Shown: in pieces, positions 1-64,000 of the stretch
How the letters are laid out: each line of letters begins with the position of its first letter
Position numbering within the stretch: the stretch's first letter is position 1
NCBI GenBank assembly: GCA_976226885.1
Contig: OZ320317.1
Location: 38,626,001 to 38,690,000, forward strand
Length of the DNA: 64,000 bases
Reading direction: 5' to 3'
Source: Iphione sp. A-MEVVRFRX5
Taxonomy: Eukaryota
The notes under the pieces: generated by a model
What the model was told of the DNA's origin: nothing
Seen by the model: the letters and a program-made list of their open reading frames with translations, nothing else
Databases searched by the model: none
Program-made: the position numbers and the translations under genes

Positions 1-194
1 TTTCAGTTGATTCTTGAAGGTTGGTTTGTTTTGATTTGTTCATATGCCAACGTAAAATGGTATACGGTGGGTGCGATACAAACATAAACTGTGCCCCACT
101 CGCCTTCTCATCTTTCTTCGCGGTCATCAGCACTTATCGCCTTTTAAACACTGAAGTACGGTGACCACCCACTCGCATTTAGAGGTACATTTAC

Positions 195-346
195 CCTAGT
201 TCCCAAGCGGCACCCGCTGCACGTGTAGATTTATAACCATGTTTTGCCTTAACCGATCCAGCGGAAGACATGGGGAGCTGTGCGGGGTTCCTCATACCCC
301 AGGCAGCAGCCAGCATGATTTGGTCAGCAGTGAGATTGAATGGTAT
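195..346 (-). other. Candidate exon of an unidentified gene (IPFNLTADQ...GAAWELG)
   Basis: On the minus strand, a CTTCAG acceptor precedes 346 and a GG|GTAAAT donor follows 195. Only one frame is open across the 152 nt. The last 25 nt are identical to those of the exon candidate at 1690-1769. No recognisable protein family. Confidence 0.3.
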
Positions 347-1567
347 CTGAAGCAGGCGCGCCCGCCATCTCCGCTGTCGGGGACGCCGAGCTGAGCCCAC
401 GGACGTCAAACTTTACGACCGGTTCCACCTGCCAAGTCAGCACTTTCCCATTGCGACTTTTTCTGCGAGATGCATGCGCAACCCTTCAGAGTCCGATCAC
501 CGCTTGAAAAGGTACATGTGTGAGGCTACGGCGCCCCATACAAATGTACAGTTAGTCCACAGTGCGCAAATATTTCGATATATTTCCGTCTTTTTTCTGA
601 CCTTTGAGATATATTTTTGGCGGTTTTCGTCTCTACACCGTCACTGAGATATTCAACCTTTATCTCCTATCGTTAGAAGCCTCCTAAATGCTACGAGTCT
701 TTTTATCTTATGTTCTCTACTCCTGATGCTGGTGTGGAGCAATCCCCCGCATTTTCTCTTCCTTCCTGTTTCGTCTCTACCGAACCTTGATATATGTACT
801 AACTATTTAGTGATATTTCAGAGAAGTAAAAGGTGGAAAACCTCAAGTTCACTTCACTTTTTCTGTACGACCAGGTTCTCAGTTTTTCCTCGATTAAACG
901 GGCACTTAAAATAGAACCAATTAATTTTTAAAATCCTCTTTTTTCATCCCAGGAAGATCCATCAATTGGATTCACCAAGAGACCATTTCCCAGCGCGTGA
1001 GAGAATAAATTAAGATCAGCATGCATTTATACATGCTCCTAATTTGCAAGGATAAGCTACATTATCCCCAAATTAACACTGTTCACACTTCAAAGCCATA
1101 TGAGATACCGAAAGTATATTTATATACTTTAACATTTTTTAGGATAGCTGCTCGTAGTGGCTTAGGTTAAAACTGCGTATTTAGAGCCAGTATTTCCATC
1201 TGTTTTTACGTTTGAAATGTCATTTCCGTAGAATATGGTTTCATTAATAAAATTTAGGAAATCATATCTAGTTTATGATACATCATTAATACATTTGTAC
1301 ATTCTACTATAATATACTATAATATTATCCAGCCAGGTAACGTTCTGTTCTAAGGACCCCTCAGTTTAAAGTCTTTGACGCAATTTATTCGTTTTAAACT
1401 CATTTTTCACTAGAAATATTAGAAACTTATTCCTTTGCGCCAATTTTTTCATTTCCCTTTATAAGTTCATTTACAAATGTATATAAGACACTGATCAATC
1501 TTCTGACCTCCTAGTCGATCTTGTACAAGGCAGAATCGGAACACTTCGACTATATCAACACTTTGCA

Positions 1568-1587
1568 ATATATATATATATATATAT
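1568..1587. repeat. (AT)10 microsatellite
   Basis: Read directly from the sequence. Confidence 0.95.
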
Positions 1588-1689
1588 GACGAGGACCACT
1601 TGGTAATATATACGGTCAGGACTCGAAAACCGAATAGATAGTGTTTCACTGAATTGTGTCCAGGCGAGTTGTTGCAACTCATGAGTTAC

Positions 1690-1769
1690 CCTAGTTCCCA
1701 AGCGGCACCCATACAAATGTTGTATGAGACGTGGGCAAGAATAGTTTTTAAAAGCCAGTACATCTTTTT
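1690..1769 (-). other. Candidate exon of an unidentified gene (KKMYWLLKTILAHVSYNICMGAAWELG)
   Basis: On the minus strand, a TTTGTAG acceptor precedes 1769 and a GG|GTAACT donor follows 1690. It shares a 25-nt 3' end (1686-1710) with 191-215. Confidence 0.3.
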
Positions 1770-4700
1770 CTACAAACTGAACTACAACGGGTCGTTCTAC
1801 CAAAGCACACATTTGGGTAAGTTGAGAAAGAGGGGTGGCATTGTTTGCTAGGTCAGTATTCACAAATGACTGCAACGCCATGCTCGAAAGTGTGCCATAA
1901 GCAAAGAAATTCCACGCCGTAATTCGTCAACATTTCTCAATCCAGCCAATGCAGGACGGACAAATATTACGCTGATAGGATATGTTTGGTTTACCTAGAT
2001 ACAATTTCATCTTTTCAAATCAGTCTCTGTCACTGTTGGAATTAATTATGGACACACACGAAGAATGCCTTCAATCCGTTAGCTTTTTCTCTAGACGTTA
2101 TGGACAGAGAAACGTCAGGAATCCCTTCTCTCAGATTGTGAGTTGTAAAGTGTAACCGTCTTTGGGACATTTATGGATATTAAAGCCGTAGTGGAACTAA
2201 CCAGTTGTTTGTCATCCCCTTGTGGTTATAATTGACTTTCGTTTCAGGCGTGGTCTGTAGGGGTCCTTTTTTTAGTTTCTTTATGCGCTTACTCAGATCA
2301 TACTCCAGCTCCAGCTGTTTTAGCTCTCAATTGGTACATTCTATCACAGCATCATGGGAATGCGGCAACTCCGATCTATCAAGTACAAGGCTCAAAGTCA
2401 TGCAAAAAAGAATAGGTAAAGTACTTTTCCTCAACAGCAATTGTAAATTTTTTATGATGTTTGGCAAAATCCATTATAACAGTAGTATAAGTAATAACCG
2501 AGTGGCACTGAGTACACTTTTATCCGTGTCAGTTGAACTGTATGTGAGTTATTCCGGCGGAGGGAATATCCATCTTGAGGTGGTTACTGGGAGGAAAAAG
2601 TGGACACCGGTTTTTCCTCGCTGAACAGCTTGCGATTAAGCAAGAAGATGTGTACCTTACCTATCCTTCTTATTAGTTGTTTCTGTAAATAAACGGCTGC
2701 TCCGAGGGTGGCTTCTAATGACTTGCTTCCTTGAGGTAACGCGGGGCGAGCTTTATCTATGTTTTGGTACCAGACGGAAGGAAAACATGTGCTTAACGTA
2801 CAAGATAAGATATCAGGATCAAACCTGTTAGAAGGTAACTCCCTCTGCTCGGCAAATGGCATCGAACCGATATTGTAAGCTATGGTCCTTCGTAGTTTCA
2901 GGAGGGAATGAGATGGCTAAAAGGATGACGGTTCACAGAACACAAAGGACAGCCACTAGTCGAATGTGTACACAGTTCATATACGCAAGATTTTGAGTCG
3001 AAGTTACTTTCAACATGTTTTATATATTTATCAAGCACAGATTTATATATTTATGGACAACTCCCGAAGACTGAGTCTAATTCAGTTGTTCTTTGTGTCC
3101 AGAAACTTAGACAAGTAGCACCTACATAGCCTGGACATACAAGGATATTCGAAATGATTTAAGGAAAGATAGTACAGTATTCCAAGTCTTAGTCATATCT
3201 AACTTTGAGGGTAGGTAGAAGCGTAATTGAAGTGACCTTTTCGAGTATGTAAGAAGGATTAGCTGCTTAGTTGAATGTGCATTTTGCGCCAGGGGATGTG
3301 CCAGGTGGGCGTGGTGATGCCTTTTATGAAAGAGGAGACAGGTGCAGCACTGTCCTTACTGCATCATTAGTCGTTATATTGTAAGCTACCCTAGCTCAAG
3401 TCAAAGTCTGTGTAGTATACTTTGTAAATTATACTATCCTGTGTGTTAGAATTTGGTAATTGTTTCAGTAATGATACGTCGGACTAATGAAAGTTCATTT
3501 GGAAGAAAACGGCAAAAATGTATATTCGTCACACTTTCACGTCTTTGTTACACGCTTGATTTAATTTTAAAAGAGATGACACTCAACCACGAATTAGCAA
3601 TACTTGGAGATTGCCCCAGATCTTCTCACATGACATTCGGACCGGTCTATTAAGAACGAACTACCAAGATCTGTTCAGATCATACAATGATGAAGGTGAC
3701 GGGTTAACTACAGGTTGCGTTCAACCTGGACGAGAAGGCTTTATTTAGACTCATTACAGGCAAGATGTGCATATTATTTTTACAGTCGTCCTAATAGCAC
3801 GAATGGTTGGTTACCTTGGGCCTATTGCAAGTAAGAACGTGGAGCAGGAATACTATGTACACGGCATAGGTTGTATATTGGTTCAAAAGTGCCCAAGGTC
3901 TGAGAAGTTTGCCACCTCCTTCCTTTGTATTGCTAGTATAATGTAGAACAATCTTCCTGTCTCAATAAGACAGAAGGTTGACCACAACAAGATTACGGGG
4001 TTAACAAAAAGAGAAATCTGCGTCACTTGGGACGCATTTGAGTGGCATAGGCATAATTATGTCTATGTAACTGAGACCTAGCTCCGATTATGTTGTCTAT
4101 ATTTATGTGAAATGCTTCCTTTTTCTTAACTGAATTCTCCTCACTGTATTGTTTGCCTAATTGTGTTATTTTTGTGTTTGTTCCCTGGAAGATTTTCAAA
4201 ATATATCTTGAAGCTGATGAATAAAGAAGCTGCTTTTCATATCGTATCTGTTGAAATCGTGACTATGTGCGGATCAAGCCACACTCAAGCGTTTGGTAGA
4301 CGACTGTAAATAATGCTGTAGTACACACAGAACGGAAACTTCCTGTGGTATTCCATCATACAGACCAAACAGGTACAAAAATTAACCTTGAACTCAGATA
4401 GTTCTTGTCAGAAAGATAATAAATGTAGTATAACTATGCTGTCTAACTGCCTTGACTGAATAAAATATATTAAACTTTGGCCGGTGAAACCGAATTATTT
4501 TCAAGAGCAGCTTGATGATCTTACTGTATAGAAATCAGCTGATTTAGATTAGGACTAACTAAAATCCGTCAATGTTATATACATTAAGGTTCTCTTATTG
4601 TGTTTGTACAGTAGTGACCGGATAACTGCTCATAACACTGTATTAACTTTCAGGGGTAGCTAAAAGAGGCTAATACGATCAAGAGAGTAAGGACGAGATG

Positions 4701-5222
4701 TCCACATTCTGATTAGCAGGATTATGTTAGTTGTCAATCACGTTCAAACAAAAGCGTTATCGTGGTAGGTTTGCTACTGATGAACTAATGACGTATATGT
4801 ACATTAGATTTCAATTGGAGAAGGTCATTGCTGATAGAAAGTGCCTTGATTAACAGATTGCTTTATTTTCGGTATGGAGTTTATGTTATGCAAATTCCCT
4901 TGCCATCTTATGCTAATAAAACGTAACAAATTGTTCTAAATGAGCTTGCGTCTTTGTATTTGCAATCCTGCTACCGAGAGAATGCATTCAGTTATAGATG
5001 TCTCTCTAACATCTACAGGCACTCGTATGATATTAATTGTTAACACGTTGGATATAGCAATGATGAAGACATTTCAGTACGAATACCATTCGTTAAAAAT
5101 AACGGTAAGAAATATGTTCTGTAAATATACAACTACTGTACGCTGTTTCATGCCAGCAAATAATTCAGTATTGCACAATGGCAACCAGGAAGCAACCACA
5201 ACTCCGCGTATATGAAACTACA

Positions 5223-5342
5223 AATGGCAACGGCATGGTACAGGGCGAGTCATTGAGAGTGTAATCACCCCTGACCGTCTCTTACGTAAGTGTTGGTATA
5301 TAAGACCTTGCGCTCCACGCTTCTGCCTCTTTCTGTTTTCTC
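5223..5342 (+). repeat. Split direct repeat A1 (120 bp)
   Basis: Identical by eye to A2 at 9823-9942 (offset 4600). Confidence 0.95.
5297..5334 (+). promoter_or_regulatory. Putative core promoter in repeat A: TATA box plus pyrimidine (TCT-like) initiator
   Basis: TATATAAG at 5297-5304. CTCTTTCT centred on C5329, 32 nt downstream. The gag ATG is at 5390. Function is inferred. Confidence 0.5.
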
Positions 5343-5389
5343 GTTTCAGACACACGGTAGCAGGACCACAGAGCACTCAACGCGATACC

Positions 5390-6847
5390 ATGGCCTCTCA
5401 GGTGGTCGATGACGATATTGCTACCCCAGCAAAGCAAACGAGACAGGAAAAGCCACCGACAAAAGGAAAAGTGACTGACAGGCTCGAACGCCTCGAAAGG
5501 GCAATGTCTGAAATGAGTGAGCTAAAGGCCCATATTCTTGCAATTTCAGCCGCGGTTACAGTGAACCAGTCAGAGGAGGCGACCGAGCAAGGCCAGGCGC
5601 GAGAACTACACGTGACGACGGGTACCGACAGCACCGGACAAACCAGTTCTGCTACGTTAACCGCTGCTTCGAGTCAGGTCAATGCAGGTACCAGCCACGT
5701 GGCCAGCACTACTATACAACAGTTCCAACAAGCCGGCACTTCACAGCAACCAGCAACAACTACAACCAGTGCGACAACTATTCCCCTCCACCAGCAGCTC
5801 ACAAGCGGCCAGACGACAGCAGTGCCGTTTGTACCAGGGCAACAGGTCACAGGGCAACCGACGCAAGCGTCTACACGATACGGGGCAGCGCAGCACATCG
5901 GACCTTCAACCGCCAACATCTACGCGACCTACCCTCAACAGCCAACTATGATGACGAACAACCCAGCAACGACCATCGGTCAGTCGACAGCAGGCTTCGT
6001 TCCATTTGCAAACGCAGCTATTACAGCAAACATTAGGCCTCTACAAATACCGGCACCAGCCGACCTTCAGCGGGGACCGGCGGTCCAGCACTATATAGAC
6101 AGTTACCTAGACGCCACGGCGCCTTGGCTGTCTAATGCCCAAGACACGCGAGGTAATTTAGATATACGCATAAGACAGCTAATCCCAAAACCGCATATGT
6201 ATCTTACAAAGAAAGGCTTAGCTACACCTAAGCAACGTAATGAATACAGGGAACGCATGTCATACTTTGAGTTTGTAAATGCCTTTTTGGCAATGTTGAG
6301 GGACGAAAAGGCGATAGCTCCGACAGATAGGCCATACTTGTATGAGCATTTGTATAACATCAGTCAGGATGCACAAAACAGGCCATGGCCTCAGGTACGA
6401 CATTGGTCAAATAACATCTTTGATATGGTAGAAAGAAACGAGATTAGGTGGCAGGATTCAGATGTGATAAAATATGAACGCCTTAGAGTGTCAATGGCAA
6501 ATCCCTCTGATGATGACATAATTGATGTTCCATGCCCGTTGTTCAATAATGGTTCATGCAATTTCAAAGGTGACTTTCATTCAGAGAGTAGCCTACGCTT
6601 GTCCCATATTTGTATGTTCTGCCATGCTCTTAATGGAGCTAGGCATATGCACGCCAGCCAGGTCTGTGGTAAACGAGCCAAGGCAGCCGGACAGGTACGT
6701 TCAGGGCAGCACCAGCAACCAGGCCACGTCGCGCCACCACGCTTCCAACAGCAGAATGGACATCAGGGACAACAAGCAGCCCAGAATTCGACGCAACATA
6801 GGCAGCACCCAAAAAACGACCAGTGGCAGACTCCCATCAACCAGTGA
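5390..6847 (+). CDS. Gag-like ORF1 of the Ngaro element (485 aa)
   Basis: ATG in good context (ACCATGG). N-terminal coiled-coil-like segment, Q/T-rich linker, and C-terminal Cys/His zinc-finger cluster (CPLFNNGSC...H; HICMFC...H...C), as is typical of YR-retroelement gag. Confidence 0.85.
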   Translation: MASQVVDDDIATPAKQTRQEKPPTKGKVTDRLERLERAMSEMSELKAHILAISAAVTVNQSEEATEQGQARELHVTTGTDSTGQTSSATLTAASSQVNAGTSHVASTTIQQFQQAGTSQQPATTTTSATTIPLHQQLTSGQTTAVPFVPGQQVTGQPTQASTRYGAAQHIGPSTANIYATYPQQPTMMTNNPATTIGQSTAGFVPFANAAITANIRPLQIPAPADLQRGPAVQHYIDSYLDATAPWLSNAQDTRGNLDIRIRQLIPKPHMYLTKKGLATPKQRNEYRERMSYFEFVNAFLAMLRDEKAIAPTDRPYLYEHLYNISQDAQNRPWPQVRHWSNNIFDMVERNEIRWQDSDVIKYERLRVSMANPSDDDIIDVPCPLFNNGSCNFKGDFHSESSLRLSHICMFCHALNGARHMHASQVCGKRAKAAGQVRSGQHQQPGHVAPPRFQQQNGHQGQQAAQNSTQHRQHPKNDQWQTPINQ

Positions 6848-6877
6848 CAGCAACATGCAGTAATGGTGAGTCTGCCA
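6808..6877 (+). promoter_or_regulatory. Putative -1 programmed ribosomal frameshift signal
   Basis: Overlapping in-frame slippery heptamers C CCA AAA (6808-6814) and A AAA AAC (6811-6817). A 6-nt spacer follows. Then a stem in which 6824-6837 pairs with 6863-6877 (14 bp, one bulge). Confidence 0.7.
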
Positions 6878-8667
6878 GTTGTGGTATTGATTTTGAGAAG
6901 GTTAGGCAGATATGTGAGTCCGATGATAGGGATATCGCACCAATATGCTCATTCGAGATGTTGGCGTCATATCGCAGAAGGTGGTGGCCCCTACCAGTTA
7001 GGGGCCTAGTACCAGACGATCTAGCGTACATTTATAGTGTTGTCAGAGCAGATGGACGCCCTAATGCAGTAGGAGCAAAAATACAGATTCCAACCAAAAC
7101 CAACATACATGTTTGGGAAAAATACCTTAAAAATCATGAAGATACACAACTCCTTGATCTTTTGAAATACGGCTTCCCCCTCAGCTACTTAGGACCTGTA
7201 AGCAACACAAAAACACCACGTAATCATCCATCAGCGCTACAATTCCCAGAGGCAGTTGATGCGTATATTCAAAAAGAGAAGAAATATCAGGCGATATATG
7301 GCCCATTCGAGCAGCCACCCTTCTCGGGGTGGTTTCACACTTCCCCTCTTATGACCCGCCCTAAACGAGACTCTGAAGATAGGCGGGTCATAATGGATAT
7401 GTCCTTCCCATATGAAGAGTCTGTAAACGCATACATAGGGCGTAACATGGTCCTAGGTACAGTTCGAGATCACTCCCTTCCGACGGTTACAGCTCTGTTG
7501 TCAATTATAAGAGAGACCGAAGGGGATTTGCATTTGTGTACAGTTGACATTTCTCGAGCGTACAAAAACTTTCAGACATGCCCGTTGGACTGGCCCCTGC
7601 TGGGCCTATCATGGAAATGTAAGTACTACTTCGACACATCTATCCCCTCCGGCTCTCGTTGTTCTGCAAACCACATGCAGAGGATTGCAGACGCGCTGGT
7701 ACGTATATTGGCAGAGAAAAGGGTGGTGGCTTTCATGTACCTTGACGACCTGATTATATTAGGTCGTGACAAGGAAGAAGCAGAGAAGGCATATAGATGG
7801 GCTAAATCGTTGTTACAAGAGCTCGCCCTCCCAGAGGCAGAAGAAAAAGCCCAGCCACCGGCGAAAAGGGTGAAATGGCTAGGAGTGATAATTGACACTG
7901 GTTTGATGACAGTCTCTATTCCAATTGACAGGATAAAGGAAATCTTAAGATTGGTGCGTGATGTCAGTGAACTTCACAGTGTTTCGAAACATGATTACCA
8001 GAGCCTCCTCGGAAAATTGCTGCAGGTGGCTCGGTGTGTAGCTCCAGCTCGTCTCTTTTTAGGTCGACTCTTACGATGTATGAGGGAGGCATCGGGCAGG
8101 TACGTCAAGTTGTCTCGTGAAGCAAAACTGGACCTTCGATGGTTTGTGTGCTACCTGGAGGACTGGAACGGTGTGAGTATAATCCCCAACACAGTCGTTG
8201 CTCGAGAGGTGGTTGTCGACGCCTGTCTGGAAGGGATTGGTGGTGCGGACGATACGAAGTACTACGCAGAGCGTCTACCGGTTGGGTTCGAAGGTTTGCC
8301 TATTACTCAAATTGAGGCCTTGAACGTTCTGGTTGCTGCCCTGACCTTTGTTACCCCGCAGGATGCAGGTACGACAATCAAGATACGCTGTGACAACATG
8401 CCGGCCGTGGAGAACTTTAAAACAGGGAGAGGTCGCGATGAAGTTCTCCTTAGGTGTGCGAGGTCCCTTTGGCTCCACCAAGCGCGTTGCCAGGTCCAAT
8501 TCATCTACGAGCATACGCCCGGCCGGGACATGGTCCTGGCTGACGCCCTTTCTCGATGGTATACGGACGATAAATATCAAAAGGTAGCCATGGCTGAACT
8601 AATGTGTAGCGACTGTGTACGGGTACATCCTGTTACCAGGCTAGTGACATTATGGCCTGTTGTTTGA
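6823..8667 (+). CDS. Reverse transcriptase + RNase H (DIRS1-type), ORF2; probably translated as a Gag-Pol fusion
   Basis: RT motifs SPLMTRPK, DISRAYKNF, PLDWPLLG, YLDD and KWLGV. RNase H residues in VDAC, QIEAL, CDN and ADALSR. The ORF is in the -1 frame relative to gag and has no ATG before 6958. Confidence 0.92.
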   Translation: MADSHQPVTATCSNGESASCGIDFEKVRQICESDDRDIAPICSFEMLASYRRRWWPLPVRGLVPDDLAYIYSVVRADGRPNAVGAKIQIPTKTNIHVWEKYLKNHEDTQLLDLLKYGFPLSYLGPVSNTKTPRNHPSALQFPEAVDAYIQKEKKYQAIYGPFEQPPFSGWFHTSPLMTRPKRDSEDRRVIMDMSFPYEESVNAYIGRNMVLGTVRDHSLPTVTALLSIIRETEGDLHLCTVDISRAYKNFQTCPLDWPLLGLSWKCKYYFDTSIPSGSRCSANHMQRIADALVRILAEKRVVAFMYLDDLIILGRDKEEAEKAYRWAKSLLQELALPEAEEKAQPPAKRVKWLGVIIDTGLMTVSIPIDRIKEILRLVRDVSELHSVSKHDYQSLLGKLLQVARCVAPARLFLGRLLRCMREASGRYVKLSREAKLDLRWFVCYLEDWNGVSIIPNTVVAREVVVDACLEGIGGADDTKYYAERLPVGFEGLPITQIEALNVLVAALTFVTPQDAGTTIKIRCDNMPAVENFKTGRGRDEVLLRCARSLWLHQARCQVQFIYEHTPGRDMVLADALSRWYTDDKYQKVAMAELMCSDCVRVHPVTRLVTLWPVV

Positions 8668-9638
8668 TTGCAGATCCTGTCGCGAGCTGGTTGGCGGAGG
8701 AAGCGGTGGCCCTTGTAGGTCGGGCCCGGGCGTCAGGGACGCTCGCAAATCGTCGAGCGACAGCCAGACGGTACCTGGCCTTCTGCCACCGTTTTAACAT
8801 CGAACCTCTGACACCGAGCCCTCTACAGGCGTGTATGTATGTCCGCTACTTACAACATCATTTGTCCAGCCCTGGGTCAGTATCAAACTCAGTATCGGCC
8901 ATACGAGAGTTTATCAAAGACAAAGGAGCGGATGCCTCGGCCTGGTCGTCACGTCCGGTTGGCCTGGCACTGGATGCTGTCCACAGATCAAAAGAACATG
9001 TAGTTGTAAGGAAACGTGCATTATCAGTCAAGGATATACGGGCACTTGCATATGCTACACTTTCTGCCCCCTATGGGCTGATCATGAGATTAGCAATGCT
9101 CTTGATGTTCTATGCGGGCCTCAGACAATCTGAGGTGGTGCCGCGTTCGAAGAACACATTCGATCCATTGCGACACCTGACTAGGGCAGACGTGTGGATT
9201 GCTGACAATTTTCTTGTGATCCGTCAAAAATGGTCCAAGACACAACAAAATTATAACCAGTCCAGGAATGTTCATCTCCCACCTTCACCAGACACTGTAT
9301 TATGTCCGCTCACCACGTTCAACTTGTATTCCCAGGCATATCCAGAACGGTCGCCTTCAGCAGCATTCCTGACATGGCCAGAGACAATGGATCCTGTCAC
9401 AGCCCCATGGCTTCTTCACTCATTACTCCGGCTCGCGGCAGCCACTGGTATAGATACGTCTCAGCTGTCCTTACACAGCTTTAGGAGAACAGCCGCTACT
9501 ACAGCATATAGCAGAGGGTGTCCAGTTCAGGAGATAAAACACTTTGGCACATGGTCATCAGAGGCGTATAATTTATACATAGCAACAAAAGATGCGAAGT
9601 CAGTCTCTGGAGCGCTGGTCGATTCCCTACTCTCTTAA
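8652..9638 (+). CDS. Tyrosine recombinase, ORF3 (328 aa)
   Basis: Catalytic-type motifs AGLRQSE (R), HSFRR (HxxR) and GTWSSEAYNLY (W...Y). N-terminal core-binding region (TLANRR...YLAFC). Confidence 0.92.
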   Translation: MACCLIADPVASWLAEEAVALVGRARASGTLANRRATARRYLAFCHRFNIEPLTPSPLQACMYVRYLQHHLSSPGSVSNSVSAIREFIKDKGADASAWSSRPVGLALDAVHRSKEHVVVRKRALSVKDIRALAYATLSAPYGLIMRLAMLLMFYAGLRQSEVVPRSKNTFDPLRHLTRADVWIADNFLVIRQKWSKTQQNYNQSRNVHLPPSPDTVLCPLTTFNLYSQAYPERSPSAAFLTWPETMDPVTAPWLLHSLLRLAAATGIDTSQLSLHSFRRTAATTAYSRGCPVQEIKHFGTWSSEAYNLYIATKDAKSVSGALVDSLLS

Positions 9639-9648
9639 AATGTTTGGG

Positions 9649-9827
9649 CTTGGTATTTTATTCTATTTTACTTGTATCATAATTATTCAGGTGTTTTAAT
9701 TATTTGCATTGTCGATATTCTATGTCTACTTACACTGCGCAGAGCAGCTGGATATTGATATGTGCAATAAAGCCCAAAAGTATTGTAAACCTACCGTTTG
9801 CTTTATCTGTGATAAATCGAGCAATGG
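9649..9827 (+). repeat. Split direct repeat B1 (179 bp)
   Basis: Identical by eye to B2 at 9983-10161 (offset 334). Contains AATAAA at 9766-9771. Overlaps A2 by AATGG. Confidence 0.95.
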
Positions 9828-9942
9828 CAACGGCATGGTACAGGGCGAGTCATTGAGAGTGTAATCACCCCTGACCGTCTCTTACGTAAGTGTTGGTATA
9901 TAAGACCTTGCGCTCCACGCTTCTGCCTCTTTCTGTTTTCTC
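9823..9942 (+). repeat. Split direct repeat A2
   Basis: Copy of 5223-5342. Confidence 0.95.
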
Positions 9943-9982
9943 CCGCCCTCCACGCCCTTTTGTCACAAAATAAATCAGGGCA

Positions 9983-10161
9983 CTTGGTATTTTATTCTAT
10001 TTTACTTGTATCATAATTATTCAGGTGTTTTAATTATTTGCATTGTCGATATTCTATGTCTACTTACACTGCGCAGAGCAGCTGGATATTGATATGTGCA
10101 ATAAAGCCCAAAAGTATTGTAAACCTACCGTTTGCTTTATCTGTGATAAATCGAGCAATGG
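9983..10161 (+). repeat. Split direct repeat B2 (right terminus)
   Basis: Copy of 9649-9827. AATAAA at 10100-10105. Confidence 0.95.
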
Positions 10162-11090
10162 ATCCATCATCACCAAACAAATGCTAGTGAGCAGTGATAT
10201 GATTATGGTAGTGAATTGCAGCAAGTGAATATCACATGAAATATTTTAACAAAGTGTGACGGCCACCATGCTCTTCCATAGTCATAACTTTTTGAAAAAA
10301 AATAAAATGTCCACTGAGAAAACTGTGGCATTCGTTATATGTCACATTAGCTTCTCTAACAACCTGCAGAATAGCAGAGGTGCACGGCCTAAGGATATAT
10401 ATAGAATCATTAGGTCAGTAGGTATGCTGGCAATCAAAGCCGCTACTAATTTCTGACTCTCAAACAAGGCAAGCTGAAATTCCATTCATGAGATAACATT
10501 AAGTGCATTTTCTGCCTTTGACTGACTATGATAGTCTCCTAGCAACAGTGCCAACAACACGTCGCAATCATTCCTGATTTAAAACGCCATGAGTCATCAG
10601 AATTATCATTTCTCTTATTAAAACAGATGCTGAGCAGACCTGCTCTCACATTATACCACCCAAACCAGTCTGCTGTTATTCTTCTTAATAATATACATTA
10701 GCATATCGGAAAATTAAAGTGCTGGCCTTTGCACTTCTTCAAATCTGATCCAGAACAGAATTAGAAAGATATCAGCAGAATATATTAACTGAAAATAGAT
10801 GTTAATATATTGGGTGCTGGTTTCCAGCGCGTGAATATTCCACATGGTACTAAGGGATCCTCATATTTTGTAGGGATTTATGAGAAAAAGAGAATATGCT
10901 CATATACCTTCATGCGGGGGACGTGAGGTATTTGATTTGCACAGTACCTGCCATGGAAGAGCATCATAAATGGACTGCGATCATTTTCTAAATATGGGCT
11001 CGACCACTTACTCCGGCCCCCCTTCACCCCCATACACAACAAGCACCACATATTTACAGCAGCAGTCATACGCCTACTTACACCAGTAGC

Positions 11091-11121
<31 letters not shown>

Positions 11122-11125
11122 TCTC

Positions 11126-11163
<38 letters not shown>

Positions 11164-11172
11164 TTTCTCTCT
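11091..11172. repeat. (CT)n microsatellite
   Basis: About 80 nt of CT dinucleotide with a few interruptions. Confidence 0.95.
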
Positions 11173-14100
11173 CACATCATGCACACAAACGAGCACACAC
11201 ATTCGTACACGGGCACACGTACACGCACACACAAACCGTGATTTAGTGGGATTTGGTGCTCGGGTAGTGCTCGTCTCGGGGCACTGCCGGGCGGGACACA
11301 GTTGATCAGTGAGGCACATGAACGTCGCACGCAGACACTACTTGCCTTGCGGGCCGGGGAGACGCGTGTCGTGAAAGGCACACGCCCCAAGGCGCCCGTG
11401 CTTCAATCGGTATTATCGCGGATCACCGGGTCTTCACGGTCAGGGCACGCATGGCCCAGAAGCCTGCGACCCCTCGCTAGCCAACTCCCCCGACTGTGAT
11501 GGCCTAACGTCTGCACAACCCCTTCCCCGCCTGGCCGGCTATTATTCGCATTACAGCTTATTTCTCGACCATTTATGTGCCATTCATCTTGTTCACGCTT
11601 TCCAACACATGGCGGCTCACCATGGCTGCCGAAGGTTGTCATTTGGAGGAACCCCGATTCTTTCAGAAGCCAGGAATAGCGGGTTGAAATGAAGGCCCGA
11701 CTGCCGAGGTCCGGGGAGTGATGCGTTGCCGTATTTTTTTTCACCATTGGTAGTGCTCTTTTCAAGTTAACTCGTCACAGCATAGGAGAATGGTTATGTG
11801 GGCAAAAAATAGACTACAGATCCTTAAAAAAACATGCTGCTGCCCATGAAACTTGATAGAAGGTGACGTCAAGAAAATGTTAATGACCGAGGAAAATCTC
11901 ACTTTGAACCTATCTTCAAACGTGCCCTTTCTTACTCAAGAGAGGCAAATTACATACGAGCTCTATGCAGAGATCAGGCGGCGAGAAAAGACCTATCATC
12001 GCGCATAAGAAAGGAAATTCTTAGAGTTCCTCGTAATATGGAATGTACCTCCAATACAAATAACTGAAAAAGAATTATTCAGACCGGAGATAAATTGAAT
12101 GACGTCAATTACCAGTCCTCCATTTGAAAAAAAGATGAGCAAGTCAAGTGTGCACATAGAAAGTTTTTTCTTGATCGCTCTTCAAGAACCAAATGAACCA
12201 ATCTCAACAGACGTTGTCACGGTCAGTGTCTCTTCACTGCTACAAATTAGGTGTATGTCAAGATAATCAGCTGAAAGAAGATGTGAGTGTCATTGAAATA
12301 ACCCCATCTCATCTCAAAAGTCGAAGGTTCATTGGTTTCAACTCCTGGTGTTGCCAGTGCTATGAGTTTTCTGTTTAATTCGTCTTTCATATTTGTTTTT
12401 TTAACTCTTAAGGACCCTTTATATCACCATTTCGCCTATTTGTTGTCTCTCTGTCCGTCATGTTCTTTTTTATAGTGTCCTCTTAAATCCTTTTAACGTC
12501 CCATCAGTTCAAATGCATTTCTGCTTTAAGCATGCTTTGGGTATTACGCATTTGCGTACAACCAATAGGATCTGTTCTGAACACTTCATATTGAAAAAAT
12601 GGCCTTTCCTTTTCTCTTATTCAGCAAAACATTCCTTTTATATGTTGACTCTGCTGCGTGAATTCAGTTTTTCCTGTACATCTACCTCCCTCAGTGTTAC
12701 CTAAAACGTCCTAGTGCTTTCCTATCTGGTCAAACTGTCTTTCTCTCCGTTTCTTGCCGTGTTCAGGTGGATGATTTGCTTCCCTACAGACAGCATCTCT
12801 AACTCACATGAACAGGGGCAAGACGCCTGAGACCTGGACCGCTGGTCGGGGCGCAATGCTCGCCAAACTCTTACCCCACCCACCTCCATCCTCCTTCCCC
12901 ATTATCCAACACTCCACCAGCGGCTCTCTATTAGGTATCACACGAATGGCATTGGGGGGCAGGCAAACCAGGAGCACAAAAAGCCTTTGTAATGTGAAAA
13001 CTAACTGAGATGTATACACTCCCGATGCCAGGCCGGCTGCTTCCGTAATGGACCCCGGTCGATAAAAAGACAAAACTGAGGAAAGCCCCATTCCCTGGGC
13101 CCAGTCCATCACACGGCTAGTTGGCATCATGGCGGGTAAGGTTCTCACGCCATAACATGACGTTAAAAGGAGGCCCACCTACTAAGGACTTCCTCATGAA
13201 TTGCTTACTTCGGGTCCTAAGAGCTTAAGCTAGATGACAAAAGTTCATTGCTTCTTAAATTCATGACAATATTAGATTGATTAGATTACAAGTTTACATA
13301 AATGCTTTAACAACACCTTGTGTCTTTACTTTGTAAGAGACGTGCTTGAGGCAAATCAAATAAAAGACTAAAATTCAAAACAGCGGCAATAGTTGTCATA
13401 ACAATAACAATAATATATAGAGCGACATTTAGGCACTTGAGGTGGCAGTCAGGGCATACTCTTCATAAAACAACGCTCACATTTTAACACCACTTAAAAT
13501 GCCACACAGAACTTATATTACAAAATGTGACGCAACACCTGGCCGTTATGATGCTTTATATGGTAACAAGAAAAAATGTAAAACCTGGAAGACGCACAGC
13601 TTCACCACATACTCAAGATATACAGTAACGAGTTCCCTAGGGTGTTTAACCATGACAATGCAGTTAGTGCTCCAACAATCTTATCCTACATAAATAAATC
13701 TCCAGCCAGGCGCCTATCTGCGAAATAACATTATTTGGTGCCACTCTCGAGATAACCGAGCGTTCTTGTGGTGTCCACAGTAAGACCTGCTAAAAATTGC
13801 CACGGTTTCTTCCAAGCCAGTAATAGTGAATTGCAATCGTGACGATTGTCATTTAACAGCATCATACTATTCCGGAAACTATGCATTCCAAAAATATTAG
13901 TTGCAATAGAACGTAAGCTAGGGGCATCCCTGTGACAGTTACTACTGCTTAACTTAGACCGCTTTTAATACAAAAAACCACACAGATTCCTCATATTTCA
14001 TGTAAGTAAACGCCTTCCAAAGAAGACCATCTTGATTGAGAGCATCTAGGGAAACGTGATATTACACAGAGCGGAAAAGCAAAGGCCACAAAAAGTGCAT

Positions 14101-14968
14101 GACCACTGGATAGGGAAAACGTTATTGAAGTTCGAAATCCATTTCCTAAGATTTCAGGTGCATGTTTCCACCCTCACAACATGCAGTCTGTGTTACTTTG
14201 ATAGGTACATCCCAGTCAAAACGAATTCTGAATCATATTACAAAATAATTTGTTGTGAGATCAGGATCAAGGGCGGGGAATACACTGACATGGAAATGTG
14301 CAAAGATGTTACCCCTGACCAACAGGAAAGCAAAATCACCAAATAGACACTGCTGCACCGCTGATGTTTTTTTCTAAGAAATCATAAGCGGTATGACTCT
14401 GTATCCTTATGTTCTCTATCACTTTAAAGGAACAAAGCTATGATTCATAAATATACAGTCGGACGTCCGCCTGTGCACACATCTGCAATTCGGACGCGTC
14501 CCTATAGTGGACGATTGAGCTCAGATGTGCCCCTGCAAACAAGGTAGTTATCGTGCACATTGGGGGCAGCAGGGTGGCTGAAGAAATTGTTTTCGCAGGT
14601 CAACAGGTATATTACAGTTTTGTTAATACTCTTGAAAAAGGCTTTTGCTTTGATATTTGAGGTGGCCCAGATTTCTCAACCAATCAGCATTAAATAATAT
14701 GACACCACAACTTCCAGTTTGTACCAGACGTCAAACACTAAATTTCAGAATCTCTCCTTATTTCATAGTAATTCTGAGCGGTGCAAAATCAACGTATATA
14801 CTACTGATATTCGTCACCTGCACCGGTACAAAGATGTTCACTTCATATGAAGTCCTCACACTTTGCTAACTGCAGTTGACACCCTCATGTTTTTGCCGGA
14901 CACCTTAGATACAAAGGAAACGCATTTTCAGGGTAGATATCATCCTACTGCAGATTTCAGCAGAACCA

Positions 14969-16130
14969 ATGATGCAAACCACACCAGATTCCAGCCAAGC
15001 AGAAGGACTTAACCGTATAGGAGAAAGTACAGATCATAAGGCAGAGCCCATTGCAGTCTCTGTCAGCTAGCTCAGCAGTGCGGGGTTGGGAAGACAAAAG
15101 GCAGGTCAATTCTAAAGAGAAAGGCAGAAATCATGCATGAATACTGACATTCAACTGATCCCTCAGCCAAACGCAAATTTCAATTGACCAAATCAGCGAC
15201 ACTTGATAAGAAAATCCTTTCCTAACTGCAAAGATTTTAGTCTCTCATCATTCCTATTTCTGGCCCCATGCTCTGTATGAAAGCTGTTGCTGTTGCCAGG
15301 CAGCTCAATATGGACAATTTTAAGGGGTCTACTGGCTGGATGACCAATTACCAGTATAGACATTGCATTGGTGGATTCAAAATTGTTGGGGCGAAAGCTG
15401 CAGTTGATACGATGATAGAGAAAGACTTTGCTCGAGCATTTACCAATGATCCAAAAGGGGTATGCACTCTGAAACATATTTAACATGGATGAGAGTGGGC
15501 TTTTCATGGGGCCAGATATCAGTTCTGGGAAGAAATCAAAAGACAGAATCACTGTGATGTTTTATGTGAATGCCATAGGTGTTCCAGAGACACCTGGCTA
15601 TTGGTAAATCAGTTAGTCTCTGATGTTGAGAGAAATATGAAGGACTTGTCTTCCCTACCGGTGGTATGCAGGACTAAAAAGAAGGCTCGGACGCCCACAC
15701 TTCTGTGTGAAGCTTAATTATTTCAAAAGAAAGATTATAGCCCAAGGGAGGACAGGCTTTCTCTTGGTGGACAATGCTCCAATCACCCAGAAGGACTGCA
15801 TTTGAGCCATACCAAGGTGGTATTCCTCCGCCCACTGCCACATCCTTGGACCAAGGCATTATTCAAGAGGTGAAGCTCCCTTGCAAGAAAGTACTTCTTT
15901 GAGTACACTGTCATACAATCTAATGAGAGAATGAGAGACCCCAATGCACCCATTTCCACTGTTGATATGCAGATGGTGGTATATGCTGGTAGAGAGATTC
16001 AGTCTGAGCAATGTTTAAGGCTTCTCCAAGGTGCAAGAAGGCCTCGCTGTGGAACAATTATGACCTCAGGAAGATGACAAGGACGAGAATGGAGTAGATG
16101 GGGTAGAGGAAACACAGGATACATGTATGA
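14969..16130 (+). pseudogene. Decayed pogo/Tigger (CENP-B/DDE_1) transposase
   Basis: With stops and frameshifts it reads: HTH-psq-like LAQQCGVGKT..SILKRK, CENP-B HTH IPISGPML..KA..A..L..FKGSTGW, then NMDESGLF (D at ~15488), LVDNAP (D at ~15770) and LDQGII (D at ~15849), and an acidic tail. Element TIRs were not identified. Confidence 0.85.
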
Positions 16131-16482
16131 CCACAGATAGAGACATTCAGGTAATGTTTAACAAGATGTGAAACCATTTTTTCAATAAGGGAGCCCTGGT
16201 CTGTCTAGAAACCCTCCAACCACTGTAACAGTGCCATAGTCAAAGGACCATATCCAAGAAAGCTGTGCAATCCAGCTTGGACAGTTTATTTAAAAATGAT
16301 TGCAGTTGTCTATTTGTCATATAGTTATTTTCAATCACAATAATAATGTTTTATTTGTATCCATAATTGTATTTATTACTGTACTTATGTTTACCTATTT
16401 ATGGTCGCCACTGACTACATATGTAAATCATTTTTGTACCATAGACTTACATTTATAAACCAGGCTGGAATATATACATATA

Positions 16483-16659
16483 CAGTGGAAACTCTATTTA
16501 CGACGATCCTTTGGTTCCCATCAAAAGTGGTCGTAATAGTGAGTTTGGTCGTAAATAGGTTATTATTGATATATGAAATCAAGACATCTGTTCCTACCTC
16601 AGGTGGTCTGAAATAGAGAATGGTCACAAATTGGAGTGGTCGTAAATAGGGTTCCACTG
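16483..16659. mobile_element. pogo/Tigger-type MITE (177 bp)
   Basis: TIRs CAGTGGAAACTCTATTTACGAC / GTCGTAAATAGGGTTCCACTG, flanked by TA on both sides. Confidence 0.85.
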
Positions 16660-17671
16660 TATAATTACTCACTGACACCCGACGTCGAGCACTGCATTGC
16701 CGGCACACACCGCTAATATGTACGTACTCGAGAAAATCGTTTCAGCGAAAGAAAATTATGGCACACAAAACAGTATAGAACCAAGCTTAAGAGATCTCTA
16801 CTGTCTTGCCACAATCACCTAAGAAGAGAAAGATTAACCTTCCGGACGACATTTCGACCACGGTGAACTACATATTGCTCGTCAAAATAAACCCAAACCG
16901 CCGTCACCAACATCAGCCCCGTCAGCTGAATGCAGCGATGTTAAGCCTGGCCAACTTCTCCTTCCCAATAAGGTTGTCGGATGAGAGCGTCCTTGTGGCG
17001 TCAGTAGCTGCTGGCTAATGGATCCCGCCTAGGAGTAGGGCGAATATAGCAGAAGAGACGGGGAAGAGCACGCTCGGCCCGCCCGTCGGAGGGCGCTGCC
17101 CTGTGGCTCCGTCACACTTAACAATGTACTCGCCCCAGCACCTCGTTCTTATATACCCACGCGTTGAAACTCCATACTCCGTTTTATTAGTTAGACGACC
17201 TACGCCATGAAGTGCCTTTTTTAAGGTAAATGTTTAAAGAGATAAATTGGTTCGTCACTTTTCCTTCTGGTTTATTTTGTTGTCATATTGTGGGCAATGG
17301 GATTGTTTCTCCAGCTACATAAGCGGGAAGAATAGAAATGGGCAATGCAGTGTTACTATGTTGTAAAGGTATTGGACCAATATCCATAAAGTAGGAAGGG
17401 GCCTGATTGAATGAGTTAGCTAAAAGGACGATACCACGTACAGTAATCGTAAGGTGTTCTTTTTTAATATGATTAATTGTCTTGGAAATTGGCAATATAA
17501 CCAGGCAGAGTCCTGTCTACTCATGAGTGATGTCAAAAGAAAATAAAGTTCTTATATGAGAGGCACTTGTGAGGGAGCTATACACAGACATTCACTTATA
17601 GACTGCAAATGCTATTATGAAACGGTGCATAAATGTGTTCAATCCCCTCCGTTTGAGATGGTGCGACAACG

Positions 17672-17740
17672 CATATATACATACATACATGCATACATAC
17701 ACACATACATACAATAGATACATATACACACATACGTATA
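17672..17740. repeat. Degenerate (CATA)n/(CA)n microsatellite
   Basis: Read directly from the sequence. Confidence 0.85.
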
Positions 17741-19739
17741 CCCTCCTTACTACTCTACTTCATTTGTCTTTTCTCCCTTTGAACATGCAGTTCATCCTTG
17801 CCTTTTAGCTCATTCTGCTCGCCCTAGTAGCCGTTCACCTGAGAGGGGCCAATTTATCGGTTTTACGAGCCGTGATAGAGGCTAAATGAATACAGTTAGT
17901 CGGCAGCTCTGATGACCGGCGCCATTTTGAATTTCGGGTGCCCTTCTGTTAGCGGCGCGCCCTGGCGGAAAAGTGATGTAGCTTCGGGGCAATTACCACA
18001 TGTTCCCATGGCATCTCGAGAACGTGACGTCACAGGATGCTATGACGGCGCTAATGGCGTCAACTGATCAACACAGCAAAACCCTGGGGAAGGTTGGTCG
18101 GTTAAAAGAATCACGGGAAAAACAGACTAGCTGCCAGCCGGGCCATTAGGCGAAGCATTTGTAGGGTTGAAACCATTAACGCAGGCAGTTGCAAAGTTTA
18201 AAACAACACCAATTTAGTAGTTCATTAATGTACACTACAATGTTTTGGGTTGTTAACTCTATGCATACTGCGCCACTGTATGCAGTCGTTTTTTTCGTGA
18301 TATCCATGGAAACGGTAAATTGATAAAGATATAGAAAGGGAAGAGGGATGTACGGAGAAATACAGTGGTCACGGGTTCACGGAAAGAGAAGGAAGGGTAG
18401 AAGGCGAAGACGTAGAACAATGAGAAGACCACCACCACCAACAAGAGCGACACCAACTACAAGTGCTTCTGGTGTATGAAACTGACCCTTCCATGCCAAC
18501 TACAGCCCAAGGGTTTTCTGCCGCGATATGCACCAAAACCACCATACGACACTTCCTCTCCTCTCATGGATCCTTCTCGCTCCACTCTCGATCCTTTTGC
18601 CTCTCCTCCTGCATCCACTTCTCCCTTCCTACATGATAACACGTAAGGGCCCCGTGAAGTAACCCCAACCTCTTTCAACTTCTCAATGACGTCATCCCGA
18701 TTTGCGTAGACAGGCTGCGCGTGCGCCCATCGGCTCGAGGTTTCGCCAAGGCACGTGCCGGCGCATCCCACGAAAGACCTTCACCTAGTGCCGCTGTCGC
18801 CGCGGCGGACGTGAGCGGAACTACGCAACCATCTTGAAGGCGGCTTGATGGTTCCGTTTTTGACGGCGGCTGCTTGCGGGCATGGTGGGCGGCCGGAAGG
18901 GGTTGGCGAATCCTCTTCCCTCTTCGCCAGCTCGCCGACAGGGATGGTGTCATTGGCGCTAACGATATTGGACAAGACTGTGCAGCCTCCTACGGGCGGC
19001 TCGGCAATTTAATTGGATCATGGAGATCACGTGGCGTCCCATAGCTTTACGCGGCATGATTTAAACCCACTTAGGCGGTCTATCCTACCCCCGTGCAGGC
19101 CCGGGCCCTCACGTTTAGCCCTCGGAGGCAAAACTCGAAGGAGCTGCTCACTCAAGTGTCGGAATAAACGCCGCTTTCTTGCTGAGTTTTGAGCACAGTG
19201 CTTTGTGGCTTGCGGGCTGGTATAGACATATAAACAGCCTGATTAGTAAATCGAAGACTGAATGTACACTGGGAATTTTTACTTGATGCTCAAGCTGGGA
19301 GATAGGAATGGTCACACTGTAAAAGCCCATGTTGAATCTCTTGAAATCTCTTTGTCTGACACTTGTGTACATGTAAATGTGGTAATACAATTTAACACCA
19401 ATATATGCTAATAGAATAAGATGGATTATCATGTTTATGGGCACCTAACGCTTTCTAACACATCAATAGTGCTTATAGGAACAGATAAATAGTTATGATA
19501 TCTAAGAGTAGAGGTTTTTATTCATGCCTGTGCACATCGAGCGGAGTATACAACTCTCTCATAGCCCTACAGTGTTTTTCCATATACATGTTTCACAATC
19601 TGTGTGGTGTAAACGTTTTATTTGAAACAACATTCAAAATGACAGAGCATGTTTTGATTAAAATTTCAATGTAGAGATCTAAAAAGCCAATGGTGAAATA
19701 GAGAACAAGATAATTTAAACTGAGCATAAACACCTATTT

Positions 19740-20630
19740 GAGTCGTTATGTACTTAGTGACAATAAGGAGGATTTTGGTCATGTTATGAGTATTGCCTCT
19801 GTTAAGAGGAACAACTTTATCTCTGTTTCAGTAAAGTGTATCCAAGGTGTTTGTGATTGCGATTATGAGATAAGAGATATACCTTGCAGGTTAAAACCAT
19901 GTTGTTGTAATTTGCCCTCTGTAAATGTGATATGAGAAATGCTGAAATTTGTCAAATATGGTTGGTCTTAATGAAGGCTTTAAGATCGTTGACGATAGTT
20001 GTGCTCCAGACGGATAGTCAATAAAGGGACAAAGTAAAACTAAGTTTTTTTTTGTCTAAAAGCAGTGTGAAACCTAAATGTATTAAAGCACTGGGCGGTG
20101 TTGAAACAAATGATGGATCGTTGAGACTAATAACAGACTCCTCGATGCCAGAAGGTATCAGCATGAATAATTTCATGTCCTCTACCCATAAGAGTTTTAC
20201 ATATAATTCAGTAGATCACGTAATATCGTTTTTAAGAGTGGTGAATACAGTGGCAGACATTCAAAGCACCTATAGGAGTTTAAAAACGTTTATCCAAAGC
20301 ATGAAAAATATCAAGGTTTTTCTTGGAATTCCAATGGTAAAAGAGAATTTTTGGTAAATTACGCCCTATGCTTTGGATCAAAATGTGCTCCGTATATCTT
20401 TTCACTTCTGTCTGGAGTTATACAGAAGGAAGTGGTTCGTCCTTGTGATGGTTTTGTTGTGAGCTACCTGCACGACTTCAGCGTTGTTCGAGTTGATAAA
20501 TGTGAATGTATTTTTTTCACAGATGTTATATTTGGAGTGCTTGAAGATTTTGGTTTCGAGGCTGCAGGTAATAAGGAGCAGGGACCAAGCACAAATTGCA
20601 AATTCAACCGACACTCACTATAATTTTTTC
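19740..20630 (+). pseudogene. Decayed DIRS/Ngaro-type reverse transcriptase fragment (second family)
   Basis: Motifs ALGGVE..DGSLRLITDSSMPEG.SMN, YNSVD, DIQSTYRS, LCFGSKCAPYIF, SYLHDF (YLDD equivalent) and GFE....K.QGP, split by frameshifts. Confidence 0.75.
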
Positions 20631-21785
20631 CTTTTGATATAAAACGTTCTTGACTATTCTCTCCAACCTCGATTGCTCTCGATTGTTATTCAATAAATAC
20701 ATACATGTATATAGGCACAGTCGAAAACGCTGTGTGATGGTGACAGTTTGGAGAGGAACAGACACTATTTGCTATAATTATATTCAACTGTAATAGCCAC
20801 ATTTCAATTAAGGACAGTTTTCGAATGAATCAACAGTGTCCTGATAGCAGACCTTCCACCGCATAAAGGCGACTAGGTAACCGAGTTTTATAAAATACAT
20901 TTGAATGATATCATTCAAGGAATTGTGCATCTTTCCCATGAGATAAATTTGAACTTGGATTTAGATTAACTGGGATCTTTTTTGGTGCGGTAGGCAATCA
21001 GATATGTATGAGGAAACGAATTCTCTAGCAAGGAAAGTACGTGCACACACACACGCACATACACACATATATATATATATTATATAACCAACAAGAGTTT
21101 TGCTCGGTATGTCTCAGACAATAATAGATAGAGACGGTGGTGTCATAAGGATTCATCAGCTGCAGGTCTAAAGTCACTATCTAGGGAGACGAATGGCACG
21201 GAACAGACAGGCCCAAGTTGTGTGGATGTGTAATGGGATGACAGATTACGCTGGCTTGTGGGTAGCCACAATGTAGTGTTTAAAAGGGTATGTAATCGAT
21301 GGTGGAATGGCCGGCAGCCGTCTTCATCAAGGTCCTGCCGCGCCGACAGTAGCAGAGCTGACCCAAAGCTATTCCTATGGGCTTACTCATTATGGTCCCC
21401 CACCCCATGTCAGCCTTGACCGAAACCTCACACTACTAACTGACGAACAGACTTGTCATCCACCATTAGGCATCTTCGAGCACTCCAACTCAATGTTGCC
21501 ACCTATCACACTGTATTCCCCTCCTGTCTTCCTCATCATGAGTTACTATAGCAGCCATTAAGGCGTGTTACATCATAAGTTTGGGGGCAGTACGAGCCCT
21601 TTTGTTTTACCGAAATCACTGCTGGCTCGATAAGTAAGCGAATGTACTGCAGATTGAAAATGACAAACTGATTACAGACGAACCTCCTTATCCAGAGTAC
21701 CTGGGGAATATTTTGTACAGATGATGACAAATCCAGAATGTGAAAATGCGACATGCATCTCCTGGCCTGGAAAATAGCAAACTTC

Positions 21786-21920
21786 ATGGAGATTGAGGCA
21801 AATTCCATGGAGAAAGTGCCAAAAATGGCAAATTTTAAGGACAAAGTGACAAAAAACAGCAAATTATAGGGAGAAGGTGTGGATAAACCCTTGTTAGTCT
21901 CTCATTGTTCTCTTACGGAA
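21786..21920 (+). repeat. Interspersed repeat, inverted copy of ~45422-45612
   Basis: ATGGAGATTGAGGCAAATTCCATGGAGAAAGTGCC...GGATAAACCCTTGTTAGTC...GTTCTCTTA matches the reverse complement of the 45.5-kb segment. Confidence 0.75.
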
Positions 21921-24252
21921 ATATATGGTTACGGAAAGTAAATATTCGGTTAAATAGTACTTTTTATACAGAGAAACACTTGGTTATTTGAAATTGTTAC
22001 AGTTAAGGAAGAATTCTGATTAATGCGACTCCGGTACATGAGGTCTCTGTACATGTAGAAGATTTATTTGAACATTTGACAGTTGGAAATGGACATGAAA
22101 ATGTTGGATATAACATTTTTACTCAAAATCAGAAGTAGAATAATCGGTTCACATAAAATAAACGATCTCAATTATGTTAGAAACTTATCCTCTTAGTAAT
22201 ACTCTCTAAGTCCTCCCTAGTAGATATTGTTAGCTAACGAGTCTTTATCTTTTCTGTACTTGAACAGCTAGGCTGATTCGCTTGATTATGATAGGAGCAC
22301 CTCCTGTTATTGTATTTATTTCGGTCGAATGGTGCGCTAATCGTGTAACAAGGTTCTGCGGATGTTTTTAGTTTACTATAAACACGTCTGTTGCGGCTTG
22401 ATACCACAAGGACAGACAACCCAGATAAAGGAGGGAGGAGGGGGCAATTGAAGAAACTGGAATATCGCAGTATTATTTGTCTTAAACAACCCCTCTTGAT
22501 TGTGGTACCGATACTAATATTGGTATATCCCGTAAATGAACGTATGCTTTACCGAAGATTCCATACCTGAAAAGGTCGTTAACTTTCTGATTGAGTGAAT
22601 TTTCAAAATCCATTCCTGTGCCGAACTAAATAATGCATACTTCTATTATTGGCTGTCACCATGGTGATGTTCACCTCTGTTGCTGAGTCGCTGAAATTAT
22701 TTCGCCTCTGCTCTTTTTGAATGCTACCTTTTTTAATTCGTTGGTGAAATGGTGGGGCGCGCCTTCCTGAGGGCCAGCGAGGTGCCATTGTCAAAGTGTC
22801 AGCCATGCAATTAAGACTGACCGATGGGTAAGCTGGTAGCCAGCGTGACTGGTGTCGCAAGCATTACGCACAGTTGTCACCCCTGAACCTGACTTTCATT
22901 TGAACCCAGCTTGTCGAATCGTGTACCGCCTCCACAAGCAATATGTGCCCTCCTTTATTCCAGAACGAAGCGGGATGTGGCGAGCAGACAACATGTGTGT
23001 CCAGCCAATCGTTATACAATGTATTTGTATCAAGCAAGTGCATTTACTGCTTATCTGACTGATGTCACAATCTCTGCCATTTAGACTACTCTGTTCTTCG
23101 ACGAAGAACACACGGAGAGAGAAAAAACCCGAGAGTTTTATCTAATCCGTCTACAGTTTCCTAGGATAGATATTTCAGCCGGAGGGTAATTGTGTTCATG
23201 TGAACAAAGGTTCTTACCAGCGAGTATTATGTAAATCAGAAATTGACTGAAATTCAGTAGCAAACGATATATGTCGACACGGACATAAATTTTGGAATAA
23301 ATTTTAATATCAAAAAAGTAACTTATTTCAAGGATACCTTTAGTTTCATATTCAACAGAATGACCATTTCTTTAGCAGAGCGCATTGATGTGAAGAATGT
23401 ATAACGAGGAGTCCATTTACATGTATCTGTTATCTGTCGACAACCAGTGATAGCATCAAGCCATTCCACAGTATTGTAAAGTTAGGAATACTCGTAAAGG
23501 TTTTATGGTTCTCGTCTTAAATTTCAAAATGATTCTCTCTCATGTTAAGCTTTAAGACACAGTGATTAGTCCCTTCAACTACACTGATAATCTTAGATTC
23601 TATAAAGTTAGTCATTTCTGACTATGCCAAGTTAGACTTGAAGAAGGTAGTCATATTAACTAATACCTCAGTCAAAATATAAGTTATTATGACTGAGAAA
23701 TTAGGCATCATGACCATATAAACTCAATCCAGAAATAAAGGTTGCATTAGTCATGAATGGCTATGATGTTAGTAGATATGACCAGAGCAGATCATCTTAA
23801 AAGTCAAATCATTAAACAGCAAAATTAATATTAAAATCGTACATATGTAAAGCTATAGTATTGTAATAGCTGATTTTTCAAAGAAAACAAAACTTAGTGA
23901 TAAAGCAAATAGATACAACAGCAAAAAGAAGAGGGACTACATTTTTGCAACTGCGTATGAAGACACTGCTCACAGGACCAAGAGGTGCACAGGAAAAGGC
24001 CGACACTAATGACGAAAGCGTTTTGCCGATTTTTGCTATTTTTCCTGCCTTAAATCAACCAGACCTCATCGGATTCATTTCAGGTATGTAAAGAGCTTTC
24101 ATTTGATATAAAGAACATGTCTGTACGTTGAGTTTGAGTGCTACAATTGCAGATTTTAATTGAACCACGTGGAGATCACAATATAGCGGCCGACTGCTGT
24201 CCGAGTGGTGTCATTAGCTGACAGTGGCAGTCGCCAACATGGTAGCTGCACT

Positions 24253-24403
24253 ACGTTACGTTTTCGGCTGCCAAGGCGCGGTAAATGCAGCTACAGACAC
24301 ATGCTATAGCTCGTTGGAAAGCTCTTGTTGTGAGCTTCCCAACGAGCTATAGCTTGTGTCTGTAGCTACATTTGCTGCGCCTTGGTGGCTGAAAACGTAA
24401 TGT
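24253..24403. repeat. 151-bp imperfect palindrome in the 5' region of the CACTA element
   Basis: Arms of about 72 nt around a TTGTTGT loop (GAAAGCTC-TTGTTGT-GAGCTTCC at the centre), with roughly 9 mismatches. Confidence 0.9.
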
Positions 24404-24948
24404 CGCCGAGTCGGCCGCTGATGGAGTCAACCGCTGACAGTATGCAGTTGTGACAGGGAGGATCAACTATTCTGGTGAAACATTATTGCCTATTTTGCTA
24501 TCAAAGAATTCATTCTTGGTGAAGTGTTATCACCTGTATATTTAAGTGAATGTGAATGATTTGGGACTTATCTCAGATTTCTTCCATTTGGTATATTATC
24601 AGGCAGTCAGAAAATATCAATGTATATGTACAGGGAAAACAAAATAGTTATGAAAAAGTCTTTCATGTCTCCGGCCATGCTATTTTCCACTTCTGTCACC
24701 TTCACTGATACTGGACCAGCTACTTGGCTGCTATGTTATGATCAAATTTCCATTTCAAGTGCTCATAGAAGGAATGGGTGTAGATCCTCGAAATAAAAAC
24801 CACTCTCTCCCTCACACTGTCAGCTTTTAAATGCTTTTTTGTTTGTATACAAATTGGATCAATATTAAGAAAATGGTGAGCATTCTCCTCATTCCCAGGT
24901 GTGAATATACTCTATGTGCCATATCTGTTATCTTTTCCAGAAATTATC

Positions 24949-27900
24949 ATGGAATCTATTGGAGCAAAGGGCGGGTGAGTGTCGCTTCCACAATGTATAG
25001 CTGTGAGTATTGTAGGGAAGAATCACACTTCAGAAAGTACTCCGAATTCTTGTCCCACCAAAGCCGGCAGCATGGAAATGATAAGAGATTTAGACTTATT
25101 TGTCCAGATAGAACTTGCTACAAAACATATACTACAATCAGGACTATCAAACGGCACCTTCAGAAAAAGCATTCAGACTTATTTACCAGACTTTTTCCAT
25201 TGTATTTAAACAGAGGGCAGACTGATATACAATATGAGACAGTAGATGATGATGTTAGTGTTTTGGAAGAGGTAGTTGCCACTACAGCTTCAGAGAATGC
25301 TGAGGACCCAATTAAAAAAGAGGATGTAGGAAGGACATTATTGAAAATAAGAGAAAAGTTTGGAATATCTGCAGTTTCAGTTGCAGAGGCAGCTGATGAG
25401 ATAAAAGACTTAGTGGAAAAAGACTCACTAGTATTGAAACAGAACATTAGACAGTGTTTGATAGAGTCTAATGTCGGCATTCCAGACAAACTAGATGAAC
25501 TGTTATTAAAGACATCACCACTGGTAGAAGCTCTGTCAGAACTTAACAGTCAGAAGAAACTTGACTCATACCTTGAGGAAAACTTTCCTCACATACCTCC
25601 TATTGAGTATATCCTGAATGAAGACAGGAATGAAAAGCATGACACAATACAATATATCTCCTTGGAAAAGTCCATTACAAGGCTTCTACACTTTGATGAT
25701 GTATTTGAAGAAGTCATTAAAGATAGGCAGTTAACAGACACTCTCAAAGATTGCTGTGATGGCAAAATTGTCCAAAATCATCCAATACTTTCTGATGAGA
25801 GCAAAGCCTTAGGGCTCATCATATACTTTGATGAATTTACCATAACAAACCCTCTTCGTGCTCAGTCAAAACAGTACAAAATTATGGCATGCTACTTCCA
25901 GCTGTCAAATTTACCCCCAAGAATGAGGTCTCAGTTGGATACAATTCATTTGGTCAGCCTGTGTAAAAGTGTGCACATACGAAAGTATGGGCTCCAAAGA
26001 ACTCAGCAATATTTGGTTGAGGAACTGAAATTACTCTCGGAACATGGCATTGTTATAGAACACAGAGGTAAAATGTTTAGTTTCAAATGTGAGCTGCTAT
26101 TTTGTTGTGGAGACAATCTTGCTGCACATCAAGTTGGTGGTTTTGTGGAGAGTTTTTCTGCAAACAGACCCTGTAGATTTTGTCTTGCTACTAGGAATGA
26201 TGTCATGGAAGGTAGATTAGGACAAATCAGAACCAAAGATAATGTTGATAAACAGGCAGAACTGGCAGAAAAGTTTTCTCAATTAAGGAGTACTTATGGA
26301 ATCAACAGAAAATCAATTTTCTCTGATTTGAACCATTTCCATGTAACATGTGGGCTCCCTAGTGATATTGCCCATGATTTATTTGAGGGCATTATTAAGA
26401 CAATCATGACAGAGGTAGTCAAGCATTGCATTCACATGAAGTTTTTCACTTTAGAAGAACTAAACAAGCAAATTACTGCCTTTCCATACTGTGGACCTGA
26501 CAAATGTGACAAGCCAAATCCTATCACATCAGCTCTTGAGGTGAAACAAACAATCCTGAGAATGTGGTGCCTGTTCCGTTTATTCCCGTTCATGATAGGT
26601 GATAAGATTCCACCAAATGATGAGGTTTGGAAACTGTACATCAACTTATCAACCATTGTTGAGTACATCTGTGCTCCAGCTCTAAAGCCACATCAAGTGG
26701 AAGCAATGCGGAAACTTATCATAGAGTATGATCATAAGAGAATGCAGGTATTGCCAAATACATCAAGGAAACCAAAAGATCATTATATACTACACTATGC
26801 AGACCAGTTCTTAAACTATGGTCCACTGATACATCTATGGACAGTAAGATTTGAAGCAAAGCACCAGTTCTTCTGTAAAGTTTCCAAGCTTAACACCTGT
26901 AGGAAAAATATCTGCAAGTCACTTGCAAAACGCCACCAATACAGAGATATTCTGTCAAGCAATCAGAAGAACCTGTTACTGCCTTTATCACCATATATAG
27001 TGAAAGGGAAGAAATCTATGGTGAAAAATGTCACAAGCTGTCTGCGAAATGCGTTGCAAATGGTGTGTCCAATGGAGGAATATGTATATGTTGGACAAGA
27101 ATTGCATGTAGGACATAACATCTATAGAAAAAACATGGCAGTAATCATGAAGGCATCAAGTCTTCAATTTGCAGAGATGGTCTGTGGCATTTGTTTGCAA
27201 GGAGAATACTTTCTGGCCTGTCAAGAACTGCAAAGCTCATATAATTCACACTTTCACTGTCATGTTGTGTCCAAGCAGCCACAAATGCTTCTTCTGAGAA
27301 TATCTGAATTAGCTGAACATCAGCCACTCAGTATATACCATCTACCTGGGGCTCCTCACCTTCGAGGAGTTCGCATTAAAAACATTGCTATGCTTTCATG
27401 ATATGGTGGCTTGTGCTGTAGTTGGATGTGACAAATCATTTTCCTATTTCAGAAATCTCCGATTTCATGTCACATGTGGCAAATGCAAGAAAATAATGAT
27501 ATGCAAAGCATTGGAGTTGACAGATGAAGTCAGCAAGCGGTTTGAGATTGACTGTTTCAAAATGCAATATTATATGCCAGAGGCAGAAGATTATGTTGAT
27601 TATGAAGAAGAAATGTTTGAATTCTTAAATGGTGAAGGAACCATTAACAAGATCATCGTGAAAACTAGTGAGAATTTAGATGAAGTCTCTACCATCTCCA
27701 CACCACCTGTCCCCCGGAGCAGTATAGAGCGCAGCTGTAGTCCAGGAGGACAAAGTAGCACAGGTACTGAAAGGCCTTTGAGGTTAGTGTAGCTTTAAGA
27801 TGAATGGGAAATATATTTAAGATGAGTATTTGTAATTCAATGTCAGGCCTTTCAGCATTGCATTCAGAAATACTTATTTAACATACTGTCGAACTAAACT

Positions 27901-30900
27901 TCTCTAAAGCACAAAGTCTCACCTTAAAATAGATTATCTATCATATTTCATGTAATACTAGGGAGATTCTATATAACAAGCAGAGATCTTTTGACATTTA
28001 GACATGATTTATATCAAAAGGCAAAGTTTTTATGAAACTGAATATACATGTATCTGGAAAACCTTTTTAAGGCCAAACAGGAATATCCCTTGGTTACATA
28101 GCACTTGCCTGTCCTCAGCCAAACAGAGGTTCCACTTACAGACAACCAAGTAGTTAAGGCATTTATTGAATTAAAGTATGTATCTTAATCTAAATGTCTG
28201 TATATTTTATCACTACATGATTTTAAAACTTGTACATTTTTACTACTAATTCATTAAGTTCTTTTTCCAGTCCTCTGATGGTTGAGTTTCCTGTCAACTT
28301 TCTTGCTCCTGATATCAAGAGAAAGCTTGACAGAGAGGAGAGACTTGCAACACATGAACTTAGCTGGATATGCAAAGCATGGTATCAATACTATATGTCA
28401 GTCAAGAATGATAGGTATGTATCTATTGCAGTTTAGCAAAATTTTACTCATGCCAAATAATTTAAATTCACTCAATTCTTGTCTATCTTGGCAAAGAGTA
28501 TAAACCTATCATGTGATGAAACTAGATACTCATACCCTGACCAAGTATCGTAATACCTGTTTGAAAGCATTCAATGTTATGTTGATATATGTTGACCATA
28601 ACATAATAACCCATATCTATCCTTTGACTTTTCATCAGTTATCCAGACTATAAAGCTTTGGCAGCAGCAACAATCTTGCAATTCCCTTCCCTATCACAAG
28701 GCGACAGAGAAACTTCCATTGTATATTAATCATTATTACTGTTATTTTTACCTAGATATAATATGCTTGTGCAAAGTTCTGTTTCCTCAAATGTTACACT
28801 TTATAAAAACTGTTTACATTCTTCTTAGATGATTTTTGGTCAAGTGCATTATTATACTTTTTTCCTAATTAATTGTTATCAGAAAGTACATATTAAGGGA
28901 CATTATTTGAGGAAATATGATGTTATCAATCCCCAATCACCACTCAAAAACCTAAGCAATTGATTTTGTTGGTTGAACATCAATTATGAGTCAATAGCTG
29001 TGTCACATAAAGGATAGGAGAAACTTTAAAAGACTTCAACAACTATTTATATTTGCATTTAACACAGCCAGAGAAACAAATTTTGTCCATTGGCCCTTAA
29101 TCAGTTAGAGACGATGATAGATGCATTTGAATGTAACTGTTAATTTGTGTTTATTAGTACTATCAATGTTTCAGATGTCTTTCTTGGTTCCTTTGTTGCA
29201 AATTTTGTATTTATAGTTGTTAAGTTTGGTAGTTTCTCAATAGTTTTAATTGGATTAATGGAATATGCTCAATTTTGTATTGGGCAGTTCACATAGAACA
29301 ATGAATTTGCAATCAAGTTATGTATTCTTTAACTTAAAAATATAATTTTCTGTCATTATTTATCATATTATCTTAAATTATACAATAAAAGTATACTACA
29401 TAATATAACAAATCTAACAAGTAATATTCATGACATGGATTATTTACTTGAATCTGATTTATTGTTGGTAAATTAATTTCCAATGTATTTATATAACCTA
29501 TAATCAAACTCAGTCTGTATAAACTCTGTATCCATAAATATGTAGTTTACAAGTAAATTCCATTTGTGAACACAAATATTTTAGTAAAGCAATAACATTT
29601 CTAATATAATGTGATAAATTTTATATCTTCTCAGGATTTATGGCGTGATCGTATTCAGACCCACTTTCAAAATCGTAGGAAGAGAAAGGACCGTGATCAT
29701 CCAGCAGTTGCATTACAAGTTGCAAAGAAAGCAAAGATAGCTCATAAAGGATCTATGGCTAACAAACATGGATTCACTAATTGGGCCCCTGCACCAGATG
29801 GGACTGATGATGAAGATTCATTAGCAAGTCATAGAAAGGTAAGTTGTTATAGAATGATTATATGACTCTAGCATATATAATTTGACAGTACAGATATAAA
29901 CTTTTAACATATGCTTTGTTTTTCCTATTCTAGTTAAAAGTAATATTTCTTGGATGGTTTGCACAAATTTTCAAAAGTTTACTGTAAAGGTTGAATATAT
30001 TAATGTCCTCTTTTAAAAAAAGTCACATTCTGATAAGCTATTATATTGAAATATGCCAATATCTTTCAAGTCTGAAAAGAACTCTTACATATGTGGCCTA
30101 CAAAGAGGTAATAGTTTTCTCTAATCTGATTTACACTATAGGTACTACAGACAGAGTACAAGAAGACCAAACCAGAATATGGGTTGGTGGACCAGTTAAT
30201 GGATCTCACATTTTGTGACAGAAGATCTCAGGTTTTAGCAAATAAGCCAATTGAAGAGATAGTAGGTGCATATCCCTGGCTGAAGAATAAGCAACAGGTT
30301 TGTGTATACTACTTGCACAAAAATATGAAAAAGTATGTTTTTAACATCTTCAAATAGAGCATATTAAATTCTCTATACTATGTTATATTATAGGAAGCCT
30401 GAATATGTAATTACATACATCTTTTCAATCTGCAGGTATCATAGCTCAATTTCTACATAATTTAATATTCTGTTTATTCTCCAGATTGACAAGGAGTTTA
30501 CACGATTGGAGCCCCCTGTAGACTTCGACAAGGCCATTGAAGAGGGTATGACAAAGCTACGGGAAAACATCTTGGCTAAGAAAACTGTAACTAAGGATAA
30601 AGCTGGTGGATTGGTTGACAAAGCTTCAAAAGAATGCTTGCCATCAGCTAGGACAGGTATACTATCCTATATTATTCTAATGTATAAATACATTGAAAAG
30701 TGATGTATTATTTTCATAAGTCTATTATTTCTAATAGTATTCTCTTAATTTTTGTATTTACTATTAAGATATATTAATACTGCTTTATCTGGTTTACTTA
30801 ACTTCCATCTCCCTAGCATTTATAATGTTACTGACTCTACAGAGAAGAACTAGTATTGAACTTTTCCTCCTACCATCAGGGTTGTCTTATAAGGGTCAGT

Positions 30901-32144
30901 ATAGACCCAATCTAAGCTAGCAGAAAACCCAGGTCAAAGTCCAGTGTTCTCCCAGTTCAGGGGGAAAAGATCAAGTCTCAGCAACATCCTACTATTTGTG
31001 AATGATAACTGCTGATTAGGGGAGGCATTCATTTAGTACAGATTAGAGGCGACGATGAGTTTTACTAACAATTTATAATGGAAACAAACGGACAGTCTAC
31101 ATATTAATCCAGTAAAGAGCTGTCTTAGTATGCTGCACAACAACCTAGCTCAAAGTAGCTCAGTGCAGAGGTCCCTTGGGGTTATCAGCTAAGGGATATA
31201 TCATATAATTGTTAATAATTTCAAACATCACATAGTGGAATACAAAGCATCAAATATAAAGGCCTAACAAGCTAACTATCCTGTACATGGTAATCATTTC
31301 AGTGTTCAATTAGTTTGAAATGAATCATTCCCCAGTGCAGAAATCAGTGTTAGTACCCCTGCGCATTAGTCACTGTAGCAATCAGCAGCTCATGAATATA
31401 GAAAAACTTTATTATTTGAAACTATGTTTGCTTTTAAGTGATTCGACAGGAAGCTGCCATCCTGAGATTGATAACAATTCTTGGAGAGAAGATTGAGGAC
31501 CTATGTATAACAGAGGATACAGAGGTATTTATTGATAAGCCTTCTTTGATAGGAAGATATTTTCATGAAAAAAGTACTGTTAGCAGACTTTGGTAGATTT
31601 TCAAGACCTCTCCTAGCACAAAAACATACCATCATATAAGTTTGCTCTAAAATTAATTAACCTCTATATTTTTCTTGTATATTTAAAGACACCAAGATCG
31701 CATTTTTGACCATCTATGACAGTTTTAAAGATATTTTCTCTTTAGATTTAATTCTTTCTATAGTTCCCATTAATGGCATTCATTGAATATCAAATTCTTT
31801 CTATTGAACTAATATATTATTTAAGAATTACTGTTGATGGATTTTCTCTTTTGCTTCTATAGGTAGCAGAAAATGATCCTACTCCCCATCTTCAGACTGT
31901 AGATGTACAGCTCTTTGATGGTACAGAAGAAATTGCAGTGGTAGTTGAGGGACAAAATGTTGGAAAGGCAACAGGACTGCTTGATGCCCTTGTACTAATG
32001 TTCAAGGTGTTGTACATCTATAATTTGTCATATCCAGCTAAACTGTCTAAGTTCTTTGGTTTTGTACAGAATTATTTTCTGGGTATTAAGGACAAGTCTG
32101 TGGTAGTAAAGGTACGAACCACTTATGCCAAGTTATGTAAGTAA
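24949..32144 (+). CDS. CACTA accessory gene, 10 coding exons, 512 aa (resembles the second, non-transposase ORF of animal EnSpm elements)
   Basis: Exons 24949-24974, 27453-27782, 28119-28175, 28271-28414, 28639-28720, 29635-29838, 30142-30297, 30485-30656, 31439-31524 and 31863-32144. All introns are GT-AG with compatible phases. Total 1539 nt with no internal stop. The C-terminus (LMFKVLYIYNLSYP..FFGFVQNYFLGI) resembles EnSpm accessory proteins, from recall. Confidence 0.75.
24993..27401 (+). CDS. CACTA/EnSpm-type transposase with N-terminal C2H2 zinc fingers (802 aa from ATG 24993)
   Basis: Uninterrupted ORF with two C2H2 fingers. Motifs YFDEF..TNPL, SNLPP..RSQL..IHLV, GDNLAAH..GGF.ESF....CRFC, DIAHDLFEG, PKDHYILHY and GPL..WTVRFEAKH. 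Confidence 0.9.
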   Translation: MYSCEYCREESHFRKYSEFLSHQSRQHGNDKRFRLICPDRTCYKTYTTIRTIKRHLQKKHSDLFTRLFPLYLNRGQTDIQYETVDDDVSVLEEVVATTASENAEDPIKKEDVGRTLLKIREKFGISAVSVAEAADEIKDLVEKDSLVLKQNIRQCLIESNVGIPDKLDELLLKTSPLVEALSELNSQKKLDSYLEENFPHIPPIEYILNEDRNEKHDTIQYISLEKSITRLLHFDDVFEEVIKDRQLTDTLKDCCDGKIVQNHPILSDESKALGLIIYFDEFTITNPLRAQSKQYKIMACYFQLSNLPPRMRSQLDTIHLVSLCKSVHIRKYGLQRTQQYLVEELKLLSEHGIVIEHRGKMFSFKCELLFCCGDNLAAHQVGGFVESFSANRPCRFCLATRNDVMEGRLGQIRTKDNVDKQAELAEKFSQLRSTYGINRKSIFSDLNHFHVTCGLPSDIAHDLFEGIIKTIMTEVVKHCIHMKFFTLEELNKQITAFPYCGPDKCDKPNPITSALEVKQTILRMWCLFRLFPFMIGDKIPPNDEVWKLYINLSTIVEYICAPALKPHQVEAMRKLIIEYDHKRMQVLPNTSRKPKDHYILHYADQFLNYGPLIHLWTVRFEAKHQFFCKVSKLNTCRKNICKSLAKRHQYRDILSSNQKNLLLPLSPYIVKGKKSMVKNVTSCLRNALQMVCPMEEYVYVGQELHVGHNIYRKNMAVIMKASSLQFAEMVCGICLQGEYFLACQELQSSYNSHFHCHVVSKQPQMLLLRISELAEHQPLSIYHLPGAPHLRGVRIKNIAMLS

Positions 32145-32378
32145 ATACATTTTTCAAATGTACAGTTTCAGCTTTTGCTACAGAAAGTTCATAAGTTTGG
32201 ATTGTCTTAACATGATGATCCTGCTTTCTATCTTCAGTGTACTCTTATGCAGCAATGTTGAGTGGTGTAGTTTTGCCACAATTAAATGTTCAAGTGCTAC
32301 AGATTATCTTTGTATGATGATTCTACTTCCTACTGTTAGTCTACTGATCTGTAGCTTTTTAATTATACTCAAGATATG

Positions 32379-32890
32379 GCAGGGATAGTTCAGGGCTGAT
32401 GAGGTTTACAGGTAGCAGTTTTATCTGAAAACCTTAAACCACTATTCAAAGTATTTTATATCTAAGACTTGATATGATATATCTTTGAAGTTTTAGAGGT
32501 TATTTTTAACATTCCCTCAGTATGACAAAGTCTGAGGTATTCCAAGTCACAAAAAAGACTTAGCCAATTATATTCTTTTGTTTGGCTGTATAGGTTTATG
32601 TTTCATGTAACTACATTCTATAAAAAGAAGAAAGCTTTAGCAGGGATAGCTCAGGGCTAATGTGTTTTACAGGTAGCAGTTCTACCTGAAAATCTTAAAC
32701 TACTGGTCAAATTATTTTATATCTAAGACTTGGTATAACTTTGTAGTTTTAGAGGTTATTTTTTAACATTCCCTTAGTATGGCAAAGTCTGAGGTATTCC
32801 AAGAGGCAAAAAAGAGTCAGCCAACTATATCCTAATGTTTGGATATATGAGTGTATGTTTCATGTAATGATTCTATACGAAAGGAGAAAT
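32379..32890 (+). repeat. Diverged tandem duplication (~260-bp unit x2, partial third copy near 33070-33245) in the CACTA 3' region
   Basis: Both units begin GCAGGGATAG.TCAGGGCT and share TTTTATATCTAAGACTTG, TTTTAGAGGTTATTTTT and AAAGTCTGAGGTATTCCAAG. Confidence 0.85.
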
Positions 32891-34299
32891 TGTAATCATT
32901 AGTACCTCAAGTATTTTGAGCTTATACTTAAATTTAGTCCTGAAGTGCTAGTTCATGGCAAGTGTGTTCTGATAGTTTAGAGTTAATGTGTTTTACATAG
33001 TAGCACTGTTAGACTTAGTGTAACCAAAGACATTGTCCAGCCTGTTTTCTTTCAAGAGGTTTCACAAGTTAATCTGTGTAGTTTTAGAGGGCATTTTTCC
33101 TCCATATGTAAGACCAAGACCATGTCCTCTGTATGTAAGAGCAAGTTTGAGATATTCCAAATAGCAAACCTTGAGTCAGCCGGTTAAGTCCTGGTGTTTA
33201 GACTCATAAATGTATGTCTAATCTAGGTACATTCTATACAAAAAAGGAAAAAAAATCTGTTCCAGTGCCTTATTTATTTAGAGCATATTCTTTGGTTATA
33301 GTAATTTTTTGTATTTTTTTATTTAATGTACCAAATATTTCAGGAAAAAACTCGTTTTTAACTTCTCAGTGTTTAAACTGCTTTGGTATGCACACATACC
33401 TTCATAAAATATGCATGTTTTTTAACAAAAGCTGGTATTGAAATAAACATTTGTATTTTACAGTATGCTTTCTTATTTTTTCAGAATATTTATACATGAC
33501 TAAGAATTTAAGTCTAAATATTAATAGAAATATGATTTCTTACAGGTTTAAAAGCTCTTCTCAAGTACACAGCAGATCACTCTTAGTGAAAGAATGAACT
33601 GTTGTGTATTTTGCAGAAGATGAAATAGATTAGTCCATTATGACCATACCAACTTAGTAAAACAGACTAATAGATTAGTCAAAAAATTCCTAGAAATGAA
33701 AATGTTCTTAGTCAAAATAACTAACATAAATATTTATTTGAACATCTCAGATTAGTCATTTTGATCTATATGCTTAGTCATTTTGACTAACTTGATGTAC
33801 ATATTCCCAGAAATTTGATGACTAATGTTCTTAGTCATACAAGACTAAGGTGACTAACTTGCCTTAGGTCACTTTTGGCACCGTCGTTTTGACCTAAGAA
33901 AGTTAGTCACTGATGACTAAGATTTCAAGGCCTGAGATTATCAGTGTAGGGATACAATGGGAATACTGGTGTATTGACCACTTGAAACCATATAAATATA
34001 TATATATACATTTGTACACCCAAAAAGTGACCATATGACTGAAACGTGAGTATCAATTGAAATAGACGAAAGAGTGAAAAAATACAATGACAAGAGAGAT
34101 GTAATGATGTACTGTAGCAAATCACTACTAGAGATGACCTCCAGGAGTCGAATCAAGCATGTAAACTAGTCCTAAATGGGACACTGAGGACTGAAATCTC
34201 ATCTCGGTAATTGAGGAATAAGGCAGGCCTTACCGCCCTGGTAGTTAGGGGTGGAAGGCTACTAAAATTGTTGGTACAAAGTCTAGGGAGAATAGGTGA

Positions 34300-34622
34300 A
34301 TGTAATTTCAAGGCAAGTGGAAGAACTAGGCGATGTAGCCTGGGTAAGGTATTGTACCTGAAGAAACCAAGGAAGAGTCTGTACCAAAAAAGCTTCCTGT
34401 ACCAGGGTGCATTATTGTGGAATTCTATAAGGATCCCTGGTAAGGAAAAATGTCAAAAAAATCCAATCATTGCTGTGATGTTCAGGAATACTTGACACTA
34501 TCCTATTATATATGTCTTTTCGTCCATTTCTGTATTATCACTCTCCACTGGCGGATCTCGATGGGTTATATTATGTGGCCAAAGAGATGTGAAAATAAAC
34601 CTCTTGTATCTTGTATCTTGTA
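34300..34622 (+). mobile_element. 3' fragment of a CR1/L2-group LINE
   Basis: LYLKKPRKSLYQKSFLYQGALLWNSI (RT C-terminus), AATAAA at 34594, and a (TCTTGTA)3 tail. Confidence 0.7.
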
Positions 34623-35206
34623 AATGGAATTTTCCTAGCCAGTCAAAGTTCAGTACAAGTAAAGCAATGTATTAGGTCAATCTGCTTAGTTGTAGTAACT
34701 TGATTGAAGTTGCCTAGTTATTGGAGCCATAATAAAATATTAGTGTGTATCATATGGGACAGAGTGCCACAGGTTAAACTCTCCCTAATAGGAAATACAT
34801 GTATAGTGGCACCACGACTAGGCCCATTGATGAGTGAACACCCTACACTCTACAATACCGTATCAGGTTTATCCCAGGTATGATGCATATAAGGGTAGAT
34901 TCGAAGTTAACATTTTACTTTTACTGACCTCACTGACAGCCTCTTACACTTTTATGTATCCATCCAGTAATTCCACCATCTACACACTAAAGCACTCTCA
35001 TCCATTTAAGGGATCGATGCTAAAAATGCCAAGAAACGTTGCGTCATTGGCTCCACTCTGCACACTCGCCAAAGAGATAAAATACACGATGGAGAGCAAA
35101 TGACATCTGCCGTGTGGGTTGGTTGAGAAATGTCTGAACAGTGAGCACTTCTGTGTACTGGTATGGAGAAGGGAGTGTAACATTTCTGTATTGAAAGCAG
35201 TAAGTA

Positions 35207-35367
35207 CAGTGGAACCTCTCTACTATGAACAGCACAAGGACTGACCAAAACTGTCCATAAAGAGAGGTGTCCTTTATAGCAGGGATATTTAAACATGATT
35301 ATATAGATTTGGTTCTGTTCCCAGCCTTCACGTAATGTGAGGTGTCTTTTATAGAGGGGTTCCACTG
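35207..35367. mobile_element. pogo/Tigger-type MITE (161 bp)
   Basis: TIRs CAGTGGAACCTCTCTA / TAGAGGGGTTCCACTG, flanked by TA on both sides. Confidence 0.8.
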
Positions 35368-37297
35368 TACACATCAGAATACAATCGGGTTGGGTGGAAA
35401 TAAATTTCAGGTAATGTGACTGCACTACCAGAACATGACTTTGTATTTATAGATAGTAGAGGAAGCAAGATCCACAGTAATTAATGCATGGCTATACGAA
35501 GTAAAGGGGCTCCATTGTACTAACAGTGCCAACAAGAGGGATACTACTTGTGTTCCCCATTTGAAGCTCGTATTTCCTAATATCATGTTTATTTATACAT
35601 ATTTTGTCACATATTTTTCTATTGTGTACGATTTTTAATATTATATAACTACTGCTAGGCTCCCTAAACTCCATGCAGACGAAATGAACTCACGTTGTTC
35701 ATTTTTGGACTTGGACTGCAGTGCCGTTTCTAAAAACAAATATGTGAAGGTCATGTTCTACTGGATAATAACAAAAATATGAATGAATAGGGTTCTGCTT
35801 TAAAAGGCCTTTATAGCAGGTAGGGATTGCAGGTAAAATGGAATGCTGAGTAAATGACTAAGGCCATTCCCTTAACTATGGGGAAAGATGGCTGCTCCGT
35901 ATGCAGGTCCAACGCCCACGCACATAGCTCACAGTCAAAATGAGGTCGCAACTACGCCACATGTAACTCTCATTTGAATCCTTCAACCAGGGGCCATTCA
36001 TGAGACGCTTCGTAGCCTTGCTTTGGTTCGTGCTGTAATCTATCACCAAACCGCACAGACACGAAAATCTCCATAAAACGTTGCATATATCATACCGATT
36101 CCCAAAATAGACCGATTGGAGAGTATGGCCAAGGCTTGATGGTCATTACAGAGCGTGCCTGTATCTGTCGCTGTGCCTATATTACCTCTGGCCGCCAATT
36201 TGTGTTTTATCCACTGAGACGCAAGTCAGACTGTATGATTGATGACACCTGGTGTTCGGAAAGTTAATTAGCCAAAGATGGCGCAACCTGGATGTTGTAG
36301 ACACTGTGCACATTTACTCCGGATTAAAAAAAAGGTTTTATTACTGCATTACCAGCTTAGATAGAATACTATATGATGTCTGCACTCCGTCATCCTGATC
36401 GGATTATACCTTGCAAATAAAAAGTCTTTGTAACGACTAAGGTTAGGTCGAAACAAAGGAACGGCAGTATGAAGAAGATTGCAGGAATATGTTCCTATGC
36501 CTTGACTTAGTTCGATTGCAACACAAAACGAAGCTTGTCACATGATTATCCACAATATTCTTTTAAAGCTCCCCGTTGAATAAATGTTGTTTCGACATAG
36601 CAGCGGGTGCCATTAACTCGTGTGCACCGGCACCGTGGTGCCATATCCTGAACATATTAGTCATTTAGACCGGGCGTGATGCCCCCAATCGAAATAACGC
36701 AGCAACATCATACTTGTCTCGAAACGTTTCAGATATGATTTTAATTGTGGGTTCAGTGTGATGTTGTCCCTAATTTCTGCGATGCAAGAACCAGTTTTCG
36801 TCCAGCGAGAAGCAAGAAGGTAAATCTTTCTTTCTGACACCCTCCCAACGTGCATATATTGTGTAAGGCGTTCACGCTGCTCGTCCGAGCAGCTCAAGGT
36901 TGACGATCGACACGGTTGAAGGTTAGTCAGTCTGTCTCCTTCCTGCCTGTCACAGTCGAACGTTAAAAAAATAGCAATATACTCATTACCATGCCCTTTA
37001 CGTCTTGGCGGGTGAAAACATGTACATTCTTCTGATACACATTCATGATTGTACTAATGCAGACAAAGGTGGATAGCTCAACACCAGTCCTTGGCTTGGA
37101 AAGGAGCAGATGAGCTTTGAGAGGTAGGTGTCTAGTGTTGGTGTGAGTGGGACTCTATCCCCTTCTTTGTGCACAACGTATAGGCAGGGCCGTTGGTTCT
37201 GACCAGCCTGTAGCCCAAACTGAGTGGTGCCAGTTCTGAGGAAGGGTTTGGGACCCCTGACTTATAAAACATTTATGTTTGTTGTACAGTGTAGTCC

Positions 37298-37847
37298 AGA
37301 CACCCGCGGTCGGCCCAACCACTGTTACCCTGGTACTTGGGGGTGTCAGTGACATGCTTGTGAGTATACAAACTCGTCACATAAGTCAGTACAATTTGGA
37401 AGACTTTTCTGTGGTGTCCCCCCACAGGTTGAAGCAGTTTTCGTGCTGCCAGACACCGGTGGTCAGCCCAACCACTGTAACCCTGGACTGGGGGATGAGT
37501 GATGTGGTACCGAGTGAACCCACCACAGCTGGTTGCACACCCACTCACACCATGCTGACACCTGTCAATCATCGTTACGTCTCTCTCAGCCAAGTTGGCA
37601 TCTGCCCGCCATTGTTTTCCCCCAGCCCAACATTAAATATACTTCAGGGGGGGAGGGCCCTGAGGACAACCATTTTGTTGGTGGACAGAAAGTTAGATTA
37701 AGCCAGCAATACTCGAAGACTCGAGTGACAACTACCCATCCACTTTTGGACTTCGGTCCTCTACCCTGGTCGGTAGAGCCTGTGTGCAGCACACCGGTAG
37801 GCATCCCAGCCCACTGTAACCCTGACAAGGGGGGGGTGAGTGACTTG
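37298..37847. repeat. Three dispersed imperfect ~58-bp direct repeats
   Basis: CACC.G..GGTC.GCCCAACCACTGT.ACCCTGG...GGGGG.G..AGTGA at about 37298, 37450 and 37790. Confidence 0.7.
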
Positions 37848-40800
37848 CACTTTAGTATTGGGCTGCCTAACCAGTGAAGCCCCTGGCACAATTTGCCTAA
37901 TCTACAACTGTAACCATAATAAGATCTTTATTAAAGAAGTTTCTGCACTTCTATTCTAAGCCGTTCTCCTCAACAGGCTGAGCAAATGGCACGGACTGGA
38001 AAATAGACACTGGTTCTCAGCAACTGAACGGACTCAGCAAACCACCAGGGAAGCATACACGGCGTATTACTGGGAACATCAGACCAGGTGTCAAAGCTGT
38101 TAGTTGAAGGATCTCATACCCACATGTACCCACACCCTCTCCCCTCTTTGAAGGTCAGCGTACCAACCACTAACAACATGCAGGACGTGACTTTCCAAGC
38201 TCACTCATGGATTGTGTACTTATACGTCCATGTAGAAATCCTTGGACCAAATGTTTCATACAAATAATAGAGGAGCATTATCATAGGGTTATCCTATATA
38301 ATGCGGTCCATAGAAGAACACATACAGTCTACACACTTAGGATTTTCACGTGGCTTAATTAGAACTAGAAGGGCACAATGTGTTACAGTAAAGCCTTGGT
38401 AAAAGAGAGCAAACAGAGATCACAGAGAGATAGTAGAAACAGATAAGACCCAGAAATCTAAGAATAAAGATATTTCCATAGGGAAATATATCAAGACGGC
38501 CTCACATTCAACACATCTTAACACAGACTGCCGCATAACAGGCGCGGGAAACATTGCTCACTAAACAGGCCAGCAAAGGCGGGCTTGCCATTTTTTTCTG
38601 GTCATTTTTGTTCTTTTTATCTGACGCAATATTTTTAATATATACCCGAAGTTTCAGCACTCATATATTAGAAATTTCCACCATACCCAACAACGTAACT
38701 CTCTCCCTAAACTGAAAGCAGTTCTTGTTGATGATTAGAATTGCAGGTGTAAATGACAAAAGTATGTGGACAGAGTAGGATGGCAGTGACACCCCGTGAT
38801 TGGTTTTATAGCTGGCTAGATGGAGGTCCAGGAATTCCTAGGCTGATAGAACTTCAGACGGAGTGCCCTCACTGCACCTAATTAAAGCCCACATTTGATA
38901 GGAAAAACATTTCCACATTCATAACTGGATTGTTCCTCGTGTCCTACAGAAGAACGCTCCAGTTCTGCGTACAAACAGCGCAGAACTGTGAATAAAATAA
39001 GATTTGAGCAAGATGGCACTCAACCTGTTTTTGACTACAGTCCTTTTGTTTAGCTCCAACTGGCAGGCTCCATGTAATGTAACTACATTTGTGGAATGAT
39101 TCATATCACACTAATTATATGACAGTGAGTTCTACGTTGCTGGCTCCAGGTCATACGTGATCCCTTTGGACAATTCGTAATATGGACTAGTTTGACATAC
39201 TGTGTATGACGAGGCTAGTCCAGAAGAAAACCGTAGAAACGTGGCAGACTGAATGTTTATTTCCTCCGTGTCAGCTTTGAATCTAAAGGGCTGCCACATT
39301 TACGTAAGCTGTCAGTTATCAATTGCCAGCTCTCCGACAAAAACATATCGCCTTGAGTAATTTGAAATGGACCGCAAGACTTCTGAAATGGACATTTCCA
39401 ATTCGTCAAAAATACAGACCAATTTTTTTTTCAAAATACACACAATGTGATTCTGTGTCGCTTCTCGCTGAGAACACACACACCAGACACACACACGTAG
39501 TAGTTGGTATATTATCAACGTCCTTCATTAACTTCACACTCCATTCGACCATCATCTTTCAGAAATACATAGCAGACCAAGGGGCCCTTATAAATACTAT
39601 GTGATAGCTATCATCCATATTTTTGTACTGGATCTTAAAATGCCGCTCTACCAGTCGAAGATGTTATTTCTCAAATGATTCTACTGCAGGGGATTAAATA
39701 TTTGTTGTATCCAAATATACACTCCGCGCAATTTTATGGCTAGTGATGTGAAACTAGCTTAATAGACAGAAATACGGTCATCAAAGACGCTTCCGGTGTA
39801 CGTTGTGTATACTACATGATCGGATTCACTCATTAGATATTTTCTGAATGAGTTGAAAAATACAATGATCTTATTTGATCGTTGTATAGAATATGTAGCT
39901 TTGCGTGCTTGAAGCCCTGATAACCTCATATGTCCAAAGATTTCTGGTGTTCTGATGACTCTCATGTTTTTTTTTTCTCTGACTTCTGGCTGGTTAGCTT
40001 TGGTAAAATAACAGAAGCATCTAATGAAGCAGCGTTTGAATCAGCTGCCATTTTGGCAAACATTATGACCATCATCATTACACAACCAAATTTAAATGTG
40101 GTGTAATTTAACTTTTACACCATATTACACCAAGACTGATGCTGTTCCACTCAGATACTGAGCTCAGTCGAATGATTTCATATCCGTTCGTTGAAACTTC
40201 AATGGCTTCTGCTGTCCTTTCATACACGGTTTACGAGTTGGCACACTGATGCAGGAGCCACGCAGCGTGCGTTCCGTACACTCTCTTTCTCAAGGAACCA
40301 ATATATGACCTTTGGGTGATCGTGGTTGACGATCCCCGGGAATGGTTCCTTAGGAATCTCCAGCACTAACTGTATCATGGGTGACAGCAAAAATCTTCGC
40401 CCCTGTCACCAGTATTTGGCTCCTCGAATCTGAATTTCGGTACTCCTTGCAATGCAATATACGTGTTCTCTTCCTAACAGAGGTGACAAAATTATGTTTT
40501 TTTCTTCAATGCAGTTTCCGTGAACGGCAGGTCCTCTGTCACTGGTGTAACGTTTCATTTATTGTACCCTTGATCAATATCTTGACCTTTGTCAAGCCTA
40601 GGTTCATCACTATTGTTTTCCGATTCAATCATTTCTCTACTACTTGACAGCAGGGGCTGGCCAAATACGCCATCTTGTAGTTTAGCAATACCTGCTACAT
40701 TGCACTGACAGATTATTAGCTTGACTGTTGGACACTTACCTAGGATGGGTACGAATGATCATAACAGGACACCGTAGAAAAGCAAGCTCTGAAAGGCGAG

Positions 40801-42223
40801 TCCATGCTAAGATACCGCCGAGTCTTTTTCCCCTTGTCACTTGCAGTTCAAGGACATAGTAAGTGAACGTCCAGACAGAAATGCCTCGAACGTGCCCCCC
40901 ACCCCCGCCGCGTCCCTAATACCTGCTCTGATCACTGCGGCTAGCGACCGGGATGTGGTTCTATCAATCTGCGTTAGGTTCGACGGCCAGTATTGCGAGT
41001 TAGGTACAGCAGGCGCCTCCCTTCGTGTCAGGGTCATTCTGGGTACGATTACGTTGTGGCGTGTCCTCTGTACCAGTGCAGTCGAAAGGTGACTGTTGAG
41101 AGTCTCTCACATCGACGGACCTACGACCTGCCCTCTCACCTTCCTCTCTATGTCTGTATTCCTCACCCGAAGTCACGCTGGCTTTGTCCGGGAAATGGAG
41201 TCACATTAAAATATTTCATTTTCGGTAACAAAAGGCAATTTGAAGGTGTTATATCAAACTAAATACCATTTGAACACCTCTGCTTTTATTCGCCCGTCTG
41301 TTTGCCTACCTCTGCATGTTTACCCATTTCTCTTCTTTGCTTCTCCTCTCTTTTTTCTAGATCTCGCAAAAACCTCTTCTTTACAATGACATAACGTAAC
41401 GATTAACACTCTAGACAGTCTGTCCTACTCCCACATCCATACACTGCCGACCTTGCTGGAGGGGCACACTAACTGGCCAGGTCATTGGGTTCGGCTGACG
41501 GGTGCCCTTTACTAACCGAGCGACTAAAGCAGTAAGGGGTGGCCAATAACGAGGGGATGTAAGCATGTGTAACCGGCCACCCTCCCTTTACAACCCTCTC
41601 AACATAGGCAGAGTCAATGCCACCACTCTTTGCTAGGACTTGTACGTAGCTAGCTTATCGACAGAATATTGTACTTGTAGATATCAGACGGACATTTACA
41701 TTGCTGACTGTATGTATTACAGCCTGACAACAGTTAAGTATGCCCATGATAACAGCTATTACTACTTAGAATATGCGTGACTGCCATTTCCAGTCTATCT
41801 ACTCAATTTGATACAACTCTGATTTATTTAATCTCTCTGTATTCAGAATCCATTAAGTTTCTGAAGCTATGCTATCGACAAATTTTATCAAACTAATTAC
41901 AAGATTATACCATGTGGGGTGGAAATTCTCCAGCGTAATTAATAGCAAATATTAAGATTTAATATTACTGCTTGTAATGATCATTTAGATTTGGTCAGTA
42001 TTTTTTATGCATTATCATTGAAGAGAGTAATTAGTTTCAAATACCTTCGTCTCACCGGCCAGCGCCATCGCTGTAATTTGGTTCTTTAGCAATGGGGAAG
42101 TCCTGGAACAATTTACACTGTTTGATTAGATTCTTTGTTTTGTGCATTGCAGATATGAAAATTTAAGACTCGTTTAAAAGACTCCATCCAGGCAATTTGG
42201 CGGCTAGATGAAATTATAAGTCT

Positions 42224-42351
42224 CACGTGACCATCACACCAATCATGATTGGCTAGTGTATCTGCTGAAGGATTACTCAAGTTACACTTCTACTGAGAGA
42301 ATCGCCTTACAACTGGATCCATTACAAGACTGGTAAGTTCAACGCCATTTT
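42224..42351 (+). promoter_or_regulatory. Promoter/first-exon-like motif cluster
   Basis: CACGTGAC E-box (42224), palindromic CCAATCATGATTGG (42239-42252), G|GTAAGT donor (42333) and CGCCATTTT YY1-like motif (42343). No downstream gene was identified. Confidence 0.3.
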
Positions 42352-45162
42352 GAATCTTCCAACTGAATCTTCACAACTGAATGAAATATTCTACACCTAA
42401 ATTTGCCATCTTCGTATTTCCATTCTATTCTACGTTCGTAGAACAAAAGTGGCGCTCCGCTCTGAAGTCATCTGCATGGTCCTTCTCTACGTCCATCATA
42501 AATTTTCTAACAGGGCGCGGTTTATCCTCCGCGTGAACTATAATTATATGAAAGAAACCTGTAGACATATGACATTACAGTATTATACTGTTTGAATGTC
42601 TTGAGGTACTGTGTATTTCTGTATCTGTTGAAATAAGGTTTCCAAACTAGCTGATACCAATGCTGAGCATGCGATATATGCTGGAATGGAATATTATTGC
42701 TACACATATTAGATATACTCCAGAGCATTGGTGGCTTTGCCGCTCGCAACTCAGCAATCATATAAAAACATAAGTATTAGCAGAAGTTTGAGATTACACA
42801 TAACACGTGTATACATGAAATTTGTATAATTCATCGTACAGAGAAGAAAGAATTGAAACTTTTCCCACGAGTGCTTCAAGTTAATTAATTATTCCCCCTG
42901 AAGAAGAAGGCGGGATCATTCTGAAGAATAAAACAGAAAACCAGCCACTTGAAGCCAATGAAATCCGCATTTAGAAGACGTAGTGATATTGTCGAATTCG
43001 GCACGATCAACAAGCACGACATTCTAGATAGAATAGCGGGCGGGGAAGCGACCAGTTCGGGGGTGGAGGTTCTGCTCAGTGGTACGTGTGACTCATATGC
43101 ATCATTTGCGATCAGTGTCAACGCCGACTCCGCCGGAGCAGTTACATGCCTACCACAATCCGGCCAGAAAATAACATTCCATTAGAGAGAATTAATAGAC
43201 GGATGCTCGAAACCCGGAATGGAGCCGCATCACAAGTGGTGTCCTGCCACGACCGTTAGAGAAACGGCGAAGCTTACTAAAATTCAAACGCAATGCGATG
43301 TGAAAGGTTGCATGACAGGACAAAGTCGTATGAAGCTTTTAGGAATGCAATTAAGGTTTGGTGATTAAATGGAAGCAATGGGCTGCGGCTGTCGATCGCA
43401 GCTAGGGCGCGGGAACACAATGAAGAGTACTAGATAAAGCCTAGGGGGCTGCATGGCCCTGCTATCTGTGTTGGCAGATAACGTCTCTGCTACTGTTGGC
43501 AGCAGCCAAGCCAGTGATCCGATACAGCTATTTTGAGGAGACAATTGACAGTTTCGGGTCATAGGCTATCCGCAACGCAAAAGCCAAATCGTACCGCAAA
43601 TAGGAGAATTAGGTTCTACGCAACAAATACTGTCGTCTTGTATCCGGGATGTAATCATACCAATTTTCTACTGAAGTATGGGACTGCAGGACAATCACGA
43701 CGAAGCGTATTTTCATGGGTTTTATATAGCTGTCATTGGCAACTGAATGAAATCCAAAAACAACCCGAGGTATCATGGCGTGTGCACATGTGTTTGGACT
43801 GGAGGGTAGTGAGTGAAAGGCATAACAACAAGAAATATAAGAACGATTCGAAACTAGGAAGTTTACATCAGGGGCAGGTGTAGTATCAGGATGAGCGCAC
43901 TACGTGTTTACCGTGTGGTGTGTTGGCTAGCTTTTCAAACGGAGGAAACACCCGTCTCTAGAGTAGAGCATGCTAACAATAGGGAAGTGGTGATTCGGTA
44001 CGTTGACGTGAAATAGGCGAAGCGGTACTCGAGATCCTGATGATCATTTCTAGACAGCTTTAAATGATGCCGAGGTGTCTTTCATTTCCGAGATGACTTC
44101 TTCAGCGGTTAAAGAATAACTCTTGCTTCCGCTTCGTCACCTGTACGTGGGGTAATACTTATGTATTACACGATTGATCAACCGGACAAAAAAGTAACTC
44201 GGCGCTAACGTGGTTTCTGCCTCCTTGTCTTTGTCAGAGCAGAATATGGTACAATGCTATAAAATGACAGATATTCATTAGCGACAGGGATTAACCAGTG
44301 TCCTTGCCCGCGCTGCCAGAGGAGAAAAAAATGACGACATTCCAAAGCAGCTTTATTGGTTGGAGATAGAACTCACTGACTTGACTTGCTTTCCATAAAA
44401 CGCTGTCTGTTAGACATGAACACAAAATTTTGTTATATGTGTGTTGGGACAATAACTACAGAAAATGAAAGTTATAAAGTCCCTGTTAATTCAACATGTC
44501 ATACATGTACGCCTGGCAGACTTGGACCCATTGGAAACTTGCGCAGTAAAATTAAGTGCCGTTTATGTTAATTTGCGTGGCAAAATATGTCAATGCAGTG
44601 GATAATCCATCTCACTTAAACATACGAAAATATTCGTATTGATATTAATCTGGCGCCATTCAGAAGAGAGCTGTTGTTCCACTTAGAAATCAGTTGTTGC
44701 ATGCTGATAAAGCGTTTTTCAGTTCACCTTAGCTACTAATCAATTACATCCGACATACACTTGAGACTGTTATATTTATATGCATATATCTATATGTAGT
44801 ATTATTGTAATGAGCACACAATGCATTAATTTTTCCCATCTCCGTCTTAACATAAGTTCATTGACTGACTTAATTAATGGATTATTAGCTAATAGATCAC
44901 AAACTACATATATTTATAGAATGAAACTTTTTTTAGACCAACTCCTGTTGGTTATACAAAGGGAAGTCGAAATCCAAACACTCGAAAACCGAATTTTCCC
45001 AAAACTGAATGGTTTTTCTGGGAACCAACCATTTTCCTGTATTTAACAACTCACATATTTGAAATATTCAATTTCCGAATCTGAACGCTGTTATTTGGTC
45101 AAAATACATTGAAATTATATTCAAAAACTGAATGCTCTGTCTTCCATGTTTGTAATAACAGT

Positions 45163-45390
45163 GAGCCTGGTTGCTCTCCCCCATGTTCGCTACCGTTTGA
45201 TGAGCTCGCCCATCGGCAAGTCTGGTCGCTCTCCCCTAAGTTTGTTATAAATCAAAGGGAAACTCTACTGTTTGATGAGCTCACACATTGGCAAGTCTGG
45301 TTGCTTTCCCCCAAGTTTGTTATCAATCAAAGGGAAATGCTACTGTTGGATGAGCTCACACATCAGCGAGTCCGGTCACTCTCCCCCAAT
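45163..45390. repeat. 75-bp tandem repeat, ~3 copies
   Basis: GATGAGCTC recurs at 45199, 45274 and 45349. Confidence 0.9.
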
Positions 45391-45421
45391 AAGAGCTAGA
45401 TTTGGGCTGTGACCTCCTAAA

Positions 45422-45623
45422 CTAAGAGAACAAAGAGTGACTAACAAAGGTTTATCCACCCTTTATCCACACTTTCTCCCTGAAATTTGCCATTTGTTGG
45501 CACATTCTTGCTGAAATTTGCTGGTTTTTGGCATTTCTCCGTGAAATTTACCATAATCTCCATGAAATACTCATTTTTCGGCACTTTCTCCATGGAATTT
45601 GCCACAATCTCCATTTTTCCCTG
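45422..45623 (-). repeat. Interspersed repeat with internal subrepeats; inverted relative of 21786-21920
   Basis: The reverse complement begins CAGGGAAAAATGGAGATTGTGGCAAATTCCATGGAGAAAGTGCC. It is possibly one end of a non-autonomous DNA transposon. Confidence 0.7.
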
Positions 45624-46448
45624 CCTTAGGCAACTATTCAAAATCCGAATTATCCCCAAACCGAACAATTTTCATGGAAACGGCGATCGTTCGGTTTTGG
45701 AATTCTCTCTTTATGTGCCTCTACCAGAAAAAAACGCTTATGTGAACTCGAATTTTAAAATACTTTGATATATATGCGTGATGTCATGAGACCCCCTCTA
45801 GTGATGAGACCCTTAGTATCCTTTGAGAATTGTTGAAGATCTTCAATTTGGATGTATCAGCTTCAGGAAGGTGGCCACTGACTGCTCAAAGGAATCATAT
45901 TTTGAAGTTATAGGTAGTGAGATGTTGTACTGATCACAGCTCTGCTTTCCGCATTTCTACAGAAATGTAACGGTATGTATGTGTACAGCTATGTGAACGT
46001 AATTGACATGAAAGAGCGAGAAGAAGTGAAAAGGGTTATCACTAAGAACTACAAGGGAACAGTGGGGAATATTCGAAATACTGGCAGAATCTTGAAATGT
46101 TCAGTAGTATATAGGCCAAAACCTGCTTTGCTGCTTTCCCTTCTTGGGGGCCGACTTCCGTCGATAGTTGGCATCGTACTTGGTTCATTTCGAGAACGTG
46201 AGCAGTATAAAGAAATGTCGGTTTTCCACGTCGACTCAACAGGTGACAGTGTCCCCAAAGCCGTCAAGCTTTCTCCACTGCCCCCAAGCAGGTGTACTAC
46301 CACTCTATGCTGCGTCAGACGGAAATTAGGTCGGCCCTTTTAATAGTTCAGGGCGTTAGGGAGGTCCCTAGCTATTTTTAGCCCGCACGAATTGAGTAGG
46401 GCGGCGCCGGGCTCGAAATGAATCGGACGAAATCTACGGACGACGGCG

Positions 46449-46484
46449 GCGGCAGCGGCAGCGGCAGCGGCAGCGGCAGCGGCA
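46449..46484. repeat. (GCGGCA)6 hexanucleotide repeat
   Basis: Read directly from the sequence. Confidence 0.95.
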
Positions 46485-48845
46485 GCAACGTGTTGCTTTC
46501 CTGACCAGCGTATAGAAATGATGCGCTCATACCACTCCATTAAGTATGGCTTGATGCCGAACGTCTCACATTTAACATGTTGTCGTATTCACATCCTACA
46601 CCCATGCACCGACGCCAAACCCTCAAGTCGTACCTCACGGGCACATCTTCAAGTGGAGGAATTCTGCCATTTCCCACCCTCCCTTCGATCCTCACTTTTC
46701 CACTTCGATGGTATTTCCCTTTCCCTGGGACACCTGATTATCCTCACGCATAATGAACACTTATGGCTGATGCTGCGGATAATGAGAAAATCGCTAAATT
46801 ACAGATGTGCCGTCGACGGTGGATCCGAGGCATTAGCGTAGCGATACCCTTGGTCTTCGCACGTCCGCCTCGTCAATGTACGCTCATATCCACACACAGA
46901 GGAGCCGCCATTTATTAAAGCTGGGGGTTTAAAGCTGACATCCACACGGACTTACACACACCAGTGCATACAGGCGCGCTGAATACATGGATACAACTTT
47001 GTTTCAAGCAATCGTGAGAGGATGTTTATGAGTCTAGAGGAGCGGTCGCTGGTGTAAAAGGAGGGAGCAGATGGATACCCATTGCCTTGTTTCTTCGAGT
47101 AATCAATCTTAATTCGATATAGCAGGACAATCAATCAGAATAGCCAAGCATTCTGATAGAATGGACACCTTTAAGTGGGATTCTACGAGAAGAGACCTCC
47201 TGGGAAATTCCGGCGATTTGTTGGACGAATGATATTTTCAAAATACGTGCCTGCTAGCTCGACTTTAGAATTAATTTCTATGTTAGCCTTCATTTTGGAA
47301 GGCGGGGAAAGTTGTGCGGCGCGCACAATGCAGATTGTCGGCGCGCCTCTGTGCACCTGTCAATGTAAGCCTGCGCCCATGATGGATCGCTCGACTGACG
47401 TGAGGGGAATCAGTGCGCGGCGATGGGCGGGTGAAGACGATACGACTCCATCAGAGGCGATGGAGATAAGCTGTTGCTCTTCCCATCTCGATTGAGATTG
47501 CCTATTTGAGCTGTTGACTGAGCGAGCAAGTCTATCAGATGAAGACCTGGGCGCAGCCACTTACTACTCCTTACCCGCCCACACAGCGAGCACCATCTAG
47601 CGGACATGCTAACCCAGCGAACCACTCACCCATCGACATGCCAGCCATTAACGCACCCACAGACACAGCTACCCTTCCGTCAACTATCGCTCAAAACACA
47701 CAGATACACACACACGCACACGTATGGGTCTTCCCTTCCCCTCAGCCGTTCACTTGCCAAGTCAATGGAGCATTCCCGGGAACCATTGCGAATAGTCCAT
47801 CCATCCGCCTCCATCCCACACGACCGACGAACGGCCCAACAGGGGGCGCCATGTCTGTGAATGGTGACAGTCTGTGAGCGCTGCCATCTTAACGTCAGTT
47901 CTATGACGTCAGCACCATAAGTGATCCCACCTTTTGGTAGCAGAGAGCATCATTTTAGCGGCAGGTATCCTGGATGAATGGAGTCCTTTTGTCGCACTAA
48001 TGCCCTTTTACCATTTAAGCGTCCCCCAAATGACAGTCATAGCCATAAACCTGTTTTTCTTTAGGAGCATTAGCTCAATTTGACGGAAAACGGCTTTATT
48101 AACACGCGATCAGATAGTGTCTGCCAAATTAATGTGGTCTTTTTTCAGTGGGAATCAAGATGTTCATTATGGGTGAATGGGTTAAACTTTTCGACCGAAA
48201 GTTATCCTAACTTTCGACAATGAACTGAGCCTTGATAACAAATTTCTCTGTGCGAGGTCAACAATATTTCAACGTATTATTCTGTTTTCTTTTTAAAGGG
48301 AGAGAATTAGCAAAGTAAACTCACTCTGTTATACGATTGTTACGTCCCTTTGTGGGTGCACTTGATGTGAACAGATTTCATCAGGAAGTATCATTGAAAA
48401 CATTGTGATGATTTGTAACATAAAGAGCTTGTTTACTTACCGGAAGATGTGTCAGTCGTGAATCCAAAGAAAAATGAACTCAAAGTTAAAGAAAATACGT
48501 ACGAAGAAAATAATGTAGTAATGTTTCAATCACACCTGTGTCTTAGCAATACATACTTCATTCATGGTACGGATTTACCTTCGATCTGTGTGAACTTTGC
48601 TGAATCTAATGTAACAACTTCAATAAATATTCATGCAACATGGATGAAAACACATGTTCAATTGACACATCGCTGTGTGACAGGATGTCATATTTTAGTG
48701 TCGTGGTAACAGTTAATCAAAAGCCTTCTGTGGGCAATGACACTAGGCCATTTTCTCATGTGAGTCGTGTAACCAATCTGTTCAGATGACATTCAAGCGA
48801 CACTGTTGCTCACATGTTACCATATTACAGTTATGACTATCATAT

Positions 48846-49140
48846 ATTGATTGACAATTTTTATTGAGAAAACAAAGTCATCCTTCAAAGGATGATTTCG
48901 ATTAGCAACTCAATTTATGGGCTTTATTACAAATCACTTCACTGGCCCCGAGTTAGTATATGTTGTTTAACTAGAATTTTGAAATTCTTCTTTTCAATTC
49001 CAACCCAACACGCATGTAACTGATTCCATTGAGTAATGCCATGGTAAATAAAACTTGTTCTATACAGTGCAATCAGAGGCTTATCCACCATCAGCTGAGG
49101 TCTGTCAGCTCCTCGGGTCCTAGTCAACGGCCTGTATGAA
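48846..49140 (-). mobile_element. 3' fragment of a CR1/L2-group LINE
   Basis: The minus strand reads RTRGADRPQL.V.KP....YRTSFIYHGITQWNQL, followed by AATAAA and a TCAATCAAT tail. Confidence 0.65.
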
Positions 49141-52100
49141 CAGATAGACAAATGGTGTAAATTATTTACTACCAAATATAACATATAGTCGCACCTCACC
49201 CACAAATCCATGATCCTATGCTCGAACAACCAGTCTTTCACTGATCCAGCCGATGTATATCATTACACAGTAATATAAATGTTTGGACATAAATTGATTG
49301 AGAATATATATGGTGCTGCATGTATTTTTATTTGCAAAGTATATAAGAAAATGCAGTTCACTGACATGGCAACTAGAAACCTTTTCTGATTTTGAACATT
49401 ATACATGACTGTAGTAAAAGTATGACTGTCTCATCATGTGATCGGTGGGTGTGGTTACGTGATGGTACAGTGATGAGTCAATTCTCTGTATTCGTAAACC
49501 ACAGCAATGCAGTGAATACCATGAAGATAATTTATAATTAAGCACAGTAATTGTTTATCACTACCTGGCTCTTTGCCATATATAAACCCTTACTCATGGT
49601 ATATCTTATTATATCTAACTGTGTATTAGCAGACTAACTGGAATCTTTATAATATAGTCTGCTCGGTAAAAATTAAAAATGGTCTCGCATTATATAGAGT
49701 GATACAAGGCCTGAACCCGCCTTCAATAGGCATTGAAGATAATCTGACAGAGGGAATCATATCGAACATAAGTACGCGAAATCGGATTAAGAAATGAAAC
49801 GAGTCAGAGGGGTCCAGTAAGAAAAGCCCGAAATGAGGTCTTACGGCAGACATTATCTAAAAGATGAATGCACAAACACTTTAACTTATACTTCCTGTGC
49901 TTCTAGTGGCGATCCACGCTACAGTCATATTTTGATACCAAATACGCAATTTATTGCATTGTGTCTACGACCAAGAATAGAACTTAACTGCAGCCTCTGA
50001 ATGAAATTACGATAGAACCAATCTCAAATCTTCAGCAAACTTCGTTTCGTCATTACAGAGCATTAGAAATGAGCAGATTATAATAGTCATTGATAGAATG
50101 GTTCGATTTAATTAACAGATGAGAAAAATAATGGATTCGATTCATTAACTGAGGAGAAAGGCACTTTCACTTTTATCTAGAAAATGCAACAGGCTCGTTT
50201 AATCGAAATGAGGAGAAATTGAATTGACAGCTAATTTATCTGGTTTGATTCTGTAAAAATAAACGGAAGGTCCATTATAATAGTGCCTTTTTCGCCCCAT
50301 TCAGTTGGCTAAATATTTCGTGTTTTGGACCGATCATTTTTGTTAGAAACAAACGGAGGCCAAAGGTTATAGCAGCTCAGACAGCCTCTTACTGAATTGA
50401 TATGATGGATGTTGGTCTTCCGGAAGGAGTACTGCGGAAGAGGAAGCGGGTGGTCACCATGTTTGCGTAAGGACACTCGTCCACCGGCGACACCTGGTGA
50501 GAGGCATGTGTAGGCCAGGTTCAGGGGGCTGTGTTTGGAAGCCTGTCGCACCTGATTCGATATTCGCCGCGATGTGTTGACAATGCTTTTAGGTGTCTAT
50601 CCTTCCCTTCTTCGGGGACCCGGCCCTCATCACATCCTTCACCTGTTTCTGTCCACAGCTCCCCTAGACGGCCCAGCTAACAAGCATGATGTCATCAATA
50701 CCCCACCGCTGCCAGCCCACCGTGTGGTTGCAGCAGGTTGGCAACAGGCGTCTGGCATTGAGCTCCTCGCACTATCGGTGGAGATGGGGCTGTGAGGGTG
50801 TGGGGGTGTGGGGTGTGCGCAGCTGAACAAAAGCAGAAATCAATAAGTTGTGGCGACTCAAAGAGAACGTCCTGTACGTTATCGGCCGAGTTCTCTTCAC
50901 CAAAATCCGGATCGCTAAATACGTTCGCTGAAGAGTTAGTTGGTTGAGCGAGTTCACTGCAGGTGGATTGCGGTGTGTGCCCAACACGACCTGGCTCTTC
51001 AGCATTGCAGTCAGAACGGAATAAGTATCTGTGCCACACGTAGCAGCTTGTTAATCGACTGAAACGATTAAAGCAGTGACGTAAAGATCAGGCGCCGATG
51101 TCCCCCAAAGTGAACAAACGTGTCCTGCGCTAAGAAATGGAAATCACAAATTGCTGAGGTGTACATTAAAAGAAAGAAGTGTACTACATTTGAGGCCTAC
51201 ATGGGAGACCAATTTTACGACTGTTTGGGCCACTCCCATGCTTTAGTCTCGTTAGACATTCTTTACATAAAGAGAAGTGAATGATTTGGTCTTAGAAATT
51301 TAAGTGTGTGACCCGGTTTGGTCTCCCCTGTCATCTGGTCTTTGACTGGATCCCTCCACTGTAATTATTTATCTAGAACCCTACCACCAAAACCATGTAA
51401 CATGAAAAAGGGCACGTATTTTAGTTCAGTCCGTAGGACCAACATAGAAAGTGAAGCTTACATTATCATCGTTAACGTGATCGTCTATATCAATCCATAA
51501 GCAAACTTAACCGACGGTACGAACATGACTTGTCCCTCTCGAGGGTACTCTGCTCGTGAGCCAATGGTGGAACTCAATCAGCAGGGCTTCACCTGAGGAC
51601 TGTAATAACACCCACCGAGGAATATTTGTTGCGCGATTGGTTCGCAACTGCCATGCGCTGCTGAGGCCCCACCGGTCTTAAGTGGGTAGGTAAGTGGCTA
51701 ATGGAAGCTCATTACAGAATCTCTGCTGACCAACGCCATCTGACTGACGGTAGTGGCTAAATGGAGCCTGCTGGGATGATTATATTCGAGGTGGGTTGGT
51801 TACGTGCAGTAGGATGTTCTCCTAGAGATTGCATTTTTATAGAAAATTGAGACCCCATGTATTGCTTGTTTTTGTAATAATATGCATGTTGATCTCCATC
51901 GATGGTACAACTTTCAAATTTAGTGGAGGATGTAGTGCAGTTCAAACATCCAGAACTGACGCAAACTGGTGACATTAGAGAAAATTGAAATTGAAAATAT
52001 TTTCTTCCGCTTATCAAGTTACATTGGCAACAGGTTTCCATAGAATAGCAAAACGATTATACAATGATCGGAATACAACGCAGACCTGGAAAAAAAATCA

Positions 52101-52568
52101 AATGGCACAAAAATGATAAATACAGGGTAGGAGAAACATACGACAACTTAAGTAATCCTGAATAAACGTCATTGCCACTATTGGTTAGGTAAGCACAGAC
52201 AGAAAACGAATCAACCATGTTTAATTCAAAGGGAGCCTCGTGGGTCTGTGTGTAAGTGTCTGTGACCTACAATTGCCAGTTAAGGAATCTTCTTGAGGTC
52301 AAATGGTGTGGTGATGTTCACAAACGCATAAAATCCCTGTAAGACCTCACTTAAGAGTGTTTGTGGGAAAAAGTGTTACCCTTTTCATTGACTGTGAGAA
52401 TTATATTATGTTTATTACTTTTGTGATTATCAACTAAGTGTCCAACACGTAAGGCACAATGAGCAATACTATGTTTAGGATAATAATCTCAAATATTCTT
52501 TCCTTTGCTTGAGCCTCCTCATTACCAGCGCACAGTCTATTCTCCCACTTTGATATTGTCTTTACTTA

Positions 52569-52765
52569 GGCCTAAACAAAAAATATCGGTGTTTCCGGTA
52601 ACCCAACCAGCCCTAAATTTGGCAGGAATGTAAGTTTTTATTTCTATTGTTTTGTGAATATCTTTGGGATAAATAATGATACAAATATATAATTTAAAAA
52701 AACCCTACCGACCGACCCCCTAATTTTTCAGCATGTTATCAGAAACACAGATATTTTTTTAGGCC
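52569..52765. mobile_element. MITE (197 bp) with ~33-bp TIRs and TA flanks
   Basis: Left end GGCCTAAACAAAAAATATCGGTGTTTCCGGTAAC; right end GTTATCAGAAACACAGATATTTTTTTAGGCC. Confidence 0.85.
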
Positions 52766-55700
52766 TAACATGTACTTTAAGATTTGAAATTCAACAGAGT
52801 AGGTAGATGTCGTCTGTGACCTATAACGTCCATTTCCCATTTGGCGTATTGAAGGTGTCACTGGTATTATCTTTGTGGACTCATGTCATCATATGATTTG
52901 GCGAGGTTGTGTAAATGCACGTACAATGTACACATATACAGGACCCGCACGGAAGACCTAACAAAATCTCCCATGAGATTCATTTACCTGTAATGTGTAG
53001 TATAATAAAGTATACTAGCAAGAATGCTATTTTTGTATTTTATTATCTCGTAGCGGAAACCGGCTATTTAATGGCCGCAAGGTCACCCTGGATAGATCTC
53101 CTATGAATGTCGAAGGCATTCATTTTCAACATGTTTATGTACCTATCTGAAGACCACGGGATGACATGCACGAAACATACGAAGGTAGTAGAATCTCAAA
53201 GAGGAGATTCCGTAAGGCTGATTTGGCTTTGTAGGTATTAGGTAGCCAAGGCGGAGGATGACCCCTTCTGGTCGATTGCCTTATTGGCCGACACAGGTGG
53301 TAGGCGCGCAGAGTCGCCGGGGAGTTGCGGGTCATGTCCGGGACTGCTGCCCGCCCGCGCCCTGATAGGAAGCCGTTTACCGGGAAGAGGTTAGACGGAG
53401 GCGGGCCCCCATCGATACCGACAGCTTCTTATCGGGCCCCACAGTGCATAATGACGTCTTGTCACAGTCGCTTACCCCTGCGGTCACCTCCGACCTGGGT
53501 GCATCCATGTCGCCTGCGGTGGGGGAGGGGGCTCCGTGACAAGATCACGTGACCAAAGACTATGTCCCCCGGAGCGAATGGTCACCTCCGCAAGGGTCAC
53601 AAGTGCTGTAACAGGGACTAATTTCTGGCTTGTTACATGTCCGAGGCATGGTGTCTGAACCTCGCAGTCCTTTCAGCTTGGCGTGAAGGAGAGCGAACTT
53701 CACAGACGTTCATCGCCTTTCGAAGACCACAGAAGGATACCGCTCTACTACAAAAGCTTACGACAGTTCAATGTAAATAACATTCTGAAAATTATTGTCT
53801 CACGAAAATGCTACACCTACGATTCATAGACCCAACTGAATATATGACTCACATTTCGATTAGTTGTACCCAAAGAGTGGGTTAGAACAGAAATGAAGAG
53901 ATGTAGCATGTGCGATGCTCGATGCTGCTACACTGACAACTCATATAAATACGCCGGGGTCCAGAGTCAAGGCCGAACATTATGAAAAGCCGCTAGATGG
54001 CACTGCATAGGGTACCGCCACCAATTGCACCTGAAGCAAAATATGATTTCATAATAGAAATTAAAGCTATCCCCGGACAGCCCACGTAGACATCTGAGGG
54101 AGTCGATGGTCAGGTATATATGGGTGCCGAATCTTGTAGAACAAAGTTCTAGGGAGCACTCTGTTAATCAAGCAAGAAAGAGGTCGTGCAACAATGCTTT
54201 CGATCCTTTCGATTTCCTCGGAAAGGCAGGTGCAGACTTCATCCAAAGTAAGCGTTATTTATCACAGAAAGTCAACACATTGGCCCAAACTACCTTGACA
54301 TATGCAGCAGGTACTGGCCCAAAGAATCTATCACACTATTCCGAAATGTATAGCAAATTACATAGGCTGTCAAGAGCGAATCAATTTACAGTGACCTTGG
54401 CCATTAACTTAAGGGTCTTAAAGAAAGAATATAAGAACGATTGTTTTAGTGACAATGTGCATGCAAAATTACTTCATGCTCTACATATTTATAAATATTA
54501 ATGGTCTCAGGTGAAGTTGACTGAAAAAGTAAGTGTGTTGAGGCATTGTTAGATCCCTTTACACATGTAATGTGTTTAGTTTCCTTTTATACCCAGGATC
54601 ATAGGGTCATCTGACAAACATTAGTCATTCACAGAGAAGCGGTGATATTTTAGGACATGTAAAAATAGATCCGCTTTGTTCAGTTGAACAATGTGCGTTG
54701 AGTCATAGAACCTTCCAGGCCCGGTAGCCAGATGCCCCGATCTGGAAATGTATACTGGAAATTTAGAACGGTTGCAATCCTCATTGAGTACAGCGGACAA
54801 ACACAATATTGATCCGACCTGAGCAGTAAAGGGTTTATAATATTCATCATGTATCAACAAGCATATGGTGTGTGTACATATATGTGCATTAATGGATGTA
54901 GGCCACATGTTTGTATGGATGCTTGCAGAATACAATGAAAACGTTGTTCAAGGGCTAATGGTGAATTTTACTGGCATGTTTCTGACTGGAGGTCGGCAAC
55001 AGTAACAACTATTGTGCCATAAATTAGTACAAGGGATCAAGTCCGGAGTAGGATTGCCAGCAGATCCGTTTAATTATCGTTTATTTTTAAGAATCATGAA
55101 CTCTTATCATTCTCTCCACTGATGGTCACCTCCTGCAAACATTCCAACCCTGCTATTAATACTATTCAGAACACTGACTAAATAGTCATTTTTTTTCATT
55201 TTTTTGTGTAGATCTAAAGAGAATGACATGCAACAGTAAGGGCCAATATAGATTATGACTTAAAACGATTAATCACAATTATTTATCACTAATCTTGTAA
55301 GGAATAACATATACATCCTTACTTTTGTGTTCTGTGGATCACAATCTGTTACTATTTGCCAAACAAATAACATCACATAAGATATCTTCCTATAAATGAC
55401 TGAATATTAAACTCAGCCGAATCATTCAATATCTGGATGGCTTTGCTTGTAACCTAATGTATACACGCAGCTTGCGAAAGGTATCGGTCTTTTCTCTAGT
55501 AACGTACGACACGAAGAGCAGAGGATTCTTTGTCAAGGAATGAACTAGCTCTTTCAGTATGTCTCAACAGGAGAACTAATTAGACTCACTGCGTAGCTTA
55601 GCGGCACGTCACGTCGCTTCATGAGACTCCAACGTGACTCCCCGTGACCACATTAAGTCTGGCATTGTAACCTGCCTTCTCTAACCTCCACGCTCCTAAG

Positions 55701-56915
55701 TTCCTCCTAGCTTTCCCATGCCGCGCATATCATCCCGTATACGAGGTATGATTTCCCGTGAGAGTCTGGCTAATCCTAACAATTAGTGGTGATAATGAGG
55801 GGCGATGTTCCCATGTGTCGAGAGAGGGCGCCACCTCAGTCGGCATCATGGCCGCCGACTAACTTCCGGGTGCCACGTGCTTCTCTTTAGTGCTGTTGAT
55901 CTGTTATCGCCAACTGGCGGTATGTAACAGTTGCACCGGAAATAAGCTAAAATAAATATAGAGGATAGTGCGAACGAAAATGGCGGAGAATCTAGTGGGG
56001 GGGATCCTTCAATAATGCCTATTATTGAATTCATTCTAAGTTAAAGTTTCCCGTTAAATATCTTGCTTGCAAAAGCATGAGTTAATATCTAGTAAAGTCT
56101 TTAACGATCCCAACGTTTTCAGGTAATGATATTTACATACATGCGCGTACGGATGATATAAATCAAATAATCTCAATTAGTTCAAGAACGGCGGAAAGAC
56201 TACCTCTTTAGTGAATAAGGAGTGCACCCAACGGAGTGCATTTTCTATAGCCTTATTCTCGCTCTTAATATTGTCTCCGAAAGATACTGAACTGAGGATA
56301 AAAACGTTTCAATGGATAGGAAATTCAGTTCATCAAGGGCATACAAAGTTCGATAATGACAATCTGGTGTGCTTTTCATTATGCATATCTCATTGGATCT
56401 GATCGAAAGGTTTACGAGTGAACTGTACATAAAAGTTACACTTGCAATTAGAGTGCAGAATATATGTCGTATCATATATTAAAGAGTCTATTTAAATTCT
56501 GTAGGAGATAAATCTTGTAGGCAAGAGGGGAGCTAAATGGACCGCTCTCCTTTGTTCCTCTTGGTTAACACTTCCTAAGCGGAAGCGTGGAAAATTTTGC
56601 TTTCGTAATTTGCCCCATTGGAGTCCTTTTTGCTGCTCCGTTACTGAAAAAAAGACCAAGCAGTGGGTACTGGGTCAATACTTTGCCAAACTCCGCGAAA
56701 GCACCGTACTTTCCGCTCTTGAAGTGATTGTGCCACAGTTGGCATAATGCTGAGGATCTTCTGAAATATTCAGCGGCGGGAGAACGTTGTCGTCCCGGCC
56801 GACCGAGCCTACCGAGCACGTTTCCGGTCGTTTCAATTGATCGGCGGGAGCCGGTATCCATCCGCCCGGGATGCAGTCTCACAGACCTGAAGACCTGCAT
56901 GTACTCACTGAGGCC

Positions 56916-56949
<34 letters not shown>

Positions 56950-56983
56950 ATAAAGGATCCACAGCAACAGAATAAAGGATCCA
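56916..56983. repeat. (CAG)9 followed by a perfect 22-bp tandem duplication
   Basis: CAG x9 at 56916-56942. CAGCAACAGAATAAAGGATCCA at 56940-56961 and 56962-56983. Confidence 0.9.
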
Positions 56984-58887
56984 GAAGAGTGTGGGAGGGC
57001 AGGACAAAGCTCGACTGCGTCTCCTTTTTGTAAGGCCCAACTAAAAGTATCGGAGCTTCACGGTTTACTAGACACTCTTGGGACATCTGGGAATCACTCA
57101 CACGAATCACGCTTAGGAAAAAAAATAACACTGAAAACTTTCAAAGGACAAAACAGTGCTCGTTTGGCAGGCTCAATCCAAAAGAACACTAACCAGTCGT
57201 AAAGCACCCTTGATTATCCAATATGTTGCCTTTATACTTATGAATTGAAATTTTGGGTATATCTTAATACGATGAAGCAAGGGAAACTGCTTAGGTTTCT
57301 TCCATGAACTGAATAGGAACATGTATATTTCCATCCTATCAGAAAGCAGTTATGACACCATAATTATTAGAAAATATCTTGGCCATTGATATTTATATGC
57401 AGTAATATTATCAAATACTGATCACGTTGTTACATTTTATTGGAAGCGCTTCAGTTATATGACTACATTTTTGTCAACCTCAATTGTTTCTATTAAACAC
57501 ATTCATTTATACTGGAAATATACAGAATATTTTCATCCAGTGATGGTCAACTGGATCAACATCAACTGGATCACATCCAGATTAAGAAAATAGTCAAATC
57601 TGTGAATGTCTCTTCATCTATTTGGTGGTCAGGACAAATTATACAAATCTTAGTCTAATAACTACTGGATGACATCCAGGTTAAGTGTGTCACAGCAATC
57701 AAGTTGAATTGGCTTACTTCTCACATTTTAGTAGGACATGGTATAGGTTGGCAAAAATGCCACGTAGTTTTACAGCTGTTAAATTTCAAGACACTAAGAG
57801 AACGTGACAGACTGGCACCCAGCAATATGGTCTTTGTTAATTTATGCATACAGTGATATAGTTAGAGTGAACACAAGCACAGGAAAGCAATCTAATTCTT
57901 TACATCCACAATCTAGGAAATATTCTATTATGCATATGTTATTTCTTTAGATTCACAATCCAAGGGGTTTTGTTTAATGTCCAAGATTAAGTTTGGGTTT
58001 TACCGCAACAGGTCATAAATGAGGGATGTTTACTAAGCTAGAGTAGAAAACTGTTCTTGCCTAGAGTTCACAACTCAGGGGTCTGGTAGCAGCACAGGGG
58101 TAGTATTGGTGTAGCAGCAGGATATATCTATTAGCGTTGTAAGTTCATTCATGTAGTTTTTTGTGCATTGACTTTCATTCTGTTTTCCTTAGATCATTTT
58201 TCAAGATTGCCTATGTTATTTTGTAACTGTTGTTGTGAGAGACTTTGCAGATGATACTAAAACCACACTGTCAGCATATTGTACTTTTGTGGGTGTGCAA
58301 ATAAACAATTTCTACAACCAGTTCCAGTTTCAAGTCTGTTTAATGCTCACATATTGCCTCTATATATAGGGAGTTATCGTCATGTGACCGGTTGCAAGTG
58401 TAACCAATCAGAAACAGGTATAGAATTTTCTACTACAATGTTTCCACTTTAAAGCTAGATAAAATATTATTAGCCAATCAGGATGAGCCATAATGATAAA
58501 AAGTATCTCTTTAACATCAGGTGATTTGTATGGAGCCACTGAGCTCTTAGAAATTTACTAACAAGGTAGTGCACTTCCAAATACGGTAATGTAAGGGACC
58601 ACCAATGATGCCACAGCATTTGCACTCAATGACCACTACTTGGTACATCATTGCCTTATATGGCAATACCACAAAACTGCACCAATAACACCAGGTAGGT
58701 ACACATGTACTGCCGTGGCACTCCCAGCTAGTAAGTGATGCACTCAATGAACCCTGCCTTATTCTGTGGTGCCACACAAGTGTACTCAGTGACCCCTGAT
58801 TCACTCCCTGTCAGTAAGCAGTGCACTCAATGGACTCCCTAACGCTGGTTATAAGAAGAGTGCTTTAAATGAACCATCCTTTACTGT

Positions 58888-60530
58888 ATAATACATTATG
58901 CAATTACAATGTTGAATTACATTTGGAGGCTTTTTGTAAATACTAGAAACAAAGTAGGGCCTAATACAGAACCCTGGGGGGCTCCACATGTAACTCCTCA
59001 TACTCTGAATAAGTCTTATTTACTCTTACTGTCTGTCATCTTCCCTGCGAGTAGTTAGAGAACCAATCAATTAGGGTTTCAAAGCCGATGTACTGCAAGC
59101 TATTTAATGTAATTCTGTGAGATATAAAATTAAATGATTTAGGAAAGTCTATAAATGCAGCTGTTACCTTCTGATTATTGTTTAATTCTAGGTTAATATT
59201 AACCTAACTTATTCCACAACTGCAACATCAGTACTTAAGTTCTTAATCCATATTGGCAGGAGAAAAGCAGCTTTTTATTCTCCAGGTAACAGTAAACCCT
59301 TTCGTTTATGAGGCATTCCCTAACCTTAGCTTCGACCATTAAGGTGCTTTTAGGTCTGTAGTTATAGGGTAGGCTTTGGTCACCACATTATGGCATGTGT
59401 AAAGCATAAATCCCAGATGTGTCTCAACTCAATATATTATCCAAGACGATACTCTTTAAAATCCTACCAGGAATATCCCTTATTTTGGTAATTTTACTGT
59501 CTGAAATTTTCTGTATACATTTTCCTCATTTCTGCAAGTTTAGTAGGGCCATATAATAATGCACACGGCAGTGTTGTAAACTTGTTTCATGGTAGTCCAC
59601 AGACTAACTGCAATTCGCGTGCCAACATTAAGAAATGTGTCATTCATTTGGGATATGCATTGTTTTTATTGCCGATCATTTTAAATCTTAATTCAATTGT
59701 ACCTTCATAAAACTGACTATATTAGGCTACATCATCGATGAAAAGCTATTATGGATCCTTAGCGTTAAGAGAGCAAAACGAAAACTGTCCCACACTACCT
59801 ATAATATCAGTCAATTCCGCATGTATTTACCTTTAGAAACCAAGCAGAAACTGGCAACTTTCCCATCAATCCACACATCACATATATTGCTCCATTCATC
59901 CCGGGAATAAAGACATCTACCATAAAGAGTCTTGCAATGGCTTGCAGTAGGAGTGAGAGGTAGGAATGCCACCCAAGTAAGGCAAATGGTTATATCAGAA
60001 ATGCTGCCCATCATCCATAAATTATATCTAGACAGAAAATTAACTGTCCAGGACAAAACCAGAAAAAGGCTAGGGAGAACCACTAGACTCTGTGTAATGG
60101 TAAAGCCAAACTGTACTAAGAGAAGGTCATTTCTAAATTTTGGTATCGAATGATAGAACGATCTCCAAGAGGCAAACAACACGTTTTGATGTATCAAATT
60201 TTAAGAGACTAATTAGGTGATAATGTCTCATCTATGTCTGCTTAATATGCCTTATGTGTTGGTTGAATCGTTGCATAGCACGATAGCTCTATCAACACTC
60301 GTGTACGCATTAATATTTGCATTGAATACATTAGGTGACCATTAATATTTAATAGTGAGTCAAAATTGTATAAAAATGATTGACACTGTCTAAAACATAA
60401 TATTAACTTGCAGATTTGTCTTAATAATTCTCACATGACTGTATATGTCCTGTCAAAATCTGAAAAACGTTTATTTTGGGAAAGAGGTTGATAATAAACT
60501 TATTATTATTACATTATTAAATCATCATCA
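58888..60530. mobile_element. Decayed CR1/L2-group LINE insertion with an inverted 5' part
   Basis: 58888-~59550 on the minus strand carries RT motifs (DIPGRILK, NYRP, FIDF.K, G.PQGS.LGP.LFL-like). ~59560-60530 on the plus strand carries later motifs (N.KKC..HLG, LGYIIDEKL.W, RSFL.FGI), AATAAA and an (ATT)/(ATC) tail. Candidate TSD TACTGT at 58882-87 and 60531-36. Confidence 0.7.
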
Positions 60531-63500
60531 TACTGTGCAATTTTGCTTTTCGAATAATCTGAAAACTTCTTTGAAAATTAGGCGATTTATACAAATCACT
60601 TTCTTTACCTAAAGTCCAATCCTACAATGTCTAATGAATGCAACCCTCAAGTTGTGGAGCAGAGATAAATGAAATGATCTAATATTACATCCTCCGGGGT
60701 GCCAGGTTTCCCTGGACATTGAACTGAAAATGATACCACCACAATTACTTCGGCTATATATCAATATTGTATAAAATAGGGGTCTGCATCAATAAAACAG
60801 GAGAATAGAAAGCAGAACAACATGGGTATATCAGGTACCTAATACATTTACGTAGGCCTGGCCACAAATCTGTCCACAGCTGTTCTAGTATGAGGGTAGT
60901 TTAGTAATTTATATGAAGCAGGTTCTTATGCATAATGAATGATAATGATCTGGTCCTTACTCCGGAATGCTATGCTATTATGATTCAGATTTATCACGTG
61001 TCCATAGCTATGCTGCACTATCATCACTCAATACAAGTAAGGGCTTCATTCTAGCCATTCCCTTGTTAAAGTTGTACTTGAGTGATGCCATTTGACGCAA
61101 AACGTCCTTGTATATCGTGCGCATTAGGAAATAAATGTCTCATTTTAGTCGTTTTCCAAATACACATTATACCATTAGACTGATCACTAGTAATACTCAG
61201 ACCACACAGGTTATGGATTAAGTGCTGTCTTCATGCGCCAGTTGTGGTAAGCAGTGGACTTATGTAGATTGTTGCATCTTAGAGAGTTTTTCTGTGCGAG
61301 TAGGTCGGCTTGGAATCGGGCTCAAAAAGAAGAGTGCCATTACGCCGTGGATGTTTGATTTGAATGACATTTTTCTTATCCAAGAAAGAACGTCCAGCCC
61401 TTGGGAATCCGTCTCTTTGATGCAGGCCCTCTTATTACAATGGAAATAAAGACTTGTTTATACAGGCGACCGCGCGCTTTCCGACGACCCAAGCCACGCG
61501 CACTTATCAATATTCAGCGGGTGTGCACCAGCGACGACTAACCAATTAAACATAGCGTCTTTGCTCCGCGTACGGGGAGCTGAGCGGCTCTGATAAGTGG
61601 ATATAGACATTGGGATAAGGGGTGTGGGCGACTGAAGGGAAAACATAAACGGGTGTGGTGATCGGTGCGAGAAAGGGGCATATTTAAACAGTCGACAGTA
61701 GGTTGCTTTGAACAGATAAATGTGGCTAGTGGCTCAAATAGCGTCGAAGGTTCCTAGTCTTCCGATTGACGCACACACCCATACCCGCAGACGCTGTGCC
61801 ACCACGTGATGCAGCCCGAATCTATATTTAGCCAGCTAACTGACATTGTCAGTTGTTTTATGGGTAAACAGCCCACAGCAAATCACCGTTCAACTCGGAA
61901 GGCGGCGGTGCGTGCAGGCGGCTCACCAGGCCTTTCCCGCCCTCTGCTCCGCCCCAACTGCTCCCTGACGTCCGCCCATCGACCTGTCACACCCCGCTCC
62001 CTCTACCCTAACACCCCGCCTAAGCCTCTTGCACCCCCGACTACCCACTTACTCTGCTGATGGGATAGTGAATTAGACCAGTTTCCTCTACTGGGTCAGG
62101 CCGCGAATGGATCTTTTTCAAATGCATCCACTTCCACATCCCGTCGTTCCTTACTTAACATTCCGCTTACCCCAACATCCAACCTCAGCTTACTGACAGA
62201 GGCTGTTCAATTATCTCCTTCAGCCAATGGGCTACTGAATAACACCATACTGCATACTCTCACTCTGGCCTCCTTACGCAGACAACCAACTTAATCCTCC
62301 GGTTGAAAGGATGTTGGACCAAGCTCCACGACTGAGTCAAGCTGAGAGCAGATCCCTCCTTGACACACCCACTCCAACCAGCCACATCCCACCACTCATT
62401 TCTCCCGCTCAAACACCGTTTTGGCCTCCGCCCCCAGGTCGCACTATTATTCCACAATCTCACAGAGTGGTGGACAAGCCTTCAATATCGGGTCGGTCCG
62501 GAAACAGGTCCCTACTAAATACACCTACTCCGGCTTGCAATACCCCCCCCCCCTTCCCCGCCTCCTTTCTCTCCACAACCTAGAATGCCAACTACTCTAT
62601 AGATTATCCTTCCGTCAGTCGATATTTTTTTTCTTTGATCATTTAACAATAGTATTTTTGCAAAAGGATGTTGCAAGACGCCTTTCGTTTCTGTTTAGCG
62701 TAGTCATGCGTGTAACGTATCATGGAAGCATGTCGCTATTTTCGTACAACCCATAAAGTAAATCAGACTGTATATTATCAGTGATATCCGACGGAGGGGG
62801 ATTTCTGAGAGAGGAATGTTTTATGGTGTAGCCTACGTGTGCGTGTGACTGATATGGATTGGCAGATTGTACGGGTCAGCGGCGCTCAGTGGGTAGTGGG
62901 CCCGCGCCCCATACAGCCTGAGGCGGCGGTCTCTTTTGCTATACTACTTACAGGGGACGCCCTGCCCCGGCAACTGAGCGAGTCGACGGGTAGACACACA
63001 CCTAGAAAGGCCGCCGCTGAAGCCCTTTGATGGCGGCTGCATTTGTTATTTGTGTCAGCCTACGTCGTATGTACACGCTGGGTAGCAGCTTAATACCAAC
63101 CCACACCATACTTGTGCATGCGTACCCACCTACCTTGTGCTTCTCACATATATACTTTGTATGTGCACCAACAAACCCAAACTATACTTGCGTATACATC
63201 CCTACGTGCCTGATCTTGCTCGTCATCCTTGAAATATCAGGCATGAAAGAGTATGAAGTTTGAGGATTGCATGCTTCTGAGTAAGGCCTGTAAATTTGTC
63301 TTAGACAGTCCTGTACAACCATTTTTCATGATCAATTAATTACTAAGATTATTACATGACAACATGACGTCAATATTAGTATGGCCAGATAATTCAACAG
63401 TCAGTAAGACCGCCAGAAATATGTTTACTATTCAAGAGCAGAAAAAAACGTTTGTGGATGTCATTCCTCGCGGAGAACGTAAAATGTAGTAGTTTTTAAA

Positions 63501-64000
63501 GAAGCAGTTGAACGATAAACGATGTTCAGATGTTCCAAAGACATTAGTCATATTAGACTTTGATTAGTATAAAGGTCCTTTATTCATACATAACATAGCA
63601 AGAGACTATCTATATGGCCATGGGAGCAGTTTCACACTGGCAGGCTGTGAAAGCCGAAGGAAATAACGGTTGCGTTTTATTTTCTGTTTTGTGGGTGGGT
63701 CATTACGTGATCGGATGGGATCCCTTTAAATAATTGAGTGATCATGGGTGATAGACGGGCGAACCAAAGCAAGGAGCTTGCGTGTGTGAACGACACCAAA
63801 AAGCGTCACTTTAGGTATACACCGGCCGATATGTCCTTATATGCGCCCGCGCTGCCTGGCATAGTCACAAACTGTAATTTATCATACGTGGGAAGTGGTA
63901 GGTGGTGGTGGGGGTGTACTTGCCCTCCAAATGGGCTCGCTATTCATGAAAGTTCTGTATCTAGACCGGAAGCCATTTCATGGAAGAAAAAAACTAAATT

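Follow-up and report, generated by a model that had tools for sequence, protein, structure and literature searches.

How the reverse transcriptase (RT) and recombinase reading frames of tyrosine-recombinase retrotransposons are expressed when they have no ATG of their own appears to be unsettled in the parts of the literature cited below. An element of this kind lies in the 64,000-nt stretch of DNA analysed here (the window), and a preliminary description of that DNA proposed that its pol frame is joined to gag by −1 ribosomal frameshifting. We found support for the gag-pol frameshift but also found what that account had overlooked, namely, splice signals for the recombinase and a second donor-like site. 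The outcome is a set of exact, testable signals for the RT and recombinase genes, with a different answer for each.

The junction lies in a Ngaro-type retrotransposon

The junction in the window is the ORF1/pol boundary of a Ngaro-type retrotransposon of 4.9 kb with split direct repeats, which spans positions 5223 to 10161; all of the features of the element given below lie on the + strand. The one strand carries a gag-like ORF1 (5390 to 6847, 485 aa), followed by the ORF2 pol with an RT and an RNase H-like region (RT/RH; open frame 6802 to 8667, 621 aa, −1 relative to ORF1; Pfam RVT_1, E = 1.9e-11) and then by the ORF3 exon encoding the tyrosine recombinase (YR; 8674 to 9638; Pfam Phage_integrase, E = 3.1e-07). 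Split direct repeat A1 (5223 to 5342), which contains a TATA-like TATATAAG near 5298, equals A2 (9823 to 9942), with 0 mismatches over the 119 nt compared, and B1 (9649 to 9827), which overlaps A2 by ~5 nt, is identical to B2 (9983 to 10161). The Ngaro-type repeat order A1...B1-A2-B2, with the internal repeats after YR, is therefore present in this element, and both repeat pairs were recovered in 68 of 86 longer loci among its relatives in the same genome. As a side observation, the B1/A2 overlap at 9823 to 9827 (AATGG) recurs at both ends of the element and is a candidate recombination core, and the 3′ ends of two relatives (L047 and L092) have an additional copy of the A repeat, in an A1...B-A-B-A pattern.

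No RNase H match was found with Pfam in the pol of this copy at an E value of 0.1, and PF13456 was found in 2 of the 120 homologues listed; pol does contain a DACLEG motif, which we take to resemble RNase H. Likewise, no methyltransferase domain was detected with Pfam, pol ending at 621 aa with RVT_1 as its sole domain. The element thus has in common with Ngaro elements of the DIRS order the A1-ORFs-B1-A2-B2 repeats, a gag-like ORF1, an RT followed by a putative RNase H, YR, and no visible methyltransferase. The passages seen of PMC4157794 define the Ngaro layout and separate Ngaro from PAT and DIRS1 by the absence of a methyltransferase, and those of PMC3783388 define the layout likewise.

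The repeats are identical within each pair, which suggests a young insertion. Despite this, the copy deviates at three near-invariant RT positions (7183, 7606, and 7648, at which it differs from 28 to 31 of 31 aligned relatives) and so may be inactive. A DNA search with the junction returned this copy and one 72% match and nothing else.

An RT search of the element's own genome listed at least 140 places with 46 to 100% identity, and all 140 sequences were analysed. Removal of near-duplicates left 123 representatives, each with <85% RT identity, and a median RT identity of 53%. These are related elements from one genome, joined by a tree with a length of 37.7 substitutions per site, and do not amount to independent trials, so the conservation counts given below overstate independence. 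The same search indicates that this genome harbours at least 123 Ngaro lineages with RT identities below 85%, mostly as single or paired matches, and many have terminal repeats that are 95 to 100% identical, a picture of very high diversity at low copy number. A single-sequence metagenome scan and a viral scan found no relative, and a second metagenome scan yielded two loci, L169 and L170, with 36 and 34% RT identity, respectively.

A conserved slippery heptamer lies in the ORF1/pol overlap

The boundaries of the overlap are as first described. The pol frame, −1 to ORF1, opens after a TAG at 6799 to 6801, ORF1 stops with the TGA at 6845 to 6847, and no ATG appears in the pol frame before 6958. 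Within this overlap, in the ORF1 frame, is A AAA AAC (6811 to 6817), the slippery heptamer of the mouse mammary tumor virus (MMTV) gag-pro junction. The passages seen of PMC5009743 place A AAA AAC with the heptamers on which mammalian ribosomes shift most readily. We found it within 200 nt before the RT in 115 of the 123 representatives and in the right frame in 111, against 0 to 6 of the 123 for each of 14 other windows of the same length. Among the 12 relatives without an in-frame heptamer, four have it out of frame relative to the RT, three have no recognisable junction, and five have a one-letter variant, which in one case is also out of frame. Of all 140 loci, 129 have pol in the −1 frame relative to the longest ORF upstream, and 108 carry A AAA AAC within the overlap and in frame with ORF1. 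The two metagenome loci have it too (L169:1197-1203 and L170:423-429), in both cases in the ORF1 frame and within a −1 overlap. The other shift site named in the preliminary description, C CCA AAA (6808 to 6814), is indeed in the gag frame in this copy, but just 5 of 123 relatives have it in frame, and we rejected it.

The ORF1 stop codon comes one codon past the heptamer in 83 of 109 relatives and nine codons past it in this copy. From the shift site, the −1 frame is open into the enzyme ORF: summed over 111 elements, stops in the pol frame total 92 in the 40 codons that precede the heptamer versus 5 in the 45 codons from the heptamer on, while the third frame has 48 before and 506 after in the same intervals. 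The pol leader is conserved as protein, with a D/N-F-x-x-I/V-x-x-x-C motif in 95 of 111 elements, 61 of which have no Met between the heptamer and the motif. In this copy, the motif (IDF..VR..CE) is at approximately 6886 to 6918, upstream of the first pol ATG, and no pol ATG is conserved among the relatives. The distribution of stops, together with a leader motif that has no upstream Met, implies that ribosomes probably enter the pol frame at the heptamer or close to it. A K-K-R trace of the heptamer was found in 1 of 86 and 4 of 52 database proteins, a comparison that is uninformative because those proteins begin at a downstream Met.

It might be argued that the signals described in this study are due to chance or are by-products of protein conservation, given that the heptamer encodes x-K-N at the end of ORF1 and K-K-R in pol and that the splice donor discussed below encodes G-N. 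However, ORF1 codon use (Lys AAA 585 versus AAG 624, Asn AAC 943 versus AAT 675, and 24% A at third positions) is such that a conserved x-K-N would be spelled as the heptamer ~7% of the time. Moreover, the first A of the heptamer is constant across codons for P, A, S, T, and V, and the heptamer recurs at 34 to 36% RT identity. With the fixed synonymous positions at the donor, presented below, these observations make such an explanation hardly credible.

A stem-loop follows the heptamer at a conserved distance

A 6-nt spacer (6818 to 6823) separates the heptamer from a stem-loop (6824 to 6877) in which arms 6824 to 6837 and 6863 to 6877 pair over 14 bp, with one bulged T and a 25-nt loop containing the ORF1 stop, just as the preliminary description had it. 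Folding of 6818 to 6881 gave −24.4 kcal/mol and a z score of −3.02, with 1 of 200 shuffles folding as well, and the wider stretch from 6795 to 6900 had a z score of −2.25. A strong uninterrupted helix starting 4 to 10 nt after the heptamer was found in 71 of 111 relatives, compared with 0 to 11 in eight shifted windows and 4 to 10 in ten shuffles; the other 40 have no such helix by the score used. The best helix begins 7 or 8 nt past the heptamer in 65 of 111 and 5 to 9 nt past it in 96 of 111, within a searched range of 4 to 10 nt, and pairing is maximal at +9 to +15. The mean folding z score was −1.68 here (45 of 111 below −2) versus −0.71 to +0.13 elsewhere. Of the two metagenome loci, L170 has a stem 7 nt past the heptamer (z = −3.26), and the downstream region of L169 folds no better than shuffles (z = +1.01).

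The position of the stem is thus kept while its sequence changes, with 73 different 5′ arm hexamers in use and an arm sequence that varies by clade. Conservation of both heptamer and stem among related copies, which the preliminary description had proposed to check, is accordingly evident. The covariation that it had also proposed as a check was seen in part. In a 12-member clade, 14 cells are changed on both sides of the stem and the covariation score was reached by 2 of 500 shuffles; this clade was picked by its arm motif, and L131, one of 13 candidates, was excluded from the alignment. The window's own clade has 28 members. Their stem core hardly varies and the sign of covariation is weak, the covariation score being reached by 12 of 500 shuffles and the double-change count by 137 of 500. 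The suggestion that loop CAAC pairs with GTTG downstream to form a pseudoknot did not survive. The 4-bp pairing is present in this copy, yet in relatives it is at chance level (mean run of 3.6 versus 3.5 in shuffled sequences; n = 71), and the stimulator is likely to be a simple stem-loop rather than a pseudoknot.

This conservation marks the frameshift cassette as genuine and strongly selected. From the signals, the frames, and their conservation, we infer a ribosome shift. A fraction of ribosomes would slip −1 on A AAA AAC in front of the hairpin and make a 1,092-aa ORF1-RT-RNase H fusion (476 + 616 aa, in keeping with the earlier estimate of about 1,090 aa). The majority would terminate at 6845, yielding the 485-aa ORF1 protein. 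That pol is made by −1 frameshifting is, in our estimation, very probable.

Conserved splice signals precede the recombinase frame

ORF1 contains a predicted 5′ splice site, GAG/GTAATT (6150 to 6158), in phase 1, with the exon ending at 6152, and the YR frame is preceded by a predicted 3′ splice site, TTGTTTGATTGCAG/A (8652 to 8674), also in phase 1, with the exon starting at 8674. The 2,521-nt intron predicted from this donor and acceptor (6153 to 8673) would remove the C-terminal half of ORF1 and all of pol. All 86 intact ORF1s have a phase 1 AG/GTAA donor, always at the same column. The Gly encoded at this donor is spelled GGT by all 75 representatives, compared with 23 of 67 at a control Gly column (split 22/8/14/23), and the A before this codon is fixed across R, K, T, S, and Q codons, which is not what a by-product of protein conservation would look like. 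At the start of YR homology, a pyrimidine-rich YAG in phase 1 is at the same position in 74 of the 76 representatives with an intact pol and 3 nt upstream, in phase, in the remaining two. The intron predicted in relatives is 2,468 to 2,656 nt long. The relatives thus have, as expected for U2-type splicing, a GT donor and a pyrimidine-rich YAG acceptor that are phase matched and conserved. In L169, the donor CAG/GTGAGC (631/632) and the acceptor TTCCAG/G (3501/3502) are both in phase 1, and the donor is within about five residues of the homologous place. The donor matrix used to score these splice sites is approximate, and the acceptor score is ad hoc. An acceptor-like TTTCAG just after A1 (5344 to 5349) was rejected because it is not conserved (YAG in 27 of 68).

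Alternatively, pol might be made by −1 frameshifting and the recombinase by a second frameshift from pol or from its own start. Programmed frameshifting was called probable for the Ngaro YR by Poulter and Butler (2015), as quoted in the passages seen of PMC13003380 (2026), and the YR frame of this copy, which is −1 to pol, overlaps it by 55 nt and has an ATG at 8652. In addition, 51 extra loci outside the RT list (26 recombinase loci and 25 loci with the ORF1 motif, from the best 140 to 150 matches listed) included no genomic copy that lacks the intron, and the deletions in L145 and L174 to L176, inspected by eye, do not join donor to acceptor. However, the YR frame relative to pol is −1, 0, and +1 in 34, 26, and 16 of 76 representatives, respectively; 30 of the 76 have no pol/YR overlap, and none of the 46 overlaps has an in-frame X XXY YYZ. 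Furthermore, 33 of 76 have no nearby in-frame YR ATG, and there is hardly any variation in the acceptor or in the donor that matches it in phase. A free YR frame with no slippery site argues against the frameshift suggestion for the Ngaro YR, which this element's family does not support, and we consider this alternative very improbable. The free frame fits the statement in the passages seen of PMC3783388 that the Ngaro YR may be in frame with RT-RH or frameshifted.

We consider it very likely that YR is instead made via a splice; removal of the intron is deduced from the conserved, phase-matched sites. A second, spliced mRNA (6152 joined to 8674) would supply the recombinase as a 575-aa protein in which the first 254 residues of ORF1 are fused to it. 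This would be a useful correction to accounts of how the Ngaro recombinase is made. The real recombinase is predicted to begin with ~250 residues of ORF1, a point of importance for the reconstitution of Ngaro integration and for studies of target choice. As a separate observation, L145 has an RT deletion ~880 nt upstream of the YR acceptor, the ends of which share a GGGTGA microhomology at the second donor described below; this looks like template switching, not splicing.

If the ORF1 donor at 6152 were joined to an acceptor just past the heptamer, pol and the recombinase would share one first exon, and pol would be made by splicing. Candidate acceptors are CAG at 6823 or 6829 or, in relatives, the TAG stop (the ORF1 stop is TAG in 63 of 109), and 93 of 111 relatives have a YAG in pol phase 1 no more than 30 nt past the heptamer, which in 51 of them is the TAG at +6. 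Such YAGs are, however, as common 60 to 90 nt upstream (92 and 97 of 111), and the best pol-phase acceptor is scattered in position. Upstream T is 9% versus 53% at the YR acceptor, and the median ad hoc score is −7.6 versus +4.1. There are 18 relatives without such a YAG, 10 of which have a full-length pol, and the heptamer and stem would be left unexplained. The spliced pol mRNA against which the preliminary description had weighed frameshifting thus has no conserved pyrimidine-rich acceptor at the DNA level, and we regard this route to pol as very unlikely. Taken together, frameshifting for pol and splicing for YR form a combination that we think likely.

A second donor-like site follows the ORF1 stop

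A second donor-like site, ATG/GTGAGT (6863 to 6871), lies in the 3′ arm of the stem, and the exon would end at 6865. A strong donor 10 to 90 nt after the heptamer was found in 66 of 111 relatives versus 0 to 26 in 11 control windows. It sits 0 to 81 nt past the ORF1 stop. Its phase is not conserved (pol phase 1 in 30 and phase 0 in 36), and it is never in pol phase 2, which would place a stop in pol. In the window's clade, it is within the 3′ arm of the stem (between 6865 and 6866), so that the arm doubles as a splice donor, and in another clade it is outside the stem. We speculate that the second donor could be joined to the YR acceptor to give an ORF1-only message.

The strong donor found after the heptamer in those 66 relatives, and its place in the 3′ arm in the window's clade, could also mean that the stem mainly hides or regulates the donor and that pol is translated by reinitiation or internal initiation. 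Against this, the donor is outside the stem in another clade, stems without a donor occur, there is no conserved pol ATG, and 61 of 95 leaders have no Met before the conserved motif. The heptamer would also stay unexplained, and the donor and frameshift roles are not mutually exclusive. As the sole account of the stem and of pol, it seems to us most improbable, and frameshifting at the heptamer is the reading that we retain.

Comparison with known retroelements

The frameshift signal itself is of the textbook kind. It has in common with retroviral gag-pro and gag-pol −1 signals an X XXY YYZ in the zero frame, a 5- to 9-nt spacer, and a downstream structure. In contrast to MMTV gag-pro, for which a pseudoknot is described in the passages seen of PMC5009743, this element has a simple long-loop stem and no conserved pseudoknot. 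It also differs from retroviral gag-pol in having no protease or DDE integrase, the integrating enzyme being outside the polyprotein. With more than 100 natural heptamer-plus-hairpin variants, the family offers material for comparing frameshift stimulators.

Spliced subgenomic mRNAs are known for retroviral env, foamy virus pol, and copia gag. The predicted YR message resembles spliced retroelement mRNAs in that one 5′ donor is joined to a downstream acceptor, skipping pol, and differs from them in its predicted product, the N-terminal half of ORF1 fused to a tyrosine recombinase.

Term-matched passages on Ngaro in PMC8547959, PMC3783388, PMC6681497, PMC13003380, PMC9210276, PMC7192593, PMC9341512, and PMC4157794 describe overlapping ORFs and make no mention of a slippery site, stem, or splice, and titles and abstract openings on Ngaro or DIRS together with frameshift, slippery, splice, or reading frames contain no description of these signals. 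Neither "DIRS" nor "Ngaro" occurs in the passages seen of PMC5009743. The frameshift signal is therefore provisionally new for this element class, the novelty being provisional because Poulter and Butler (2015) or Goodwin and Poulter (2004) may already mention a gag-pol frameshift.

More tentatively, an animal-type Ngaro clade might follow a retrovirus-like plan from one promoter, in which RT is made by −1 frameshifting, a chimera of the ORF1 N-terminal half and YR is made by splicing, and use of the second donor restricts the message to ORF1, in one clade through removal of the frameshift stem itself. We hold this broader scheme to be possible but doubtful. If it were true, the N-terminal half of ORF1 would steer integration. 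This would explain why, in the passages seen of PMC8547959, ORF1 loss accompanies a changed integration preference in the Ngaro elements of Cafeteria.

The ORF1 protein

We call ORF1 gag-like by position only; it has no Pfam match. Its N-terminal half is of low complexity, and its C-terminal half has a conserved helical domain and a Cys/His cluster. The C-terminal half gave a confident structure model (pLDDT, 79.5), for which we found no Pfam family, no Foldseek match at an E value of 0.001, and no clear fold match, the best VIA Z score being 5.3. The Cys/His cluster (6533 to 6670) comprises the invariant residues C168, H192, C194, and C212 and the near-invariant residues C176, C197, and H207 (numbered as in alignment A4), has no convincing Pfam family, and probably forms two zinc sites. 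A CT microsatellite is present outside the element, at 11091 to 11173. Directly before the donor, the ORF1 residues encoded at 6047 to 6130 form a conserved P-x-P..LR..P-A-V-Q...D-x-Y....A-P-W motif. Common to ORF1, ORF1-Pol, and the predicted ORF1-YR fusion, it is a candidate assembly or targeting motif.

What the first reader, a model, noticed from the sequence alone, without database searches (positions are those of the whole stretch)
24941..27452. Transposase ORF nested in an intron of the accessory gene: a splice/uORF switch between two proteins
A 34-nt exon (24941-24974) carries ATG GAA TCT ATT GGA GCA AAG GGC GG|GTGAGT. Splicing 24975-27452 (acceptor TTTTCCTATTTCAG) removes the whole transposase ORF. 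It joins MESIGAKG-G in frame to NLRFHV..., where the accessory protein's conserved-looking domain starts. If the intron is retained, the donor itself supplies the stop (GGG TGA). That leaves a 9-codon uORF ending 14 nt before the transposase ATG (24993), so transposase would need intron retention plus reinitiation or leaky scanning. One splice decision would then set the ratio of transposase to accessory protein. This is reminiscent of maize En/Spm TnpA/TnpD alternative splicing and P-element IVS3 retention, but with the opposite logic to P.
Basis: partly seen in the sequence, partly recalled or inferred. Interest (0 to 1): 0.8.

Follow-up and report, generated by a model that had tools for sequence, protein, structure and literature searches.

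The report
Transposase nested in accessory-gene intron
An intact 10.4-kb CACTA/En-Spm-like jumping gene in an animal genome keeps its transposase gene inside the first coding intron of a second gene; six of seven distantly related elements share this layout, which resembles the maize En/Spm design with a new start-codon twist, but no RNA data could be found to show the splice in action.

Summary

**The element.** It spans 23582-33946 and is CACTA/CMC-like. It has CACTG inverted ends, TA flanks and TTAGTCA subterminal repeats. It carries an intact 802-aa zinc-finger transposase ORF (24993-27401). A nine-exon second gene joins into one open 493-aa frame only if 24974 is spliced to 27453.

**Comparative support.**
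- The seven closest elements found have transposases 37-40% identical to this one.
- Six of the seven have a GTGAGT or GTAAGT donor 18-85 nt upstream of the transposase ATG. About 5% would be expected by chance.
- That donor always ends an ATG-bearing internal exon after the second base of a codon (phase 2).
- All eight copies of the next exon open with a matching phase-2 acceptor just before a conserved PB1-like domain.
- The rival start, ATG 27403, is not conserved.

**Not shown.**
- No sequencing runs were listed and no spliced homologue was found, so the junction has no RNA evidence.
- Intron retention, reinitiation after the 9-codon uORF and ratio setting remain inference.

**Novelty.** A transposase nested in intron 1 of the accessory gene is the classical maize En/Spm layout. 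New here are the animal clade, the PB1-like accessory protein, and an accessory start codon that becomes the transposase's uORF. I rate it a new variant of a known kind, of moderate interest.

The parts
23582..23593 (+). Left terminal inverted repeat CACTGATAATCT, preceded by TA (23580-23581)
   Evidence: Inverted repeat I2; sequence read. The terminal 12 nt pair perfectly with 33935-33946.
33935..33946 (+). Right terminal inverted repeat AGATTATCAGTG, followed by TA (33947-33948)
   Evidence: Twelve of the window's 22 TTAGTCA motifs lie within about 450 nt of the two ends (11.8 expected in the whole window).
23982..24481 (+). CpG-undepleted leader region holding a 72-nt-arm hairpin (24253-24403). 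Candidate promoter or first non-coding exon; its exon boundaries are unknown.
   Evidence: CpG o/e is about 1 here against 0.24 for the whole element. The hairpin folds at -128 kcal/mol, z -15.9. A possible donor CAG|GTATGT lies at 24084. The role is inferred.
24941..24974 (+). 34-nt ATG-bearing mini-exon. The accessory start codon is at 24949, and the phase-2 donor GG|GTGAGT starts at 24975.
   Evidence: Equivalent exons with phase-2 GTGAGT/GTAAGT donors occur in L002, L003, L004, L005 and L007.
24949..24978 (+). 9-codon uORF (MESIGAKGG, stop TGA) that forms only if the intron is retained
   Evidence: The stop comes from the donor itself (xxG TGA or TAA), and the same happens in all six elements that have the donor.
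24975..27452 (+). 2478-nt intron of the accessory gene, containing the whole transposase ORF
   Evidence: Canonical GT..AG with a pyrimidine tract. There is no AATAAA or ATTAAA between the transposase stop and the acceptor.
24993..27401 (+). Intact transposase ORF, 802 aa, with two N-terminal C2H2 zinc fingers and a Tnp2/Plavaka-like DDE core
   Evidence: It retains all 59 columns that are invariant in the 12-member alignment. The start M-x-x-C-x-x-C is conserved.
27403..27405 (+). Alternative in-frame ATG, 1 nt after the transposase stop (TGAtATG). It lies in the intron and is not conserved.
   Evidence: The equivalent region in the relatives carries stop codons.
27453..27782 (+). Accessory exon 2: PB1-like beta-grasp domain plus linker; phase 2 at both ends (donor AG|GTTAGT)
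   Evidence: AlphaFold gives pLDDT about 97 over residues 1-72, with strand 1 starting at residue 2. The top Foldseek hits are PB1 domains.
28271..28414 (+). Accessory exon 3 (ccag|T ... GAT AG|GTATGT)
   Evidence: Homologous exons found in the relatives by tblastx; boundaries read; frame verified.
28639..28720 (+). Accessory exon 4 (SYPDYKAL...)
29635..29838 (+). Accessory exon 5, with the conserved basic motif FQNRRKRKDRD
30142..30297 (+). Accessory exon 6
30485..30656 (+). Accessory exon 7
31439..31524 (+). Accessory exon 8
31863..32144 (+). Accessory exon 9, ending in stop TAA at 32142-32144. Poly(A) signals follow at 32281 (ATTAAA) and 33442 (AATAAA).

Best explanation
**What it is.** Window 23582-33946 is a structurally intact, two-gene CACTA/CMC-type DNA transposon of an animal. 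Its two genes share one transcription unit arranged as in maize En/Spm.

**The arrangement.** One or more non-coding leader exons are followed by a 34-nt exon (24941-24974) that holds the start codon of the accessory protein. The next intron (24975-27452) contains the complete transposase ORF.

**If the intron is removed.** The mRNA encodes a 493-aa accessory protein. It begins with a short peptide and then a PB1-like domain. This protein probably oligomerises and acts at the TTAGTCA subterminal repeats, as TnpA does in En/Spm.

**If the intron is retained.**
- The accessory start codon opens a 9-codon uORF that the donor itself closes.
- The transposase ATG lies 14 nt downstream of that stop.
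- It can be reached only by reinitiation or leaky scanning.
- The donors match the GTRAGT consensus and every uATG has a purine at -3.
- Accessory protein should therefore greatly outnumber transposase.

**Shown.** The sequence anatomy; the uninterrupted spliced reading frame; conservation of the donor, the acceptor and their phases across deeply diverged relatives; and the domain boundary falling at the acceptor.

**Inferred.** That both RNA forms are made; that transposase comes from the retained form of the same transcript; reinitiation; and the function of the accessory protein.
For: **Anatomy and reading frame**
- The anatomy was read directly.
- Nine exons with canonical AG/GT borders give a 1482-nt CDS with one terminal stop.

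**Relatives examined**
- The related transposases are 37-40% identical to this one and 41-62% identical to each other.

**Donor conservation**
- A GTRAGT donor lies 18-85 nt upstream of the transposase ATG in 6 of 7 elements. The background expectation is 0.05 per 90-nt window, giving a binomial P of about 1e-7.
- Each donor closes an ATG-initiated internal exon in phase 2 and yields an immediate TGA or TAA stop if the intron is retained.

**Acceptor conservation**
- The PB1 exon opens with a pyrimidine-tract acceptor in phase 2 in 8 of 8 copies.
- In six copies the acceptor is at the identical position, one base plus two codons before R/K-F-x-V.
- Frames upstream of these acceptors carry stops, and four of seven relatives have no in-frame ATG there.

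**Domain boundary**
- The first beta-strand of the confidently modelled domain starts at residue 2 of the exon.
- In 31 aligned homologues the domain is always N-terminal.

**Shared transcript**
- There is no AG-plus-pyrimidine acceptor between the donor and the transposase ATG.
- There is no poly(A) signal between the transposase stop and the acceptor in 6 of 7 elements.
- A transposase mRNA from the shared promoter must therefore carry the uATG and run on into the accessory exons.

**Precedent**
- In Spm/En the tnpD ORF lies in intron 1 of tnpA, and the tnpA mRNA is about 100 times more abundant (PMC2613891).
- The animal CACTA element SmTRC1 makes alternatively spliced transcripts (PMC1636069).
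Against: **No RNA evidence**
- No run was listed for this DNA.
- The profile search of 1.84 billion proteins returned only 33 hits, all short exon-like ORFs. None was a spliced full-length accessory protein.

**Points against retention and reinitiation**
- The donors are strong, which argues for efficient splicing and does not itself indicate retention.
- Fourteen nucleotides is short for efficient reinitiation.
- In L005 and L007 further upstream ATGs lie between the donor and the transposase ATG.

**Unresolved alternatives**
- A separate internal promoter for the transposase cannot be excluded.
- In this copy only, ATG 27403 offers an alternative in-frame start.

**This copy may be silent**
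- The element is strongly CpG-depleted (o/e 0.24).

**Exceptions among relatives**
- L001 has lost the donor.
- The more distant relatives L006 and L009 carry the accessory ATG inside the PB1 exon.
Confidence: 0.6

Rival explanations
1. The accessory protein starts at ATG 27403, one base after the transposase stop. It would be made from an unspliced bicistronic RNA by termination-reinitiation, or from its own promoter. On this view the mini-exon is only a leader exon whose ATG is an ordinary uORF.
For: ATG 27403 is in frame with exon 2, and the frame is open from 27313. TGAtATG resembles the stop-start overlaps used for termination-reinitiation (general knowledge). The residues MVACAVVGCDKSFSYFRNLRFHVTC happen to fit a C-x4-C-x12-H-x2-C pattern. 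More distant relatives do start inside the PB1 exon.
Against: In all seven copies of the closest relatives the equivalent stretch is non-coding, with stops or no ATG. A pyrimidine-tract acceptor sits immediately before the domain in every copy. The H and C of the apparent finger belong to strand 1 of the PB1-like fold. The donor and acceptor phases match in all elements that have both, which a mere leader exon would not require.
Confidence: 0.12
2. The nested layout is real, but transposase is not made by intron retention plus reinitiation. It would come from a separate transcript that starts inside or just upstream of the intron and lacks the uATG. Splicing would then not set the ratio of the two proteins.
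For: Nothing in the sequence fixes the transcription start. Strong consensus donors predict efficient splicing of the shared transcript. A 14-nt spacer is poor for reinitiation (general knowledge).
Against: The donor is only 18-27 nt from the transposase ATG in four lineages, and the ATG is always the first residue of the zinc finger. This suggests coupling and leaves little room for a dedicated promoter. In En/Spm both mRNAs share one promoter and first exon (PMC1636069, PMC2613891).
Confidence: 0.2
3. The match of mini-exon, donor and acceptor in this window is a chance gene-model artefact.
For: GT and AG sites are frequent, a one-in-three frame match is unremarkable, and there are no RNA data.
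Against: The arrangement recurs in 6 of 7 elements (donor) and 8 of 8 copies (acceptor), at transposase identities of 37-62% where non-coding DNA no longer aligns. The nine-exon frame is intact.
Confidence: 0.03

Closest known systems
Maize En/Spm (and Antirrhinum Tam1): tnpA/tnpD alternative splicing
   Same: - CACT-type inverted ends and subterminal repeats.
- One transcription unit, with the transposase (tnpD/Tnp2) ORF lying in intron 1 of a multi-exon accessory gene whose product is unrelated between families.
- Removing that intron gives the accessory mRNA.
- The transposase mRNA carries the accessory exons behind it (PMC2613891, PMC1636069).
   Different: - The host is an animal, and the flanks are 2-bp TA rather than a 3-bp duplication.
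- The accessory protein shows no similarity to TnpA and begins with a PB1-like domain.
- The accessory start codon lies upstream of the intron, in a mini-exon. The intron is therefore a coding phase-2 intron, and retention turns that start codon into a uORF 14 nt before the transposase ATG.
- From my own knowledge (not checked here), exon 1 of En/Spm is a non-coding leader, and tnpD arises by use of alternative acceptors rather than by plain retention.
- No transcripts have been observed here.
SmTRC1, the CACTA element of Schistosoma mansoni (PMC1636069)
   Same: An animal CACTA-type element with a Transposase_21-like ORF. ESTs and RT-PCR show several spliced forms, some lacking the transposase region and some carrying two ORFs in tandem. 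The short forms are the more abundant.
   Different: SmTRC1 is 4.5 kb and has no reported conserved accessory gene, start-codon mini-exon or uORF arrangement. Its products were not detectably conserved elsewhere. The family described here has a nine-exon accessory gene conserved across lineages.
Drosophila P element: IVS3 retention
   Same: Retention or removal of one intron decides which element-encoded protein is made.
   Different: In P, removing the intron gives transposase, and retention gives a truncated repressor that shares the N-terminus. Here removal gives an unrelated accessory protein. Retention gives a 9-residue peptide plus, at best, reinitiated transposase.
Short-uORF reinitiation control (GCN4/ATF4 type)
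   Same: A short uORF with a start codon in good context lies just upstream of the main ORF.
   Different: Here the uORF would exist only in the intron-retained isoform, because its stop codon is the splice donor. The spacer is only 14-23 nt in four lineages. Nothing has been tested.

Membership tests
CACTA / En-Spm (CMC superfamily) DNA transposon | Terminal inverted repeats beginning CACT(A/G) | tested here: met
   CACTGATAATCT at 23582-23593 pairs perfectly with 33935-33946. The relative L002 has CACAG ends.
CACTA / En-Spm (CMC superfamily) DNA transposon | Short target-site duplication: 3 bp in plant CACTA, 2-3 bp across CMC | tested here: inconclusive
   TA flanks both ends here and in L002. 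This fits a 2-bp duplication, but no empty site was available. A 3-bp duplication is not present (CTA against TAG).
CACTA / En-Spm (CMC superfamily) DNA transposon | Arrays of subterminal repeats | tested here: met
   TTAGTCA occurs 22 times in the window against 11.8 expected (0 of 100 shuffles reach 22). Twelve of these lie within about 450 nt of the two ends.
CACTA / En-Spm (CMC superfamily) DNA transposon | Transposase with the Tnp2 / Transposase_21 DDE domain | tested here: inconclusive
   PF02992 scores 17 bits against a cut-off of 28.6, E 0.0035. Weak Transposase_21 hits appear in 5 of 12 family members and weak Plavaka hits in 4 of 12. No solved structure matches beyond the zinc fingers.
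En/Spm-type nested two-gene unit | Transposase ORF entirely inside an intron of the accessory gene | tested here: met
   The gene model has an intact spliced frame, and the splice sites and phases are conserved in relatives. This is comparative evidence, not RNA evidence.
En/Spm-type nested two-gene unit | Both mRNAs produced from one promoter by alternative splicing | not testable with these tools
   No sequencing runs were listed, so read laying could not be used.
En/Spm-type nested two-gene unit | Accessory protein homologous to TnpA / Tnp1 | tested here: not met
   No accessory exon gives a Pfam hit. The N-terminal domain is a PB1-like beta-grasp.
P-element-type retention switch | The retained intron truncates the transposase into a repressor that shares its N-terminus | tested here: not met
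   Retention here ends a 9-codon peptide, and the transposase is a separate ORF in another frame.
PB1 domain (accessory protein N-terminus) | Beta-grasp fold with a basic strand-1/2 face and an acidic OPCA-like face | tested here: inconclusive
   The model has pLDDT about 97 with topology bb-a-bb-a-b. The best Foldseek hits are PB1 domains of NBR1, p40/p67phox and PKCiota/Par6, with target-normalised TM 0.56-0.73 but E only 1e-3 to 1e-2. There is no Pfam PB1 hit. K13 and D46 are nearly invariant.

The most novel reading that the evidence does not exclude
A clade of animal CACTA-like transposons may have evolved a dual-use start codon. The AUG of the accessory protein sits in a mini-exon whose splice donor lies 18-27 nt before the transposase AUG. 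On each transcript the same AUG would then either begin the accessory protein (spliced) or open a donor-terminated uORF that throttles transposase translation (retained). This would hard-wire a large excess of accessory protein over transposase through coupled splicing and reinitiation. The PB1-domain accessory protein might feed back on that choice.
Probability: 0.3. Interest if true: 0.65.

Novelty: new variant of a known kind. Interest (0 to 1): 0.5.

Why it matters
If RNA data confirm it, the En/Spm design would not be a plant peculiarity. That design is one transcription unit, with the transposase hidden in the first intron of an accessory gene and a splice choice limiting the enzyme. It would then be either an ancient or a repeatedly evolved feature of CACTA/CMC elements, kept in animals across transposase divergence down to 37% identity.

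The start-codon mini-exon adds a simple, testable way of combining splicing control with translational control of a transposase.

The work also defines a previously unnamed accessory protein family with an N-terminal PB1-like domain. It supplies an apparently intact animal element with both genes for functional work.

Tried and rejected
**Searches that gave nothing**
- RNA evidence: two searches for sequencing runs listed none (window 23900-29880 as RNA; 24900-27800 as any kind). The one read-laying run was therefore never usable.
- A word-index protein search with the exon-2 peptide gave no hits.
- The exhaustive profile search with the PB1-exon alignment gave 33 hits, all exon-sized ORFs of 66-215 aa apart from one spurious 484-aa protein. 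No spliced full-length accessory protein could show what lies N-terminal of the domain.
- The cluster look-up gave no names.
- Rfam found nothing in the window.
- Pfam found nothing on any accessory exon.
- The ESM Atlas returned only unnamed eukaryotic clusters for the last exon.
- Earlier scan notes held nothing that tests this junction.

**Ideas considered and rejected**
- A C2HC zinc finger starting at ATG 27403. Half of the pattern belongs to strand 1 of the PB1-like domain and the other half is not conserved.
- A direct splice from exon 2 to the exon at 29635. The phases clash (2 against 0). This led to two further conserved exons, at 28271-28414 and 28639-28720.
- Intronic polyadenylation as the source of transposase mRNA. 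There is no AATAAA or ATTAAA in the gap in 6 of 7 elements.
- An acceptor between the donor and the transposase ATG. None exists.

**Not attempted**
- Folding or searching the whole spliced 493-aa protein. It has no reference and would have had to be typed.
Full report
**1. The observation**

- An acceptor ttatcttttccag| ends at 24940.
- Exon 24941-24974 carries ATG 24949, with A at -3 and G at +4, followed by GAA TCT ATT GGA GCA AAG GGC GG.
- The donor GG|GTGAGT begins at 24975.
- Read through, the frame gives GGG TGA. This makes a 9-codon uORF ending at 24978, 14 nt before ATG 24993.
- ATG 24993 opens an 802-aa ORF that ends with TGA at 27399-27401.
- The acceptor ttttcctatttcag| ends at 27452.
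- Joining 24974 to 27453 reads MESIGAKG-G-NLRFHV in frame.

**2. What the surrounding element is**

- Inverted repeat I2, read, defines a 10,365-bp element at 23582-33946. Its 12-nt termini are perfect (CACTGATAATCT / AGATTATCAGTG) and TA lies on both flanks.
- TTAGTCA occurs 22 times in the window against 11.8 expected. Twelve copies are crowded into the two subterminal regions.
- The 802-aa protein has two N-terminal C2H2 fingers.
- Its match to Pfam Transposase_21 (Tnp2) is weak and below threshold. Its relatives add weak Transposase_21 and Plavaka hits.
- Together with the termini, this places the element in the CACTA/Mirage/Chapaev group. The Pfam criterion itself is not met.
- The closest proteins in 5.8 billion are only 37-40% identical.

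**3. The second gene**

Downstream of the transposase I found conserved coding blocks by tblastn and tblastx against the related loci. I fixed their borders by reading the DNA.

- Nine exons join into a 1482-nt frame with a single terminal stop, giving 493 aa. They are 24949-24974, 27453-27782, 28271-28414, 28639-28720, 29635-29838, 30142-30297, 30485-30656, 31439-31524 and 31863-32144.
- All are bounded by canonical AG and GT.
- No exon has a Pfam match.
- Exon 2 folds with pLDDT about 97 over residues 1-72 as a beta-grasp. Its first strand starts at residue 2 of the exon.
- The best structural matches are PB1 domains of NBR1, p40/p67phox and PKCiota-Par6. Their E-values are marginal, 1e-3 to 1e-2.

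**4. The test that could be run: comparison**

I fetched loci around the transposase homologues: L001-L009. The seven closest elements come from at least two other sources, ENA ERZ26222911 and Logan ERR14113986. Their transposases are 41-62% identical to one another, so their non-coding DNA is not alignable.

Three results stand out.

(a) *Donor.*
- A GTGAGT or GTAAGT donor lies 18, 25, 26, 27, 83 and 85 nt upstream of the conserved transposase ATG in six of the seven elements.
- The background frequency predicts 0.05 per 90-nt window, a binomial P of about 1e-7.
- L001 has lost the donor.
- In each case the donor ends an internal exon that has its own upstream pyrimidine-tract acceptor.
- That exon contains an ATG with a purine at -3.
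- The donor falls after the second base of a codon, so retention always gives xxG TGA or TAA.

(b) *Acceptor.*
- All eight copies of the PB1 exon are preceded by a pyrimidine tract and AG in the matching phase.
- In six of them the acceptor lies exactly one base plus two codons before the conserved R/K-F-x-V.

(c) *No local start codon.*
- Upstream of these acceptors the frame carries stops.
- Four of seven relatives have no in-frame ATG there, so they must import the start codon by splicing.

An alignment of 31 homologues shows the domain is always at the N-terminus.

This comparison is strong evidence that the gene model is right and under selection. That ATG, and the zinc-finger-like pattern it creates, are peculiar to this copy.

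**5. What could not be shown**

- No sequencing run, RNA or DNA, was listed for this DNA, so no reads could be laid.
- The word search with exon 2 found nothing.
- The exhaustive profile search found 33 proteins, all exon-sized apart from one spurious 484-aa hit. No spliced transcript or curated gene model of this accessory family exists in the libraries.

The junction therefore has no direct RNA support. Intron retention, reinitiation and ratio setting remain inference.

**6. Likely mechanism**

Sequence constraints narrow the options.

- No usable acceptor lies between the donor and the transposase ATG.
- No poly(A) signal lies between the transposase stop and the acceptor in 6 of 7 elements.
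- A transposase mRNA made from the shared promoter must therefore contain the mini-exon with its well-placed uATG. It must retain the intron and continue through the accessory exons, as the tnpD mRNA of Spm does.
- Consensus donors predict that most transcripts are spliced, so accessory protein should be in excess.
- The retained form would yield transposase only by reinitiation after a 9-codon uORF or by leaky scanning.
- Its stop codon would lie far upstream of several exon junctions, which would expose it to nonsense-mediated decay. This last point is my inference from general knowledge.

Points against:
- The 14-nt spacer is short for reinitiation.
- L005 and L007 have additional upstream ATGs between the donor and the transposase ATG.
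- An internal promoter cannot be excluded.

The element is strongly CpG-depleted (o/e 0.24 against 0.68 for the window). The exception is a 500-bp island at 23982-24481, which may be the promoter. This copy could also simply be silenced.

**7. Comparison with what is known**

- In Spm/En the large ORF of tnpD lies in intron 1 of tnpA. [quoted passage not shown] Tam1 is organised in parallel, with an unrelated accessory protein (PMC2613891; summary also in PMC1636069).
- The animal CACTA element SmTRC1 produces several spliced forms, and the short forms predominate (PMC1636069).
- The nested layout is therefore the known hallmark of the superfamily, not a new principle.

What differs here:
- The accessory start codon lies upstream of the transposase-bearing intron, so the intron is a coding one.
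- The donor sits next to the transposase ATG.
- A donor-terminated uORF results when the intron is retained.
- The accessory protein is PB1-like.

More distant relatives keep the accessory ATG inside the PB1 exon. These are L006 at 32% identity and L009 at 27%. L009 still has a donor exon upstream of the transposase and an acceptor 25 nt before that ATG, which is the En/Spm-like state. The start-codon mini-exon therefore looks like a feature of one clade.

**8. Verdict**

- The gene model is supported by conservation.
- The regulatory reading is plausible but untested.
- It is a new variant of a known kind, of moderate interest.

Noticed in passing
window 24240-24415: A near-perfect hairpin with 72-nt arms at 88% pairing (RNA fold -128 kcal/mol, z -15.9). 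It lies inside the only CpG-undepleted stretch (23982-24481) of an otherwise CpG-poor element (o/e 0.24). Its position between the subterminal repeats and the first coding exon recalls the GC-rich control region of maize Spm. It could be a promoter or leader, a small-RNA source or a nested palindromic insert.
   Followed up: partly
window 27454-27670: The N-terminal domain of the accessory protein is a confidently modelled PB1-like beta-grasp. It has a conserved KK on strand 2 and an acidic DYVDYEEE stretch. This suggests head-to-tail self-association, in a protein family that has no name in Pfam or in the protein collections.
   Followed up: partly
window 27399-27405: The transposase stop and an in-frame ATG for the accessory exon are one base apart (TGAtATG). 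This could allow termination-reinitiation on the intron-retained RNA in this copy. It is absent from all relatives.
   Followed up: partly
window 23957-24083: An ORF starting at ATG 23957 would be in frame with the mini-exon ATG if the donor CAG|GTATGT at 24084 is joined to 24941. The accessory protein could then be about 45 residues longer, depending on where transcription starts.
   Followed up: no
L009:1619-1690 and 6107-6130; L006:3530-3560: More distant relatives carry the accessory start codon inside the PB1 exon. L009 still has a GTGAGT-ended exon upstream of the transposase, and joining it to the acceptor creates a TGA. This is the En/Spm-like arrangement with a non-coding leader.
   Followed up: partly
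L002:7927-7961 and 18934-18968: The related 11-kb element has TA|CACAG...CTGTG|TA ends and the same GGTTAGTCA subterminal motif as the window element. The motif is thus conserved despite only 40% transposase identity.
   Followed up: no
L004:1-6700 and 10001-18700: Two diverged elements of this family lie in tandem in the same orientation on one contig. The second copy has CAA where the others have the CAG acceptor of exon 5, so it may be decaying.
   Followed up: no
window 24831-24992: The transposase frame stays open for 54 codons upstream of its ATG, across the mini-exon and into the preceding intron. The relatives start at the conserved M-x-x-C-x-x-C, so this is probably chance.
   Followed up: partly
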